Positions 1 through 64,000 of a DNA stretch of 64,000 bases are shown in pieces. The notes under the pieces are model-generated. The model saw only the letters and a list, made by a program, of their open reading frames with translations. It was not told the origin of the DNA and ran no database searches. This DNA is from an uncultured Candidatus Binatia bacterium (GTDB lineage Bacteria; Desulfobacterota; Binatia; UBA9968; JAJDTQ01), in assembly GCA_965242525.1 (NCBI GenBank), contig OZ251459.1:736001-800000 (forward strand). Direction: 5' to 3'. Position 1 is the first letter of the stretch. Every line of letters begins with the position of its first letter. A program made the translations under genes and the position numbers.

Positions 1-202
1 GGAGGACGTGCGCGAGCTCGTGTCCGCGCTGCTCGAAGACCAAGGGCCGGTGCGCCCCGCGGCCCCGGACACGGCGGCCCCGCCGGAGCAGCCCCCGCAA
101 CGACCCTGGCCTTACTGGGCCGCGGCGGCCGTCCTCCTCCTGGCCGCGGCGCTGGCGGCGGTCCGGCTGAGACGCCGCGGAGTCCGCGGGATCCCGGGCT
201 GA
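1..202 (+). CDS. 3' end of a gene running in from the left edge; C-terminal Pro-rich linker and transmembrane anchor
   Basis: ORF track ends ...PWPYWAAAAVLLLAAALAAVRLRRR; the start lies outside the window or is uncertain. Confidence 0.5.
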   Translation, partial: EDVRELVSALLEDQGPVRPAAPDTAAPPEQPPQRPWPYWAAAAVLLLAAALAAVRLRRRGVRGIPG

Positions 203-234
203 CGCCCCCGGCCTGACCGCCGCCGAGACGGAAA

Positions 235-1041
235 GTGTTGTCGTTCCCCCACATGGACCCCGTCGCCTTCAGCATCGGGCCGCTGGCGGTGCGATGGTAC
301 GGACTGATGTACCTGTTCGGGTTCGTGGGCGGGTACTTCGTGGCCCGCTGGGTGGCGCGCAAGCGGGGCCTGCCCATCGGGGGCGATGTCCTGCTGGAGC
401 TGGTCAGCTACCTGGCGCTGGGCGTGGTCCTGGGCGGCCGGCTGGGGTACGCGCTGTTCTACAACCTGTCGTTCTACCTGGCCTACCCGCTGGAGATCCT
501 CGCCTTCTGGCAGGGGGGCATGTCGTTCCACGGTGGCTTGCTGGGGGCGGCGGCCGCGGGCTGGTGGTACGTGCGCAAGCGGGGGTTGTCGTTCTACGGG
601 GTCGCCGACTGCATCTCTGCCGCGGCGCCCATCGGCCTGGGCCTGGGCCGGTTGGGCAACTTCATCAACGGCGAACTGTACGGACGCCCCACGGACCTGC
701 CCTGGGGCATGGTCTTCCCGCAAGGCGGCCCGGCGCCGCGCCACCCCTCCCAGCTCTACGAGGCCGGGCTGGAAGGCGGGCTGCTGCTGGTGGTGCTGCT
801 GTGGGTCGCGCTGCGGGTGCGCCGGGACGGTTTCGTTACCTGGGCGTTGGTGGGCGGCTACGGCGTGGTCCGGTTCCTGGTGGAGTTCGTCCGTGAGCCG
901 GACGCCCACCTGGGGTTGGCGTGGGGGTTGTCCAGGGGGCAGTACCTCAGCATGGTGATGGTGGCCGCCGCGGCCGTGTTCTTCTGGCGCCACTGGCGGC
1001 AGGCCCCGGGCGCGGCCCGCCCGAGGCGCGGGTCCGCATGA
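235..1041 (+). CDS. lgt: prolipoprotein diacylglyceryl transferase
   Basis: Motifs RWYGLMY, GGRLGY, GGMSFHGG, GRLGNFINGELYGR, HPSQLYE. Confidence 0.97.
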   Translation: MLSFPHMDPVAFSIGPLAVRWYGLMYLFGFVGGYFVARWVARKRGLPIGGDVLLELVSYLALGVVLGGRLGYALFYNLSFYLAYPLEILAFWQGGMSFHGGLLGAAAAGWWYVRKRGLSFYGVADCISAAAPIGLGLGRLGNFINGELYGRPTDLPWGMVFPQGGPAPRHPSQLYEAGLEGGLLLVVLLWVALRVRRDGFVTWALVGGYGVVRFLVEFVREPDAHLGLAWGLSRGQYLSMVMVAAAAVFFWRHWRQAPGAARPRRGSA

Positions 1042-1045
1042 GGGA

Positions 1046-1291
1046 TCACTCGTCTATCTCGCCGAAGTAGTCCCTCAGTATCCGCTCCTTTACGTATTCG
1101 AGGGCGCCGAGGTCGTGGAGGATGTCGCCGCCGGTGTCGTAGAAGAAGATGTCACCGTTCTTGTTCCGTCCCACCGCCATCAGCCATTCGAGCTCGTCCC
1201 GGTCTTCGAGCAGGTAGTTGATGGTCTGGCTGGCGCCGTTGCTGTCGATGATGGTGACCTTCGGTGTCAACCTTTTCTTCGGCTGGTTCAT
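1046..1291 (-). CDS. small hypothetical protein (~81 aa)
   Basis: Protein-like composition; ATG at 1291 preceded by GGAGGAAG. Confidence 0.65.
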   Translation of the reverse strand: MNQPKKRLTPKVTIIDSNGASQTINYLLEDRDELEWLMAVGRNKNGDIFFYDTGGDILHDLGALEYVKERILRDYFGEIDE

Positions 1292-1509
1292 TTCTTCCTC
1301 CCGCTCGCCATCCGACACCATACACCAGTCGGAGCCGTTAGCTCAACCCTTGGGAGGCTGCGGAGGGGATTTTCCGGCCGGGGATCATTTCAAGTGGATA
1401 GGTAGAAAGAACGGATAACCTGTTGACATATTTTGATATTCAGGATAGTTCACCTGCTTTGTGAAGGTAGGAGCAGGGTTCCCTTTCCCGTTTCGCCTTC
1501 TCCAATGGC

Positions 1510-1893
1510 ATGGATCACGACCCGCGCTTCCTCAAGGGCATCGACGAGTTCAACCGGGGCCTCTTCTACGAGTGCCACGAGACCCTGGAGGAGATCTGGC
1601 TCGAGGACCGCGGTCCCGAACGCGAGTTCTACCAGGGCCTCATCCAGGTGGCCGCGGGCTACTTCAAGTGGCAACAGGAGGTCCCGCGGGGCGCGGTCAA
1701 GCTGTTGCGCGCGGGCGTACGGAGGCTCGATCCCTATCGGCCCGTCTGCCTGGGCGTCCGCGTGGCCGAGTTCCTGGCCGCGGTGGAAGTCGATCTGGCG
1801 GTGGTGGAAGCTGCCCGGGACCGGGGCGGCCCAGTGCCGGAACCGCGCGCGCCGCGGCTCTCGCTGGAGGGCGCCGGCGCCGCCGGCGAATAG
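1510..1893 (+). CDS. DUF309 family protein
   Basis: FNRGLFYECHETLEEIW...QGLIQVAAG signature. Confidence 0.85.
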   Translation: MDHDPRFLKGIDEFNRGLFYECHETLEEIWLEDRGPEREFYQGLIQVAAGYFKWQQEVPRGAVKLLRAGVRRLDPYRPVCLGVRVAEFLAAVEVDLAVVEAARDRGGPVPEPRAPRLSLEGAGAAGE

Positions 1894-1931
1894 ACCCCGA
1901 TACCGGCAGACCCCGATACCGGCGCCGCGAC

Positions 1932-2795
1932 ATGTCCCTGCCTCCCCAGATCATCGCCCTGGGCGCATCCCTCTGCTACTCCTTCGTGCTGGTGACGTCG
2001 CGCCGGGGCATGCAGTACTCGACGCCCAAGACGGTGACGCTGGTGTCCCTGGGCGTCCACACGGTGAGCCTCTGGACCGCGGTCTTCTTGACCGGCGGGA
2101 TCCCCCGGGTCGATGCCGCGGCCGTCCATGTCTTCGTCGTCGCCGGCATGCTCCAGCCCATCATCCGCCTGTTCACCTACACCGGGGTGCAGAGGGTCGG
2201 GGCCGCGCGCAGCGGTCCCATACGCTCCACCCATCCCATGTTCGGCGTGTTCGTGGCCATGACGGTGCTGGACGAGGTCGCCACCGTAGCGGCCCTTGCG
2301 GGAGTCCTCTCGGTGGTGTGCGGCATCGTCCTCATCACCTGGAAACCGGCCTCCGAGGTGCGGTCGTTCCACTGGTGGGAGTTCCTGTTCCCCCTCACCG
2401 CGGCGCTCCTGGCGGGCATCGTCCACCCCATGCGCCGCTACGCCCTCTCCATCTCCCACGAGCCGCTGTTCTTCGCCGCGCTGGTGGGCGTCGTCTCCCT
2501 CGTCTGCTTCCTCTGCTACACGCCGTTCGGCCGGGAGCCGCTGGTCTGGCATCGGCGCGCCATGCTGCCGTTCGTGGCGGCCGGAGTATTCGAGACCTGC
2601 GGCATCCTGCTGGTGATCGTCGCCCTGGGCATCGGGAGCGTGGTCACGGTGTCGCCGCTGGTGGGCGTCAGCCCGTTGTGGGTGCTGTTGGGCACGGTGG
2701 TCTTCCTGCGGGACCTGGAGCAGGTCCAGATCCGGACCGTCGCCGGAGCGGTCTGCGTCGTGGCCGGCACCGCGGCCATCTCGTTCGGCGGATGA
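1932..2795 (+). CDS. DMT/EamA family transporter
   Basis: ~10 hydrophobic helices in two EamA-like repeats; start set at ATG 1932 (MSLPPQ). Confidence 0.85.
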   Translation: MSLPPQIIALGASLCYSFVLVTSRRGMQYSTPKTVTLVSLGVHTVSLWTAVFLTGGIPRVDAAAVHVFVVAGMLQPIIRLFTYTGVQRVGAARSGPIRSTHPMFGVFVAMTVLDEVATVAALAGVLSVVCGIVLITWKPASEVRSFHWWEFLFPLTAALLAGIVHPMRRYALSISHEPLFFAALVGVVSLVCFLCYTPFGREPLVWHRRAMLPFVAAGVFETCGILLVIVALGIGSVVTVSPLVGVSPLWVLLGTVVFLRDLEQVQIRTVAGAVCVVAGTAAISFGG

Positions 2796-2939
2796 GGCGG
2801 CGGGCAGGGCCGTTGGGTGTGGACCGCCCGGGCCGCGGGACGTTGCCGGCACGGATGCGGCAAGATGCCCGCGCTCCCGCGGTGCGCTCCCGGGAGTGCG
2901 TGGGGCCGCGGGACCTTGCCGGCGAAGGCTCCCTGACGG

Positions 2940-4250
2940 CTACGAAGTCGGCCAGGGAGCGCGAGAGGACGCCGTCCGGGCCAGCCGGGTCCTGCCGAGC
3001 AGCAGGTAGAGGTAGGCCGCGACCAAGTACAGGAATGCGACGCCCAGGAGTGCGGGCCGGTAGCTTTGGGTCCGGTCGTAGATGACCCCCGCGAGGAAGG
3101 GGCCGATCAGGCCGCCCCATTGGTAGAAGAAGCCCATGGCCCCGCGCACCGTGGCGAAGCGCCGGCGTCCGTAGAGGTCCCCGACCATGGCCCAGGTGAC
3201 GGGAAACACCGCTTCCACCACCGAGAACAGGGGAAGGAAGAGCCACAGCAACAGCGGGTTGCGCGCGTACGCGAGCAGCAGGAGGCCGGCGGTGGCCACC
3301 AGCATGCAGACCGCCATGAGCCGGGGCTTGTCGAGCCGGTCGGCCATCCAGCCCACGGTCAGGTGCGTGGGGAGCGACAGGGCCGCGAACGCCCCGAGGT
3401 AGTAGCTGGCGGACAGCTCGTCGATGCCTTTCCAGTCGAAGATCGGCACGAATTGCGCGATGACGGTGCTGAGGCCCAACACCCGGAACAGGGTGGAGAG
3501 CACCAGGAGCCAGAAGGGAGCGCCGCGGAGGGCTTCCCGGACGCCGACGTCGGCTTCGGGGGCCGCCGCGGCCCCGCCGGTGGGAGCCTGGCCGGGCCGG
3601 TGGAGGCGCGAGGGGCCGGCTCCGTCGGGGGCCAGGCCCATGTCCTCGGGGGAGCGCCGGACAAGCGCGGCCAGCGGCGTCCCCAGCACGAGGAAGACGG
3701 CGCCCGCGAACACCACCCCCCAGCGCCAGCCGTAGTAGTGCACCACGTGTGCGAGGAGCGGCGCCAGCAACGCGCCGCCGATCCCGATGGAGCAGCTCAC
3801 CAGCGACATGGCCCTGGCGCGCCAACGGTAGAACCAGCTATTGGCCAGCGCCATGGGGCAGTGCATGAAACCGGCGCCGAAGGCCAGCGAGACCACCCCC
3901 AGGTAGATGAGCAACAGGGTAAGGTAGGACTCGACCCAGTAGAGCAGCACGTAGCCCATGCCGGTGAGCAGGACCGCGGCCATCATGATGGGGCGGGGTC
4001 CCAGGCGGTCGATCAGGTATCCCGCCAGCGGTCCTTCGAGGGCTCCCTCGGCCCGGGCCAGGCCGAACACCAGGCCGGCGGCCCCGCGGCTGAGGCCCAG
4101 GTCCTTGCTCAGCGGCAGGACGAAGACGGTGAAGCCGTAGAAGTGGAAGCCGCCGCCGAGGAACCGGAAGAGGCAACCCACCAGCACCATCCGCCAACCG
4201 TAGAACGAGAGGTGGTTCCGGCAGTCCCGGACGAGCTTGCTCAAGCGCAT
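2940..4250 (-). CDS. MFS transporter
   Basis: ~12 TM helices, GYLIDRLGPR MFS motif A. Confidence 0.9.
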   Translation of the reverse strand: MRLSKLVRDCRNHLSFYGWRMVLVGCLFRFLGGGFHFYGFTVFVLPLSKDLGLSRGAAGLVFGLARAEGALEGPLAGYLIDRLGPRPIMMAAVLLTGMGYVLLYWVESYLTLLLIYLGVVSLAFGAGFMHCPMALANSWFYRWRARAMSLVSCSIGIGGALLAPLLAHVVHYYGWRWGVVFAGAVFLVLGTPLAALVRRSPEDMGLAPDGAGPSRLHRPGQAPTGGAAAAPEADVGVREALRGAPFWLLVLSTLFRVLGLSTVIAQFVPIFDWKGIDELSASYYLGAFAALSLPTHLTVGWMADRLDKPRLMAVCMLVATAGLLLLAYARNPLLLWLFLPLFSVVEAVFPVTWAMVGDLYGRRRFATVRGAMGFFYQWGGLIGPFLAGVIYDRTQSYRPALLGVAFLYLVAAYLYLLLGRTRLARTASSRAPWPTS

Positions 4251-4380
4251 GGGACGCCTTGCACGGTTCTCCTCGTCCCTCGAAGCGAGAGGGTCGGGGC
4301 GAGGGGGAAGGCGGGGCGGAGGGAACGGGCGGTCTGTGACGGACGAACCGTTGGCGCTGCCGCCGTGGCGCGGCCCCGGG

Positions 4381-4836
4381 TCAGGGCTTGCCTCCCGTCA
4401 GGTTGCCGCTGATCATCATGCCGATGAGGTCGGTGATGTCCGGTGGCGACTCGGTCTCGCGTATCCTGCCGCCGGACGGAATGGTCCGGTCGGACGCCCC
4501 CGGGGAGAGGGCCACGTACTTGTCGCCGATGAGCCCCCTGGACCGGACCGAGGCGATGACGTCTTCCTGGAGGGTCACGCCCGGGTCGATGCGGAGGGTC
4601 AGGCGGGCGCGGTCGTCCACCAGCCTCATGGAGTCCACGCGGCCCACGTTGACGCCGGCGATCTCCACCGAGTCCCCCCGGCGGAGGCCGGCCACGCTGG
4701 AGAAGTCGGCATGGACCACGTATCCCGAATGGCCGAAGGCCTCGAGCTTGCCTAGGCGGACGGCCAGGTAGCCCAGGCAGAGGATGCCCGCGATCACGAA
4801 CAGGCCCACGACGATTTCCGTGACTCTGTGGTTCAT
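4381..4836 (-). CDS. mlaD: MlaD/MCE-domain lipid asymmetry protein
   Basis: N-terminal TM, GL..GD.VEIAGV.VG.V and GLIGDKYV motifs; operon with mlaF/mlaE. Confidence 0.92.
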   Translation of the reverse strand: MNHRVTEIVVGLFVIAGILCLGYLAVRLGKLEAFGHSGYVVHADFSSVAGLRRGDSVEIAGVNVGRVDSMRLVDDRARLTLRIDPGVTLQEDVIASVRSRGLIGDKYVALSPGASDRTIPSGGRIRETESPPDITDLIGMMISGNLTGGKP

Positions 4837-5579
4837 ACCGCGCCCGCGGCTTCCGGGGCGTCGCTGTCGAGAAAACGCCGCACCGCCGGGTTCGGCGACG
4901 CCAGGAACTCGGCGGTGGGACCGCTGTCGGCGATCACCCCGTCGGCCAGCATAGCCACGCGGTGGGATATTGTAAAGACTTCGGGGATGTCGTGGCTCAC
5001 GATGACGCCGGTGAAGCCGAGACGCGCCTGCATGGCGGCGATGAGGTCATGGATGCTCCGGCCCAGCAGCGGGTCGAGGCCGGTGGTGGGCTCGTCGAAC
5101 AGCACGATCTGCGGGTCCGTGACCAGGGCGCGCGCGAACCCGGCCCGCTTCTTCATGCCCCCGCTCACCTCCGCGGGGTACTTGTAACCCATGTCCTTGA
5201 GGCCCACCTGCTCGAGCCGCTCCCGCACCTTGCCGGCCACCGCGTCCTCTCCCAGGCGCGTCCTCTCCCGCAGCGGGAAAGCGACGTTGTCGAAGATCGT
5301 CATGGAGTCCAGCAGGGCCGCGCCCTGGAACAGGAAGCCGAACTTCCGCCGGGCCTCGTTCAGTGACCGCTGGCCCAGCCGGGTGATGTCCGCGCCATCC
5401 ACCAGCACGCGGCCCCGGTCGGGGAGCAGCAGGGCGATCATGGTCTTCAACAGCACGGTCTTGCCCGAGCCGCTGCCGCCGATGATGGTGGTGATGCGCC
5501 CGTTCTCGATGGTCAGGTCAGCGCCCCTGAGGACCTCCTGGCGGCCGAAGCTCTTGTGGACGTCGATGACCTGGATCAT
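4833..5579 (-). CDS. mlaF: Mla ABC transporter ATP-binding subunit
   Basis: Walker A GGSGSGKT, signature SGGMKKR, FDEPTTGLDP. Confidence 0.9.
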   Translation of the reverse strand: MIQVIDVHKSFGRQEVLRGADLTIENGRITTIIGGSGSGKTVLLKTMIALLLPDRGRVLVDGADITRLGQRSLNEARRKFGFLFQGAALLDSMTIFDNVAFPLRERTRLGEDAVAGKVRERLEQVGLKDMGYKYPAEVSGGMKKRAGFARALVTDPQIVLFDEPTTGLDPLLGRSIHDLIAAMQARLGFTGVIVSHDIPEVFTISHRVAMLADGVIADSGPTAEFLASPNPAVRRFLDSDAPEAAGAV

Positions 5580-5603
5580 GGGGCTCCGCGTCTGCGTCCG
5601 GCG

Positions 5604-6374
5604 CTACAGCAGCACCGAGGTCAGGAAATAGTCCGAGGCGAGGATCAGGACGAACGAGAGCACCACCGCTTCGGTGGTGGCCCGGCCCACGCCGGTGGCC
5701 ATGGGGAGCGCGTGGAACCCTTTGTAGCAGCACACCCAGGTAATGACGAGTCCGAAGGTCGCCGACTTGACGAGGCCTTCGCCCACGTCCCGAAGCTGCA
5801 CGCTCTGCTCCATGCCGGCCACGTAGCTGCCCGAACCCAGGTCCAGCAGGATCACGCCGGTGAGGTAGGCGCCGCAGATGCCGATGACGTTGAACATGCT
5901 GGTGAGCAGCGGCATGGCGATGACGCCTGCCACGATGCGGGGCGAGACCAGGTATTTGACCGGGTTGACGGCCATGGAGTGCATGGCGTCGATCTGCTCG
6001 GTGACCCGCATGGAGGCCAGCTCCGCGGCCATGGCGGAGCCGGTCCTGCCGGTGACCATGAAGGCCGAGAGCACCGGGCCGAGCTCCCGCAGCAGGCTCA
6101 GGGCCACCACCGCGCCGAGGAAGCTCTCGGCGTTGAACTTGCGCAGGCTGTAGTAGCCCTGGAGCCCCAGCACCATGCCGGTGAAGAGGCCGGAGAGGAG
6201 CACCACCACCAGCGAATCCACCCCGATGGCGCGGATCTGTCGTATGACGAGACCGAGCTTGGCGGGCGGACGCACGGCCCAGGTCAAGGCGGAGCCGAGG
6301 AAGATCACGCCCGCGCCCACGCCGCCCGCGAACCCGAGCGTCCGCGCGCCGATCCTTGCCAGGAAAGCGATCAT
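5604..6374 (-). CDS. mlaE: Mla ABC transporter permease
   Basis: RELGPVL, GRTGSAMAAELASMRVTEQIDA, GVGRATT; start set at ATG 6374. Confidence 0.92.
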   Translation of the reverse strand: MIAFLARIGARTLGFAGGVGAGVIFLGSALTWAVRPPAKLGLVIRQIRAIGVDSLVVVLLSGLFTGMVLGLQGYYSLRKFNAESFLGAVVALSLLRELGPVLSAFMVTGRTGSAMAAELASMRVTEQIDAMHSMAVNPVKYLVSPRIVAGVIAMPLLTSMFNVIGICGAYLTGVILLDLGSGSYVAGMEQSVQLRDVGEGLVKSATFGLVITWVCCYKGFHALPMATGVGRATTEAVVLSFVLILASDYFLTSVLL

Positions 6375-6435
6375 GGGAAACCCCGAACGATCAGGCGCTT
6401 CCGGAATTCGTGTGGGTTGCGACACACCCCATCCC

Positions 6436-6461
6436 GTCATCCCCGCGAAAGCGGGAATCCA
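6436..6461. repeat. palindromic REP-like element GTCATCCCCGCGAAAGCGGGAATCCA
   Basis: Same unit recurs as an inverted pair at 37890-37915 and 37960-37985. Confidence 0.75.
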
Positions 6462-6532
6462 GACCCTGCGAGCAAACCCTACGGGCACCCTATATGAGAG
6501 GTTTGTACAACGAGAGCGAGGAAACCGGATCT

Positions 6533-6609
6533 CCGTTCGTCCTGAGCGTAGCGAAGCGAAGTCGAAGGACGCCCGGATTCCCCGCTTGTCCCGATTGTTC
6601 AGGGTTTCC
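6533..6609 (-). repeat. REP-like unit (GCGTCCTTCGACTTCGCTTCGCTACGCTCAGGACGAACGG family) plus MITE-like end ATTGTTCAGGGTTTCC
   Basis: Near-identical copies at about ten intergenic sites in the window. Confidence 0.8.
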
Positions 6610-6795
6610 TATAGTAAAGTCGGGGTTCGGACAAGTAGATCGGGGTTCGGACGAGGTTCGTCAGGGTTCCCGGGTTCCTGGCGCGGAAGGCTGCGCCATC
6701 GGTTAGCCCCGGTTCGCCCTGACGACACCGGGACGCCGACGGCCAGATCGCGCAGGGGCCTCCCGGGACCGGGCTTCGAGACCAGGTGCAGTGTT

Positions 6796-7521
6796 GTGGG
6801 AGAGACCATCGACAGGGTGTTCGGCGGCCGCGTGACCGTGGTCCAGCGGCGCCGCGGCTATCGGTTCTCGCTGGACTCGCTCCTGCTGGCGCGTTTCGTG
6901 GAGGTCCGGGGAGGCGAGCGAATCGTCGATCTCGGGGCCGGAAACGGCGTGGTGGCGCTGTCCCTGGCCGCCTGGAACGACTCGGTGGAAGTGGTGGGCG
7001 TGGAGTTGCAGGAGGACATGGCCGCCCGCATGCTGCGGAGCGCGGCCCTGAACGGCTTGGAGGAGCGGGTCCGGGTGGTGGCTTGCGACGTGCGCCGGGT
7101 GGAGCGGCGCCTCGCGTCCGGGAGCTTCGACGCCGCGGTGTGCAATCCTCCCTACCGGCCGCGCCGGAGCGGCCGGGTCAGCCCCGACCCGGAGCGCTTG
7201 CTGGCCCGACACGAAGTGGAGGGAGGGCTCGCCGATTTCGTCCGCGCCGGGGCCTTCCTGCTCCGGCGCCGGGGCCGGATGTGCCTGGTATATCCGTCGG
7301 AAAGGGCGGTGGAGTTGTTCTCGGTCATGCGCGGGCACGGGCTGGAGCCCAGGCGCGCCCGCTTCGTCCATTCGTTCGCCGGGACCCATGCGACCCTGGT
7401 GCTGGCCGAGGGCGTCAAGGGAGCCCGTGCGGCCCTGACGGTGTTGCCGCCGTTGGTCATCTACCGGAGCGAGGACCGTTACACGGACGAGACGGCCGAG
7501 CTGCTGCAAGCCGAGCCGTAG
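6796..7521 (+). CDS. SAM-dependent methyltransferase, tRNA1(Val) m6A37 (YfiC/TrmN6)-like
   Basis: GYRFSLDSLLL, DLGAGNG motif I, NPPY motif IV, ARHE; start GTG 6796 inferred. Confidence 0.8.
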   Translation: MGETIDRVFGGRVTVVQRRRGYRFSLDSLLLARFVEVRGGERIVDLGAGNGVVALSLAAWNDSVEVVGVELQEDMAARMLRSAALNGLEERVRVVACDVRRVERRLASGSFDAAVCNPPYRPRRSGRVSPDPERLLARHEVEGGLADFVRAGAFLLRRRGRMCLVYPSERAVELFSVMRGHGLEPRRARFVHSFAGTHATLVLAEGVKGARAALTVLPPLVIYRSEDRYTDETAELLQAEP

Positions 7522-7590
7522 CGGTGGCGCGCTCCGCCCGGCTCATCCGTTGCAGAAGCGTCCGAACGATACCGGCTCTCCCTTGGGAAA

Positions 7591-7654
7591 GCGCGCCCTT
7601 CGACTTCGCTTCGCTACGCTCGGGACGAACGGGGATGGTTGTTCAGGGTTTCCC
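7591..7654 (+). repeat. REP/MITE-like repeat between convergent genes
   Basis: CCTTCGACTTCGCTTCGCTACGCTCGGGACGAACGG followed by TTGTTCAGGGTTTCC. Confidence 0.75.
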
Positions 7655-8677
7655 GTAGAAGCGTCGGGCGTTGGCGTAGAGGACCTTGTGCTTGCGGGTC
7701 TCGGTGATGTCCTCCCGGGCCGTCAACTCGTCGATGTCGCCGTAGAACTCGCCCTTGCGGCGCTCGTGGGGATAGTCCGAGGCAAAGAAGATCCGGTCCT
7801 CCCCCACCAGGTCCAGCACCGTGGGCAGGGTCTTCTCCTCCACTTCGCAACTGAAATAGACGTTGCCGGAGCGCACGTACTTGCTGGGCGCTTTGGTCAA
7901 GACCGGGCACCACCGCTTGCCGCGGCGTTCGTAGTTCTCGTCCATGCGGTCCATCATGTACGGGACCCAACCGGCGCCCGCCTCCAGGAAGGCGATGCGG
8001 AGGTCGGGAAAGCGCTCGAACACCCCTTCCGCCATCATGTCGGTGAACTGGATGATCTGCGACACCGGATGCTCCAGCGTGATGGTCTTGAAGAGGTTGT
8101 CAGAGTTGTCGATGCCCAGGCGTTGGCTCACGGCGCCGTGGATGGCCAGGGCGCACCCGAGCCGCTGGGCCTCCCGGTAGAGCGGGTCGTAGTCCCGGTG
8201 GCCGTAGTGCTTGCCGAAGGCGGTCACCGACGGCAGCATGGCGCCGGGCATGCCCAGTTCCGTCACCGCAACGCGAAGCTCCGTCACCGCTTCCGGCAGG
8301 TTCTGGACCGGGACCAGCGCCAGCGCCCGCAGGCGTTCGCTGGCCAGCATGAACTTCCGGTGCACCCACCGGTTGTAGGCTCGGGCGATGGCCGCGGCAT
8401 AGTCCCGGTCCTGGATGAGGCCGCAGGCCAGGCCCACGGACGGATACAGGTAGGAGGTCTCGATGCCGCAACGGTCGAGGAAGGCCATCCATCTTGCGGC
8501 GTCCGGGTCGTCGTCCTCGGTGAGCCGCGAGAAGCCCCGGACGAAGCCGTCCACGGTGGGGAACATGGAGTGGGTGGTCCAGGGCAAACGGTCGTAGGGA
8601 GCCGTCAGATGCTCCCGGATCTCCATGGGATGCTCCAGCACGTGGCCGTCCCCATCGATTGCGCGGTATTTCGTCAC
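7643..8677 (-). CDS. amidohydrolase family protein (Amidohydro_2)
   Basis: IDGDGH, AYNRW, FLEAG.GW, FASDYPH. Confidence 0.9.
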   Translation of the reverse strand: MTKYRAIDGDGHVLEHPMEIREHLTAPYDRLPWTTHSMFPTVDGFVRGFSRLTEDDDPDAARWMAFLDRCGIETSYLYPSVGLACGLIQDRDYAAAIARAYNRWVHRKFMLASERLRALALVPVQNLPEAVTELRVAVTELGMPGAMLPSVTAFGKHYGHRDYDPLYREAQRLGCALAIHGAVSQRLGIDNSDNLFKTITLEHPVSQIIQFTDMMAEGVFERFPDLRIAFLEAGAGWVPYMMDRMDENYERRGKRWCPVLTKAPSKYVRSGNVYFSCEVEEKTLPTVLDLVGEDRIFFASDYPHERRKGEFYGDIDELTAREDITETRKHKVLYANARRFYGKP

Positions 8678-8777
8678 CTTCCGTTCCTCCTTCCTTCACG
8701 CATGAGAATCGACCTTCCTTTCCTCGCGCATGGGAATCGACCCGGCAGGACGCAGCGGCTGGTGCATCCTGCCGCGC

Positions 8778-9224
8778 CTACCGCCCCCGGCGCGGTTTCG
8801 TCAGGTGGTTCACGAACAGGCGCCGCAGCGAGTCCCGGAGTTCGGGGTTGCCCACGCGAGCCAACTCCCGCTCCGGCAGCCGTGCGGCGTCCAGCGGGGC
8901 AGGGGGAGCGTCCGGCGCCTCGGGCCGGGCCTCGGAGGGAAAGTCCCCCAACACGAAGAAGACGTTGGTGACCACCTCGCGCTCCAGCCGCCGGTTGAGC
9001 TTCTCGACCATGATGTCCTTCATGTACTGGAGTTGCTGCATCCACGTGGCCGCCCGGACCTTGACGAACAGGGTGCCGTGGCGCAGCCCCACCGGCTGGG
9101 CGTTGCGCGCCACCGCTGGCCCCACGGTCTCGTCCCACACCGTCCAGAGGGCGTAGTCGTCCAGCCTCTGCCTGAGCGGCAGCCGCTTCAACGTGCGTTC
9201 GAGAACGTCTCCGAGTCTTTCCAT
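8778..9224 (-). CDS. DciA/DUF721 family protein
   Basis: W.ETVG..VARNAQP..L..GTLFV.V...TWMQQL pattern. Confidence 0.8.
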   Translation of the reverse strand: MERLGDVLERTLKRLPLRQRLDDYALWTVWDETVGPAVARNAQPVGLRHGTLFVKVRAATWMQQLQYMKDIMVEKLNRRLEREVVTNVFFVLGDFPSEARPEAPDAPPAPLDAARLPERELARVGNPELRDSLRRLFVNHLTKPRRGR

Positions 9225-9315
9225 GTTGCGTGGGGGGTCGCGTACCTTGGATCAGCCCGGTCCTCATGTTATCAAGGACGCAGACTCCGCTCAACAAACA
9301 GGAAGAGGGTAAATC

Positions 9316-10515
9316 ATGAAGATCGACCTACAGATATTGAAGGATGCTCTCAGCGGGACGGCCGCGGCGTTCCGATGCGTGACCGACTATCAGCCGACCG
9401 GTGGACCGGGCGACAAGGTCTTCCCGCCGACCTATGAAGGCGGCAAGTACGCTACCGAGGAGCGTAAGGCTCCGACCGGCGAAGTTCGGCAATGCGTCCT
9501 TTTGGATTCGGTGCAGTCTCAGGCCAACCGCATGGAGCTGGCGTTGTTGGAAGCGCATCGCGCCGGCAAGATCCAGCTTCCCTTGCTGGTGACCCGTTTC
9601 GATCAGGACGAACTGCCCAAGAAGTTCTCGGTGACGAGCCTTGACGCGCCGCATCGAGTGGCGGACGCGCTTTTCCGCGACAGCCTGCTCGGCGGTATGA
9701 GATTCCGCGAGTCACTCAAGGGTGCGGTTCTCGACACCGCTGAGGTTCGCAATGCCACGGGACTGTTCGGGATCTGCCCGACGGCGTTGGTGTTCGGACT
9801 GTGGGACTCCACCGGACCTCGCGGCGGATTGGGCGCCAAGTTCCAGCGCGCGATAGTTTCGGAAATCACGGGCTATGACGCCGTGCCGGGACAGAAGACG
9901 GCTAGCCGCATTGACCCCGCGGGAATTCAGCTCGGCGCCGGTCCATTATATGAGCGCAAATCTGAAAACGACGGTGCTTCACACTGGACCCTGAACGAAA
10001 AGGAGGGCAACGGAAAGCTGAAAAAGACAGGCAGGCCATCGGAGGCGAACCACGGAAACGTTACTCCGAGCATCTCCGAAGGCGGCTTCACCTTATCGAA
10101 GGCACGGCAGACTACCACGTTGTCGCTGGCTGTCTTGCGCCGTCTCCGTTTCCCTCTCAACGGCGCAGCGGACTCGGAGCGCGACACCGATCTAGCAGCG
10201 CGCACCGCGCTGGCCGCGCTGGGGCTGGCCGCCGGAAGCTTGGCGCGGGTCGATACAGACCTTCGTTCCCGCTGCCAGTTGTTCGCCGAACAGGAATCCG
10301 TGTGGCAACTGCTCGACCGCCCCGGGGCTACTCCTCAGGAGTTCGACCTGGATCCCGAAGCTGCACTTCAGTTGTTGGATCAGGCCATCAGCGAGGCCAA
10401 GGACGCTGGCCTGCCGTGGGAGGGTGAGATCGAGATGGTCCCATCTCCCGATCTGGTCGAATTGGTCCGCCGCAGTCAGGAGTTGGCAAGCGCTTCGGAC
10501 GGAGATAACGGCTGA
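9316..10515 (+). CDS. cas7: type I-G CRISPR backbone protein Cas7 (Csb1)
   Basis: KVFPPTY, LLDSVQSQANRME, SLDAPHR..DA, PTALVFG.WDS, LRSRC. Confidence 0.95.
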   Translation: MKIDLQILKDALSGTAAAFRCVTDYQPTGGPGDKVFPPTYEGGKYATEERKAPTGEVRQCVLLDSVQSQANRMELALLEAHRAGKIQLPLLVTRFDQDELPKKFSVTSLDAPHRVADALFRDSLLGGMRFRESLKGAVLDTAEVRNATGLFGICPTALVFGLWDSTGPRGGLGAKFQRAIVSEITGYDAVPGQKTASRIDPAGIQLGAGPLYERKSENDGASHWTLNEKEGNGKLKKTGRPSEANHGNVTPSISEGGFTLSKARQTTTLSLAVLRRLRFPLNGAADSERDTDLAARTALAALGLAAGSLARVDTDLRSRCQLFAEQESVWQLLDRPGATPQEFDLDPEAALQLLDQAISEAKDAGLPWEGEIEMVPSPDLVELVRRSQELASASDGDNG

Positions 10516-12818
10516 TGTTTGCCCTTGGCCTCCGTTACCTGAACGGGTGGTCCATGGCGGCGGCAGACGGGGCTCGCAAGGAGCGGGTCGAGTGGCCACC
10601 GCATCCGGATCGGGTGTTCATGGCTTTGGCGGCAGCTTGGTTCGAGACCGGTGAAGACCTTGCGGAAGGCGCGGCATTGCGCTGGTTGGAGGCTCTGCCG
10701 CCCCCGGCTATCAAGGCTTCCGGGGCCGCTAGTCGCGCTGCAACTGTAAGCTACGTGCCGGTCAACGACGTACAGGCCGGGTTGGCCCTGCTGCCCGATC
10801 GCCGTTCGCGCCAACCTCGCCGTTTTCCCGTTGTCATCCCCGATAACCCGACGGTGCATCTGATCTGGTCGGAAGCCGACCTGGGGGCGCATTGCGTCGG
10901 TTTGGATCGACTTGCCGCCAAGGTCACTCACGTGGGGCATTCCGCCTCCTTCGTGCAAGCGTGGCTGGAGGTCAGTCCCCCATTGCCGAATTGGATTCCG
11001 GCGAATGGGGTCGCCCGCAAGCGATTGCGTGTTACAAGTCCAGGCCGTCTGAAAAATTTGGCGACGAGTATGAACCGTGACGCATTGCTTGCCTACAGCG
11101 ATCTGCGCGGCGAGATCGAGCAGGCTAACGCCGACCTCAAGGAGATGAGCCACCCACCGAGGTCGGCTTGGCAGAAGTTCCCGTCCGTCGTCCTGCTGGC
11201 GGGCGAATCCGAAGTCAAGCAACATTCCGAGTACGCTGCCGCAAAATCCGGCGACGCTCTGGCCGCAACGAACCTGGTCGCGAGCCTGGTCAACGAAGAA
11301 GGCGCCGCTGCGGTGCGGTCATTGATCGCCGAAGCCGACCCAAGCAGCGAACCTGTGCTGGTTGGCGCCCACGCGTACGAACGAGACGGCGTCAATGCCA
11401 TTCCGGCGGCTTTGGCTGAACTGCTGAGCACGAGTCTTGGGATCTCGGATGATATTACTACTGTCGTACAGACCAACGTCGTCTCGCACACAGGAGCGGA
11501 CGGTTATGGGCGTCTCGCCCGTCAGGCTTGCTTTGAGGGTCACATTGACAAGGGGCGGGAGTACCTGATGGTGGATGATTTCATCGGTCAAGGCGGCACC
11601 TTGGCCAACCTGCGCGGCTGGATCGAGAAGCAGGGCGGCAAGGTCATCGGGGCCGTTGTCTTGACCGGCAAACCCTACTCGGCCAGACTCGACCCTTCAC
11701 AGGAGCAACTGGATGAACTCAGGCAACGACACGGCAAAGACCTCGAAAAATGGTGGCGGGAACATTTCGGTCACTCCTTCGACTGCCTCACTCAATCAGA
11801 GGCTCGGTACCTCGCCCGCTCCCCGGATGTTGACACCATCCGAAATCGACTTGCTGCGGCAAAGCAAGAAGGAAATCGCCCAGGTCGCACGCGAAGCCCT
11901 GGCGAGCAAAAACGGTACATCGCAGACTTGAAGGCTCGTCTTCCCAAGAGTCCGCCCGCGCCGAGCCTGCGTCCGGGGCCGGGCCGCTGGCAGGGCTATG
12001 ATCCACCACCGGCAGATGATGCACCGAAGGAGCGTGGCTCGGTTTTCGATCCGCAGTTCATCGTTCTTGGCGTCAGCGGCAACCTCGTATCCCTGCCGGC
12101 CACGCTCAAGCTCACGACGGCCCTGCGCGGCCTGTTGATGAAAGAGTGTCCCCAACAGCCGCCGCCCGAATGGTTCAGCGGCCATCGCCCAGACGGAAAG
12201 GCGACGTCCGAACCGCATCTCGCCTTGGCGCCGCTCCCGTTCGTCGGCTCGGAGCACGCGGATGGCCGTATCTTGGGGTTGGCTATGGTCTTGCCAGCGA
12301 AATTGGAGCGACAGGAGGCCGGGCGCTGCCTCGAACCTTTGCTGCGCGATTCAGCGACGGGCCTCCCCCGCGAACATCGGCTGTTCGGCGGCCGATGGTT
12401 CGACATCCGTGTTGCATTGGAAACTCGAGAACGCCCGCCCATGAACCTCAGCCCGCGCACCTGGACGCAGCCGTCGCGGGTGTGGGCTACAGTGACCCCG
12501 GTGGTCCTGAACCGGCACTTCGATGGCGCAGACAAGTGGGAGCGGGCAGCCGAAAGCGTGAAGGAGGCATGCCTGCATATTGGCCTGCCGCGTCCGCGCG
12601 AGGTAATGTTGCACCCGGTTTCACGCGTTGAAGGTGTGCCTCATGCCAGAGACTTCCCACAAGTGGAACACAAGAATGCCGGCGGTCGCCGGAGCCATGG
12701 TCATGCAGTGATCGTCTTCGATGAACCGGTGCGCGGGCCTGTGCTGGTGGGCGCAGGTCGTTTCCGCGGCTATGGCTTGTGTCGCCCCATGGATGAACGA
12801 AGTGATGACCGCGACTGA
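10515..12818 (+). CDS. csb2: type I-G Csb2 (Cas5/Cas6 fusion) with an inserted phosphoribosyltransferase-like domain
   Basis: N-terminal EWPPHPDRVFMAL..A and VTHVGHSAS; C-terminal W.TVTP and GPVLVGAGRFRGYGLC glycine loop; central VDDFIGQGGT PRPP-loop motif. Confidence 0.92.
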   Translation: MFALGLRYLNGWSMAAADGARKERVEWPPHPDRVFMALAAAWFETGEDLAEGAALRWLEALPPPAIKASGAASRAATVSYVPVNDVQAGLALLPDRRSRQPRRFPVVIPDNPTVHLIWSEADLGAHCVGLDRLAAKVTHVGHSASFVQAWLEVSPPLPNWIPANGVARKRLRVTSPGRLKNLATSMNRDALLAYSDLRGEIEQANADLKEMSHPPRSAWQKFPSVVLLAGESEVKQHSEYAAAKSGDALAATNLVASLVNEEGAAAVRSLIAEADPSSEPVLVGAHAYERDGVNAIPAALAELLSTSLGISDDITTVVQTNVVSHTGADGYGRLARQACFEGHIDKGREYLMVDDFIGQGGTLANLRGWIEKQGGKVIGAVVLTGKPYSARLDPSQEQLDELRQRHGKDLEKWWREHFGHSFDCLTQSEARYLARSPDVDTIRNRLAAAKQEGNRPGRTRSPGEQKRYIADLKARLPKSPPAPSLRPGPGRWQGYDPPPADDAPKERGSVFDPQFIVLGVSGNLVSLPATLKLTTALRGLLMKECPQQPPPEWFSGHRPDGKATSEPHLALAPLPFVGSEHADGRILGLAMVLPAKLERQEAGRCLEPLLRDSATGLPREHRLFGGRWFDIRVALETRERPPMNLSPRTWTQPSRVWATVTPVVLNRHFDGADKWERAAESVKEACLHIGLPRPREVMLHPVSRVEGVPHARDFPQVEHKNAGGRRSHGHAVIVFDEPVRGPVLVGAGRFRGYGLCRPMDERSDDRD
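11713..11931 (+). CDS. putative 72-aa nested ORF in the +1 frame of csb2
   Basis: AGGAG at 11701-11705 seven nt before ATG; helical-looking C-terminus LTPSEIDLLRQSKKEIAQVAREALA. Confidence 0.4.
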   Translation: MNSGNDTAKTSKNGGGNISVTPSTASLNQRLGTSPAPRMLTPSEIDLLRQSKKEIAQVAREALASKNGTSQT

Positions 12819-15800
12819 TTTGCAAGCGACGGATTTCAGAGAGTTCTTCACCGCGTTGTGGGACAGGCCTCCCTTCGCTTGGCAGCAGGCACTGGCAGAA
12901 CGAGTTCTGGAGAGCGATTCCGGTGGCTCGCCCTGGCCCGAGGCCATCGCGTTGCCTACGGCGTCCGGCAAGACCGCTTGCATGGACGTTGCGGTGTTCG
13001 CCTTGGCGGCCCAGGCGTCTCGATTGGCCCAAAGGCAGACCATCACCGCGCCGCGCCGCATCTTCTTCGTGGTTGATCGGCGCGTGATCGTGGATGAGGC
13101 CCATGAACGGGCTAAAAGGCTTGTCAAGAAGCTGGAACGTGCGGAGGACGGCGTTCTCGGTAGGGTCGCGGATAATCTCCGGCAGATCGCTCACGGAGCA
13201 ACAACGGGCTTCGGTGGCGAGCATCCGTTGCCGCTGGCGGCCCACCTGTTGCGCGGCGGCATGTATCGGTCGGACGCATGGGCTCGCAACCCGTTGCAAC
13301 CCACCGTCGTTGCATCGACCGTCGATCAGATCGGCTCCCGCCTGCTGTTCCGGGCCTATGGGCGCGGCTCCGGTACGTGGCCGATCTATGCCGGACTCAT
13401 CGCCAACGACAGCCTGATCCTGCTCGACGAGGCGCACTGTGTACAGCCGTTTCTCCAGACCCTGCAAGCCGTTCGGTGTTTCCAGACCTGGGCGCAAGAT
13501 CCCCTTCGTCGCTGCTTTCATCCCGTGGTCATGTCGGCAACCCCTCCGCCGGATCTGACGGATCGATTCGACGACCAGTCCGGTGAACGCCACGATCCTC
13601 AACATCGGCTCGGCCGTCGCCAATTGGCGCACAAGCCCGCGGTCTTGCAACGAGTCGAGAAGGCGAGGGGAAAGCAGGCCACAAGCGTGTTTGCTCAGGC
13701 GCTGGCCGACGCCGCAAGGGAGTTGGTGGACGAACGGCGGCGCGCCATCGTGGTATTCGTCAACCGCGTTGCCACGGCGCGGGAGACCCATCGGCTGTTG
13801 GCTGCCGATGACCGTGACCAAGCCGTTCTGCTCACGGGCCGAATGCGTCCCGTGGACAAGGACGACCTGGTTGATCGGTTGAAGGTCCTGCACTCCGACC
13901 GCTCAGGGGAGCGTTCCTTGACAAAGCCTCTGATGGTCGTCGCCACCCAAACGCTGGAAGTCGGGGCCGACCTCGACTTCGATGGCCTCGTTACCGAGTG
14001 TGCGAGCCTCGACGCCTTGCGGCAGCGTTTTGGCCGCTTGAACCGCATGGGGCGACCCATCGAGGCGCGAGCGGCGATTCTCGTGCGCGGCGACCAGGCT
14101 GACGCAACTGAGGTCGAACAGGCAGGGAAGAAGAAAACGAAGGAACCGGATGATCCCGTTTACGGGAACGCGTTGTCCCGGACTTGGGCCTGGCTCAACC
14201 AGAGCAAGGACGAAAACGGTGAAGTCGATTTCGGGATCGCTCATCTTGACTCGTTGTTGCCACAAGGTGGTTCCCTGGCCGCACTGAACGCGCCATCCCA
14301 CAACGCTCCGGTGATGCTCCCCGCGCATGTCGATTGTTGGGCGCAGACGTCGCCCCAACCAGACCCTTCACCCGATGTGGCCCTGTTTCTTCACGGCCTA
14401 CGGGAAGGCGCCGCTGACGTGCAGGTTTGCTGGCGCGCTGACGTGGATCTGACGAACGAACGAGCCCAGTCAGATACGCTTGAGTCATTGTCCCTGTGCC
14501 CGCCGAGCAGTAGTGAAACACTCCCGGTTCCCATCGGTGTATTCAAACGCTGGTTGGCGGGGAAAGACATGGAGGACGACAGCGCTGACTTGGAAGGTGT
14601 CTGGGCAGGTGCCGGAACGGATGAAGAGGGTTCGTCTCCTGTGGCTCATGCGGTCATTCGTTGGCGCGGCGCCGAGACGGATCATAAGGATGTCACGGCG
14701 AAGCCCACCGATATTCACCCGGGCGACGTCATCGTAATCCCGGTCGACCATCCCGGTCCGTGGAGGCAACTCGGCGACCTGCCTACGGATCTCGATGATG
14801 TAGGCGATGCGGCCTATCGTCTTGCACGAGCCAAGCCCATTCTCCGCCTGCACCGGAAGCTGGTGGATGCGTGGCCGGTTTCCATGGCGACCAAGGAGAC
14901 CGCCTTCGAGTTGCTGAACGATCTGGAGCGGAAATACGAGGACGACCCCGACGAAGTCGTTGGTACCGTTGACGATTTGCTGACGGAGTTATCAGAGACG
15001 CCCGAAACGTTCCCGGGAGGCAGGTCTCGGTTGTTCGACGCCGCGAGGGAGCTCGAAGCGGAGTTTTCTTCGCCAAAATTACGCCCCGAGTGCCGCATCA
15101 TCGGAGGTAGAAGCTTGGTCGTCGTCGGACGCCGTCCCATCCCGGAACTCCTGCAGGAAGCCGATCATTTCAGCGACGAGGATGATGCCGTCGCCTCCGG
15201 CACTTCACATAGAGACGGACGTCCTGTCCGTCTGTCCAGGCACCTTCCCGGCGTTGGGGAGTTCGCAGGTCTTCATGCCGTGGGGTGTGGACTGCCGGAC
15301 GAATTGGTGGACGCCGTCACTCGCGCCGGCCGGCTGCACGACCTGGGCAAGGCCGATCCGCGGTTTCAAGCCCTGTTGCAGGGCGGCGCTCGCTGGTTGG
15401 GCGGGGAACCTCTCGCCAAATCCTTCGGAATGCCCAAGACGAGCAAGGCTCGCCTTCGTGCGTCGGGGACTTCCCGTTACCCGAAAGGCGGTCGGCACGA
15501 ACTGCTTTCGGTGCGTATGGCCGAAAGTGTCCCTGCACTCCTGCCGGAACGGCAGGAACTGCGTGATCTGACCCTGCACCTGATCGCCAGCCATCACGGT
15601 CACTGCCGACCGTTCGCTCCCGTAGTTTGCGATGAACAAGACATCCCGGTGGTTTTTGAAATGCAGGGTCACCGCTTGCAGTGGTCCGGAGCTACCGGCC
15701 TGGAACGGCTTGATTCCGGCGTAGCCGATCGTTACTGGCGCCTGGTGCGGCGCTATGGCTGGTGGGGTCTGGCTTGGTTGGAAGCCCTGTTACGACTCGC

Positions 15801-15849
15801 CGACTGGAGGCGGAGTGAGTGGGAGGAAGCACACGGTGGTGATGAGTGA
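12805..15849 (+). CDS. cas3: type I-G Cas3, SF2 helicase with C-terminal HD nuclease
   Basis: PTASGKT, DEAH, MSAT, QRFGRLNR; C-terminal HDLGKAD, RHE, HHG, RLAD; ATG 12805 overlaps the csb2 end. Confidence 0.96.
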   Translation: MTATDLQATDFREFFTALWDRPPFAWQQALAERVLESDSGGSPWPEAIALPTASGKTACMDVAVFALAAQASRLAQRQTITAPRRIFFVVDRRVIVDEAHERAKRLVKKLERAEDGVLGRVADNLRQIAHGATTGFGGEHPLPLAAHLLRGGMYRSDAWARNPLQPTVVASTVDQIGSRLLFRAYGRGSGTWPIYAGLIANDSLILLDEAHCVQPFLQTLQAVRCFQTWAQDPLRRCFHPVVMSATPPPDLTDRFDDQSGERHDPQHRLGRRQLAHKPAVLQRVEKARGKQATSVFAQALADAARELVDERRRAIVVFVNRVATARETHRLLAADDRDQAVLLTGRMRPVDKDDLVDRLKVLHSDRSGERSLTKPLMVVATQTLEVGADLDFDGLVTECASLDALRQRFGRLNRMGRPIEARAAILVRGDQADATEVEQAGKKKTKEPDDPVYGNALSRTWAWLNQSKDENGEVDFGIAHLDSLLPQGGSLAALNAPSHNAPVMLPAHVDCWAQTSPQPDPSPDVALFLHGLREGAADVQVCWRADVDLTNERAQSDTLESLSLCPPSSSETLPVPIGVFKRWLAGKDMEDDSADLEGVWAGAGTDEEGSSPVAHAVIRWRGAETDHKDVTAKPTDIHPGDVIVIPVDHPGPWRQLGDLPTDLDDVGDAAYRLARAKPILRLHRKLVDAWPVSMATKETAFELLNDLERKYEDDPDEVVGTVDDLLTELSETPETFPGGRSRLFDAARELEAEFSSPKLRPECRIIGGRSLVVVGRRPIPELLQEADHFSDEDDAVASGTSHRDGRPVRLSRHLPGVGEFAGLHAVGCGLPDELVDAVTRAGRLHDLGKADPRFQALLQGGARWLGGEPLAKSFGMPKTSKARLRASGTSRYPKGGRHELLSVRMAESVPALLPERQELRDLTLHLIASHHGHCRPFAPVVCDEQDIPVVFEMQGHRLQWSGATGLERLDSGVADRYWRLVRRYGWWGLAWLEALLRLADWRRSEWEEAHGGDE

Positions 15850-16771
15850 ACCGGATCCGGGTCTATTACTGAAAGGTCTCGATGGCGGCAATCTGCTGGG
15901 GTTCCTCGCATCCATCGGAACGCTACGGGCTGTAACCGAGGCAGACTCTTCGGTGAACTGGCGTATGAGATGGGAAGTGAACGGAGGTTGCTGGTCTCCT
16001 GTTCTCATGGGAGGCGGTTCGCTTACAGAGGATACTTTGATTGATCTACTGGTCCCTGTTCTAAGGCAGGTGAAGATGGATCCACCCCTGCATTCCTACA
16101 AGAACCTGACGATCAACCCTGAAGACTTCCGGGGTGTGGCTCGAGACGCTCAGACCAGAGCGACTTTCACCGACCGACACTGTGCGGATTTCGTTGCCGC
16201 CTTTGGTTGCGACATCCTGTCTGTGCCCGGGAAAGAACCGGGAAATATCCAGGACACTGCCCTCCGAACCATGAGTGGAGCAGGACATCAACACTTCCTT
16301 GATTCCATGCGAGATCTTGCGAAGAAAACCGAACCGGATCATTTGCGTAGTTCGTTATTCGAAACATGGCGATATGCAGACGACAAGCCGAACCTTCGCT
16401 GGGATCCCATGGACGACCGCCGACATGCCCTGCGTTGGAAGGAGCCTTCGGATGATCCCATACGGACGATGCGCGGCGCAAACCGCCTTGCCGTCGAAGC
16501 ACTGCCCTTGCTTCCCACCGCGCCTAGCCAACGCGAACTTCGTACGACCGGCTTCTCGCAACAGCGTGGCGAAGGTGTGTTGTTCTCGTGGCCAATCTGG
16601 AAAGTTCCCTTGAATATTGACATCGTGCGATCTCTGCTGAGTATGGCCGAGCTCAAGAAACCTGAACCGAATCGCGATATTCTCCTGAAGATGGGCGTCG
16701 TGGAGATCTACCGCAGTCAGCGAATTACCAGGGACAAATACCGCAATTTCACACCTGCCGTACCTGTATGA
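15842..16771 (+). CDS. csb3: type I-G short large-subunit protein Csb3 (Cas8g-type), ~309 aa
   Basis: L.GLDG.N.LGFLA..G, LRWDP, GANRLA.EALP, FSWPIW; lies between cas3 and cas4-cas1. Confidence 0.8.
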   Translation: MSEPDPGLLLKGLDGGNLLGFLASIGTLRAVTEADSSVNWRMRWEVNGGCWSPVLMGGGSLTEDTLIDLLVPVLRQVKMDPPLHSYKNLTINPEDFRGVARDAQTRATFTDRHCADFVAAFGCDILSVPGKEPGNIQDTALRTMSGAGHQHFLDSMRDLAKKTEPDHLRSSLFETWRYADDKPNLRWDPMDDRRHALRWKEPSDDPIRTMRGANRLAVEALPLLPTAPSQRELRTTGFSQQRGEGVLFSWPIWKVPLNIDIVRSLLSMAELKKPEPNRDILLKMGVVEIYRSQRITRDKYRNFTPAVPV

Positions 16772-18480
16772 CCCCCAACCAACAACTCTCCCTCGGTTTG
16801 CCTCCATCGCCCGTCCAGGGCGACGTGCCGCTCATTCCGGTTCGGATGATCAACGAATGGGTGTACTGTCCGCGGCTGGCCTTTCTGGAGTGGGTGGAAG
16901 GGGAATGGGCCGATAGTGGCGATACCGCGGAGGGGAAGCGCGCGCACGCCCGGGTGGACGAGGGCGGGGGACGGTTGCCGGATCCTGAAGGCCTTGGTGA
17001 CGACATGGCCCGGGCCAGGGCGGTTACCCTGTCCTCGGAACGCTTGGGGATCATCGCCAAGATGGACGTGGTGGAGGCGGACGAGGGGACGGTCACGCCC
17101 GTGGACTTCAAGAAGGGGAAACGGCCGCACGTGGCCGCGGGCGCCTATGAACCCGAACGCGTCCAGGTCTGTGCGCAGGCCATGATCCTGGAGGACAACG
17201 GCTATGCGGTGGACCGGGGGGCGTTGTGGTACACGGGCTCACGCGAGAAGGTGCCGGTGGTGCTGGACAACGAGCTTCGCGCCCGGACGCTGGATGCGGT
17301 CTCGGGCTTGCGCGGGGCCGCAATCTCGGGACGTCGGCCGCCGCCGCTCGACAACAGCCCCAAGTGCCCGCGCTGCTCGTTGGCGGGCATCTGCCTGCCG
17401 GATGAGACCAACCTGTTCCGCAAGGGCTATCCGCCGCGTCCCCTGAACCCGGCTGACGACCCGGCCCTGCCGCTCTACGTGCAGACGCCCGGCGCGAGGC
17501 TGCGCAAGAGCGGCGAACAGTTGATCGTCGAGGTCGAGGAAGAAAAGGTCGAAGTGCCGATGATCAACGTTTCCCAAGTCGCGCTGTTCGGTCCGGTCTC
17601 GGTCACGACACCGGCGCTGCATGCCCTGATGCGCGACGAAATTCCGGTCTCGTGGTTCTCTACCGGCGGCTGGTTCCTGGGTCACACCTTCGGGACCGGC
17701 AACGGAAACGTGATGGTGCGCGAGGCCCAGTATCGGTTCGCGTTCGACAAGGCCCGCTGCATGGGCTTCTCGCGCGCGCTGGTGGCGGCCAAGGTGCGGA
17801 ACGCCCGCACGCTGCTGCGCCGCAACTGGCGCGCCGACCGGAACGGAGACGACAAGGATGGGACGTTGGCGCGTCTCAGGCGTGTGGCCCAGCGAGCGCC
17901 CTATGCCGACAGCGTCCAGCAACTCCTGGGCATGGAAGGGGAGGGCGCGGCGATCTATTTCGCCAACTTCGAGAAGATGCTTGCGCCAGACGCCGGAGAT
18001 GAGTTTGCCGCGTTCGCCTTCTCGACGCGCAACCGGCGCCCGCCGACGGACCCCGTGAACGCAATGTTGTCACTGGCCTATGCGCTGCTGGCGCGAACCT
18101 TTGCCGCCGCGGTCTCGGCAACCGGACTGGACACCTACATGGGGTTCTACCACCGCCCGCGCCACGGTCGTCCGGCGCTGGCCCTCGACATGATGGAGCC
18201 GTTCCGTCCCCTGGTGGCCGATTCGTGCGTGATCCAGGTCATCAACAACGGCGAGGTCAAGCCGGGCGATTTCATCTTCAACGGCCCGGCGTGCGCCTTG
18301 AAGCCGCGTGGTCGCAAGGCGCTGATCGCCGCCTTCGAGCGCCGCATGGAACAGGAGACCACCCATCCACTCTTCGGCTATCGCGTCTCCATGCGCCGGT
18401 TGATCGACGTCCAGGCGCGGCTTCTCGCCCGGCACCTGCAGGGCGAGATCCCGACCTATCCGCACTATCTCCCCCGGTAA
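16768..18480 (+). CDS. cas1: Cas4-Cas1 fusion
   Basis: Cas4: YCPR, DFKKG, QVCAQ, C..CSL...C; Cas1: EGEGAA.YF, RNRRPP.DP.N..LS..Y, GFYH, ALDMMEPFRP. Confidence 0.97.
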   Translation: MTPNQQLSLGLPPSPVQGDVPLIPVRMINEWVYCPRLAFLEWVEGEWADSGDTAEGKRAHARVDEGGGRLPDPEGLGDDMARARAVTLSSERLGIIAKMDVVEADEGTVTPVDFKKGKRPHVAAGAYEPERVQVCAQAMILEDNGYAVDRGALWYTGSREKVPVVLDNELRARTLDAVSGLRGAAISGRRPPPLDNSPKCPRCSLAGICLPDETNLFRKGYPPRPLNPADDPALPLYVQTPGARLRKSGEQLIVEVEEEKVEVPMINVSQVALFGPVSVTTPALHALMRDEIPVSWFSTGGWFLGHTFGTGNGNVMVREAQYRFAFDKARCMGFSRALVAAKVRNARTLLRRNWRADRNGDDKDGTLARLRRVAQRAPYADSVQQLLGMEGEGAAIYFANFEKMLAPDAGDEFAAFAFSTRNRRPPTDPVNAMLSLAYALLARTFAAAVSATGLDTYMGFYHRPRHGRPALALDMMEPFRPLVADSCVIQVINNGEVKPGDFIFNGPACALKPRGRKALIAAFERRMEQETTHPLFGYRVSMRRLIDVQARLLARHLQGEIPTYPHYLPR

Positions 18481-18485
18481 CCGTC

Positions 18486-18779
18486 ATGGCCAACGAGCGC
18501 CTCTACGTCGTTACCTACGACATCGCCGAGCCGAAGCGATGGCGTCAGGTGTTCAAGACCATGAAGGGCTACGGCCAGTGGCTGCAACTGTCGGTCTTTC
18601 AGTGCCGGTTGACGGCGCGCAGAAGGGCGGAGATGACCGCACGCCTGGAGAACCTCATCCGGCCATCGGATGACCACGTCCTGATCCTCGACCTGGGTCT
18701 CGCCGACCAGGTCCATCCCCATGTGGAAAGCATAGGCAAGGTCTATGAAACGCCCACACGCCAGGCGACCGTCGTCTAA
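18486..18779 (+). CDS. cas2: Cas2
   Basis: YVVTYDI...KRW, LQLSVFQC. Confidence 0.96.
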   Translation: MANERLYVVTYDIAEPKRWRQVFKTMKGYGQWLQLSVFQCRLTARRRAEMTARLENLIRPSDDHVLILDLGLADQVHPHVESIGKVYETPTRQATVV

Positions 18780-18989
18780 CCCGAAAGATGCCGCGCTCCC
18801 CGCGAGTGCTCCATGAACTCCAAAACCCCAAGCAGCGCTCGCACGAGGACTTTCTCTCGAAACATCAGGAGGTTACCGGAGACCGTGACGAACATTGCAA
18901 GGAGAAATCGGGATGATCCGAAGCGACGGAGCTCAGCGCTCGCAATCCAGGGAAATAAGCCAGTCGATGCATAGAGATCGAAAGGAATG
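18780..18989 (+). promoter_or_regulatory. CRISPR leader
   Basis: Non-coding region between cas2 and repeat 1; CAGCGCTCGCA at 18833 and 18934; repeat orientation ending ATTGAAG and degenerate repeats at the far end agree. Confidence 0.8.
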
Positions 18990-21900
18990 GTTTCCGGGGC
19001 GATTGTTGCCCCGGCCTCATTGAAGCGACGCGAACCAGCCCTTCGCAGTCTCCGCACCGACACGCTCGTTTCCGGGGCGATTGTTGCCCCGGCCTCATTG
19101 AAGCATGCGCACCGTCCCCTCTTCCACGAAGTAGAAATGCGGAGGTTTCCGGGGCGATTGTTGCCCCGGCCTCATTGAAGCCGAGTGAGCAACCGGGACC
19201 CCACATCCGGGCCAACAGTTTCCGGGGCGATTGTTGCCCCGGCCTCATTGAAGCCCCGAGCACGGCACCGTGTGGATCCAGATGGTCCTCAGTTTCCGGG
19301 GCGATTGTTGCCCCGGCCTCATTGAAGCGCCGGCACCTTCCCGGTCGCGTCCAGCTCGCACACCGTTTCCGGGGCGATTGTTGCCCCGGCCTCATTGAAG
19401 CAGGCCCTCGATCACGCGGGCGGCCGAGGCCCAGCTCAGTTTCCGGGGCGATTGTTGCCCCGGCCTCATTGAAGCGCCGGCACCTTCCCGGTCGCGTCCA
19501 GCTCGCACACCGTTTCCGGGGCGATTGTTGCCCCGGCCTCATTGAAGCGAGGCCCGGGCCGGTCTCCCCGGACCGCGCTTCGATGTTTCCGGGGCGATTG
19601 TTGCCCCGGCCTCATTGAAGCGCTACTACTGGACGCGCTCCCCGAAGGGGCCGTGGAGTTTCCGGGGCGATTGTTGCCCCGGCCTCATTGAAGCAACTTG
19701 CGGGTGCTGATCGGGGAGCCCTGGCACAACTGTTTCCGGGGCGATTGTTGCCCCGGCCTCATTGAAGCGGCGTGGGCCTCCCCGCGGCCAGGATCAATGG
19801 CCCGTCCAGTTTCCGGGGCGATTGTTGCCCCGGCCTCATTGAAGCGCGTCTAAGGCACGTTCTCGGGGACGGCGCCCGGACGTTTCCGGGGCGATTGTTG
19901 CCCCGGCCTCATTGAAGCTTGGAGTTCCTCGATGAGGCCCGCTCCGTCGCTGCTGGTTTCCGGGGCGATTGTTGCCCCGGCCTCATTGAAGCTCGGGGAC
20001 GGCGCCCGGACCGCGTGACTCCCTCTTGACGGGTTTCCGGGGCGATTGTTGCCCCGGCCTCATTGAAGCTGCTGGTTCGACGAGACGGCGCATCGGTTCC
20101 TCGACGTGTTTCCGGGGCGATTGTTGCCCCGGCCTCATTGAAGCAACCAACCAGGGACCCTCTCCGAAGCCCGCGTCAGGTTTCCGGGGCGATTGTTGCC
20201 CCGGCCTCATTGAAGCCGGTTTCCGTGGGATGTTGTGCGAGGGTTGCGCGGGAAGTTTCCGGGGCGATTGTTGCCCCGGCCTCATTGAAGCGATGGGCGT
20301 CGCCGAGAGCCAGGGGTGGGCCTGGGACAAGGTTTCCGGGGCGATTGTTGCCCCGGCCTCATTGAAGCGAGAAGGGTACGAAGAACCGGCGCACCAGCAG
20401 CGGGGCGTTTCCGGGGCGATTGTTGCCCCGGCCTCATTGAAGCAGGGTAACTCGTCTACTGGGCAAGGACGTAGACGAGTTTCCGGGGCGATTGTTGCCC
20501 CGGCCTCATTGAAGCCGGACCTCTTCCACCAGCCGCTCCAGGGCGGCAGACGTTTCCGGGGCGATTGTTGCCCCGGCCTCATTGAAGCGTCGTTGATCGT
20601 GTTGCGGATGGCGTCCGGCATGATGTTTCCGGGGCGATTGTTGCCCCGGCCTCATTGAAGCTCCCGACGGCATGCTCTGCATCTCACCGCATCGCTCGCA
20701 GTTTCCGGGGCGATTGTTGCCCCGGCCTCATTGAAGCGTGCACTTCATCGCTCTCGACGTTGGTGGAGGCATGAAGTTTCCGGGGCGATTGTTGCCCCGG
20801 CCTCATTGAAGCCCCGGAGACGCAGATTCCCGAAATGGGTATCACCTTGGCGGGTTTCCGGGGCGATTGTTGCCCCGGCCTCATTGAAGCGCGTACGGCC
20901 TTGAGGATTTTGGCCCGATTTGCAATCGTTTCCGGGGCGATTGTTGCCCCGGCCTCATTGAAGCGGGAACTCTTCGGCGGCCTGTGCGAGCTTCCAATCG
21001 TTTCCGGGGCGATTGTTGCCCCGGCCTCATTGAAGCAGGAAGTCCTCGGACCGGCTGGAGGCATCGGGTACTGTTTCCGGGGCGATTGTTGCCCCGGCCT
21101 CATTGAAGCCGCGACTCCTCGCCGGTCCTCGCGGTCCGCCCGCATGTTTCCGGGGCGATTGTTGCCCCGGCCTCATTGAAGCGACGATGGCGCCTCCATG
21201 GATCCGCATGATCCCCTGGGTTTCCGGGGCGATTGTTGCCCCGGCCTCATTGAAGCTAGCCATCTATCGCTAGGTCCGGATGTAGTCATGGATGTTTCCG
21301 GGGCGATTGTTGCCCCGGCCTCATTGAAGCAGCGGGACGGACGGACGGCGCTGCACGGAGTGCGGGGTTTCCGGGGCGATTGTTGCCCCGGCCTCATTGA
21401 AGCACCGGCAAGGTAACCGGACTGCCAACCACGTACGCGCAGTTTCCGGGGCGATTGTTGCCCCGGCCTCATTGAAGCAGCATCACGTTCAGCCCAACGT
21501 TGCTATTCAGGTAGTGTTTCCGGGGCGATTGTTGCCCCGGCCTCATTGAAGCTGGGATTACTGTCTGAAGGGGAACGGGTATCTGCACGTTTCCGGGGCG
21601 ATTGTTGCCCCGGCCTCATTGAAGCTCAACATGGCAACCACCCGGTAACCACCCGGTAACGTTTCCGGGGCGATTGTTGCCCCGGCCTCATTGAAGCACT
21701 GCACGAGAGACCACATCCGCCGTTGCCTTCTCGTCGTTTCCGGGGCGATTGTTGCCCCGGCCTCATTGAAGCCGGGATGATGGGCTTCAGCTTGTCTATC
21801 AACCCCTCCAGTTTCCGGGGCGATTGTTGCCCCGGCCTCATTGAAGCGCGGCGCATATCTGGAGGCGGAATCTGGCGGGTCGGCTGTTTCCGGGGCGATT

Positions 21901-24900
21901 GTTGCCCCGGCCTCATTGAAGCCACGGAACCGCATTGGGTTTTCTACGACGTGAACGAACGTTTCCGGGGCGATTGTTGCCCCGGCCTCATTGAAGCACC
22001 ATCCCCTACTCTCCTTTCCCGTTTCGCCGCCGGAGTTTCCGGGGCGATTGTTGCCCCGGCCTCATTGAAGCACAAGAGATCATAGTGAGAGACACAATAC
22101 TACTGGACAGTTTCCGGGGCGATTGTTGCCCCGGCCTCATTGAAGCTGCAAAGCCCCCATGACGATCCGCCCCCACGCGGGGGTTTCCGGGGCGATTGTT
22201 GCCCCGGCCTCATTGAAGCTGCGCGGTGCCGCTCGAGTCGTACGCCAGCGCCCACAGTTTCCGGGGCGATTGTTGCCCCGGCCTCATTGAAGCAGAGAAA
22301 AGTGATCCACTGGAAACTCCTTCCTCGACCGTTTCCGGGGCGATTGTTGCCCCGGCCTCATTGAAGCGTCAGGAACGGGAAGGCGTCCAGGGCCGCGTAG
22401 TCGGTTTCCGGGGCGATTGTTGCCCCGGCCTCATTGAAGCGTCTCCGCCGACCGCCACCAGCCACAGGCCCGCGGCGTTTCCGGGGCGATTGTTGCCCCG
22501 GCCTCATTGAAGCCGTCGGGCGATCTCCGGAGCGCGCGCGATGTCCCCGGTTTCCGGGGCGATTGTTGCCCCGGCCTCATTGAAGCCCCCGGTTGGTGAT
22601 GTCGATGCGCACCACCACCCCCGTTTCCGGGGCGATTGTTGCCCCGGCCTCATTGAAGCAGGACAACCGGGGACTACGGCGACTGGATCGACATCGCGGG
22701 TTTCCGGGGCGATTGTTGCCCCGGCCTCATTGAAGCCAGGCCAGAGCGGTGAACCGGACGGGCGACGGAGCCGGGTTTCCGGGGCGATTGTTGCCCCGGC
22801 CTCATTGAAGCCGGGCGCCGCCCGCCACCCGCTCCGCTTGAAGTTGGCCTGTTTCCGGGGCGATTGTTGCCCCGGCCTCATTGAAGCGTCGAGGACCTCA
22901 AGCAGGTAGAGGGAGGAACCACATTGGTTTCCGGGGCGATTGTTGCCCCGGCCTCATTGAAGCACCCATTCCTCAAGTATCTTCAAGGGCTGGAAATGCG
23001 TTTCCGGGGCGATTGTTGCCCCGGCCTCATTGAAGCTTCTCGTCCACAACCGCACGGCGCAACACACCGGACAGTTTCCGGGGCGATTGTTGCCCCGGCC
23101 TCATTGAAGCGGGGTCAATGAGGGATGTAATGCAGGTAGATATAATCGTTTCCGGGGCGATTGTTGCCCCGGCCTCATTGAAGCTGCCAGCTGGCTCTGT
23201 GCGTCGATCATCGTGGCCTCCTAGTTTCCGGGGCGATTGTTGCCCCGGCCTCATTGAAGCAACTCATCCCCTGAGGGTCCTGTCGTCGTGAGCGTGAGTT
23301 TCCGGGGCGATTGTTGCCCCGGCCTCATTGAAGCGACTCATCCCCTGAGGGTCCTGTCGTCGTGAGCGTGGTTTCCGGGGCGATTGTTGCCCCGGCCTCA
23401 TTGAAGCTTTGCCTCGGCAAGCGTCTGGCCGCCTACTCCGCTGTGTTTCCGGGGCGATTGTTGCCCCGGCCTCATTGAAGCGAGGCCCGCCGCGGACGTC
23501 CATACGGCCCCGGCCGGGAGTTTCCGGGGCGATTGTTGCCCCGGCCTCATTGAAGCAGCAGCGTTCCCACTCCGGCCGCGGCGCCCGCGAGCCGTTTCCG
23601 GGGCGATTGTTGCCCCGGCCTCATTGAAGCCATCGGCTGACCCAGGCGGCGACGGTGCGGGTGACGGTTTCCGGGGCGATTGTTGCCCCGGCCTCATTGA
23701 AGCGGGGCCGCCGCCTACCGGTCCGGGGGGCGGTGGGGGTGTTTCCGGGGCGATTGTTGCCCCGGCCTCATTGAAGCACGGCAACCGACTCGACAGGCAC
23801 ACGATCCAGTTCGAGTTTCCGGGGCGATTGTTGCCCCGGCCTCATTGAAGCCCTGGCAACCTTTGTCCCAAGTCCACCCCTTCCAAACGTTTCCGGGGCG
23901 ATTGTTGCCCCGGCCTCATTGAAGCCATACTCAGGACGATACAACTTCAATACCCTGTTCCTGGTTTCCGGGGCGATTGTTGCCCCGGCCTCATTGAAGC
24001 GCGACCTCGGGCTCTCCGTCTCTCTCTGCTCTCTCGATGTTTCCGGGGCGATTGTTGCCCCGGCCTCATTGAAGCACGCCGTCCACCGTCCGCGTCCGGG
24101 GCGCGTCCTTCGTTTCCGGGGCGATTGTTGCCCCGGCCTCATTGAAGCCCGGCGCCGGGTCCGCTGGCGGCCGCGGCGCCGCCGAGTTTCCGGGGCGATT
24201 GTTGCCCCGGCCTCATTGAAGCGCTCGGACGATGCCGCTACAGAGTGGGCCAGACTGGAGTTTCCGGGGCGATTGTTGCCCCGGCCTCATTGAAGCATCG
24301 CCCGCGGCGACGTGGTCTACATGTGCATGGTGTTTCCGGGGCGATTGTTGCCCCGGCCTCATTGAAGCATTGCGGATCAGATCCCAGATCGGTTCCGTAT
24401 CCGCGTTTCCGGGGCGATTGTTGCCCCGGCCTCATTGAAGCCTGGCGTATCTCGATTCGGCTCGTGCTGGAGCAGGGGTGTTTCCGGGGCGATTGTTGCC
24501 CCGGCCTCATTGAAGCAACACCTTGACCGTAGCGAGCTGGCGGATGGGAGACGGTTTCCGGGGCGATTGTTGCCCCGGCCTCATTGAAGCGGTCATCCAC
24601 GACAGTGCCTGGCGGACGTACTCTTCGAGTTTCCGGGGCGATTGTTGCCCCGGCCTCATTGAAGCCCACCCGTAGATGTGGGTTCGCGCTCGTTGCTCCG
24701 AGTTTCCGGGGCGATTGTTGCCCCGGCCTCATTGAAGCATACAAGACTGTGACCTCCAACGAGCGACGGACGCCAGTTTCCGGGGCGATTGTTGCCCCGG
24801 CCTCATTGAAGCGCGGTGTTGCTCCACACCCTGCCGCGGCGGAGCTGGAGTTTCCGGGGCGATTGTTGCCCCGGCCTCATTGAAGCAACTCGGGCAGGGC

Positions 24901-27900
24901 CGCGTAGATCTCCCGCAGGTGGTTTCCGGGGCGATTGTTGCCCCGGCCTCATTGAAGCGGCGGGATCGTCGGGTTCGCGGTGGTCGGGTCTTCGGGGTTT
25001 CCGGGGCGATTGTTGCCCCGGCCTCATTGAAGCCGGCGGGCCGGTCCGTGGTGTCGAGACCGGCCCATCGTTTCCGGGGCGATTGTTGCCCCGGCCTCAT
25101 TGAAGCTCGCCCTGCCAGCCTAGGCTAGGCTAGGCGGTGCCCACGCGTTTCCGGGGCGATTGTTGCCCCGGCCTCATTGAAGCAGCGGGTCGTTCACCAC
25201 TCGGACCGGGGCCGCGATGTGTTTCCGGGGCGATTGTTGCCCCGGCCTCATTGAAGCGAGCCCACCCTGGTGTCCGACGAGGACGGACGCCCGGCCAGTT
25301 TCCGGGGCGATTGTTGCCCCGGCCTCATTGAAGCTGGGCGATCTGCACGGCGATCTGGACCATGACCTCCACGTTTCCGGGGCGATTGTTGCCCCGGCCT
25401 CATTGAAGCGACACGATCACAGGCGCGATAGCGAGACTGCGCGACGTTTCCGGGGCGATTGTTGCCCCGGCCTCATTGAAGCGAGGGCGGCTTCCTCCGC
25501 GGCGAGGCGCTGGCGCTCGGGTTTCCGGGGCGATTGTTGCCCCGGCCTCATTGAAGCCCCGGGACTCCAAAGAGAAAGGACATGGGGACGATGGGTTTCC
25601 GGGGCGATTGTTGCCCCGGCCTCATTGAAGCTGCGCGATCTTCTTCACATCGTCGGCGTCCCAAAACTGTTTCCGGGGCGATTGTTGCCCCGGCCTCATT
25701 GAAGCCGGAGACAGGAGGATGCGATATCCGCACTGTCGCGGGCGTTTCCGGGGCGATTGTTGCCCCGGCCTCATTGAAGCCACGTCGCGGAGCACACGGC
25801 CTCCGCGGCAGGCCGCCGTTTCCGGGGCGATTGTTGCCCCGGCCTCATTGAAGCGACATCGGGGAGGGGGGAGCAGACCTGTGCGCCACCGTGGTTTCCG
25901 GGGCGATTGTTGCCCCGGCCTCATTGAAGCGGCACCGGCACGCGGCGCGCCACCATGGCGCTGAGGCGTTTCCGGGGCGATTGTTGCCCCGGCCTCATTG
26001 AAGCAGCCGGCAGCGGTGGTGCTGCTCTGCGGGAGGCCAGTAGTTTCCGGGGCGATTGTTGCCCCGGCCTCATTGAAGCCCACACGGATAGATGTTGCTG
26101 GAGGTGCTCGATCGCGTTTCCGGGGCGATTGTTGCCCCGGCCTCATTGAAGCAATGAGGAATTTGCCAAACGCCTGAAGGAGATAGACAAGGTTTCCGGG
26201 GCGATTGTTGCCCCGGCCTCATTGAAGCTTAGGGTCTGGAAGATGTGCCCGTCAGAGAGGGTCTCGTTTCCGGGGCGATTGTTGCCCCGGCCTCATTGAA
26301 GCATAATGGGGTCCACCACGCTCAGCCGGATGCTCTCCCGGTTTCCGGGGCGATTGTTGCCCCGGCCTCATTGAAGCAGCCTGCAGCGGTGGTGCTGCTC
26401 TGCGGGAGGCCAGTGTTTCCGGGGCGATTGTTGCCCCGGCCTCATTGAAGCTAGCTCGCCTCGACCAGCCGCTGGCGGCAGCGCCCGGGTTTCCGGGGCG
26501 ATTGTTGCCCCGGCCTCATTGAAGCCTCCACCGTGAGGAGCCGCCGCGCAAGATCATCGGCGGGTTTCCGGGGCGATTGTTGCCCCGGCCTCATTGAAGG
26601 TTCGAAAGGTCCACACGCTCCACCTGATGGACCGAGGTTTCCGGGGCGATTGTTGCCCCGGCCTCATTGAAGGGCGCGGCGCTCCTTCTTGCGCCGCGCC
26701 GCCCGCTCCTGTTTCCGGGGCGATTGTTGCCCCGGCCTCATTGAAGGGCCGACAACCTCCGCCCCATCCTTGAACGCAAGGGATGGGTTTCCGGGACGAT
26801 TGTTGCCCCGGCCTCATTGAAGGCGTACCTCCCGCCTGTCCTTCCCAGTAGTGATAAATACCTGTTTCCGGGGCGATTGTTGCCCCGGCCTCATTGAAGG
26901 GTCCTATACGTCTAGTAGCTTCTTCTCTCTCCTTTCTACGTTTCCGGGGCGATTGTTGCCCCGGCCTCATTGAAGGCCGCGCCGCCGAAGGAGCAGTGGT
27001 AAACCAGCGGGGCGAGGTTTCCGGGGCGATTGTTGCCCCGGCCTCATTGAAGGGCCGCGGATGCGTCCGACAGGCCCGCCACCAGCGCGTGTTTCCGGGG
27101 CGATTGTTGCCCCGGCCTCATTGAAGGGGCGTCGGCCTTGTCGATGTCGAGCAGCATGAGGGGGGTTTCCGGGGCGATTGTTGCCCCGGCCTCATTGAAG
27201 GATGATCTGCATCATCTACCTCCTGTCCGGCCTTGTGGGTTTCCGGGGCGATTGTTGCCCCGGCCTCATTGAAGGGACAACAGGCGGACTGGCGAGGCAA
27301 TATCCGTCAGTGGTTTCCGGGGCGATTGTTGCCCCGGCCTCATTGAAGGTGGACGGCGCGCCTTTCGCGGACGGCTGGCACATTGTTTCCGGGGCGATTG
27401 TTGCCCCGGCCTCATTGAAGACTGGAATAGATACAACGCAAGCAGATCCAAGAGCGTTTCCGGGGCGATTGTTGCCCCGGCCTCATTGAAGGGGCGTTGA
27501 GCCTGGCGGAACACGGGCGGCGGGACTCCGGTTTCCGGGGCGATTGTTGCCCCGGCCTCATTGAAGGAACAGGTTTTTGTCGATGGGGGTCATGGGGTCT
27601 CTCGTTTCCGGGGCGATTGTTGCCCCGGCCTCATTGAAGGACGGCGGCGCACAGGCGCAAGGAGGCGGTAGCATGGTTTCCGGGGCGATTGTTGCCCCGG
27701 CCTCATTGAAGGCCCTTCCGTTGCGCCCGCCTACTCAACCGGACGATCCCGTTTCCGGGGCGATTGTTGCCCCGGCCTCATTGAAGGGAGTTCGGCGATA
27801 CGGAAGTCGTCGACCTCGGTGCGGTTTCCGGGGCGATTGTTGCCCCGGCCTCATTGAAGGCCGAGGATGGGGAAGACGCCCAGGCCGAAGCTGACGTTTC

Positions 27901-29413
27901 CGGGGCGATTGTTGCCCCGGCCTCATTGAAGGAGGACGTGCGCCGGGCCAAGCGGATCATGCAGCAGCGGTTTCCGGGGCGATTGTTGCCCCGGCCTCAT
28001 TGAAGGAGGACGTGCGCCGGGCCAAGCGGATCATGCAGCAGCGGTTTCCGGGGCGATTGTTGCCCCGGCCTCATTGAAGTGGCCTGGCGGCCGGCGATGA
28101 TGGACGGGACCGCGGAGTTTCCGGGGCGATTGTTGCCCCGGCCTCATTGAAGTGCCCCACCGTTCTATCGTATCAAGCCTGGCGTCTACGACGTTTCCGG
28201 GGCGATTGTTGCCCCGGCCTCATTGAAGTCGTGGGGGGCTGTGGCGACGGCGGAATACCTGCACCTGTTTCCGGGGCGATTGTTGCCCCGGCCTCATTGA
28301 AGTATTCCGGCAGGGGGGGCAAGGGTCAGGGACCAGGGCGTTTCCGGGGCGATTGTTGCCCCGGCCTCATTGAAGTAAGCTCGACTGGCTCGACTACTTC
28401 GGCGGCTACCTGGTTTCCGGGGCGATTGTTGCCCCGGCCTCATTGAAGTGCCGAAGCCTTGACCTTCCACTACCTCGAAGCCGACGAGTTTCCGGGGCGA
28501 TTGTTGCCCCGGCCTCATTGAAGTAGGTGTACTTACTCCGTAGGTTCGGGTATCACCCGAGTTTCCGGGGCGATTGTTGCCCCGGCCTCATTGAAGACTG
28601 CCGTGGGGTCTGCCGTCTTCGATGGCGTGCGCGGTTTCCGGGGCGATTGTTGCCCCGGCCTCATTGAAGCGGCCAGCCGATACGGGTCCACCACAGCCGG
28701 GTCATCGTTTCCGGGGCGATTGTTGCCCCGGCCTCATTGAAGACCGTTCCTGGGCAATCCAACCAACCGAGATCGGGCCTGTTTCCGGGGCGATTGTTGC
28801 CCCGGCCTCATTGAAGCGGCCAGCCGATACGGGTCCACCACAGCCGGGTCATCGTTTCCGGGGCGATTGTTGCCCCGGCCTCATTGAAGCTCGCCGTGCT
28901 CGCCGGGGAACAGGTCCTCGGTGACGGAGTTTCCGGGGCGATTGTTGCCCCGGCCTCATTGAAGCAGGATCGGGTACAGTTGTGTTGCCTCGCTCATCCC
29001 GCGGTTTCCGGGGCGATTGTTGCCCCGGCCTCATTGAAGCAGGAACGAGATCGCAGAGAAGCGCGAGCGGAAGCACCGGTTTCCGGGGCGATTGTTGCCC
29101 CGGCCTCATTGAAGCTCGTAGTCTACTAGCACTGTATCTCTGCAGATTATCACGTTTCCGGGGCGATTGTTGCCCCGGCCTCATTGAAGCCGAGGGTGTC
29201 TCCGAGCGGCGCCATCTCCATGTGCCCCGTTTCCGGGGCGATTGTTGCCCCGGCCTCATTGAAGCGGTTGCCAGGTAGAAGGTCCTGATGTCCCGCTGAC
29301 GCGTTTCCGGGGCGATTGTTGCCCCGGCCTCATTGAAGCACCGGGAAGGGACGCCTGTGGTAGCGGGAAGGAATGAGTTTCCGGGGCGATTGTTGCCCCG
29401 GCCTCATTGAAGC
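18990..29413 (+). CRISPR. CRISPR array, 141 repeats / 140 spacers (manual count); repeat GTTTCCGGGGCGATTGTTGCCCCGGCCTCATTGAAG(C), 36+1 nt; spacers ~35-41 nt
   Basis: Regular direct repeats with a CCGGGGC/GCCCCGG stem, adjacent to the cas genes. Confidence 0.99.
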
Positions 29414-29874
29414 CGCTGTCGACGGACAGAAGGAATGATTTGGCGCTATGTGGCGTGATGTGGCGCTAAGTGGCGCAGGGGTGGGGAGTTTCGAGGAAAT
29501 GGGCGGGGTTTGGGACGGACAGAATAAATGATCTTTTCGGGTAAAATGGTGTGAAAAAGGGGGTTTTTCGAGGGTTTTTCGGGGGGTTTCGGCCCCCCTT
29601 TTTCGTTGGGGTTTTCGGGGGTCGATGGCGGCGCGAGGTGGATGACGGCGGTGGGGTGGGGTTGGGATGGGTCCGGCAGGGAAGTCGGTGTCAGGGTTGG
29701 GTTGCGGGGATGCGCGGGGGCGGGTTCTGTCCCTGGGGGTGCAGGTCGGGGCGCGGACACGCGGGCGGGGCGCGGCCCTGGGGGATTTGTCAGGACGGCC
29801 ATCGACCGGCGGGGAGGTCGGTCGTCAGGGTTGGGGGCACGGGCATGCGGGGGGTGCGGGCCTGGGGGTGATGG

Positions 29875-30156
29875 TCAGTCGGGGTTGGCGTCGTGGGCGG
29901 CGAAGTACCAGGGGAACTTGGCGCGCCATTGCTCATCGGTCATGTCGTCGAGGGCCTCGAACTCCTCGTCGGACATGGCCTCCAGTTCTTCCATGAGGCG
30001 GACGTTCTCGGGGTGGCGCAGCAGGTACTCGTTGGTGAGGTCCTGGTCCCGCATCCGCTCTCCCAGGTCGGGGGCCGCCTCAGTGCCCCACTCGTGTTCG
30101 TGCTCGGCGAACCACTTCTTCGATTCTTCCACCCAGGCTCTGTCTTCGTCGGTCAT
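29875..30156 (-). CDS. small acidic protein, candidate immunity/antitoxin
   Basis: GGAGG RBS, 93 aa rich in D/E/W, directly downstream of the ART domain. Confidence 0.7.
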   Translation of the reverse strand: MTDEDRAWVEESKKWFAEHEHEWGTEAAPDLGERMRDQDLTNEYLLRHPENVRLMEELEAMSDEEFEALDDMTDEQWRAKFPWYFAAHDANPD

Positions 30157-30211
30157 CGCTTCCTCCTGGGACTGACCGGGCGCTTCGGCCCCCGCTTGGT
30201 CAGGTCGGGTC

Positions 30212-31298
30212 TCACCGGATCACTTCCTTCATTCTGAAGGTGAGAGTATCGCCTTCGCCGCGCTCCATGTCAATGACCTCGAAGGGGGTTCCCGGTGGGA
30301 AGAGGACTTCGTCTTCGTCGTCCCGGGTGAAGGCGGAGATGCTGCTGCCCCTGGACCTCTGCCCCTTGTCGGGCTTTTTCACGATGATCTTGTGCGGCCC
30401 CTGGTAAGCCTTTCCGGGGCTGTTGCTGGTGGACGTGAAGGCGGGGTCGGAGACGATCTTGTCCTTCCTGTCCGTGGCTTCGGCTGCCCGGATGTACTGC
30501 TGGAGGACGGGAGGGGGAAGCTCGGTCCCTCGGAAGACCTGGTCTTTTCGCCGGGGGAGTTTCTGGATGGCGGCTTTCAGGGTGAGGGATCGGTCTCGCA
30601 CAGCCTTCTTGGCCTTGGGATCGACGCCGCGCAGGGCCTGGTTGATGGTGTGGAAGGCCCATTGTCCCTGTCGGATGCTGTAGGCGTAGAGGCCGACGAG
30701 TTCGGTGTCGGTGAGGTTGTAGCGCTGGGCGTCGCGGTCGCGCATGAGTCGGAGGACCTCGGTCCGATAGTCGGTATAGTCGCTGCCCATCTGGCGGACC
30801 ACGCGCTGCTGGAAGGCGGGTTCGAGGCCGGCGGCGCCGACGTTGTGGTCCCAACCGGGGTCGATGCCCCGGGGGACCTGGTGGACCTTGCCGGTGCGCT
30901 TGTTGCGCCAGGGGCGGACGTCTCCGGGTGAGGAGTAGGGCGGGGTTCCCTGGGTGAGGGCGAGGCCGTAGCGTTCGAGGTCGTCGGCGTCCAACTGGGC
31001 CACGGTGCATCGGCAGCCCCAGCCGTTGGGGGGGTAGTGTGTCTCCCACCAGGGGTCGTCGATGGGGAGGACGGTGTCGTGCCAGGCGGCGTGTTCGGGG
31101 CGTGTGGCGCCGTCCTGGACTGCGACGTAGCGGAGGTAGGGCATACGGTCCTTGAGTCGCTGGATGCGGTCCCATTTGCCTGCGGCGTAGGCGGTGGAGA
31201 TGTTGGTGTCGAAGATGGTGCGGAGGCGTCGGAGGGAGGGTTGTCGGCGAAGTGCTGGAAGCCGTGGCCGTCCGCGATGGAGGAGTCCATGGCGGCGC
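30212..31298 (-). pseudogene. 5'-truncated, frameshifted phage Mu gpF-like (MuF) head protein fused to an intact-looking ADP-ribosyltransferase domain; open frame from ATG 31144 (310 aa)
   Basis: RLRTIFDTNISTAYAAG.W, TRPEH..W, YPPNGWGCRC, GIDPGW.HNVG; ART motifs VFRG, FTSTS, EDEVL; the upstream MuF part (AAMDSSIADG.GFQHFADN) is in another frame. Confidence 0.85.
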
Positions 31299-31326
31299 GG
31301 GCTCCTGGCCGCGCCCGAAGGGCAGT

Positions 31327-31433
31327 GTTTCCGGGGACTTGTTGCCCCGGCCTCATCGAGGCCCGGTCTGCGGCGGTCGCTTGGAGGGCGGCGAGGGGTT
31401 TCCGGAGTCCTGCTGCCCCGGCCTCGTCGAAGC
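31327..31433 (+). CRISPR. two degenerate repeats flanking one 35-nt spacer (detached trailer or mini-array)
   Basis: GTTTCCGGGGACTTGTTGCCCCGGCCTCATCGAGGC (31327-31362) and GTTTCCGGAGTCCTGCTGCCCCGGCCTCGTCGAAGC (31398-31433). Confidence 0.9.
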
Positions 31434-31487
31434 GCCCCGCCAGGATGCCCCGCCGGACCGCCCCCCGATCCCCGGAGCGTCCGAGGG

Positions 31488-31542
31488 TTGACAATCACAA
31501 CATGTTGTGGGTATCTTCGGGATTTTGCACCATATAGGGCTG
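31488..31542 (+). promoter_or_regulatory. sigma70-like promoter overlapped by tandem NrdR-box-like sites
   Basis: TTGACA 31488, TATCTT 31512; palindrome CACAACATGTTGTG at 31496 and weaker CACCATATAG 32 bp downstream, upstream of an RNR gene. Confidence 0.7.
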
Positions 31543-31583
31543 ACGCCGTACCGAGCCGCGTCACTCCACGAGAGGGAGGAACC

Positions 31584-34328
<2,745 letters not shown>

Positions 34329-34488
34329 GCCCGTCTTCCCTCCCGACCCGCGAGCGCCGCCGCACCCTCCCGGAGCCGGACCGACGGAACCCGTCCGAGG
34401 CGGCGCCCGGCCGGCTCCGGCGGGTCCCCCGGCCTCGCCCGGCGCGGGACCGCCGCACCCCGGGGCATGGTCCAGGGAGGATAGCGTC

Positions 34489-37400
34489 TTGACCGAACCA
34501 TTCTTCGAGCAGCCGGTCCTCAACTCCCCCTACGAGCGCCCGAGCCGCCATTGGGAGCTGGACGAGGCCGGGCAGCCCACCCGGAAGGTCGTCGAAGGCC
34601 GCCGGCCGGTCCGGTTCTTCACGCCCATCCCGAAGCCGAAGAAGCGAAGGGGGTCGTCGGAAGAGCAGACCCCCCTGGTGTTCGACGAGGGGAAGGGGCT
34701 TTCCACCGCGGACCAGCAATACGAGCACACCGCGGTCATCGACGAGGCCCGCCGGCAGGTGGAGGGTTGGCGGAGTCTTCCGAGCCCGGAGCAATGGCAG
34801 GTGACGCCGGAGACCGCCCGCCTGCTCCGGCACTGGCGGGGCCACCGGTTCGGCGGCGTCCGCCCCTTCTTCTGCCAAGTCGAAGCGGTGGAGACCGTCA
34901 TCTGGCTCACCGAGGTCGCGCCGCGCGCGGGCCGGGTCGGCGGCAGGCTCCTCGGCCACCTGGCCAACGCCAACCACGACGCCAATTCCGACCTGCCCCG
35001 GCTGGCCCTCAAGCTGGCCACGGGCGCCGGCAAGACCACGGTCATGGCGATGTTGATCGCCTGGCAGACCCTCAACGCGGTCCGCCGGCCCCGGAGCCGC
35101 AGGTTCACCCGCGGGTTCCTGGTGGCCGCCCCCGGCCTCACCATCAAGGACCGCCTGCGCGTGCTGCAACCCAACGATCCGGACAGCTACTACCGGAACC
35201 GGGAACTGGTCCCCGGCGACCTGCTCCCCGACCTGGAAAAGGCCAGGATCGTGGTCACCAACTACCACGCCTTCAAGCGGCGCGACCGCCTGGAGCTTTC
35301 CAGGGGAGGGCGCGCCCTGCTCCGGGGACGGGGGCGAGGGGCCGGCGGCCCCGATACCCTGGAGACCGAGGGGCAGATGCTGCAACGGGTCATGCCCGAG
35401 CTCATGGGTCTCGGCAACGTCATGGTCCTCAACGACGAGGCGCACCACTGCTACCGGGAAAAGCCGGGCGAGCCGCAGGAGGGCGCCCTGAAGGAAGACG
35501 AGAAACGGGAAGCGGAAAAGAACCGGGAGGCCGCCCGGTTGTGGATCTCCGGGCTCGAAGCGGTCGGCCGGAAGCTCGGCCTCAACCGGGTGGTGGACCT
35601 CTCCGCGACCCCTTTCTTCCTGCGCGGTTCGGGCTATGCCGAAGGGACGTTGTTTCCCTGGACCCTGTGCGACTTCTCGCTCATGGACGCCATCGAGTGC
35701 GGCATCGTGAAGCTGCCGCGGGTTCCCGTGGCGGACAACGTCCCGGGCGGGGACATGCCCCGGTTCCGCAACCTGTGGGAGCACATCGGACGGAAGATGC
35801 CCCGGCAGGGGCGCGGGAAAGCCAAGGCCCTGGACCCCCTCAGCATCCCGGTGGAGCTCCAGACCGCGCTCGAAGCCCTCTACGGGCACTACGAGAAGAC
35901 CTTCGACCTATGGCAGGGGGCCGGCATCGCCGTCCCGCCGTGCTTCATCGTGGTCTGCAACAACACCTCCACGTCCAAGCTCGTGTACGACTACGTTTCG
36001 GGGTTCCGCCGCGGGAACGAAGACGGCTCGGTTACCGTAGAGCAGGGCCGGTTGCCGCTCTTCCGCAACTTCGACGAGGCCGGCGCCCCGCTCCCGCGCC
36101 CCAACACCCTGCTCATCGACAGCGAGCAGCTCGAATCCGGGGAGCTGCTCGACGCCAACTTCCGCAGGATGGCCGGGGACGAGATCGAGCGCTTCCGCCG
36201 CGAGATCGTCGAGCGCACCAGGGACCCGCGGCAGGCCGAGGGCCTCACCGACGAAGACCTGCTCCGGGAAGTGATGAACACCGTGGGGAAGGCGGACCGG
36301 CTCGGCGGCTCGGTCCGGTGCGTGGTCTCGGTGTCGATGCTGAGCGAGGGATGGGACGCGAGCACCGTGACCCACGTCCTCGGGGTGCGCGCCTTCGGCA
36401 CGCAGCTCCTCTGCGAGCAGGTGGTCGGGCGCGCGCTTCGCCGGCAGTCCTACGACCTGAACGAGGACGGCCGGTTCGACCCCGAGTACGCCGACGTGCT
36501 GGGCATCCCCTTCGACTTCACCGCCAAGCCGGTGGTGGTCCCGCCCCATCCGCCGCGGGAGACGGTGCAGGTGAAGGCGGTCACGCCCGAGCGCGACGGT
36601 TGCGAGATCCGCTTCCCGCGGGTCGAAGGCTACCGTGTGGAGTTGCCGGAGGACCGGCTGTCCGCGTCCTTCGACGACGACTCCACCCTGGTGTTGACCC
36701 CCGACCTCGTGGGGCCGTCCATCACCCGGAACCAGGGCATCATCGGCGAAGGGGTCGATCTGGACCTGGTCCATACGGGCGTCCTGCGGCGCTCGACGCT
36801 CCTGTTCCACTTGGCCAGGCGCCTGCTGGAAACCCGCTGGCGCGACCCGGGAGAAGGTCCGAAGCTCCACCTCTTCGGGCAGCTCAAGCGGGTCACCCGT
36901 CAATGGCTCGACGCCTGCCTCGTCTGCAAGGGCGGCGCGTACCCGGCCCAGCTCATGTACCGGGAACTGGCCGACGTGGCCTGCGAGCGCATCACCCGGG
37001 GCATCGTCGCGACCCGCATGGGCGAACGTCCGGTCAAGGCGGTGCTCGACCCCTACAACCCGGTGGGATCGACGGTCCACGTGAACTTCACGACCTCGAA
37101 GAAGACCCGGTGGGAGACCGACGCCCGCGTCTGCCACGTCAACCGGGTGGTCTGCGACAGCGACTGGGAGGCGGAGTTCTGCCGCGCGGTCGAGTCCCAT
37201 CCGCGGGTGCGCGCCTACGTGAAGAACCACAACCTGGGGTTCGAGGTCCCCTACCACTTCGGACCGGAGGCGCGGCGCTACCTGCCCGACTTCATCGTCC
37301 TGGTGGACGACGGCCGGGGCGGCGAGGACCCGCTCCACCTGGTGGTGGAGATCAAGGGCTACCGGCGCGAAGACGCCAAGGAGAAGAAGGCGGCCATGGA

Positions 37401-37566
37401 GACCTTCTGGGTCCCCGGCGTCAACCGCCTGGGATACTACGGCCGGTGGGACTTCGCCGAGTTCACGGACGTGTACGCAATGCAGGATGAGTTCGCCGCC
37501 AAGGTGGAGACCCTGGCCGCCGCGGGTCCGTCCCGAGGGGCGCACGGGTTGACGCCGCCGCGGTAA
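34489..37566 (+). CDS. res: type III restriction enzyme Res subunit
   Basis: ATGAGKT, DEAHHC, LSAT, EGWD, QVVGRALR; C-terminal Y.PDFI...EIKG nuclease. Confidence 0.9.
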   Translation: MTEPFFEQPVLNSPYERPSRHWELDEAGQPTRKVVEGRRPVRFFTPIPKPKKRRGSSEEQTPLVFDEGKGLSTADQQYEHTAVIDEARRQVEGWRSLPSPEQWQVTPETARLLRHWRGHRFGGVRPFFCQVEAVETVIWLTEVAPRAGRVGGRLLGHLANANHDANSDLPRLALKLATGAGKTTVMAMLIAWQTLNAVRRPRSRRFTRGFLVAAPGLTIKDRLRVLQPNDPDSYYRNRELVPGDLLPDLEKARIVVTNYHAFKRRDRLELSRGGRALLRGRGRGAGGPDTLETEGQMLQRVMPELMGLGNVMVLNDEAHHCYREKPGEPQEGALKEDEKREAEKNREAARLWISGLEAVGRKLGLNRVVDLSATPFFLRGSGYAEGTLFPWTLCDFSLMDAIECGIVKLPRVPVADNVPGGDMPRFRNLWEHIGRKMPRQGRGKAKALDPLSIPVELQTALEALYGHYEKTFDLWQGAGIAVPPCFIVVCNNTSTSKLVYDYVSGFRRGNEDGSVTVEQGRLPLFRNFDEAGAPLPRPNTLLIDSEQLESGELLDANFRRMAGDEIERFRREIVERTRDPRQAEGLTDEDLLREVMNTVGKADRLGGSVRCVVSVSMLSEGWDASTVTHVLGVRAFGTQLLCEQVVGRALRRQSYDLNEDGRFDPEYADVLGIPFDFTAKPVVVPPHPPRETVQVKAVTPERDGCEIRFPRVEGYRVELPEDRLSASFDDDSTLVLTPDLVGPSITRNQGIIGEGVDLDLVHTGVLRRSTLLFHLARRLLETRWRDPGEGPKLHLFGQLKRVTRQWLDACLVCKGGAYPAQLMYRELADVACERITRGIVATRMGERPVKAVLDPYNPVGSTVHVNFTTSKKTRWETDARVCHVNRVVCDSDWEAEFCRAVESHPRVRAYVKNHNLGFEVPYHFGPEARRYLPDFIVLVDDGRGGEDPLHLVVEIKGYRREDAKEKKAAMETFWVPGVNRLGYYGRWDFAEFTDVYAMQDEFAAKVETLAAAGPSRGAHGLTPPR

Positions 37567-37580
37567 CGGGCAAGGCTGAA

Positions 37581-38160
37581 GGAACCACTGAACAATCGGG
37601 ACAGGAAGCATGAGCGCGTCCTTCGACTTCGCTTCGCTACGCTCAGGACGAACGGAGGCAGGGGTCGGGGTGAGGGAATCGGGGATTCCTCCCGGATGTC
37701 TCGATTGTTCAGAGCTTCCTGAAGTATATGCCGAGTTCGTCAGGCATCCATTCCCGGCGGAGGTGAACGATGTTCACGTGTTCGGTTTGCGGCGCCGGAG
37801 ACAGCCGCGAAGAACTGGTGGAAGATGTGGCGCTTCCAGCTTTCGAGTGGGTAGAATAGGAGGAGAAGGGGAGCGACAGGGGTCAGGCCGTCATTCCCGC
37901 GAAAGCGGGAATCCACTTTCCAACCGGTGCATAGTGATGCCGCCATGGGGTGGAATGGATGGATTCCCGCTTTCGCGGGAATGACGAGGTGGGGCGTCCG
38001 CGGCGCCAAACCGAGGACGGCGTAGTCGGAACGAGTGGGAATCGGACTTCATCACGTGGGAAGGGATGGTCACAACTCACACGAATTCCTGAAGAGCCAG
38101 GCACCCTGAACAACGCTCTCCGTTCGTCCTGAGCGTAGCGAAGCGAAGTCGAAGGACGGG
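37581..38160. repeat. cluster of MITE/REP-like elements between res and mod
   Basis: Element 37581-37719 with inverted ends GGAACCACTGAACAAT/ATTGTTCAGAGCTTCC around a REP; inverted pair 37890-37985; REP 38120-38159. Confidence 0.8.
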
Positions 38161-38232
38161 CCTTCCCATGGGAAGAGGGATCTCAAGCCGGGTTGGACCG
38201 GACGTTCCTCGAGGTTTCGGGAGGGACGAACC

Positions 38233-38448
38233 ATGAAACTGCACTATTATCCGGACACGGACAGCGTGTACGTGGAGCTCAAGGCAGGGCCTGGCGCGGA
38301 GACCCGCGAAGTGAGTGAAGGACTCAACGTCGATCTTGACGCCAACGGGGACGTGGTGGGGTTTGACATCGACCGCGCCTCCAAGCGTCTCGACCTTGCC
38401 ACACTGGAAACGGAGGCGCTGCCCGTAAGGTCGTACAGGGCGGGCTGA
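38233..38448 (+). CDS. DUF2283 family protein (predicted antitoxin type)
   Basis: MKLHYYPDTDSVYVEL...VDLD.NG.VVG.DI. Confidence 0.85.
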   Translation: MKLHYYPDTDSVYVELKAGPGAETREVSEGLNVDLDANGDVVGFDIDRASKRLDLATLETEALPVRSYRAG

Positions 38449-38489
38449 CGGGCCGCAGCCCGACGAAAACCGGGAGGACGAGCAGACTC

Positions 38490-41400
38490 ATGGCGCAAAG
38501 AACCAGGAAAGCCCGGCAGGTGGAGACCCTGACCCACGATCAGGCGTCCCGGAAGAACATCCCCACGGCCGAGTACCAGTCGATGATGGCCAAGGACGAC
38601 CAGGACCCCATCGAGGTCGCCTACCAGCGCCGCAACCGGGACCTCGACCCGCAACTCGTCTGGCGCGGGAAGGACGTGCAGGACTGGTCGGACCTAGTGG
38701 TGCAGGCGCCGCCGCTCTTCATCCAGGAGAAGGTCCACCCCAAGGCGCTCATCGACGACCTGCTGCGGCGCAGCCAGGCCGACAGGGAGGCGGGCAGCGA
38801 ACAGCCCGACCTCTTCGCCGATTTCAACGGTCTGCCCAACGACAACGCCAGGACGGAGTTCTACCGGCACGACGCCAACTGGTCCAACCGCATGATCCTG
38901 GGCGACAGCCTGCAAGTGATGGCGTCCCTGGCGGAACGGGAGGGGCTGCGCGGCAAGGTCCAGTGCATCTACATCGACCCGCCCTACGGCATCAAGTTCA
39001 ACTCCAACTTCCAGTGGTCCACCACCAGCCGGGACGTGAAGGACGGCAACGCCGCCCACATCACCCGGGAGCCGGAACAGGTGAAGGCGTTCCGGGACAC
39101 GTGGCGGGACGGGATCCACTCCTACCTGACGTACCTGCGGGACCGGCTGGTGGTGGCGCGGGACCTGTTGAGTTCATCTGGCGGCATTTTCGTTCAGATG
39201 AACTCGGAAAACTCACATTACCTCAGAAATCTACTGGACGAGATATTTGGAAATACCAATTTCATAGCCGATATTTCTTTTCGCAAGAAGAGCATACCGT
39301 TAGGCGCAACTTACCTCGAGACGATGAATGACAACATTTTATTTTACGCGAAAGACCGAGGAAATCTCAAGTTTCATCACCTTTACGAGCCAAACGACGT
39401 CTCTCAAGTCTCATCTCACGGGCCGTATGCCATGTTTCCTGATGGTAGCTGGGAGAGGATACAAACGACGGACTTCAAGAGTCCTGCGCATCCCGCTGGA
39501 ACAAGATACTATCGACTTTTCTCTTTGCTCGCTCCTTCCTACTCTCCGAACACAATATATCAATTTGACCATGAAGGTCGTCTCTTCGACCCGCCAAGTC
39601 ACGGTTCTTGGGTTGTCAATGAACATAAACTCCGCCTACTTTCTTCCATAGGAAGACTCCAATCAGAAGGGCGGAGTTTGAGCTATCGTTTGTACTATGA
39701 TGATTTTCCATTTCGGAAGAGGACGAATCAATGGAATGACTCGCCAGTATCATACAAGAAGAGCTACGTTGTACAAACGGCGGAAGAGGCTATTTCTCGC
39801 TGCGTCCTGATGACCACCGACCCCGGCGACCTCGTCCTCGACCCCACCTGCGGCTCCGGCACCACAGCCTACGTCGCCGAGCAGTGGGGCCGGCGCTGGA
39901 TCACCATCGACACCTCCCGCGTGGCCCTGGCGCTGGCCCGCGCCCGCGTCATGGGCGCGCGCTATCCCTACTACCTGCTGGCGGACAGTCCCGAAGGGCA
40001 GCGGAAGGAAGCCGAACTCGCCGGCAAGGCCCCGTCCGAAGCGCCTGCCCACGGCAACATCCGCCACGGCTTCGTCTATGAGCGGGTGCCGCACATCACC
40101 CTCAAGTCCATCGCCAACAACGCCGAGATCGACGTGATATGGGAGAGGCGCCAGCAGAAGCTGGAGCCCCTGCGCCGGAAGCTCAACGAGGCCATGAAGC
40201 AAGGTTGGGAGGAATGGGAGATCCCCCGCCACGCAGAAGACCCGTGGAGTCCCGCGGCGCAAGCGCTCTTTTCCAGGCTCCGGGTGGAACTCGAACAAGA
40301 GCGGCTTGATCCCTCGCACGCGCAGCAGCGCCCTCCCTCCACCATCAAGACCGGCGACGGGCCGAAGCGCGGCGCCCCGCAAGCGCAACGGCTTCTGCTC
40401 GACCTCAACGCGAACCTCAAGCGCGACTACACCCTCGACACGCTTCCGCCCCGTCCCGCGGACCCCTGGCCGGAGGCCCCGGCCGCCCTGCACGTGGAGT
40501 GGTGGGAGCAGCGCATCGCCCGGCAGCGGGAGATCGACGCCTCCATCGCCGCCAAGGCCGATTACGAGTACCTCTACGACAAGCCTTGCGAAGACCGGAA
40601 CGTCGTGCGCGTGGCCGGGCCGTTCACCGTCGATAGCCTGTCGCCGCACCGGGTGCTTGCGGTGGATGAAGACGACGAGTTGATCGACCGCGCCGCGGAG
40701 TCCCGCGCCGCCTACGGCGAAGCCGGCGATTTCGCCTCCATGATCCTGGAGCAACTGAAGATGGCCGGCGTGCAGCAGGCCCACAAGGACGACCGGATCG
40801 ACTTCAACGCCCTGGCGCCGTGGCCCGGGGAGCTGATCTGCGGCGAAGGGCGGTACGTGCAGGACGGGGAGGGCAGGGAGCAACGCGCCGGCGTCTTCGT
40901 CGGCCCCGAGTTCGGCACCGTCGCCAGACCCGACCTGGTGGCCGCGGCCCGGGAGGCCGCCGACGCCGGTTTCGACGTGCTCATTGCCTGCGCGTTCAAC
41001 TACGACGCCCATTCGTCGGAGTTCGACAAGCTCGGACGCATCCCGGTGCTCAAGGCCCGGATGAACGCCGACCTGCACATGGCGGAGGACCTGAAGAACA
41101 CCGGCAAGGGCAACCTCTTCGTCATCTTCGGCGAGCCGGACATCGACATCCTCCCGGCGGAAGGGGACGACGAAGGCCGTATCCGGGTCAGGATCAACGG
41201 CGTGGACGTGTTCCATCCCAACACCGGCGAGGTGCGGAGCGACGGCCCCGAGGGCATCGCCTGCTGGTTCATCGACACCGACTACGACGAGGAGAGCTTC
41301 TTCGTCCGCCACGCCTACTTCCTGGGCGCCAACGACCCCTACAAGGCCCTCAAGACCACGCTCAAGGCCGAGATCGACCCCGACGCCTGGGCCACGCTCC

Positions 41401-41504
41401 ACAGCGACCTGTCGCGCCCCTTCGACAAACCGGCCTCCGGCCGCATCGCGGTCAAGGTCATCAACCACCTGGGCGACGAGGTGATGAAGGTGTTCCGGGT
41501 GTGA
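38490..41504 (+). CDS. mod: type III R-M Mod subunit, beta-class amino-methyltransferase
   Basis: DPPY motif IV, then a variable AT-richer TRD, then DPTCGSGTT motif I; next to res. Confidence 0.9.
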   Translation: MAQRTRKARQVETLTHDQASRKNIPTAEYQSMMAKDDQDPIEVAYQRRNRDLDPQLVWRGKDVQDWSDLVVQAPPLFIQEKVHPKALIDDLLRRSQADREAGSEQPDLFADFNGLPNDNARTEFYRHDANWSNRMILGDSLQVMASLAEREGLRGKVQCIYIDPPYGIKFNSNFQWSTTSRDVKDGNAAHITREPEQVKAFRDTWRDGIHSYLTYLRDRLVVARDLLSSSGGIFVQMNSENSHYLRNLLDEIFGNTNFIADISFRKKSIPLGATYLETMNDNILFYAKDRGNLKFHHLYEPNDVSQVSSHGPYAMFPDGSWERIQTTDFKSPAHPAGTRYYRLFSLLAPSYSPNTIYQFDHEGRLFDPPSHGSWVVNEHKLRLLSSIGRLQSEGRSLSYRLYYDDFPFRKRTNQWNDSPVSYKKSYVVQTAEEAISRCVLMTTDPGDLVLDPTCGSGTTAYVAEQWGRRWITIDTSRVALALARARVMGARYPYYLLADSPEGQRKEAELAGKAPSEAPAHGNIRHGFVYERVPHITLKSIANNAEIDVIWERRQQKLEPLRRKLNEAMKQGWEEWEIPRHAEDPWSPAAQALFSRLRVELEQERLDPSHAQQRPPSTIKTGDGPKRGAPQAQRLLLDLNANLKRDYTLDTLPPRPADPWPEAPAALHVEWWEQRIARQREIDASIAAKADYEYLYDKPCEDRNVVRVAGPFTVDSLSPHRVLAVDEDDELIDRAAESRAAYGEAGDFASMILEQLKMAGVQQAHKDDRIDFNALAPWPGELICGEGRYVQDGEGREQRAGVFVGPEFGTVARPDLVAAAREAADAGFDVLIACAFNYDAHSSEFDKLGRIPVLKARMNADLHMAEDLKNTGKGNLFVIFGEPDIDILPAEGDDEGRIRVRINGVDVFHPNTGEVRSDGPEGIACWFIDTDYDEESFFVRHAYFLGANDPYKALKTTLKAEIDPDAWATLHSDLSRPFDKPASGRIAVKVINHLGDEVMKVFRV

Positions 41505-41505
41505 T

Positions 41506-42459
41506 ATGGTGAACCCCATGAGTTTCCCAATGGATGAAGTACAGGCGGCATTCTACGGATTGCAATTTCATATCGCTTTTCTTGAGAAGAAAGGCGCCGA
41601 GTTTCAGGATTGGTTCGTAAAAATTGCCACCAGTGCGTATGGACCGGACTTCGAGGCGGTTCGTCCTTACGGCCGTCAAGGTGACCTCAAATGCGACGGT
41701 CGCCGGATCAGCACGAAAACCATATTTCAATGCTATGCTCCCTATCAGACGCGCGAAGCGCAATTGAACGCTAAAATCGAAAAGGACTTTCGCGGGGCAC
41801 ATGAGCACTGGGGTCGTGACATGTTGGAATGGGTCCTGGTGTACAACGACAATCATGGACTGCCACCGTCATCCAGTCAACTTCTCGATCGACTGCGGAA
41901 TGGTTACCCTGATGTCGGGATTGCGGTCTGGTTCGAAGCGTCACTCCGAGAACTCGCCAATGGCCTCTCGTTGGTTCATCAGCAGGCCATCTTCGGTTTC
42001 GCTCCGTCGAAAACAGGAATGGAGACGCTGATGCTGGAGGATATCCAACCTGTCATCGACCAGCTCGCCCGAGTCGATCCTGAACCTGGGCAGGAACCGC
42101 TGATGCCGCCATCACTGGAAAAACTACAGAAGAACTCGCTCTCGGACGATGCCGCTAGTCTGCTTCGAGTGGGACGTCGCAAGGAAGCGCTGGTCGACGC
42201 GTGGTTCAGAAAAAATCCCAGGGCCGATCTCGGAGAACGCATCGCGGAGGCGTTTCGCCATCGTTATGCGCGTTTGAAAGAAGAAGACCGGTCGCCGGAC
42301 GAAATCTTCGCACACCTTCAAGAATATGCTGGCTCCGGCCGGGAACCCGGGCGGGTGGCGGCGTCGCTGGCCGTTCTGTCCTATTTCTTCGACCGTTGCG
42401 ACATTTTCGAGGATCCGGAGGTTGGAGATGATCCTGCCGACCAAACACATTCGGCTTGA
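41506..42459 (+). CDS. ABC-three-component (Lamassu-like) effector with N-terminal restriction-fold nuclease-like domain
   Basis: G.EFQ.WF, G.QGD.KCDG...FQCYAP; C-terminal L.YFFDRCDIFE typical of ABC-3C CTD. Confidence 0.78.
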   Translation: MVNPMSFPMDEVQAAFYGLQFHIAFLEKKGAEFQDWFVKIATSAYGPDFEAVRPYGRQGDLKCDGRRISTKTIFQCYAPYQTREAQLNAKIEKDFRGAHEHWGRDMLEWVLVYNDNHGLPPSSSQLLDRLRNGYPDVGIAVWFEASLRELANGLSLVHQQAIFGFAPSKTGMETLMLEDIQPVIDQLARVDPEPGQEPLMPPSLEKLQKNSLSDDAASLLRVGRRKEALVDAWFRKNPRADLGERIAEAFRHRYARLKEEDRSPDEIFAHLQEYAGSGREPGRVAASLAVLSYFFDRCDIFEDPEVGDDPADQTHSA

Positions 42460-42673
42460 TCGCGCCTTGATCGGTGAGGGTGCCAGTGTGCTCAGCGTCC
42501 TTGAACGACCGATGACGATTTCGAGACTTTGGGACGAGATCAGATCGCGCCGTTCCGTGGAGACTTCCGGACCGGTAATCGACTATCGGTGGTTTGTGCT
42601 TGCTCTTGATTTTCTCTACATGATAGGCGCCATCGAGTTCGAGCGTGGGCTGATCCGCAAGGCGAATCCATGA
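42428..42673 (+). CDS. ABC-three-component middle component (LmuC-like)
   Basis: MILPTKHI..DRALIG.G...TISRLWD...FVLALDFLY.IG; overlaps both neighbours. Confidence 0.8.
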   Translation: MILPTKHIRLDRALIGEGASVLSVLERPMTISRLWDEIRSRRSVETSGPVIDYRWFVLALDFLYMIGAIEFERGLIRKANP

Positions 42674-44463
42674 TTCGGCGGCTGAGCAGCGACCTTGCGT
42701 CCTTCAAGACGCTGGAATTCGGTCCCGGACTCAACGTTGTTCTTGCCGACAAGAGTCAAGGGGCCACGGACAGGCAGTCGCGCAACGGTGCGGGCAAGAC
42801 CAGTTTCGTGGAGCTGGTTCATTTTCTGTTCGGCGCGGACGCCAGACCTTCCGGTATTTTTCGATCGGAAGCCTTGCGGGACTGGACGTTCAGCGCATCC
42901 GTCGACATAGAGGGACGAAACTGTTCGATCTCTCGTAGCGGCCAGAAACCGAGTCGTATAAGTGTCACCGGTGGCATTGATGATTGGCCGGCTGCGTCAG
43001 AGAACGAAAAGCGACTGTTTGACGAAAGACGCCTCGCTCCGATGCTTCCGAAGCAGCAGGAGTTTTCCAATGAGCAGTGGAAAAGCATCCTTGGAATTCT
43101 CTGGTTCGGACTGTCGCGTGACGGCGATGACGCGGAATCGTTTCGGCCGACTTTTCGCTCCCTGTTTTCCTTCGTTGCCAGGCGCCAAGAAGGCGGAGGA
43201 TTTCAATTTCCGATGCAGCATTCGACGATGCAGCAGATATGGGACAGGCAGGTCGTCATCTCGTACTTGATTGGATTGGACTGGATGATTCCGAGCCGCT
43301 TTCAGAAGTTGCGCGACGAAGAAAGGGTTGCAAGGGAACTTCGCAGGGCCGTCGAGTCCGATCAACTGAGACGTTACGTCGGCAATGCGGCGGAATTGCG
43401 CACCAGACTTGCGGTCGCTGAAGACCGGGCGGATCGACTACGCGAAAGGATCGAAGGCTTCCACGTCGTACCGGAATACAAGGAACTGGAAGTGGAAGCC
43501 ACTGAGATTACCATGAGGATCAATGATCTGAACGTCGAGAACGTCGTCGATCAGGATCTGATTCGTGAACTGCGCGCGTCACTGGACACGGAAGATCCGC
43601 CGGATGCGCAAAACCTGGTCACCCTGTACGACGAGGCCGGTATCGTGTTGCCGGATCTGCCTCGCCGTCGGATCGATGAAGTCGAGCGGTTTCATCGGAC
43701 GGTCCTGGAAAACCGACGTTCCCACCTTGGATCCGAGATCGAGAGCGCGGAGCATCGAGTTTCCGAACGGGATCGGCAAAAAAATCGCTTGGATGAACGG
43801 CGCGGGCAGATCATGGGGCTTTTGAGATCGGGAGGAGCGCTGGATCATTACACCAGTCTGCGCGAAGAGTTGGGGAGACACGAAGCGGATGTCGAAATGT
43901 TGAGGCAGAGGCTCGATACTGCCGAACGCCTTGCCAACACCAGGACGGAGATGGACATGGAGCGTACGCGTCTGCTGAAGGCGCTTCGGGACGACATCCA
44001 TGAGCGTGAGGGCATTGTGCGCGAAGTCATCCTGAACTTCGAGGAGCTGTCGCAATCACTTTACGAGCGTGCGGGAAGCCTGACCATCTCCGATACGCCG
44101 AACGGGCCGAAGTTCAATGTTCATATCGCAGCCGAACGCAGCAAGGGAATTACGAACATGCAGATTTTCTGCTTCGATCTGATGCTGACGGAGATCGGCG
44201 TTCGGCGCGGGCGATGGCCGGGGTTTCTTATCCACGACAGTCATCTTTTCGACGGAGTTGATGAGCGGCAGGTGGCCAAAGCCCTTCAGATCGGTGCAGA
44301 GCGGGCTGATGCCAATGGCTTTCAGTACATCGTTACCATGAATTCCGATTCTGTGCCGACGGAGGGATTCACGAACGGATTCGATCTTCAGAACTACGTC
44401 AACGAAACCAGACTGACAGACGCGACAGAGACAGGCGGGTTGTTTGGCTTCAGGTTCGATTGA
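42670..44463 (+). CDS. ABC-three-component SMC-like ATPase (LmuB-like, DUF2326)
   Basis: Walker A NGAGKTS, central coiled coil, SKG...CFDL, FLIHDS.LFDGVD, QYIVT.N. Confidence 0.88.
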   Translation: MIRRLSSDLASFKTLEFGPGLNVVLADKSQGATDRQSRNGAGKTSFVELVHFLFGADARPSGIFRSEALRDWTFSASVDIEGRNCSISRSGQKPSRISVTGGIDDWPAASENEKRLFDERRLAPMLPKQQEFSNEQWKSILGILWFGLSRDGDDAESFRPTFRSLFSFVARRQEGGGFQFPMQHSTMQQIWDRQVVISYLIGLDWMIPSRFQKLRDEERVARELRRAVESDQLRRYVGNAAELRTRLAVAEDRADRLRERIEGFHVVPEYKELEVEATEITMRINDLNVENVVDQDLIRELRASLDTEDPPDAQNLVTLYDEAGIVLPDLPRRRIDEVERFHRTVLENRRSHLGSEIESAEHRVSERDRQKNRLDERRGQIMGLLRSGGALDHYTSLREELGRHEADVEMLRQRLDTAERLANTRTEMDMERTRLLKALRDDIHEREGIVREVILNFEELSQSLYERAGSLTISDTPNGPKFNVHIAAERSKGITNMQIFCFDLMLTEIGVRRGRWPGFLIHDSHLFDGVDERQVAKALQIGAERADANGFQYIVTMNSDSVPTEGFTNGFDLQNYVNETRLTDATETGGLFGFRFD

Positions 44464-44695
44464 AATAGTCGTCGCTGCCGCCGCGAGGCTCTCCCTTCCC
44501 GCCAGGGCATAGCCCACCTTGCCTTCGGCGTCGGCGAACGGAGTTTCGTGATTCCTTTGGAGACTCTGGCGGTGTGTGAGAAAGGTAGGCCGTGCGAGCA
44601 GGGCGAAGGGAAGGAACAGGGCAAAGCCGTTGGCGAGGGCGAGGCAGTCCACCAGCGGCCAGGGGACGGGCTGGTAGCGCAGTAGATGGAACTCG

Positions 44696-45196
44696 ATGGG
44701 CCGGCCGTTGCATAGCCGTCAGCCCCCGGTCTGGGCCGCCGCGGTAGCCAGCGTCGGCGGCATCGGGTTCTGTCCGGTGGCGCCGGGCACGGTGGCCAGC
44801 GGGTTTGCCGCGGCCGTTTACTGGTTGGCGGAGCCGCTTCAGCACGCCGCGGTCCTCGTCCCGGTCGTCATAGCGGCCTTCGTGCTCGGCGGAGTCGGCG
44901 TGCGCGGGGTCTTGCGGCAGCGCGGCGAGGACGCGGACCCTTCCCACGTGGTGTGCGACGAGGTGGTGGGACAGTGGCTGGCGCTCCTGAGCCCTGCCTA
45001 CTCGGGCCGGTGGGAGCACGTGCTGTTGGCGTTCCTGTGGTTCCGCGTTTTCGACGTGCTGAAGCCGCCGCCCGCCTCGTTCTTCGACCGCCGCAAAGGC
45101 CCGTGGAACGTCATGATGGACGACGTGGTGGCGGGGGGCTACGCCAACCTGGCGAGCCATCTCTGCCTTGTCCTCGGGTCGGCTGCGTTTCGCTGA
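44696..45196 (+). CDS. pgpA: phosphatidylglycerophosphatase A
   Basis: APGTVAS, DP..VV.DEVVG, FRVFDVLKP, MDDVVAG. Confidence 0.93.
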   Translation: MGRPLHSRQPPVWAAAVASVGGIGFCPVAPGTVASGFAAAVYWLAEPLQHAAVLVPVVIAAFVLGGVGVRGVLRQRGEDADPSHVVCDEVVGQWLALLSPAYSGRWEHVLLAFLWFRVFDVLKPPPASFFDRRKGPWNVMMDDVVAGGYANLASHLCLVLGSAAFR

Positions 45197-45274
45197 ACCC
45201 GCGGCTTCCGCGTCGGTCGTTCGTCTGTGGGGGCCGACTCCCGCCCGCGCATCCCCGGGGCAGGGAAGGCGCGG

Positions 45275-46192
45275 CTACTGCTCCAGTCCCAGCAGCCTGA
45301 CGGCGTTGCCGCCGAGGATCTTCTGCTTGTCCGCGTCGGACAGGCGCACGTCCCGGACCGCGTTGACCGAGCGCTCCAGGGGGATCGGCACGGGCGGGAA
45401 GTCGCTGCCGAACAGCACGTGGTCGGCGCCCGCGGTCTCCACCGCGCACATGACCGCGGGCGCGTGGAGGCTCACGGTGTCGAAATAGAGCTGCTCGATG
45501 TAGGTGCTCGGCGCCCGCGGCAGCACGTCGGGCTCCCAGGGGCCGAAGCTGTCGTCCTTGCGGAGCTCGTAGCCGAAGTCCAGGCGTCCGGGCAGCATGG
45601 GCAAGGCCCCGCCCACGTGGGAGCAGATCATGACGAGCTTCGGGAACCGCTCGAACCCGCCGGTGAGTATGAAGCGCGAGAGGGAGAGCGTGGTGTCGAA
45701 GGGCCGTCCGACCATCTCGGGCAGCCGGAAGATCTCCATGCGCTCCGCCCCGATGGTCACCCGCGGCGGGTGGACGAAGAGCGGCGCGCCAAGGTCGGTC
45801 ACGAGCTCGAAGAACGGTACGGCGTTGTCCGAGTCCAGGTACTCGCCGGCGACGCTGGAGTTGATCATGACGCCCTTGAGCCCGTACTCGCGCACCGCCC
45901 GCTCGGTTTCCCGGAGGAACCGCTTGTCGCCGAAGGGCATGGCGCACGCCAGTCCCAGCAGGCGGTCCGGATAGCGCCGGGTGGTCTCCGCGGCGAACTC
46001 GTTGAACTCCGCCACGATGTCGAAGGGGTCCTTGCCGGACGGCGTGCGGATCCAGTTGTTGCCGAATATGGTGAGATCGACCCCGGCGCGCTGCTGCTCT
46101 TCCAGCAACCCGTCGATGTCGAAAATGGCCGGAGGCGACTTGGGATGATACCAACCCTGGGGCACGAGATGAGCGTGACAGTCGATGATCAT
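45275..46192 (-). CDS. amidohydrolase family protein (ACMSD-like)
   Basis: IDCHAH, FVHP, H.GG..P, FGSDFP. Confidence 0.9.
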   Translation of the reverse strand: MIIDCHAHLVPQGWYHPKSPPAIFDIDGLLEEQQRAGVDLTIFGNNWIRTPSGKDPFDIVAEFNEFAAETTRRYPDRLLGLACAMPFGDKRFLRETERAVREYGLKGVMINSSVAGEYLDSDNAVPFFELVTDLGAPLFVHPPRVTIGAERMEIFRLPEMVGRPFDTTLSLSRFILTGGFERFPKLVMICSHVGGALPMLPGRLDFGYELRKDDSFGPWEPDVLPRAPSTYIEQLYFDTVSLHAPAVMCAVETAGADHVLFGSDFPPVPIPLERSVNAVRDVRLSDADKQKILGGNAVRLLGLEQ

Positions 46193-46315
46193 GGGAATGG
46201 GTAATTACTGGATCTCGCCCGCGCTTTCAAGCCTGGAACGCGGGAGGGCCGCGGCTTCCGAGGGTATCTTTTCCATGGGGAATCGCCTACGGTAGGCCCC
46301 GGGGAAACCATCGGT

Positions 46316-47323
46316 ATGAAGCTCGACATCGAGTTCAATTCGGGCGCCCAGCTTCCCATGCACGCGGTCCCCGAGCTCGCGGCGGCCGCGGAGGACAACG
46401 GGTTCGAAGGCGTCTGGGGCGGGGAGGCCAACAACAAGGATCCCACGGTCATGCTGGCGGCCGCGGCCGCGGTGACCCGGCGGCTCCGGCTCGGGACCGC
46501 GGTCTTCCACATGCTGGGCCGAACCCCCGTAAGCATGGCCCTCCACGCAGCCGGCCTCGACGAGTTGTCCCGCGGGCGTTTCCTGCTGGGGCTCGGCATC
46601 TCGAACCCCACCATAGCGGACTGGCACGGCGCGGCCTTCGACCGTCCGTTGGGGCGCATCCGGGAGTACCTGGAGGTGGTGAGGGCCGCCCTCCGGGGCG
46701 AGAAGCTCGATTTCCGGGGCGCGTTCTACCGCGCCCGCGGCTTCAAACTCGCCTTCGAGCCGTCCGGTCGGAGCATCCCCGTGTACCTCGCGGCCTTCGG
46801 ACCGCAGATGAGCCGACTGGCCGGCCGGTCGAGCGACGGCGTGCTCATCAACATGGCGGACCCGAAAGAGGTCCGCAGGATCGCCGACAACGCCCGGGAG
46901 GGGGCAAGGACGGCGGGCAAGGACCCGGACGGGCTGGAGGTCATCTGCAAGGTGCGCTGCTGCGTGGCCCGGGACCGGGATGCGGCGCGGCAGGCCCTGG
47001 GGCGTATCCTGACCTACTACGCCTTGGCGGACTATTACCGCGACCTGCTCGCACGCATGGGGTTCGGCGAGGAGGTGGCGGCCATCCGCCAAGCTTGGCG
47101 CGCGTCGGGCTTCCACGCCGCGGCCGCGCAGGTCACCGACCGGCTGTTCGACGGCCTGCCCGTGGTGGCCGCGGAATCCGTGGACGAAGTCATGGCCAGG
47201 GTGCAAGCCTACCAGGAGGCCGGCGCCACCCGCGTGATCCTTCCGTACGTGCCGTGCACCGACGACGCGGTGGGGGAGCTCCGCGAGTTCATCCTGGCGT
47301 GCGGCCGAAGACGGGGGACATGA
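46316..47323 (+). CDS. LLM-class (luciferase-like) flavin/F420-dependent oxidoreductase
   Basis: AAVT.RLRLGT, LDELS.GRF.LGLG, IPVYLAA.GP. Confidence 0.88.
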   Translation: MKLDIEFNSGAQLPMHAVPELAAAAEDNGFEGVWGGEANNKDPTVMLAAAAAVTRRLRLGTAVFHMLGRTPVSMALHAAGLDELSRGRFLLGLGISNPTIADWHGAAFDRPLGRIREYLEVVRAALRGEKLDFRGAFYRARGFKLAFEPSGRSIPVYLAAFGPQMSRLAGRSSDGVLINMADPKEVRRIADNAREGARTAGKDPDGLEVICKVRCCVARDRDAARQALGRILTYYALADYYRDLLARMGFGEEVAAIRQAWRASGFHAAAAQVTDRLFDGLPVVAAESVDEVMARVQAYQEAGATRVILPYVPCTDDAVGELREFILACGRRRGT

Positions 47324-47424
47324 GCGCGTCCTTCGACTCCGCTTCGCTACGCTCAGGACGAACGGGGATAGGAGTGTCAAGTTGAGGGAATCCACCCTGG
47401 AAATCTCGATTGTTCAGGGGTCCC
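47324..47424 (+). repeat. REP/MITE-like repeat
   Basis: REP copy followed by ATTGTTCAGGGGTCCC. Confidence 0.75.
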
Positions 47425-47458
47425 GGAAGGGTCCGAAAAGTCACGGAGGAGGTGCGCC

Positions 47459-47860
47459 ATCGCTTTCGAACTGATCAATCCCGCGGGACTCGAGGATCCC
47501 GCAGGCTATTCGCACGTCGCCAAGGTTTCCTCGGGCAGGCTCGTGCTCGTGGCGGGGCAGGCGCCGTTCGACGCGGACGGGGAAGTGGTGGGCAAGGGGG
47601 ACTTCCCGGCCCAGTGCCGGCAGGTGTGGCGGAACCTGCGGTTGGCCGTCGAGGGCGCCGGAGGCCGTCCCCGGGACTATGCCGCCCTCACCATGTACGT
47701 GACCGACGCCAACGCCTACCATACCCACCGCAAGGAGATCGGCGCGTCTTACCGGGAGGTGTTCGGAAAGCATTTTCCCGCCATCACCCTGGTGCAGGTG
47801 GAGGCCCTCTACAACCCGGACTGCATGGTCGAGGTGTCCGGCCTCGCCGTCATCGACTGA
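47459..47860 (+). CDS. RidA/YjgF family protein (apparent start codon ATC)
   Basis: INP.GL..P.GYSH, VAGQ, PAITLVQV..L, VEV; GGAGGAGG RBS upstream of 47459. Confidence 0.85.
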   Translation: MAFELINPAGLEDPAGYSHVAKVSSGRLVLVAGQAPFDADGEVVGKGDFPAQCRQVWRNLRLAVEGAGGRPRDYAALTMYVTDANAYHTHRKEIGASYREVFGKHFPAITLVQVEALYNPDCMVEVSGLAVID

Positions 47861-47890
47861 CGGAGCCTCTGGACGATCGGGGGAGCATGA

Positions 47891-47932
47891 GCGCGTCCTT
47901 CGACTTCGCTCCGCTACGCTCAGGACGAACGG
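47891..47932 (+). repeat. REP-like repeat between convergent genes
   Basis: GCGCGTCCTTCGACTTCGCTCCGCTACGCTCAGGACGAACGG. Confidence 0.8.
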
Positions 47933-47984
47933 GGATAGGAGGGTCAGGGGGGAGGGACAGGGTGGGGGGCGGTGTCGAGGCGGT

Positions 47985-48464
47985 TCAGGTCAGTTCGGCC
48001 TGGGGGTCGGCCTTGGCCAACAGGTCCAGCAGGGTCTGCTTGTGGCGGCCTTCCACCTCCACGAGCTGACGGAGCAGCCGGCTGTAGTCCGGCGCTTCCA
48101 GGGCCAGGTAGGCCATGTCGTCGAGGAGCTTGGCCTCCACCCGCTTCTGGTCCTCCACGTCCTGGCGGAGGCGCTCCCAGTGGTTCTTTCCGGACGGGAT
48201 GCTCGAATCGAACTTGGCCACCCGCGCGCCCAGGTGCTCGATGCCCTTGAACAGCAGCGCGATGTTCTTTTCCTTCTCCGCGGCCATCTGCCTCAGCCGC
48301 TCGACCACGAAGGGATAGGGGGCCTTTTCCGCGTGCAGCTTGAGCTGGTTGGCGAGCTTGGCGAGGTCCCGGTAGTCGTCGGCGAGCACGGTGCGTATGG
48401 TGCGCTCTTCCCGCCGCTCCCGGCCGCGTTGGAACCAGCCCGTGATGGTCTCCGTCAGCGCCAC
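47985..48464 (-). CDS. hypothetical all-helical protein, possibly ferritin-like
   Basis: Four amphipathic helices, E..H near the C-terminus. Confidence 0.65.
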   Translation of the reverse strand: MALTETITGWFQRGRERREERTIRTVLADDYRDLAKLANQLKLHAEKAPYPFVVERLRQMAAEKEKNIALLFKGIEHLGARVAKFDSSIPSGKNHWERLRQDVEDQKRVEAKLLDDMAYLALEAPDYSRLLRQLVEVEGRHKQTLLDLLAKADPQAELT

Positions 48465-48495
48465 GATGCCAGCATAGGACCCCTCGCGGGTCCTG

Positions 48496-49440
48496 TCAAG
48501 ATTTCATGGCCGACGTCATGTCCTCGATGTAGTCCTGGAACCCGCGTTCCACGCTGTACTCGGGATCCCAGCCGAGCATCTCCCTGGCCCGGGTGACGAC
48601 CATGGGCTGCTTGGACGAGCGGGGCGGTTTCCCGGGCAGGATCTCCACTTCCAGCTTGGGCAGGAGCTTCTGGACCAGCGCCACCAGGTCGTCGAAGGTC
48701 AGGAGCACGCCGGTGCCGATGTTGAAGGTGGTCTCGGCAGGGACCGGGACCGTGGCGGCCAGCTCGATGGCCCGGCCCACGTCCTTGAAATAGACGTACT
48801 CGAAGTCCCGCGCGGACTCCTGGGGGATGTTGGCCACGCCGCCCCGGATGCCGGTCTCCACCATGGTCTGGAGCATCTCGCCCCCCGCGGAGCCGCCGGT
48901 GAAGTGGCCGAAGCCGAACACGTTGGCCAGCCGCAGCACCATGAGCTCGAAGCCGTAGAGCCGCTGGTAGGCCTCCACCATGAGCTCCTTGGCCACCTTG
49001 GAGTTGCCGTAGGCGTTGCCGTCGCCGCGATGGAACCCTTCGTCGATAGGCGAGTCGCCCTCCATGCGGCGGTTATAGACGCCCATGGTGCTGATCTGGA
49101 TCAGCCGCCTGACGCCCGTCAGCCTCACCGCCTCGGCCACGTTGACCGTGCCCATGACGTTGATCTGGAGGCCGCTGTACACCGGGTTGGCCACCGCGCC
49201 GCCGATGAGGCCGGCGGTGTGCAGCACGGTATCGACTTGGTGGGTCTGCATGGCGTCGATGAGCGCCGGCAGGTCCCGGATGTCCCGCTTGAGGACGGTG
49301 ACCTGGGCCTTTCCCAGCTTCCGCTCCAGGAAGTCCATCCTGGGCGCCATGTCGAAGAACACGATCTTCTCGCCCCGCTGGAGCGCGCGTTGCGCGAACG
49401 CGGTGCCCACCAAGCCCACGCCGGTTATCAAAGTGCTCAT
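48496..49440 (-). CDS. NAD-dependent epimerase/dehydratase (extended SDR)
   Basis: TG.G.VG, HTAG, YGNSK. Confidence 0.9.
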   Translation of the reverse strand: MSTLITGVGLVGTAFAQRALQRGEKIVFFDMAPRMDFLERKLGKAQVTVLKRDIRDLPALIDAMQTHQVDTVLHTAGLIGGAVANPVYSGLQINVMGTVNVAEAVRLTGVRRLIQISTMGVYNRRMEGDSPIDEGFHRGDGNAYGNSKVAKELMVEAYQRLYGFELMVLRLANVFGFGHFTGGSAGGEMLQTMVETGIRGGVANIPQESARDFEYVYFKDVGRAIELAATVPVPAETTFNIGTGVLLTFDDLVALVQKLLPKLEVEILPGKPPRSSKQPMVVTRAREMLGWDPEYSVERGFQDYIEDMTSAMKS

Positions 49441-49517
49441 GGAGACTCCCTTCCGGTTTTCTTGCCAGGGAAATTCCGATCCATTCCGGCTTGAACTCCC
49501 TCTCCCTGTGGGAAAAT

Positions 49518-49833
49518 GCGTCCTTCGACTTCGCTTCGCTACGCTCAGGACGAACGGGAGTAATGGTTCGGAGTTTTCCCGAGGAAACCCTGATCCATCG
49601 AGTCATGGATCGGGTATTCCCTCCCGTGGTCTTCCCGCCGACCAGGCAGGGGATTGGCTGTATCCTGATCGAAGCCGATGGTCATGGTTCGGGGGTTTCC
49701 CTCACGTGGCCTTCCTGCCCCTGTTCGTTTTGAGCGTAGCGAAGTGAAGTTTACCTCCGTTCGTCCTGAGCGTAGCGAAGCGGAGTCGAAGGACGCGCTC
49801 ATGCTCTCTGTCCCGATTATTCAGGGGTTCCCC
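49518..49833. repeat. REP/MITE cluster
   Basis: Forward REP 49518-49557, reverse REP ~49758-49797, MITE-like ends at 49583 and ~49831. Confidence 0.75.
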
Positions 49834-49928
49834 GGGATGGAACAGGGTTTCCCCAAGTACCTGCACCAACCCCGGCCGCGTGTCAAGGCGTCCGGCGCCG
49901 CGGTCTCGGCTACGTCCCTCTCACGCCC

Positions 49929-50732
<804 letters not shown>

Positions 50733-50770
50733 TCCGAACGGTCAGCCTGGAAGGAACGGCAACGTGGGTC

Positions 50771-51760
50771 TCAACCACCGGAGGGCCGCCTCCTCGCGGC
50801 GATCCACGCGAATACCGGCGCTCCCAGCAGGGCCGCCACCACCCCGAGCTTGAGCTCGACGTCCGTGGGCGCCGCGCGCACGCCCATGTCCGCTGCCACC
50901 AGCATGAACCCGGCGAGCAGCGCCGACGGCGCCAGGGTCCGGGCCGGGTCGTGGCCCACCAGAGGGCGCACCAAGTGGGGGGCCACGATGCCGACGAAGC
51001 CGATGGCCCCGGCGATGGACACCGCGGCGCCGGTGGCCAAGCCCGCGCCCACCACCACCCGCCGCCGGGCCCGGCCGAGGTCCAGGCCCGCTCCCGCGGC
51101 CGCCTCCTCGCCCAGGGTCAGGGCGGCGAGGCCGCGCCGCTCGGCCAAAAGGACACCGAGGCCCGCCAGCAGGAAGGGCGCCGCGGGCGCGAGGTCGTGG
51201 AAACTGCGGTTGGCCACCGTGCCGAGCATCCAGTTCAGCATGTCCGACAGGGAAAAGGGGTGCGGCGCCAAGTTCATCAGCAACGCCATCAAGGCGCCGG
51301 CGAAGCTCGACAGCCCGACCCCCAACAGGATGAGCGTCACCACCGAGTCCACGCGCATGGCCGCCGCGGTCAGGAGGACGGTGGCCGCCAGGGCGCCGGC
51401 GATGGCGGCCAGGGGCAGGGCCAGGGCGCCGGCGTTGGCGAGGCCGTAGTAGATGACGAAGGTGGCGCCCAGGGCCGCGGTGGCGGACACGCCCAGGACT
51501 CCGGGCTCGGCCAGGGGGTTGCGCAGCAGCCCTTGCAGGGCGGCGCCCGACGCTCCCAGGGCCGCGCCCACCGCCAGCGCCGCCACCGCCCGCGGCAGGC
51601 GGATCTCCCACACCACCACGCGGTCCCCCGAGGACCCCCCGCCTAGGAGCGCCGCCAGCGCCCGCTCCACGCCCAGGTGGAAGGACCCCACCAGGCAGGA
51701 GGCGGCCAGAGCCGCGGCGACCGCGGCCGCAAGCACGATGGCGAGGCTCCGGTCGGTCAC
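50771..51760 (-). CDS. FecCD/BtuC family permease
   Basis: IRLPR, LLRNPLAEP.VLG, GAIGFVGIVAPH. Confidence 0.92.
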   Translation of the reverse strand: MTDRSLAIVLAAAVAAALAASCLVGSFHLGVERALAALLGGGSSGDRVVVWEIRLPRAVAALAVGAALGASGAALQGLLRNPLAEPGVLGVSATAALGATFVIYYGLANAGALALPLAAIAGALAATVLLTAAAMRVDSVVTLILLGVGLSSFAGALMALLMNLAPHPFSLSDMLNWMLGTVANRSFHDLAPAAPFLLAGLGVLLAERRGLAALTLGEEAAAGAGLDLGRARRRVVVGAGLATGAAVSIAGAIGFVGIVAPHLVRPLVGHDPARTLAPSALLAGFMLVAADMGVRAAPTDVELKLGVVAALLGAPVFAWIAARRRPSGG

Positions 51761-51825
51761 GGTTCCGCCCGGGTCGAGAGTGCGCGGTGGAGCGCCAAGT
51801 GGTTCCTATCTCGAATCGAGGACAA

Positions 51826-51955
51826 GGAAACCCTGAACGATGGAACCGTGGATGAGCGGTCTTCCCTCATGTGGCCTTCCTGTCCCCGTTCGTCCTGAGC
51901 GTAGCGGAGCGAAGTCGAAGGACGCGCTCTTCCTCCGGAATTGTTCAGGCTTTCC
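51826..51955. mobile_element. 130-bp MITE-like element with an internal REP
   Basis: Inverted ends GGAAACCCTGAAC / GTTCAGGCTTTCC enclosing a reverse REP copy. Confidence 0.7.
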
Positions 51956-51964
51956 ATGAAACGG

Positions 51965-52885
51965 TCACGGTCCTGTCCGGGTCGGGGGCGCGCGGCGGAG
52001 GGCCGCGAGCGCCTCTACCGCGTCGGCCAGGAACCACCCGCCGCAGGAAGTGGTGGCGCCGTCGAGGGCCGCGGCCGGAAGCGAGCGCAAGGCCCGCTGG
52101 GCCACGGGATGCCGGAACGGGGTCCACGCGTCCTCGTGGTCGTGGGCTTCGCCGAACGAGGCCACAGCCACGAGGTCCGGGCTCTCGTAGGCCAGGCGTT
52201 CGAGGGGGATGGGCCGCCATCCCGGCCGCGGCTGGAAGTTTTCGAGTCCCGCGGCCGCGAACAGGTGGTGCACGAGAGTGCCCGGTCCGGCCGTGAAGCC
52301 CGCCGGCGTCACGTAGAGCGCCCGCGTCTCCGGGTCATGGACCCGGGCCCGTTCCAACCGCGCGTCCATCTCCGCCACCAGCGCCTCGCCCCGTTCCGGC
52401 GCGCCGAGCCCCCGCGCGGCGTCCCGGACCACCGCCCGGGCGTCGTCGAGGTCGTCCACCAGACCGATTTGCAGCACCGGCACCCCCGCCCGCTCGAAGA
52501 ACGCCCGCGCCCGGGGACCTCCGCCATACGAGCGAACCACGAGGTCCGGCTCCAGCATCAGCACGTCCTCCGCCCGGGGCCGCACCGTGCGCAACCCCTC
52601 CGCGGCCGCCCGCATGTAGGAGAAGGCCGCGCCCGCGTCCGGCGACACCGCCAGTATGCGCCCGCGCTCCGCCAGCCCCAGCACGAACTGGTCGGCGCAG
52701 TAGTCCAGGCTCACGATCCTTCGGGCCGCCCCGGAGGGCTTGACCGGCCGCGGCTCGCATGCGGCGGCGAAGAGGCAGGCGGCGAGCGCGAGCATGGCCG
52801 CCTTGGCGCCTTGGCCGGTCTTGGCGCCGGGGCCGGTCCCGCGGCGCGCCGGTGTCCGATGGGTGGGTGAGTGGGGCATTTCCAA
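51965..52885 (-). CDS. periplasmic binding lipoprotein, BtuF-like
   Basis: Lipobox-like AAAC, RIVSL..CADQ, E.VL.LEPDLV. Confidence 0.85.
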   Translation of the reverse strand: MEMPHSPTHRTPARRGTGPGAKTGQGAKAAMLALAACLFAAACEPRPVKPSGAARRIVSLDYCADQFVLGLAERGRILAVSPDAGAAFSYMRAAAEGLRTVRPRAEDVLMLEPDLVVRSYGGGPRARAFFERAGVPVLQIGLVDDLDDARAVVRDAARGLGAPERGEALVAEMDARLERARVHDPETRALYVTPAGFTAGPGTLVHHLFAAAGLENFQPRPGWRPIPLERLAYESPDLVAVASFGEAHDHEDAWTPFRHPVAQRALRSLPAAALDGATTSCGGWFLADAVEALAALRRAPPTRTGP

Positions 52886-53006
52886 TCCGGTGGGTGACCA
52901 TCTTGGCGGAAAGTATCCGGATTGCCAACCTCGATAGCGGGCGGCGGCCGCGGCTTGAGGAACGTCTGATCGATTCCGGCTTGGACTCCATCGCCCTGCG
53001 GGAAAG

Positions 53007-53192
53007 CGCGTCCTTCGACTTCGCTTCGCTACGCTCAGGACGAACGGAGGACTCCGCTACGCTCAGGATGAACGGAGGACTCTGCTACGCTACGCTTCTT
53101 TCGACTTCGCTACGCGTCCTTCGACTCCGCTACGCTACGCTCAGGACGAACGGGGATTCAGGACGAACGGGGATAATTGTTCGGAGTTTCCT
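53007..53192 (+). repeat. tandemly amplified REP fragments
   Basis: Several CGCTACGCTCAGGA(C/T)GAACGG sub-copies. Confidence 0.8.
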
Positions 53193-53239
53193 TGACTGAA
53201 CCGGAGCTTTTTCGTATGGCTGACCGCAGGGGGAACGCC

Positions 53240-53548
53240 ATGCGCAGGACTCACGACATGGGCGGGGACACGGACGCCGGCCCCATCGACCGGTCGCAGC
53301 ACGAGATGGAGGACTGGGAGGTGCTCTCGGACGCGCTGAACCAGGTGCTGGGGGTCAAGGGCATCAAGCGGACGGACGAGACGCGGCGGGCGCGCGAGGA
53401 CATGGACTCGGATGAATACCTGTCCCTGAGCTACTACGAACGCTGGACCGCGAGCCTGGAGACCATCCTGGTGGAGAAGGGGTTCCTGACCCGCGAGGAG
53501 ATCGACAGGAAGGTGCGGGAGCTCGAAGAGCAGTGGGGCGGCCCGTGA
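53240..53548 (+). CDS. nitrile hydratase beta N-terminal-like subunit (thiocyanate hydrolase beta-like)
   Basis: HDMGG, DE.RRA.E, Y...SYYERW. Confidence 0.85.
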   Translation: MRRTHDMGGDTDAGPIDRSQHEMEDWEVLSDALNQVLGVKGIKRTDETRRAREDMDSDEYLSLSYYERWTASLETILVEKGFLTREEIDRKVRELEEQWGGP

Positions 53549-53877
53549 GCGCGACGCGGCAGGCAGGGTTCCGGGAAGGGGAGCGGGTGCGGGTGAAGTC
53601 GCACTTCCAGGCGGGGCATGTGCGCACCCCTTTCTACATCAAGGGCAAGACCGGCTGGGTGCAGGACTGCTGGGGCGAGTTCCTCAACCCGGAGTCCTTG
53701 GGACACGGCGGCGACGGACTGCCGCGGGTCCGGCTCTACCGGGTGGGCTTCCACCAGCGGGACGTGTGGGACCGCTACGACGAGGCCGCCCACGACAAGA
53801 TCTTCGTGGACATCTTCGAGCATTGGCTGGAGCCCGTTGCGGACGGGCCGGGCCCGCTCGGGTCGGAAGGAGGTTGA
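53545..53877 (+). CDS. nitrile hydratase beta C-terminal SH3-like subunit (thiocyanate hydrolase alpha-like)
   Basis: F..GERVRV, GH.RTP.YI.GKTG, LYRV.F, DIFEHWLEP. Confidence 0.85.
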   Translation: MSATRQAGFREGERVRVKSHFQAGHVRTPFYIKGKTGWVQDCWGEFLNPESLGHGGDGLPRVRLYRVGFHQRDVWDRYDEAAHDKIFVDIFEHWLEPVADGPGPLGSEGG

Positions 53878-53879
53878 CC

Positions 53880-54506
53880 ATGGCGCACGAACACGGCCCC
53901 GAGGGCCACGAGCCGGGACCTCGGCACGAGTTGAGCCACTGGGCGAAGCGGGCGTACGCCATGCGCGACCTCCTCATCGAGAAGGGCGTGGTGACCCGGG
54001 AGGACCTGCGGCAGCAGGCCGAGTTCACCGACTCCAAGACCCCGGCCAACGGCGCCCGGCTGGTGGCCCGGGCGTGGACCGACCCCGCGTTCAGGGAGCG
54101 GCTCGTGGCCGAGCCCAAGCAGGCCTGCGCCGAGATGGGCATCGACGCCGCCTCCCTCAACGAGTTCGTGGTGCTGGAGAACACCCGCGAGGTGCGCCAC
54201 GTGGTGGTGTGCACCCTGTGCTCCTGCTATCCGCGGCCCATCCTGGGCAGGCCGCCGGACTGGTACAAGAGCGCCAACTACCGCAAGCGGGCGGTGGTGG
54301 ACCCGCGCGGGGTCATGCGGGAGTTCGGCCTGGAGGTGCCGGACCACGTGGAGGTGCGCGTGCACGACAGCACCGCGGACATGCGCTACCTGGTCATCCC
54401 GGCCCGTCCGTCGGGAACCGAAGGGCTCGGAGTGGAGGAGTTGGAGAAGCTGGTGACCCGGGACAGCATGATCGGCGTCACCGACGCCCTGCCCGCGGCG
54501 CCGTGA
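53880..54506 (+). CDS. cobalt-type nitrile hydratase alpha / thiocyanate hydrolase gamma subunit
   Basis: VCTLCSCYP metal motif, GARLVARAWTDP, RY.V.P.RP. Confidence 0.92.
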   Translation: MAHEHGPEGHEPGPRHELSHWAKRAYAMRDLLIEKGVVTREDLRQQAEFTDSKTPANGARLVARAWTDPAFRERLVAEPKQACAEMGIDAASLNEFVVLENTREVRHVVVCTLCSCYPRPILGRPPDWYKSANYRKRAVVDPRGVMREFGLEVPDHVEVRVHDSTADMRYLVIPARPSGTEGLGVEELEKLVTRDSMIGVTDALPAAP

Positions 54507-54552
54507 ACGCGGCCGCCCTGCACGCGGGTTCCATCGACTGCTCCCGAGACCC

Positions 54553-55728
54553 ATGTTCCACGTTGACCTCTCTCCCTTTGGCGTGGACGTCGAACGCCTC
54601 CGGCGCGACCGCCTGCACCGTTTGCAGCGAGTCATGCGGGCGCACGGCCTGGGGGCGTTGCTGCTCACCGACCCGTTGAACATCCGCTACGCCACCAACA
54701 CGGTGCTGTGGCTCAACCTGCGGGCCACCGGCGTGCAGCGGTTCGCGCTGGCGCCGGCCGAGGGCAGTCCTGTGGTCTTCGAGCGGCTGTTCGGGAGCGA
54801 GCGCGCCGCGGGCCTCGAGAAGGAAGCCTCGGTCCGGGGTTTCGGATCGTACATGTTCGGCATGCGGCCGCCCGTGGCCACGGAGCATTTCGCCGACCTG
54901 GTGGCGGACGGGCTGGCGCAGATGGGCATGTCCGGGGAGCGGGTCGGGGTCGATGCGTTGTGCCTCACCGCGGTGGATCTCTTGCGCAACAAGGGCTTCG
55001 GTGTAGTGGACGGGCTGCCCGCGGTAGGGGAGGCGCGCCAGGTGAAGACCGTGGACGAGGTGCAGCTCATCCGCTGGACCACCCGCGCCAAGGAACGAGG
55101 TTACGACCTGGTGCGCGAGGCGGTCCGAAAGCCGCCGGTCCTGGAAGAGCGCCTCAGCCGCATGATGCTCGAATACCTGCTGGAACAGGGGTTCGAGGCG
55201 GGCAGCGAGTTCATCTCCATATTCGATTCCTCGCAGATGGCGGTCCGGCCCCACCGGGAGCCCATGGGCATGGACCTGGTGATGACCGAAGGCGATCTGG
55301 TCATCTGCGACGCCACCGTGGCCGGTCCCGGCGGCTACTACAGCGACTTCGCGCGGACCTTTTGCCACGGCGCCCCCTCCCGGGCGGACAGGGACCGCTA
55401 CGCGGAAGCGTACGCCACCCTGCAGGAGGCTCTGGACTACGTGGAGCCGGGTCCGTGCGCCGCGCTCTTCGAGCGCTTCGGGCGCGCCGCAACCGGCCGT
55501 CTGCCGGGCCTGGACGGCTTCCACGGCGTGGGGCTGTGCATTTACGAGGCCCCCTGGCTACGGGGATTCGACCCGCCGGAGTACCAGGTCTCCCTGGAGG
55601 AGAACATGATCCTCGCCCTGGAGGTCAACCACCACCCGGTGAAGCTCGAGCACCTGCTGCGGGTCACCGCCGACGGCGCCGAGGTCCTCTCCACCTACCC
55701 CATGGAACCCGAGCTGCGCCCGGCATAG
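54553..55728 (+). CDS. M24 (Xaa-Pro peptidase/creatinase fold) family protein
   Basis: N.RY.T, R.VKT.DE, GYYSD.ART, HGVG. Confidence 0.85.
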   Translation: MFHVDLSPFGVDVERLRRDRLHRLQRVMRAHGLGALLLTDPLNIRYATNTVLWLNLRATGVQRFALAPAEGSPVVFERLFGSERAAGLEKEASVRGFGSYMFGMRPPVATEHFADLVADGLAQMGMSGERVGVDALCLTAVDLLRNKGFGVVDGLPAVGEARQVKTVDEVQLIRWTTRAKERGYDLVREAVRKPPVLEERLSRMMLEYLLEQGFEAGSEFISIFDSSQMAVRPHREPMGMDLVMTEGDLVICDATVAGPGGYYSDFARTFCHGAPSRADRDRYAEAYATLQEALDYVEPGPCAALFERFGRAATGRLPGLDGFHGVGLCIYEAPWLRGFDPPEYQVSLEENMILALEVNHHPVKLEHLLRVTADGAEVLSTYPMEPELRPA

Positions 55729-55831
55729 GCCGCTGTCGGCGTGCTCGTGGATATTGGCAAGGACAACCCGCGCTTCATTACCTGCTACGTCAAGAGGGGT
55801 TCTGTCGTACCGAAGAAAGAGGACGATTGAC

Positions 55832-56056
55832 ATGACTCATGGGCGACAACCCAAGCTGTTGGACGTTGTAGCGGTACTGCGCAGCTCGGAGGATCGGGAG
55901 ATCCAGGTGGGCGACGTGGGAACCGTGGTCGACCTGTCTCCTCTCGGCGGTCTGGAGATCGAGTTCCTGGACCGTGACGGTTGGACTCGACACGTTGGCA
56001 CGCTCTCCAAGGACGACGTCCTCGTTCTCAACCGGGAACGGACTCGCGTTGCATGA
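55832..56056 (+). CDS. DUF4926 family protein
   Basis: LLDVVA.L...GDVGTVVD...EIEF.D.DG.T. Confidence 0.75.
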   Translation: MTHGRQPKLLDVVAVLRSSEDREIQVGDVGTVVDLSPLGGLEIEFLDRDGWTRHVGTLSKDDVLVLNRERTRVA

Positions 56057-56090
56057 GCGTGGCGGGCCGGGTGGGAGGGACCGCGACGGG

Positions 56091-57002
56091 CTACGGGTGT
56101 AGCGGCTTCAGCCAGCGCGCTAGCAGGCCCGGATGAATCCCTTGTAGCTCCTTGCGCTTCTGGATGTCCTGGACGTCCGCGGCCAGGGCGAGAGCGAGGT
56201 CGAAGGCGCGTTCGGGCGGGCTGGCGCCGCCTCGGGGGGCGGCGGCGCGGGCGATGCCCGGGTCCCGGAGCGCCATCCACGCCGGAAACCAGGGCGGGGA
56301 CATGGGCGGCTCCAGGTCCTCGTCCAGCGCCTTCCTCCAAGCCTCCTTCAGGGACTCGTCCGGGAACCCTTCCTGCTCCACCATCGTTTCGAAGTGCGCC
56401 GGCGCCTGCCAGCACAGCGTGAACCACAGCTCCAACGCGGCCGTTCGGCGGTGCAGCCGGTGTTCGGCTTCGGCGAGCCGGTGCAGCAGCACGGGCTCGG
56501 AGCGGGACCCGGCCGCGCTTCGCGCCGTGCGCCGGACGCTCTCCCAGTCCAAGCCCTTGCGGTAGGCCCAACTCGCATGGCGACGAGGCCGGTGCGGGTC
56601 GAAGGCGGCGCCTTCGAGGGCGTGGCCGACCGCGCGCCACAGGGGCGCCAGGAACTCTTCCGCGGCGTCCGGCCACAGGGCCCGCGCCGCGGGTTCCCAT
56701 GCCCGTTCCAGGGTATCGAGGCGCGCCGCGGCCTCGCTTTCGTCCCGGGGAGCGGGCGCGCTCAGGGCTTCGATCAACGCCGCGGCGCGGGGCAGCGCCG
56801 GGTGGCGCGGGTCGATGCCGCGCAGCCGTTCCCGCAGGGTCCCGGCCAAGGCCGCGTCGCCGCGCCACAAGGCGTCCCTCAGGTCGTTGACGGCCAGGGT
56901 CTCGGCGGTGTCGAGGAACAGGTCGAGTTGGGCCGGGTTCCCCGCGTCCGGGGCGGCATGGCGCACGGTCAACGTCTCAGGCGGTTCCACGCATTCTTCC
57001 AT
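56091..57002 (-). CDS. hypothetical helical protein
   Basis: ORF from ATG 57002 downstream of lipA; QLDLF motif near the N-terminus. Confidence 0.65.
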   Translation of the reverse strand: MEECVEPPETLTVRHAAPDAGNPAQLDLFLDTAETLAVNDLRDALWRGDAALAGTLRERLRGIDPRHPALPRAAALIEALSAPAPRDESEAAARLDTLERAWEPAARALWPDAAEEFLAPLWRAVGHALEGAAFDPHRPRRHASWAYRKGLDWESVRRTARSAAGSRSEPVLLHRLAEAEHRLHRRTAALELWFTLCWQAPAHFETMVEQEGFPDESLKEAWRKALDEDLEPPMSPPWFPAWMALRDPGIARAAAPRGGASPPERAFDLALALAADVQDIQKRKELQGIHPGLLARWLKPLHP

Positions 57003-57021
57003 GGCGCCGCTCCGTCCCGCT

Positions 57022-57930
57022 TCAACCGGGGGTGGCCGTATCCGTTTCCCCGCGGTGGGGAGAGAGGCCTTGCTCCACGAAGGACTCCGCGGCCCGGTAG
57101 GAGCTTCGGACCAGGGGGCCGGCGGACACGTGGCGGAAGCCGAGGCGGCGGCCCTGGTCGGCGTATTCCCGGAACCGGTCGGGGTGCAGGAACTCGGCCA
57201 CGGGGAGGTGCCGCCTGGTGGGCCGGAGGTACTGGCCCAGGGTGAGGATGTCCACGTCACGGGCGCGCAGGTCCTGCATGGCGGTGAGGACTTCCGCGGG
57301 GGTTTCCCCGAGGCCCAGGAGCAGGGCGCTCTTGGTGTAGATGCGCGGGGCCAGGGTCTTGACGTTCCGCAGCACCTGGAGGGTCTGCTCGTAGCCGCAG
57401 CGCGGGTCCCGGGCGTAGCGGGTCAGGCGTCGGACGGTTTCGAGGTTCTGGCCGACGACCCGGGGGGCTGCGTCCACCACTTTCCCGAGGGCGTGGATGT
57501 CGCCGCGAAAGTCCGGGACCAGGGCTTCGACCGTCAACTCCGGGCAGCGGCGGCGGGTCTCGCGGATGGTGTCGGCGAAGGCCCCGGCCCCCCCGTCTTC
57601 GAGGTCGTCCCGGTCCACGGAGGTGATCACCACGTAGCGCAGGTTCATGCGCGCCAGGGCTTCGGCCACCCGCACCGGCTCCTCCGGGTCGAGGGCCGCC
57701 CCGGTCCTGGCGGTCTTGACGGCGCAGAAGCGGCACCCCCGGGTGCATACGTCCCCAAGGATCATGATGGTGGCGGTGCCGGAACTCCAGCACTCGCCGA
57801 TGTTGGGGCACCGGGCTTCCTGGCAGACCGTATGCAGCCGGCGCCGCCGGAAGTCGTCCCGGAGGCGGCTGTACCCGGCGCCGGACGGGAGGCGGACTTT
57901 CAACCAGGGAGGCTTTGCGGCGGCGGGCAT
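57022..57930 (-). CDS. lipA: lipoyl synthase
   Basis: [28 protein letters not shown]. Confidence 0.97.
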
Positions 57931-57991
57931 GGGCAAGGACTACGAACCGTCGATGTTCGGGAGACTCCGGACGATCATCCCCGTTCGTCCT

Positions 57992-59281
57992 TCAAAAGAA
58001 CCCTCCGACGATGGCGTCGCGCCAGAGTCGGCACACCGGCGGGATGATGCCTCGGGGGAGGTCGTCTTCGGTCAGGGACCACGTGTGCACGCCGGCTCCG
58101 AGGGAGACGCAGGCCACCTTGGGGGGAGGGTCCATGGCCCGGAACAGCGCCAGTGAATCGCGGCACCGTCCGAGGGTGACGGTGTCGTCGTTGCGACCGT
58201 GGAGCGAGAGGAACGGGGGCACGGGCTTGACCCCGGGTCCGGACAGCTCCCGCAGGTAGCCCAGGTAGCGGGCCGCGAGCTCCGCTTCCTGGGCCGCGTC
58301 CATCCCCAGGCGGCGCGCGGTGACCCGGGCAGCCTGTTCCAGGGCCGCGGCGCCGTTCTTGTGGACGAAGTCCTCGGCCTTGAACTGGGCGCGCTTCTTG
58401 GCCGTTTCCCACTTCTCCAACGTCAACTCCATCAGCATGGGCAGGCCGTAGCCCTTGTCCTTCAGTCCCTCGTAGAGGTAGCGGGCGGTGTCGCGCCAGG
58501 TGCGCAGCCGCAGGTGGTTGAAGGGCAGGTTCCACTGGTCGCCGGTGACCGCTGTGTAGATGTAGCCGAAGGAGGACGAGCCGTAGCCCAGTATCCCGGC
58601 CACGTTGGCCACGCGCTGGGCCGCGATCATGGCGAAAGGCCCGCCGGTGGAATGGCCGTGGACGTAGAGGGCGTATTCCGGTTCGGGGAACTCCCGGCGG
58701 CAGCTCTCGCGCATGGCTTCGTCGAAGGCCACCGGCCACGCGGCCATGCGGTGGTAGAACTCGGTGCCTTCCCTGGCCACCAGCGACAGCACGGCGCCGT
58801 AGCTGGTCCGCCGGGAGTCGTCCCGGGCCACCTCGTACTGGTCGGGGGTGATGCGCGTCTCACGGGTCCACAGGGGCGTCCGGCCGGCGCCGTCGGCCTC
58901 CAGGGTGTCCCCGGGCCAGTCCCTGGAAGGGTCCGTCAGGTAGAGGCGTCCGGGGAAGGTCATCAGCGTCACCTTGAAGCCGAACTTCCCGGCCAGCATC
59001 CGCGCCACCGGGTCCAGGGACTTGTAGTCCGACGTGCCGCCGTGCAGCAGGAAGACGCCCGCGAGCCTTCCGTCCGGGGCCCGGGGCGCCTGCGCGGGGT
59101 CCGCGGGGACATGGGTCATGGTCCCGATGTCCCAGTCCATGTCCAGGGCGCGGATCCGGAACACGTCCTCCCGGCTCCGGATGGGCAGGTCGGGCAGGGC
59201 CAGGGTGCGCCGGGAAAGCTCCACCACCTCGTCACGGGAGAGGGTTTCGGGAGGAGTCCAGGAGTCGGTCCGCGGGGACAT
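57992..59281 (-). CDS. alpha/beta-hydrolase fold protein
   Basis: LLHGG, GHSTG nucleophile elbow, HG.ND, late His. Confidence 0.7.
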   Translation of the reverse strand: MSPRTDSWTPPETLSRDEVVELSRRTLALPDLPIRSREDVFRIRALDMDWDIGTMTHVPADPAQAPRAPDGRLAGVFLLHGGTSDYKSLDPVARMLAGKFGFKVTLMTFPGRLYLTDPSRDWPGDTLEADGAGRTPLWTRETRITPDQYEVARDDSRRTSYGAVLSLVAREGTEFYHRMAAWPVAFDEAMRESCRREFPEPEYALYVHGHSTGGPFAMIAAQRVANVAGILGYGSSSFGYIYTAVTGDQWNLPFNHLRLRTWRDTARYLYEGLKDKGYGLPMLMELTLEKWETAKKRAQFKAEDFVHKNGAAALEQAARVTARRLGMDAAQEAELAARYLGYLRELSGPGVKPVPPFLSLHGRNDDTVTLGRCRDSLALFRAMDPPPKVACVSLGAGVHTWSLTEDDLPRGIIPPVCRLWRDAIVGGFF

Positions 59282-59312
59282 GGAAGGGGCTCCGGGCGCG
59301 GGCGTTCGGGGT

Positions 59313-60611
59313 TCAGGTTCCGAGCAGCCCCGGTTGTCCGTGGTAGTAGAGTCCGGCCAGGGCGCCGGTCATGAGGGTCGCGAGGGTGGCGCCCACCAGG
59401 GCCGGGAGCCCCAACGACGCGAGCTCGTCGCGCCGGCCCGGGGCCAGGGCCGCGATGCCGCCCACGAAGATCCCCACCGAGGCCAGGTGGGCAAAGCCGC
59501 ACAGGGCGTACGACAGGATCAACAGGGTGCGCGGCGACACCGTTCCGGCCAGCTTGCCCAGATCCTGGTAGGCCACCACTTCGGTGAGGATCACGCGTTC
59601 CCCCAGGAGGCGGCCCGCGGCCACGGTGTCCGCGCCGTCCAGGCCCAGGAGCCAGGCCAGGGGCGTGAACAGCCATCCCAGGGCGCGACGCAGGTGGACG
59701 GGTCCGTCCAGGACCTCGCTCAGCGGGGCGGTGAGCTTGACCAAGCCGTAGTCCACCAGCGCCACCACCCCCAGCACCGCGATGAGCAGCGTGGCAATGC
59801 CCGCGGCCAGCTTGAGTCCTTCCCAGGAGCCGTCCATGAGCGCGGCCATGGTGTTCTGCTTGCGCGGTTCGTCGGACGCGGGGGGCACCGAGCCGCCGGT
59901 CTCCGGCGTCCGGGTCTCGGGCAGTATCAGCTTGGAGGCCAGCACCGCGGCCGGAATGGACATGACCGAGGCGGACACCAGGTGGCCGGCGATGAGCGGG
60001 AAGCCGTCCTTCAGGAACAGCACGTACAGGGCCAGGGTGGTGGAGGCCACCGTGGACATGCCGCAGGTCATCAGGGTGAGCAGTTCCGACCGGGTCATGC
60101 GGTCCAGGAACGGGCGCACGGTCATGGCCGACTCGACGCCGATGAAGATGTTGGACGAACCGGCCAGGGCCTCGGCGCCCGACAGCCCCAGGGTGCGGTG
60201 GAACAGCGCCGCGAAGGCCCTCACCACCAGTTGCAGGACGCCCAGGTGGTAGAGCGCGGCCATGAGCGCGGCAAAGAATATGACCGCGGGGAACACCTGC
60301 GCGGCCAGCACGAAGCCCACCGACTGGGCGCCGCCCGCGGTGGTCTGCCCCGGGTTGAGGGCCAGCGGGCCGAAGAGAAAACGCGCGCCCTCGTTGCCCG
60401 CGGCGAGCAGGGCGATGACCGCGTCGTTGATCCAGATGAGGGCGGTGCGGGTCCACGGCGCCCAGAACACCACCGCCCCGAGGACGAGCATGAGGCCCCC
60501 GGAGGCGAGCACCGGGCGCCAGGGAACGGGACGCCGGAACCCCCCTGCGGCCCAGGCCAGCAAGGCGAGCGCCACGAGGCCTGCCAACGAACCCAGGTTG
60601 AGCCAACTCAT
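59313..60611 (-). CDS. concentrative nucleoside transporter (NupC/CNT family)
   Basis: F.FGPL, P.VIFF.AL...LY, N.F.G..E, YALCGFA. Confidence 0.92.
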   Translation of the reverse strand: MSWLNLGSLAGLVALALLAWAAGGFRRPVPWRPVLASGGLMLVLGAVVFWAPWTRTALIWINDAVIALLAAGNEGARFLFGPLALNPGQTTAGGAQSVGFVLAAQVFPAVIFFAALMAALYHLGVLQLVVRAFAALFHRTLGLSGAEALAGSSNIFIGVESAMTVRPFLDRMTRSELLTLMTCGMSTVASTTLALYVLFLKDGFPLIAGHLVSASVMSIPAAVLASKLILPETRTPETGGSVPPASDEPRKQNTMAALMDGSWEGLKLAAGIATLLIAVLGVVALVDYGLVKLTAPLSEVLDGPVHLRRALGWLFTPLAWLLGLDGADTVAAGRLLGERVILTEVVAYQDLGKLAGTVSPRTLLILSYALCGFAHLASVGIFVGGIAALAPGRRDELASLGLPALVGATLATLMTGALAGLYYHGQPGLLGT

Positions 60612-60887
60612 GTCAGTGTGCGGGCATCCGGTCGGGCCGCGGTATCGTATGAGAGCACGCGCAATGCACGGCGGGCCGCGGTTCCTCCTGGGGAAATACG
60701 CCGCACGCAAGTTGACCGCGCTTCGCGGCCGGCCAAGCTCCTGCGCGGAGGTTCGCCGCGGCGCCAGTCTGGATCGACTAAACAGCATGTCGCCGGCAAA
60801 GTCAAGGAACGTTCGATCGATTCCGGCTGGAATTCCCTCTCCCTGTGGGGAAGCGCGTCCTTCGACTTTGCTTGTTCGGTCGGGAAG

Positions 60888-62663
60888 TTACCAGACTACG
60901 CCCACGCCCCCGCGAACGCTCGCGTCGTCGCCGCTGGCAAGGGCTGCTCCCGCGTTGACGAACACGTGGCGCCCGACCCGGGCGCTCATGCCGATGGCCA
61001 GGGCCTGCTCGCTGTTGTAGTGGCCCGCGCCCACCCCAAGGAAGAACCGGTTGTCCCCCGGCACCACGTTGGGCAACGCGCTCAAGGCCGCTGACATGGC
61101 AGTGGCCTTGTTCAGCCGGTCGCTGAGCGAGGTCATTCGCTCCTCCACTCCCGCCAACCGCCGGTCCATTCCCGTCAGGTCACTGAAGTCCAGAGTGCGC
61201 AGGCGCACCGAGCCGTCCCGGTTGGTGTCCTGCACCACCACCCGCCGCTGTTCTGCGGTTTCCGGCGCCTCGGGACCCGAACCGATGGCGGGAGCCTTCT
61301 CGTAGTCGGCAGCGTCCGTCCGGGTCCCGAGGTCCCGGTTCAGGGGGGTCACCTCGGAGGAAAGCACTGCGGCGCCCCGCAGGGAGGCGCTCCGGGAAGG
61401 TTTCGGTACCTTGTCAGTGTCAGGGGAGGGTTCGGGGTCAGGGGAGTTGTCAGTGTCAGGGGAGGAGGTTGCGGCCTGCGTGGAGAGCCGCCCCTGGCTG
61501 TCCACGGTCACCACCCGGGTCCCTGAAGTGTGGGTGGTCTTGACCAAGCCCGGCAACTTGTAGGTATGCGTACTGGCGCCGACCACCACCTCGTTCAGTG
61601 CGGCCGAGACTCCCGAGCCGATGGCGATGCCCTTGGTCCCGGTAGCCCTCGCGTTCCGGCCGATGGCGATGCCTTCGGTCCCGGTAGCGGTAGCCGACGC
61701 GCCCCAGCCCAGCCCGATGCTGTCCGTGCCGGTAGCCGAGGCCGACCGGCCCACGGCGATACTGTTCAGGCCCGTAGCCCCAGCGTGTGCGCCCACGGCG
61801 ACGCCGCCGTTATGGGTGGCTCTGGAATAGCTCCCCAATGCCATGGCGCCACCGACTGAGTTAGCACGGTTGCCCAACGACATACCGCCATTAGCGTCAG
61901 AGAAGCGGCCCAAGGCGATTCCTTGCCCACGGGCTTGGGCGTTCCTTCCTATTGCAATCCCGGCGTTGGCGTTGGCGTCTGCGCCTATGGCTATGGACTT
62001 CCAACTGGAGGCTCGGGACAGCAGACCGATGGCGACGGTGCCCCGATCCGTTGCCTCGGCTCCATTGCCGATGGCAATGGCGTTGTACTCTGTTGCCTTG
62101 GCGTTCTTGCCCACGGCCGTATTACTGGTTCCAGGGGTCTTCTCTACAGGGTCTGGAAGGTTATCGTCACTCAAGGGGCTGGTCTCTGTGTTATGCTCTT
62201 CGAGATCGGTGACAAGGTACACCTTGTCCTTGTTCTCAAGGTAGGCATAGAGTCGGGTGGTGCGTCGCGAGACCGATTCGGCAAGATAGTCTGCAGCATC
62301 GTCATACGACTTGATCAGTTTTTCGTCGTTCAGGGTGTGGGTCCTATGGAACGTTTCCAGGTCCCTCCGCCTAAGGGTGTATTCTCCGATCTTGACGTCG
62401 ATGTAGCCATGGCGGTGCCCAGGCTTAACTTCAAGGTATTTGCCGACGTTGTCGAATTCCGGGGGGGAGGGCGTGTCATCGGCGCCTTCTCCGAGCTTGA
62501 GCGCCCAGGCCGGAGAGGCGGCGAAGCAGGAGAGGGCGAGCAGGAGGGACAGGACAGCGGCGGCAATGCGCCGGCGAGGCCGCACGGGGGTTGGACTTGG
62601 GAGGGGGATGCGGCGGTCAGGGGCTACACGGTCGGAATCATTCGTCATGTGCTTCGGGTGCAT
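60888..62663 (-). CDS. trimeric autotransporter adhesin (YadA family)
   Basis: Signal peptide, repeated A.AIG..A.A head motifs, coiled stalk, C-terminal anchor ending GVGVVW; AAGGAGG RBS. Confidence 0.92.
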   Translation of the reverse strand: MHPKHMTNDSDRVAPDRRIPLPSPTPVRPRRRIAAAVLSLLLALSCFAASPAWALKLGEGADDTPSPPEFDNVGKYLEVKPGHRHGYIDVKIGEYTLRRRDLETFHRTHTLNDEKLIKSYDDAADYLAESVSRRTTRLYAYLENKDKVYLVTDLEEHNTETSPLSDDNLPDPVEKTPGTSNTAVGKNAKATEYNAIAIGNGAEATDRGTVAIGLLSRASSWKSIAIGADANANAGIAIGRNAQARGQGIALGRFSDANGGMSLGNRANSVGGAMALGSYSRATHNGGVAVGAHAGATGLNSIAVGRSASATGTDSIGLGWGASATATGTEGIAIGRNARATGTKGIAIGSGVSAALNEVVVGASTHTYKLPGLVKTTHTSGTRVVTVDSQGRLSTQAATSSPDTDNSPDPEPSPDTDKVPKPSRSASLRGAAVLSSEVTPLNRDLGTRTDAADYEKAPAIGSGPEAPETAEQRRVVVQDTNRDGSVRLRTLDFSDLTGMDRRLAGVEERMTSLSDRLNKATAMSAALSALPNVVPGDNRFFLGVGAGHYNSEQALAIGMSARVGRHVFVNAGAALASGDDASVRGGVGVVW

Positions 62664-63019
62664 GGTTTCCTCCTTTTCGGAACACCTGGGTTTGTTCGAG
62701 ACCTCTGCATGAAGCGGGTCTCCTTCCGTTACTGTCAACCACGATTCTCCGGCTCCGGTGAACGGCGACGCCTCCTGATTTCGTTCATGGCGTCACCGCC
62801 ATTGTATGTTGTTGCGAAAGACGCCCTTGAGAATGGAATAGAGAGGTCCGGCCCGGGTTCGGCGCCGGGACCGGGGCGCGGAACCCGAGGTCGGACGGAG
62901 TCCGGGTTCGGAACGGAGCGGGACGAGGGCCGGAAAGGAGCGGCCCGGCAGATGGATAAGAGGGAAAAGGGTAGAAAAACCCTTGTAAGTCGAACGGTTA
63001 GAAGGTTTCCGGAAAATCC

Positions 63020-63035
63020 GGGGGGGGGGGGGGGG
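63020..63035. repeat. G16 homopolymer upstream of the adhesin gene
   Basis: Direct count of 16 G. Confidence 0.85.
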
Positions 63036-63493
63036 CAGGTTGCCTCTCGTGGAGAGCCATACGGTCTTGTGCGGGAGTGATCTTCGAACCTGTCATGGGT
63101 TCCGGTCGGGTTGCGGCAACCGACCTGAGCTTGCCGGGAGCATCTACACACAAATCCCGGCGGGTGTCAAGGGGAGATTCGGCCTGTGTGGGTCAGCGCA
63201 AGGTGGTCCGGCTTCGGTCAACCGGTGACGGCGAAGAAGGAGTGATTGTTTCTACGACTCCCTCCGGCGCCGAGGGAGGCTCTTCCGGGACGCCATCTAC
63301 TTCCTTTTCGGTGGCCTGGACGCCTACCCCAATGGCGTCGCTCGAAGACCGCTTGCCCACACGAATTCCTGGGGTGTCCGTCTTTCTTGACATCGCGCAG
63401 GGAGCCGGTTAATACCCGGACGGAACGGGAGCCCGCGCATGGTCCGCGGGGCGTCCCGCAGGGTGCGCGGTCCCGCAACACGAGGAGGCAACC

Positions 63494-64000
63494 ATGGGAA
63501 ACAAGTACCGGATCATCGACGGCGACGGCCACGTGGTGGAGGACATGGAGGCCATCACCGGCCGCTTTCCGGAGGCGGTGCAGCGCCAGATGCGCTGGTC
63601 CAACCCGTTCCCCCCGTTGGACCACCTGCATTCCGCCAACGCCCACCAGCTTCCGCCGGGGTCGTTCCAGCAGGTGGGGTTCGACGGCTGGGTGGAGTTC
63701 CTGGAAGACGTGGGCATCGAGCGGACGGTGCTCTATCCCACCGTGGGCCTGTCGTACGGCAAGGTGGTGAGCCAGGACTGGGCCATCGACCTGGCGCGGG
63801 CCTACAACGACTGGATCGCCGAGAACTACGTGCAGAAGAGTCCCCGGTTCCAGGCTGTGGCGTTGATCCCCTTGCAGGAGCCCCGGGCCGCGGTGGCCGA
63901 ATTGCGCCGGGCGGTGGAGGAGTTGGGCATGTGCGGCGCCATGCTGCCGTCCACGGGCATCCAGTTGCACCTGGGCCACAAGTACTACTGGCCCATCTAC
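63494..64000 (+). CDS. amidohydrolase family protein, runs off the right edge
   Basis: GGAGG RBS; IDGDGH, LYPT.GL, AYNDW; paralog-like to 7643-8677. Confidence 0.88.
   Translation, partial: MGNKYRIIDGDGHVVEDMEAITGRFPEAVQRQMRWSNPFPPLDHLHSANAHQLPPGSFQQVGFDGWVEFLEDVGIERTVLYPTVGLSYGKVVSQDWAIDLARAYNDWIAENYVQKSPRFQAVALIPLQEPRAAVAELRRAVEELGMCGAMLPSTGIQLHLGHKYYWPIY

What the first reader, a model, noticed from the sequence alone, without database searches (positions are those of the whole stretch)
26748..26823. Spacer 105 appears to target the neighbouring MuF remnant exactly at its deletion junction, and its 3' repeat is mutated
Seen: spacer 105 (26748-26786) is GCCGACAACCTCCGCCCCATCCTTGAACGCAAGGGATGG, which translates ADNLRPILERKGW. 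The MuF remnant (minus strand, 31251->31239) reads TTC-GCCGACAACC, a TTN PAM plus the first 10 spacer nt, encoding ...QHF-ADN, and then jumps frame into LRRLRTIFDTN. From recall, MuF proteins continue F...L.P.L...GWW at this point, so the spacer seems to preserve the deleted sequence. The following repeat 106 has G10->A (26796), breaking the hairpin stem; it is the only internal repeat variant I noticed in 141. A 10-nt match alone is weak, but PAM, reading-frame continuity, junction position and repeat mutation together are persuasive. Inference: a self-targeting event escaped twice, by protospacer deletion and by damage to the crRNA 3' hairpin.
Basis: partly seen in the sequence, partly recalled or inferred. 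Interest (0 to 1): 0.85.

Follow-up and report, generated by a model that had tools for sequence, protein, structure and literature searches.

The report
CRISPR spacer matching a deleted self-target
One memory unit in a very long bacterial CRISPR array matches a phage-derived toxin gene lying next to the array, and exactly that stretch of the gene has been deleted in this strain, a natural record of the immune system turning on its own genome and the cell escaping.

Summary
The array (18990-29412, 141 repeats) belongs to a complete type I-G system. Spacer 105 (26748-26786) translates to ADNLRPILERKGW. The closest relatives of the neighbouring MuF-ADP-ribosyltransferase remnant read ...QHFADNLRPILERKGWWGEKLV...QLGSLRRLRTIF (13 of 13 in P0121 and P0124). 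The window keeps TTC plus the first 10 spacer bases (31251-31239) and then lacks 88 nt. Contigs from 3 of 4 other sequencing runs laid on the locus carry exactly "88 letters between" 31238 and 31239. Two runs carry the deleted form. The 10-nt match alone is at chance level; the protein-level continuation and the population data make the case.

TTC is a valid I-G PAM, all cas genes are open, and no other spacer matches the genome. The most likely reading is a self-reactive spacer whose target was removed by deletion (about 0.75).

Repeat 106 (G10A, 26796) is the only change in the 36-nt core of 141 repeats. It weakens the hairpin from -16.3 to -9.1 kcal/mol, but whether it was selected is unproven (about 0.45).

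This is a clear new example of a known phenomenon. Repeat position 37 also varies, in blocks along the array.

The parts
9316..10515 (+). cas7g / csb1
   Evidence: NCBIfam TIGR02570 type I-G Cas7g, E 3.3e-18
10515..12818 (+). csb2 (Cas5-Cas6 fusion, crRNA-processing subunit)
   Evidence: NCBIfam TIGR02165, E 1.1e-91; Pfam Cas_GSU0054
12721..15849 (+). cas3g helicase-nuclease (ORF start uncertain)
   Evidence: NCBIfam TIGR02621, E 2.3e-214, model 1-854 of 854
15755..16771 (+). cas8g (large subunit)
   Evidence: PADLOC Cas8g CAS-I-U effector_LS, E 3.6e-94; NCBIfam NF049934
16768..18480 (+). cas4-cas1 fusion
   Evidence: Pfam Cas_Cas4 + Cas_Cas1 in one ORF
18225..18779 (+). ORF holding cas2 (domain in its C-terminal part)
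   Evidence: Pfam CRISPR_Cas2 at aa 93-158
18780..18989 (+). leader (about 210 nt between cas2 and the first repeat)
   Evidence: Sequence; position as in G. sulfurreducens I-U, whose leader is 205 bp (PMC6547450). Inferred.
18990..29412 (+). CRISPR array, 141 repeats and 140 spacers
26711..26747 (+). repeat 105 (consensus core; position 37 = G, as in the whole block of units 103-122)
26748..26786 (+). spacer 105, translates to ADNLRPILERKGW
26787..26822 (+). repeat 106 with G10>A at 26796 (A.C mismatch in the hairpin stem)
29877..30156 (-). 93-aa ORF directly downstream of the toxin gene; candidate immunity protein
   Evidence: No Pfam family. 7 homologue clusters at 72-89% identity, 3 of them on contigs of the same length as contigs bearing MuF-ART proteins. 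Function inferred.
30212..31238 (-). MuF C-terminal part + ADP-ribosyltransferase domain (remnant, distal piece, frame -1, stop included)
   Evidence: Pfam Phage_Mu_F model positions 32-112, ADPrib_exo_Tox, ART; tblastn
31239..31251 (-). retained TTC PAM + first 10 nt of the protospacer; deletion junction lies between 31239 and 31238
31240..31299 (-). MuF remnant, proximal piece (RAAMDSSIADGHGFQHFADN, frame -2); MuF homology begins here, and the first 55 aa of full-length relatives are absent from the genome
31327..31360 (+). degenerate CRISPR repeat (30 of 34 aligned positions identical, 1 gap)
31398..31432 (+). second degenerate CRISPR repeat (28 of 36 identical, 1 gap), 71 nt after the first

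Best explanation
A type I-G CRISPR-Cas system acquired spacer 105 from a MuF-ADP-ribosyltransferase (polymorphic toxin) gene. The source was either an infecting relative of the phage or the truncated copy of that gene lying 4.4 kb downstream, beside the array's old end. The spacer has the sense-strand orientation and a TTC PAM, so its crRNA could direct Cascade-Cas3 against the resident copy.

Cells survived because an 88-bp deletion removed protospacer bases 11-39 plus 59 further bases. Only the PAM and 10 bases were left, too little for an R-loop. The spacer therefore preserves 29 bases that the chromosome has lost.

After spacer 105 was integrated, the repeat on its 3' side acquired G10>A. 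That repeat supplies the hairpin by which Csb2 holds and cuts this crRNA, and the change weakens it. It may be a second, spacer-specific attenuation, or a neutral change.

Shown: the match, the PAM, the deletion and its being derived, and the repeat change with its predicted effect on folding. Inferred: that targeting happened and that it selected the deletion and the repeat change.
For: - Type I-G set, all open: Cas7g, Csb2, Cas3g, Cas8g, Cas4-Cas1, Cas2.
- Spacer 105 equals P0121 and P0124 at 13/13 residues, right after FADN. All 11 close MuF-ART proteins hit spacer 105, and none of the other 139 spacers scores below E 0.46.
- The remnant is otherwise uninterrupted: 341 aa ungapped, no stop, 94-96% identity.
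- Three of the 4 runs laid (X10, X1, X5, from three studies) have a contig with '88 letters between' 31238 and 31239. X11 (record 16, 0 differences) and X10 (record 10) carry the deleted form. Only 4 of the 11 listed runs were laid.
- TTN upstream of the protospacer is the I-G PAM, and all four TTN variants allow interference (PMC6547450, passages).
- No other spacer matches the 4.23-Mb genome by more than 19 contiguous bases.
- G10>A is the single change in 141 x 36 repeat bases. A single random change would fall on the repeat 3' of this spacer with probability 1/141.
- Repeat hairpin energy falls from -16.3 to -9.1 kcal/mol.
- In the crRNA-105 unit the canonical stem has probability about 0.01, against 0.66-0.88 with the consensus base. 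The median over all 140 units is 0.95.
- Csb2's Cas6 domain binds the 3' hairpin tightly and stays on it (PMC9638904, passages).
- All younger repeats (1-105) are consensus, so the change arose after spacer 105 was integrated. This follows from repeat duplication at the leader.
Against: - The DNA of the 29 missing spacer bases was never seen in any target, so identity is at protein level only.
- An 88-bp deletion placed at random in the roughly 1173-nt intact remnant would overlap the 39-nt protospacer with probability about 0.12. That is not negligible.
- Wild-type I-G Cas3 in E. coli gave long bidirectional deletions (17 of 18 survivors). Small deletions came with helicase-dead Cas3 and had 2-11 bp microhomology (PMC10482374, passages). 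Here the deletion is small and the junction shows no shared letters ('both' = 0).
- No Ku was found in the genome.
- If the deletion sufficed, the repeat change needs no selection.
- Eight of 140 crRNA units are predicted to misfold (probability below 0.5), and seven of them have consensus repeats. Predicted misfolding is therefore not specific to this unit.
- It is unknown whether strains with the intact target carry spacer 105.
Confidence: 0.75

Rival explanations
1. Ordinary anti-phage spacer plus unrelated decay. Spacer 105 was taken from an infecting phage with a near-identical MuF-ART gene when the resident remnant had already lost the 88 nt, or the remnant lost them later for unrelated reasons. 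No autoimmunity occurred, and the repeat change is neutral.
For: - Full-length relatives more than 90% identical exist in other assemblies (P0124 446 aa, P0130 444 aa), so a phage source is available.
- A chance overlap of deletion and protospacer has probability about 0.12 (own calculation).
- The remnant is already N-terminally truncated, so it is decaying.
Against: - The 88-nt loss is the only indel or stop in 1085 nt of remnant.
- Relatives 89-100% identical keep intact 388-aa ORFs from the same Met (P0001, P0121, P0003, P0135).
- The deletion starts inside the protospacer, at base 11.
- The single core-repeat mutation of the array lies next to this very spacer (1/141).
- The two coincidences together come to about 0.001.
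Confidence: 0.2
2. One break, two outcomes. A spontaneous double-strand break in the remnant, close to the array, fed fragments to Cas4-Cas1-Cas2 and was itself repaired with an 88-bp loss. The spacer would then be a by-product of the break and not its cause.
For: - The remnant lies beside the array.
- The deletion junction has no microhomology, as expected for end joining after resection.
- That spacer uptake favours DNA ends is recalled from the literature and was not checked here.
Against: - The protospacer straddles the left breakpoint: 10 bases are retained and 29 are lost. It must therefore have been copied from an intact template, not from the excised or resected piece.
- The correct PAM and orientation fit normal Cas4-guided uptake.
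- This reading does not explain the repeat change.
Confidence: 0.04
3. Chance resemblance: the 10-nt match is a coincidence and the spacer has nothing to do with MuF.
For: 10-mer matches are abundant: 44 in the 1.9-kb segment and 1608 in the rest of the window.
Against: 13/13 in-frame residues in P0121 and P0124, directly continuing the retained FADN codons. An 88-nt insertion at precisely this junction in other strains.
Confidence: 0.01

Closest known systems
Self-targeting CRISPR spacers tolerated through target or array mutations (survey of Stern et al. 2010, seen here only as cited in the review PMC6990116: section 13 read whole, other passages)
   Same: A spacer matches the host chromosome in a prophage-derived gene. 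The escape classes listed there include target mutation or deletion and 'mutated adjacent repeats'. Both kinds of change are present here.
   Different: - Here the target is deleted, so no self-match remains in the genome. The relation shows only through homologues and other strains.
- Both the pre-deletion and post-deletion alleles are seen in public runs.
- The system is type I-G. The two literature searches listed no natural I-G self-targeting case; they were not exhaustive.
Pectobacterium atrosepticum type I-F chromosomal targeting (Dy et al. 2013 and Vercoe et al. 2013, PMC3630108: search listing only, plus the description in PMC6990116 section 13)
   Same: A type I system with a natural self-matching spacer made harmless by a change at the target. 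Engineered self-targeting gave deletions that removed the protospacer.
   Different: There the natural escape is a PAM mutation, and the engineered escapes are large island deletions or loss of cas genes. Here the PAM is intact and 88 bp are lost.
Type I-G genome targeting in E. coli (PMC10482374, passages)
   Same: Same subtype. Chromosomal targeting is toxic, and survivors carry deletions at the target, including small ones of 24-324 bp.
   Different: Small deletions there needed helicase-dead Cas3 and had 2-11 bp microhomology, while the wild type gave deletions of 10 to more than 55 kb. Here cas3g looks intact and the junction shows no microhomology.
Heterologous autoimmunity (bioRxiv 10.1101/2021.01.04.425308, search listing and start of abstract only)
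   Same: The idea that a spacer taken from a phage cross-reacts with similar host DNA.
   Different: That work is a theoretical proposal. This would be a concrete candidate case, if the spacer came from a phage.
MuF polymorphic toxins of temperate phages (PMC5576092, search listing and start of abstract only)
   Same: A MuF (Phage_Mu_F) domain followed by a C-terminal toxin domain (here an ADP-ribosyltransferase), with a small downstream ORF as candidate immunity gene.
   Different: The copy here is a stand-alone fragment lacking the first 55 or so residues and the rest of the phage. It sits between the array's last repeat and two decayed repeats.

Membership tests
Type I-G (formerly I-U) CRISPR-Cas | Signature genes cas3g, cas8g, cas7g (csb1), csb2 (cas5-cas6 fusion) | tested here: met
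   NCBIfam TIGR02621, TIGR02570, TIGR02165; PADLOC Cas8g, E 3.6e-94. TIGR04113 (csx17) gave no match, but its control rang nowhere, so that search is uninformative.
Type I-G (formerly I-U) CRISPR-Cas | Cas4-Cas1 fusion and Cas2 next to a leader and array | tested here: met
   Pfam Cas_Cas4 + Cas_Cas1 in one 570-aa ORF, and Cas2. The array starts 210 nt after cas2.
Type I-G (formerly I-U) CRISPR-Cas | Palindromic repeat of 36-37 nt giving an 8-nt 5' handle and a 3' hairpin | tested here: met
   9-bp predicted hairpin, -16.3 kcal/mol, z -2.96. The repeat ends ..ATTGAAG(C). Actual processing was not measured.
Type I-G (formerly I-U) CRISPR-Cas | 5'-TTN PAM on the protospacer strand | tested here: inconclusive
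   The only protospacer found (spacer 105) has TTC. One case only; no protospacer was found for the other 139 spacers.
Self-targeting spacer with escape | The spacer matches a sequence of the host's own chromosome | tested here: inconclusive
   In this genome only the PAM + 10 nt remain. The full match is inferred from homologous proteins (13/13 aa) and from the 88 extra letters in other strains. The DNA of those letters was not shown by the tool.
Self-targeting spacer with escape | Interference machinery present, so that the match would be harmful | tested here: met
   All cas ORFs are open and full length against their models. 104 younger spacers show continued adaptation. Activity itself was not measured.
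Self-targeting spacer with escape | A change at the target or in the crRNA that abolishes targeting | tested here: met
   The 88-nt deletion removes protospacer bases 11-39. G10>A lies in the 3' flanking repeat. Loss of targeting is inferred, not assayed.
MuF polymorphic toxin | Phage_Mu_F domain fused to a C-terminal toxin domain | tested here: met
   Pfam PF04233 (model positions 32-112 only), PF03496 and PF01129. Full-length relatives are 444-448 aa.
MuF polymorphic toxin | Encoded in a temperate phage next to head-morphogenesis genes | tested here: not met
   No other phage genes flank it. It lies between the CRISPR array and a class II ribonucleotide reductase gene. It is a fragment, not a prophage.
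MuF polymorphic toxin | Cognate immunity gene downstream | tested here: inconclusive
   The 93-aa ORF 29877-30156 is conserved (7 clusters, 72-89% identity). It apparently shares contigs with MuF-ART genes, judged by equal contig lengths in 3 cases. No family and no functional test.

The most novel reading that the evidence does not exclude
The MuF-ART toxin gene and its small partner ORF may not be mere debris. They may be a captured toxin-immunity module lodged inside the CRISPR array's old end, between the last perfect repeat and two decayed repeats.

The module is kept as an open 388-aa reading frame in several strain lineages. It would then act as a built-in self-target: every spacer taken from related phages risks autoimmunity. 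This lineage resolved that in two steps, a hairpin mutation that silences one crRNA and then a target deletion that also kills the toxin gene.
Probability: 0.12. Interest if true: 0.7.

Novelty: new member of a known kind. Interest (0 to 1): 0.5.

Why it matters
Natural CRISPR autoimmunity is usually inferred from a surviving spacer-target pair. Here the target is gone and the spacer is its fossil, while sister strains still carry the intact allele, so both the 'before' and 'after' states are available.

This gives a concrete case in the least-studied type I subtype with which to test several questions:
- how costly cross-reactive spacers are;
- what kind of repair yields small deletions under wild-type Cas3g;
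- whether a single stem mismatch in one repeat can switch off one crRNA of an array.

It also shows that screens for exact self-matches miss resolved self-targeting events.

Tried and rejected
- **Chance match.** Rejected, although the 10-nt match alone is at chance level.

- **DNA of the intact protospacer.** Not obtained.
  - A degenerate pattern covering the spacer and the homologues' peptide found 0 stretches in metagenome contigs and 0 in viral contigs.
  - Megablast of the whole array against 50,697 phage records found no match.
  - The 160 MuF loci from genome contigs and viral contigs are at most 62% identical, and no spacer matches them beyond 19-22 nt.
  - Relatives: 41 genomes searched and 28 genus genomes. 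The best other match is 61-66% identical.
  - Read laying reports '88 letters between' but does not print them.

- **Looking for spacer 105 in other strains through spurious ORFs called across arrays.** 35 array-derived proteins share the repeat, but 0 of 35 hold the spacer-105 peptide or the G10A peptide. This gives no information either way.

- **The same repeat in relatives.** Found in 0 of 27 other genus genomes, so synteny of the array's end could not be compared.

- **csx17 model TIGR04113.** No match, and the control rang nowhere, so the search is uninformative. PADLOC then identified Cas8g.

- **PAM-derived position 37.** I first thought the base after the 36-nt repeat came from the PAM. 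Rejected, because it varies in blocks along the array.

- **An almost empty array in run X5.** The X5 contig appears to run leader-like sequence, one repeat, then trailer (tables 5c and 7). Assemblers can collapse arrays, so I draw no conclusion.

- **Parts of the stretch without cover in X10 or X11.** No conclusion drawn.

- **The search of earlier findings.** Returned nothing.

- **** timed out and was redone more simply.

- **Supplementary files** of the cited papers were not consulted. They might hold I-G repeat-mutant or PAM data bearing on the hairpin claim.
Full report
**1. What is there**

The window holds one very long CRISPR array on the + strand, 18990-29412. It has 141 copies of a 36-nt repeat and 140 spacers. 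It is the only array with this repeat in the 4.23-Mb genome.

Directly upstream, on the same strand, lie these genes:
- cas7g/csb1 (9316-10515)
- csb2 (10515-12818)
- cas3g (12721-15849)
- cas8g (15755-16771)
- a cas4-cas1 fusion (16768-18480)
- cas2 (ending at 18779)

This is a complete type I-G (formerly I-U) system. All ORFs are open and match their models over their length.

The leader is the roughly 210 nt between cas2 and repeat 1. That is the layout described for the Geobacter sulfurreducens system (PMC6547450, passages). Spacer 1 is therefore the youngest, and spacer 105 is old.

**2. The observation**

140 of 141 repeats equal the consensus over 36 nt. Only repeat 106 differs, G10>A at 26796.

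On the minus strand, 31251-31239 reads TTC GCCGACAACC. The next base differs from the spacer.

By itself this is nothing. The 140 spacers share 44 exact 10-mers with the 1.9-kb segment 29413-31326, 7 of them at a spacer start, and 1608 with the rest of the window. GCCGACAACC occurs 21 times in the genome.

**3. Why it is nevertheless real**

The ORF 30212-31249 (-) carries the C-terminal two thirds of a Phage_Mu_F domain (model positions 32-112) followed by an ADP-ribosyltransferase domain.

I searched its first 130 residues against the large protein collection and read the members of the four nearest clusters. This gave relatives 84-100% identical over that MuF part.
- The full-length forms (P0124 446 aa, P0130 444 aa, P0004 448 aa) and the 388-aa forms (P0001, P0121, P0003, P0135) all continue after ...GHGFQHFADN with LRP(I/T)L(E/A)R(K/A)GWWGEKLVRDP.TGKMVRAQLG.
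- They then read SLRRLRTIFDTN, which is where the window's second frame picks up.
- P0121 and P0124 read ADNLRPILERKGW, the exact translation of spacer 105.

In a tblastn of 11 such proteins against all 140 spacers, all 11 hit spacer 105 (E 7e-6 to 3e-3). Nothing else scored better than E 0.46.

Against the genome, P0124 maps as follows:
- aa 56-75 map to 31299-31240 (frame -2).
- aa 106-446 map to 31237-30215 (frame -1, 94% identity, ungapped, no stop).
- aa 73-85 map to the spacer.
- aa 1-55 map nowhere.

The remnant thus lacks 30 codons less 2 bases, that is 88 nt, beginning after the tenth base of the protospacer.

**4. Independent confirmation from other strains**

Eleven public runs hold part of 29413-31700. 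I laid four of them (X10, X11, X1, X5; four studies) on that stretch.
- Three of the four (X10, X1, X5) contain a contig with 'skips 0, 88 letters between' 31238 and 31239. This is exactly the predicted size and place.
- X11 has a 587-nt contig without a single difference that bridges the junction in the deleted form.
- X10 has in addition a 76-nt contig of the deleted form, so both alleles occur in that run.
- The contigs with the 88 letters are the more divergent ones (about 95-97% identical).

The deletion is therefore a derived state of the window's lineage. The tool does not print inserts longer than 40 letters, so the DNA of the missing part was not seen.

**5. Is it a competent target?**

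The spacer has the sense orientation of the gene, and the retained flank is 5'-TTC.
- TTN is the type I-G PAM, and TTA, TTT, TTC and TTG all license interference in G. sulfurreducens (PMC6547450). PMC9638904 states the same.
- No other spacer matches the genome by more than 19 contiguous bases.
- The genome holds no second copy of this gene.

With an intact cas operon, an ancestral remnant carrying the full protospacer would have been attacked. The deletion leaves the PAM plus 10 bases. By established knowledge of type I systems this cannot support the full R-loop needed to activate Cas3.

**6. The repeat change**

G10>A puts an A.C mismatch into the middle of the 9-bp stem. The repeat's predicted energy falls from -16.3 to -9.1 kcal/mol and is no longer better than shuffles.

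Folded as a mature unit (handle, spacer, 29 nt of the next repeat), crRNA 105 does not form the canonical hairpin at all. The neighbouring units 104 and 106 do.

Pair probabilities of the canonical stem are about 0.01 in the window. They are 0.66-0.88 when the consensus base is put back in silico. The median over all 140 units is 0.95.

In the Thioalkalivibrio I-G system, the Cas6 domain of Csb2 binds this hairpin with nanomolar affinity. It cuts downstream of the hairpin to give the 8-nt handle and stays bound at the 3' end (PMC9638904). A weaker hairpin should therefore lower the yield of crRNA 105, and the 5' processing of crRNA 106.

New repeats are copied from the leader-proximal one, and repeats 1-105 are consensus. 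The change must therefore have arisen after spacer 105 was integrated. One random change would land on this repeat with probability 1/141.

Against over-reading this:
- Eight of 140 units are predicted to misfold, and seven of them have consensus repeats.
- If the deletion came first, the repeat change would be neutral.

**7. Mechanism and its weak points**

I take the chain to be:
1. A cross-reactive or self-derived spacer is acquired.
2. Autoimmunity follows.
3. Cells in which the target is deleted survive, possibly after, or together with, attenuation of the crRNA.

A random 88-nt deletion in the roughly 1173-nt intact remnant would overlap the 39-nt protospacer with probability about 0.12. 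Combined with 1/141 for the repeat, chance is near 0.001.

The weak points are these:
- Wild-type I-G Cas3 in E. coli produced long bidirectional deletions (17 of 18 survivors). Small deletions of 24-324 bp appeared with helicase-dead Cas3 and had 2-11 bp microhomology (PMC10482374). Here the junction shows no shared letters, and the genome has no Ku.
- A possible reason for the small size is the neighbourhood. A class II ribonucleotide reductase gene starts about 330 nt beyond the PAM, and the array lies on the other side, so larger losses may be lethal or costly. This is inference.
- A pre-existing spontaneous deletion selected by targeting is equally possible. The review PMC6990116 (section 13) discusses this for other systems.
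- Whether the spacer came from the remnant or from a phage cannot be decided. Full-length relatives more than 90% identical exist (P0124).

**8. Comparison with what is known**

Self-matching spacers and their neutralisation are known. The routes include target mutation or deletion, loss of the spacer, cas mutations and 'mutated adjacent repeats' (PMC6990116, citing Stern et al. 2010, which I did not read).

This is a new, unusually well documented instance, not a new kind of system.
- It is in type I-G.
- Both alleles are present in public data.
- Two candidate escape changes lie on one spacer-target pair.

Because the target is deleted, a screen for exact self-matches would not have found it.

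**9. Other things seen**

- **Position of the remnant.** The remnant and a conserved 93-aa ORF downstream of it (29877-30156, -) lie between repeat 141 and two decayed repeats in array orientation (31327-31360 and 31398-31432, 71 nt apart). The ORF has 7 homologue clusters at 72-89% identity. Three of them sit on contigs of the same length as contigs holding MuF-ART genes. The phage fragment thus sits inside the old end of the array. The X1 and X5 contigs show the same arrangement.
- **Repeat position 37.** The base after the 36-nt repeat is C before spacers 1-102, G before 103-113 and 115-122, T before 123-129, A before 114, 130 and 132, and C before 131 and 133-140. The G. sulfurreducens 'repeat PAM' is AGC, which fits a 37-nt repeat ending ..GAAGC here. 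The blocks look like a record of successive changes in the template repeat, or of a mosaic array. Spacer 105 lies in the G block.
- **Duplicated spacers.** Spacers 5 and 7, 121 and 122, and 131 and 133 are identical. Spacers 58/59 and 95/100 differ by 2 bases.

**10. Verdict**

Deletion as escape from self-targeting has probability about 0.75. The repeat change as a selected second escape has probability about 0.45. Novelty: new member of a known kind. Interest: 0.5.

Noticed in passing
window 29413-31432: The MuF-ART fragment and its partner ORF lie between the array's last perfect repeat (29377-29412) and two decayed repeats in the same orientation (31327-31360 and 31398-31432, 71 nt apart). 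A 1.9-kb phage fragment thus sits inside the old end of the array. Contigs of runs X1 and X5 show the same arrangement. How it got there is unexplained.
   Followed up: partly
window 18990-29412 (base after each 36-nt repeat): Repeat position 37 varies in blocks: C before spacers 1-102, G before 103-113 and 115-122, A before 114, 130 and 132, T before 123-129, C before 131 and 133-140. It looks like a time record of changes in the leader-proximal template repeat, or a mosaic array. It is not PAM-derived.
   Followed up: partly
window 19328-19511, 27932-28043, 28670-28853: Identical spacers: 5 = 7, 121 = 122, 131 = 133. Near-identical pairs, 2 mismatches each: 58/59 and 95/100.
   Followed up: no
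window 29877-30156 (-): A 93-aa acidic ORF with a ribosome-binding site lies directly after the toxin gene. It has no Pfam family and 7 homologue clusters at 72-89% identity. It apparently sits on the same contigs as MuF-ART genes and is a candidate immunity protein.
   Followed up: partly
proteins P0001, P0121, P0003, P0135, P0131 (other assemblies): Four relatives 89-100% identical start at the same Met as the window's truncated copy and are open for 388 aa. P0131 has a different N-terminal junction. The truncated toxin gene may be maintained, not merely decaying, in sister lineages.
   Followed up: no
window 29436-29446, 29366-29376 and 18979-18989: A motif GAAGGAATGA / GAAAGGAATG occurs at the end of the leader just before repeat 1, at the 3' end of spacer 140, and 24 nt after repeat 141. 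This may be a trace of a duplicated leader-repeat junction.
   Followed up: no
window 10515-12818: Csb2 is 767 aa, longer than the 492-position NCBIfam model. It has a weak phosphoribosyltransferase-like stretch at aa 340-390 (Pfam E 3.8e-4, below the cut-off), possibly an inserted domain.
   Followed up: no
loci L002-L014, L039-L044 (other genomes): Some metagenome-assembled genomes carry 4-8 copies of related MuF genes per genome.
   Followed up: no
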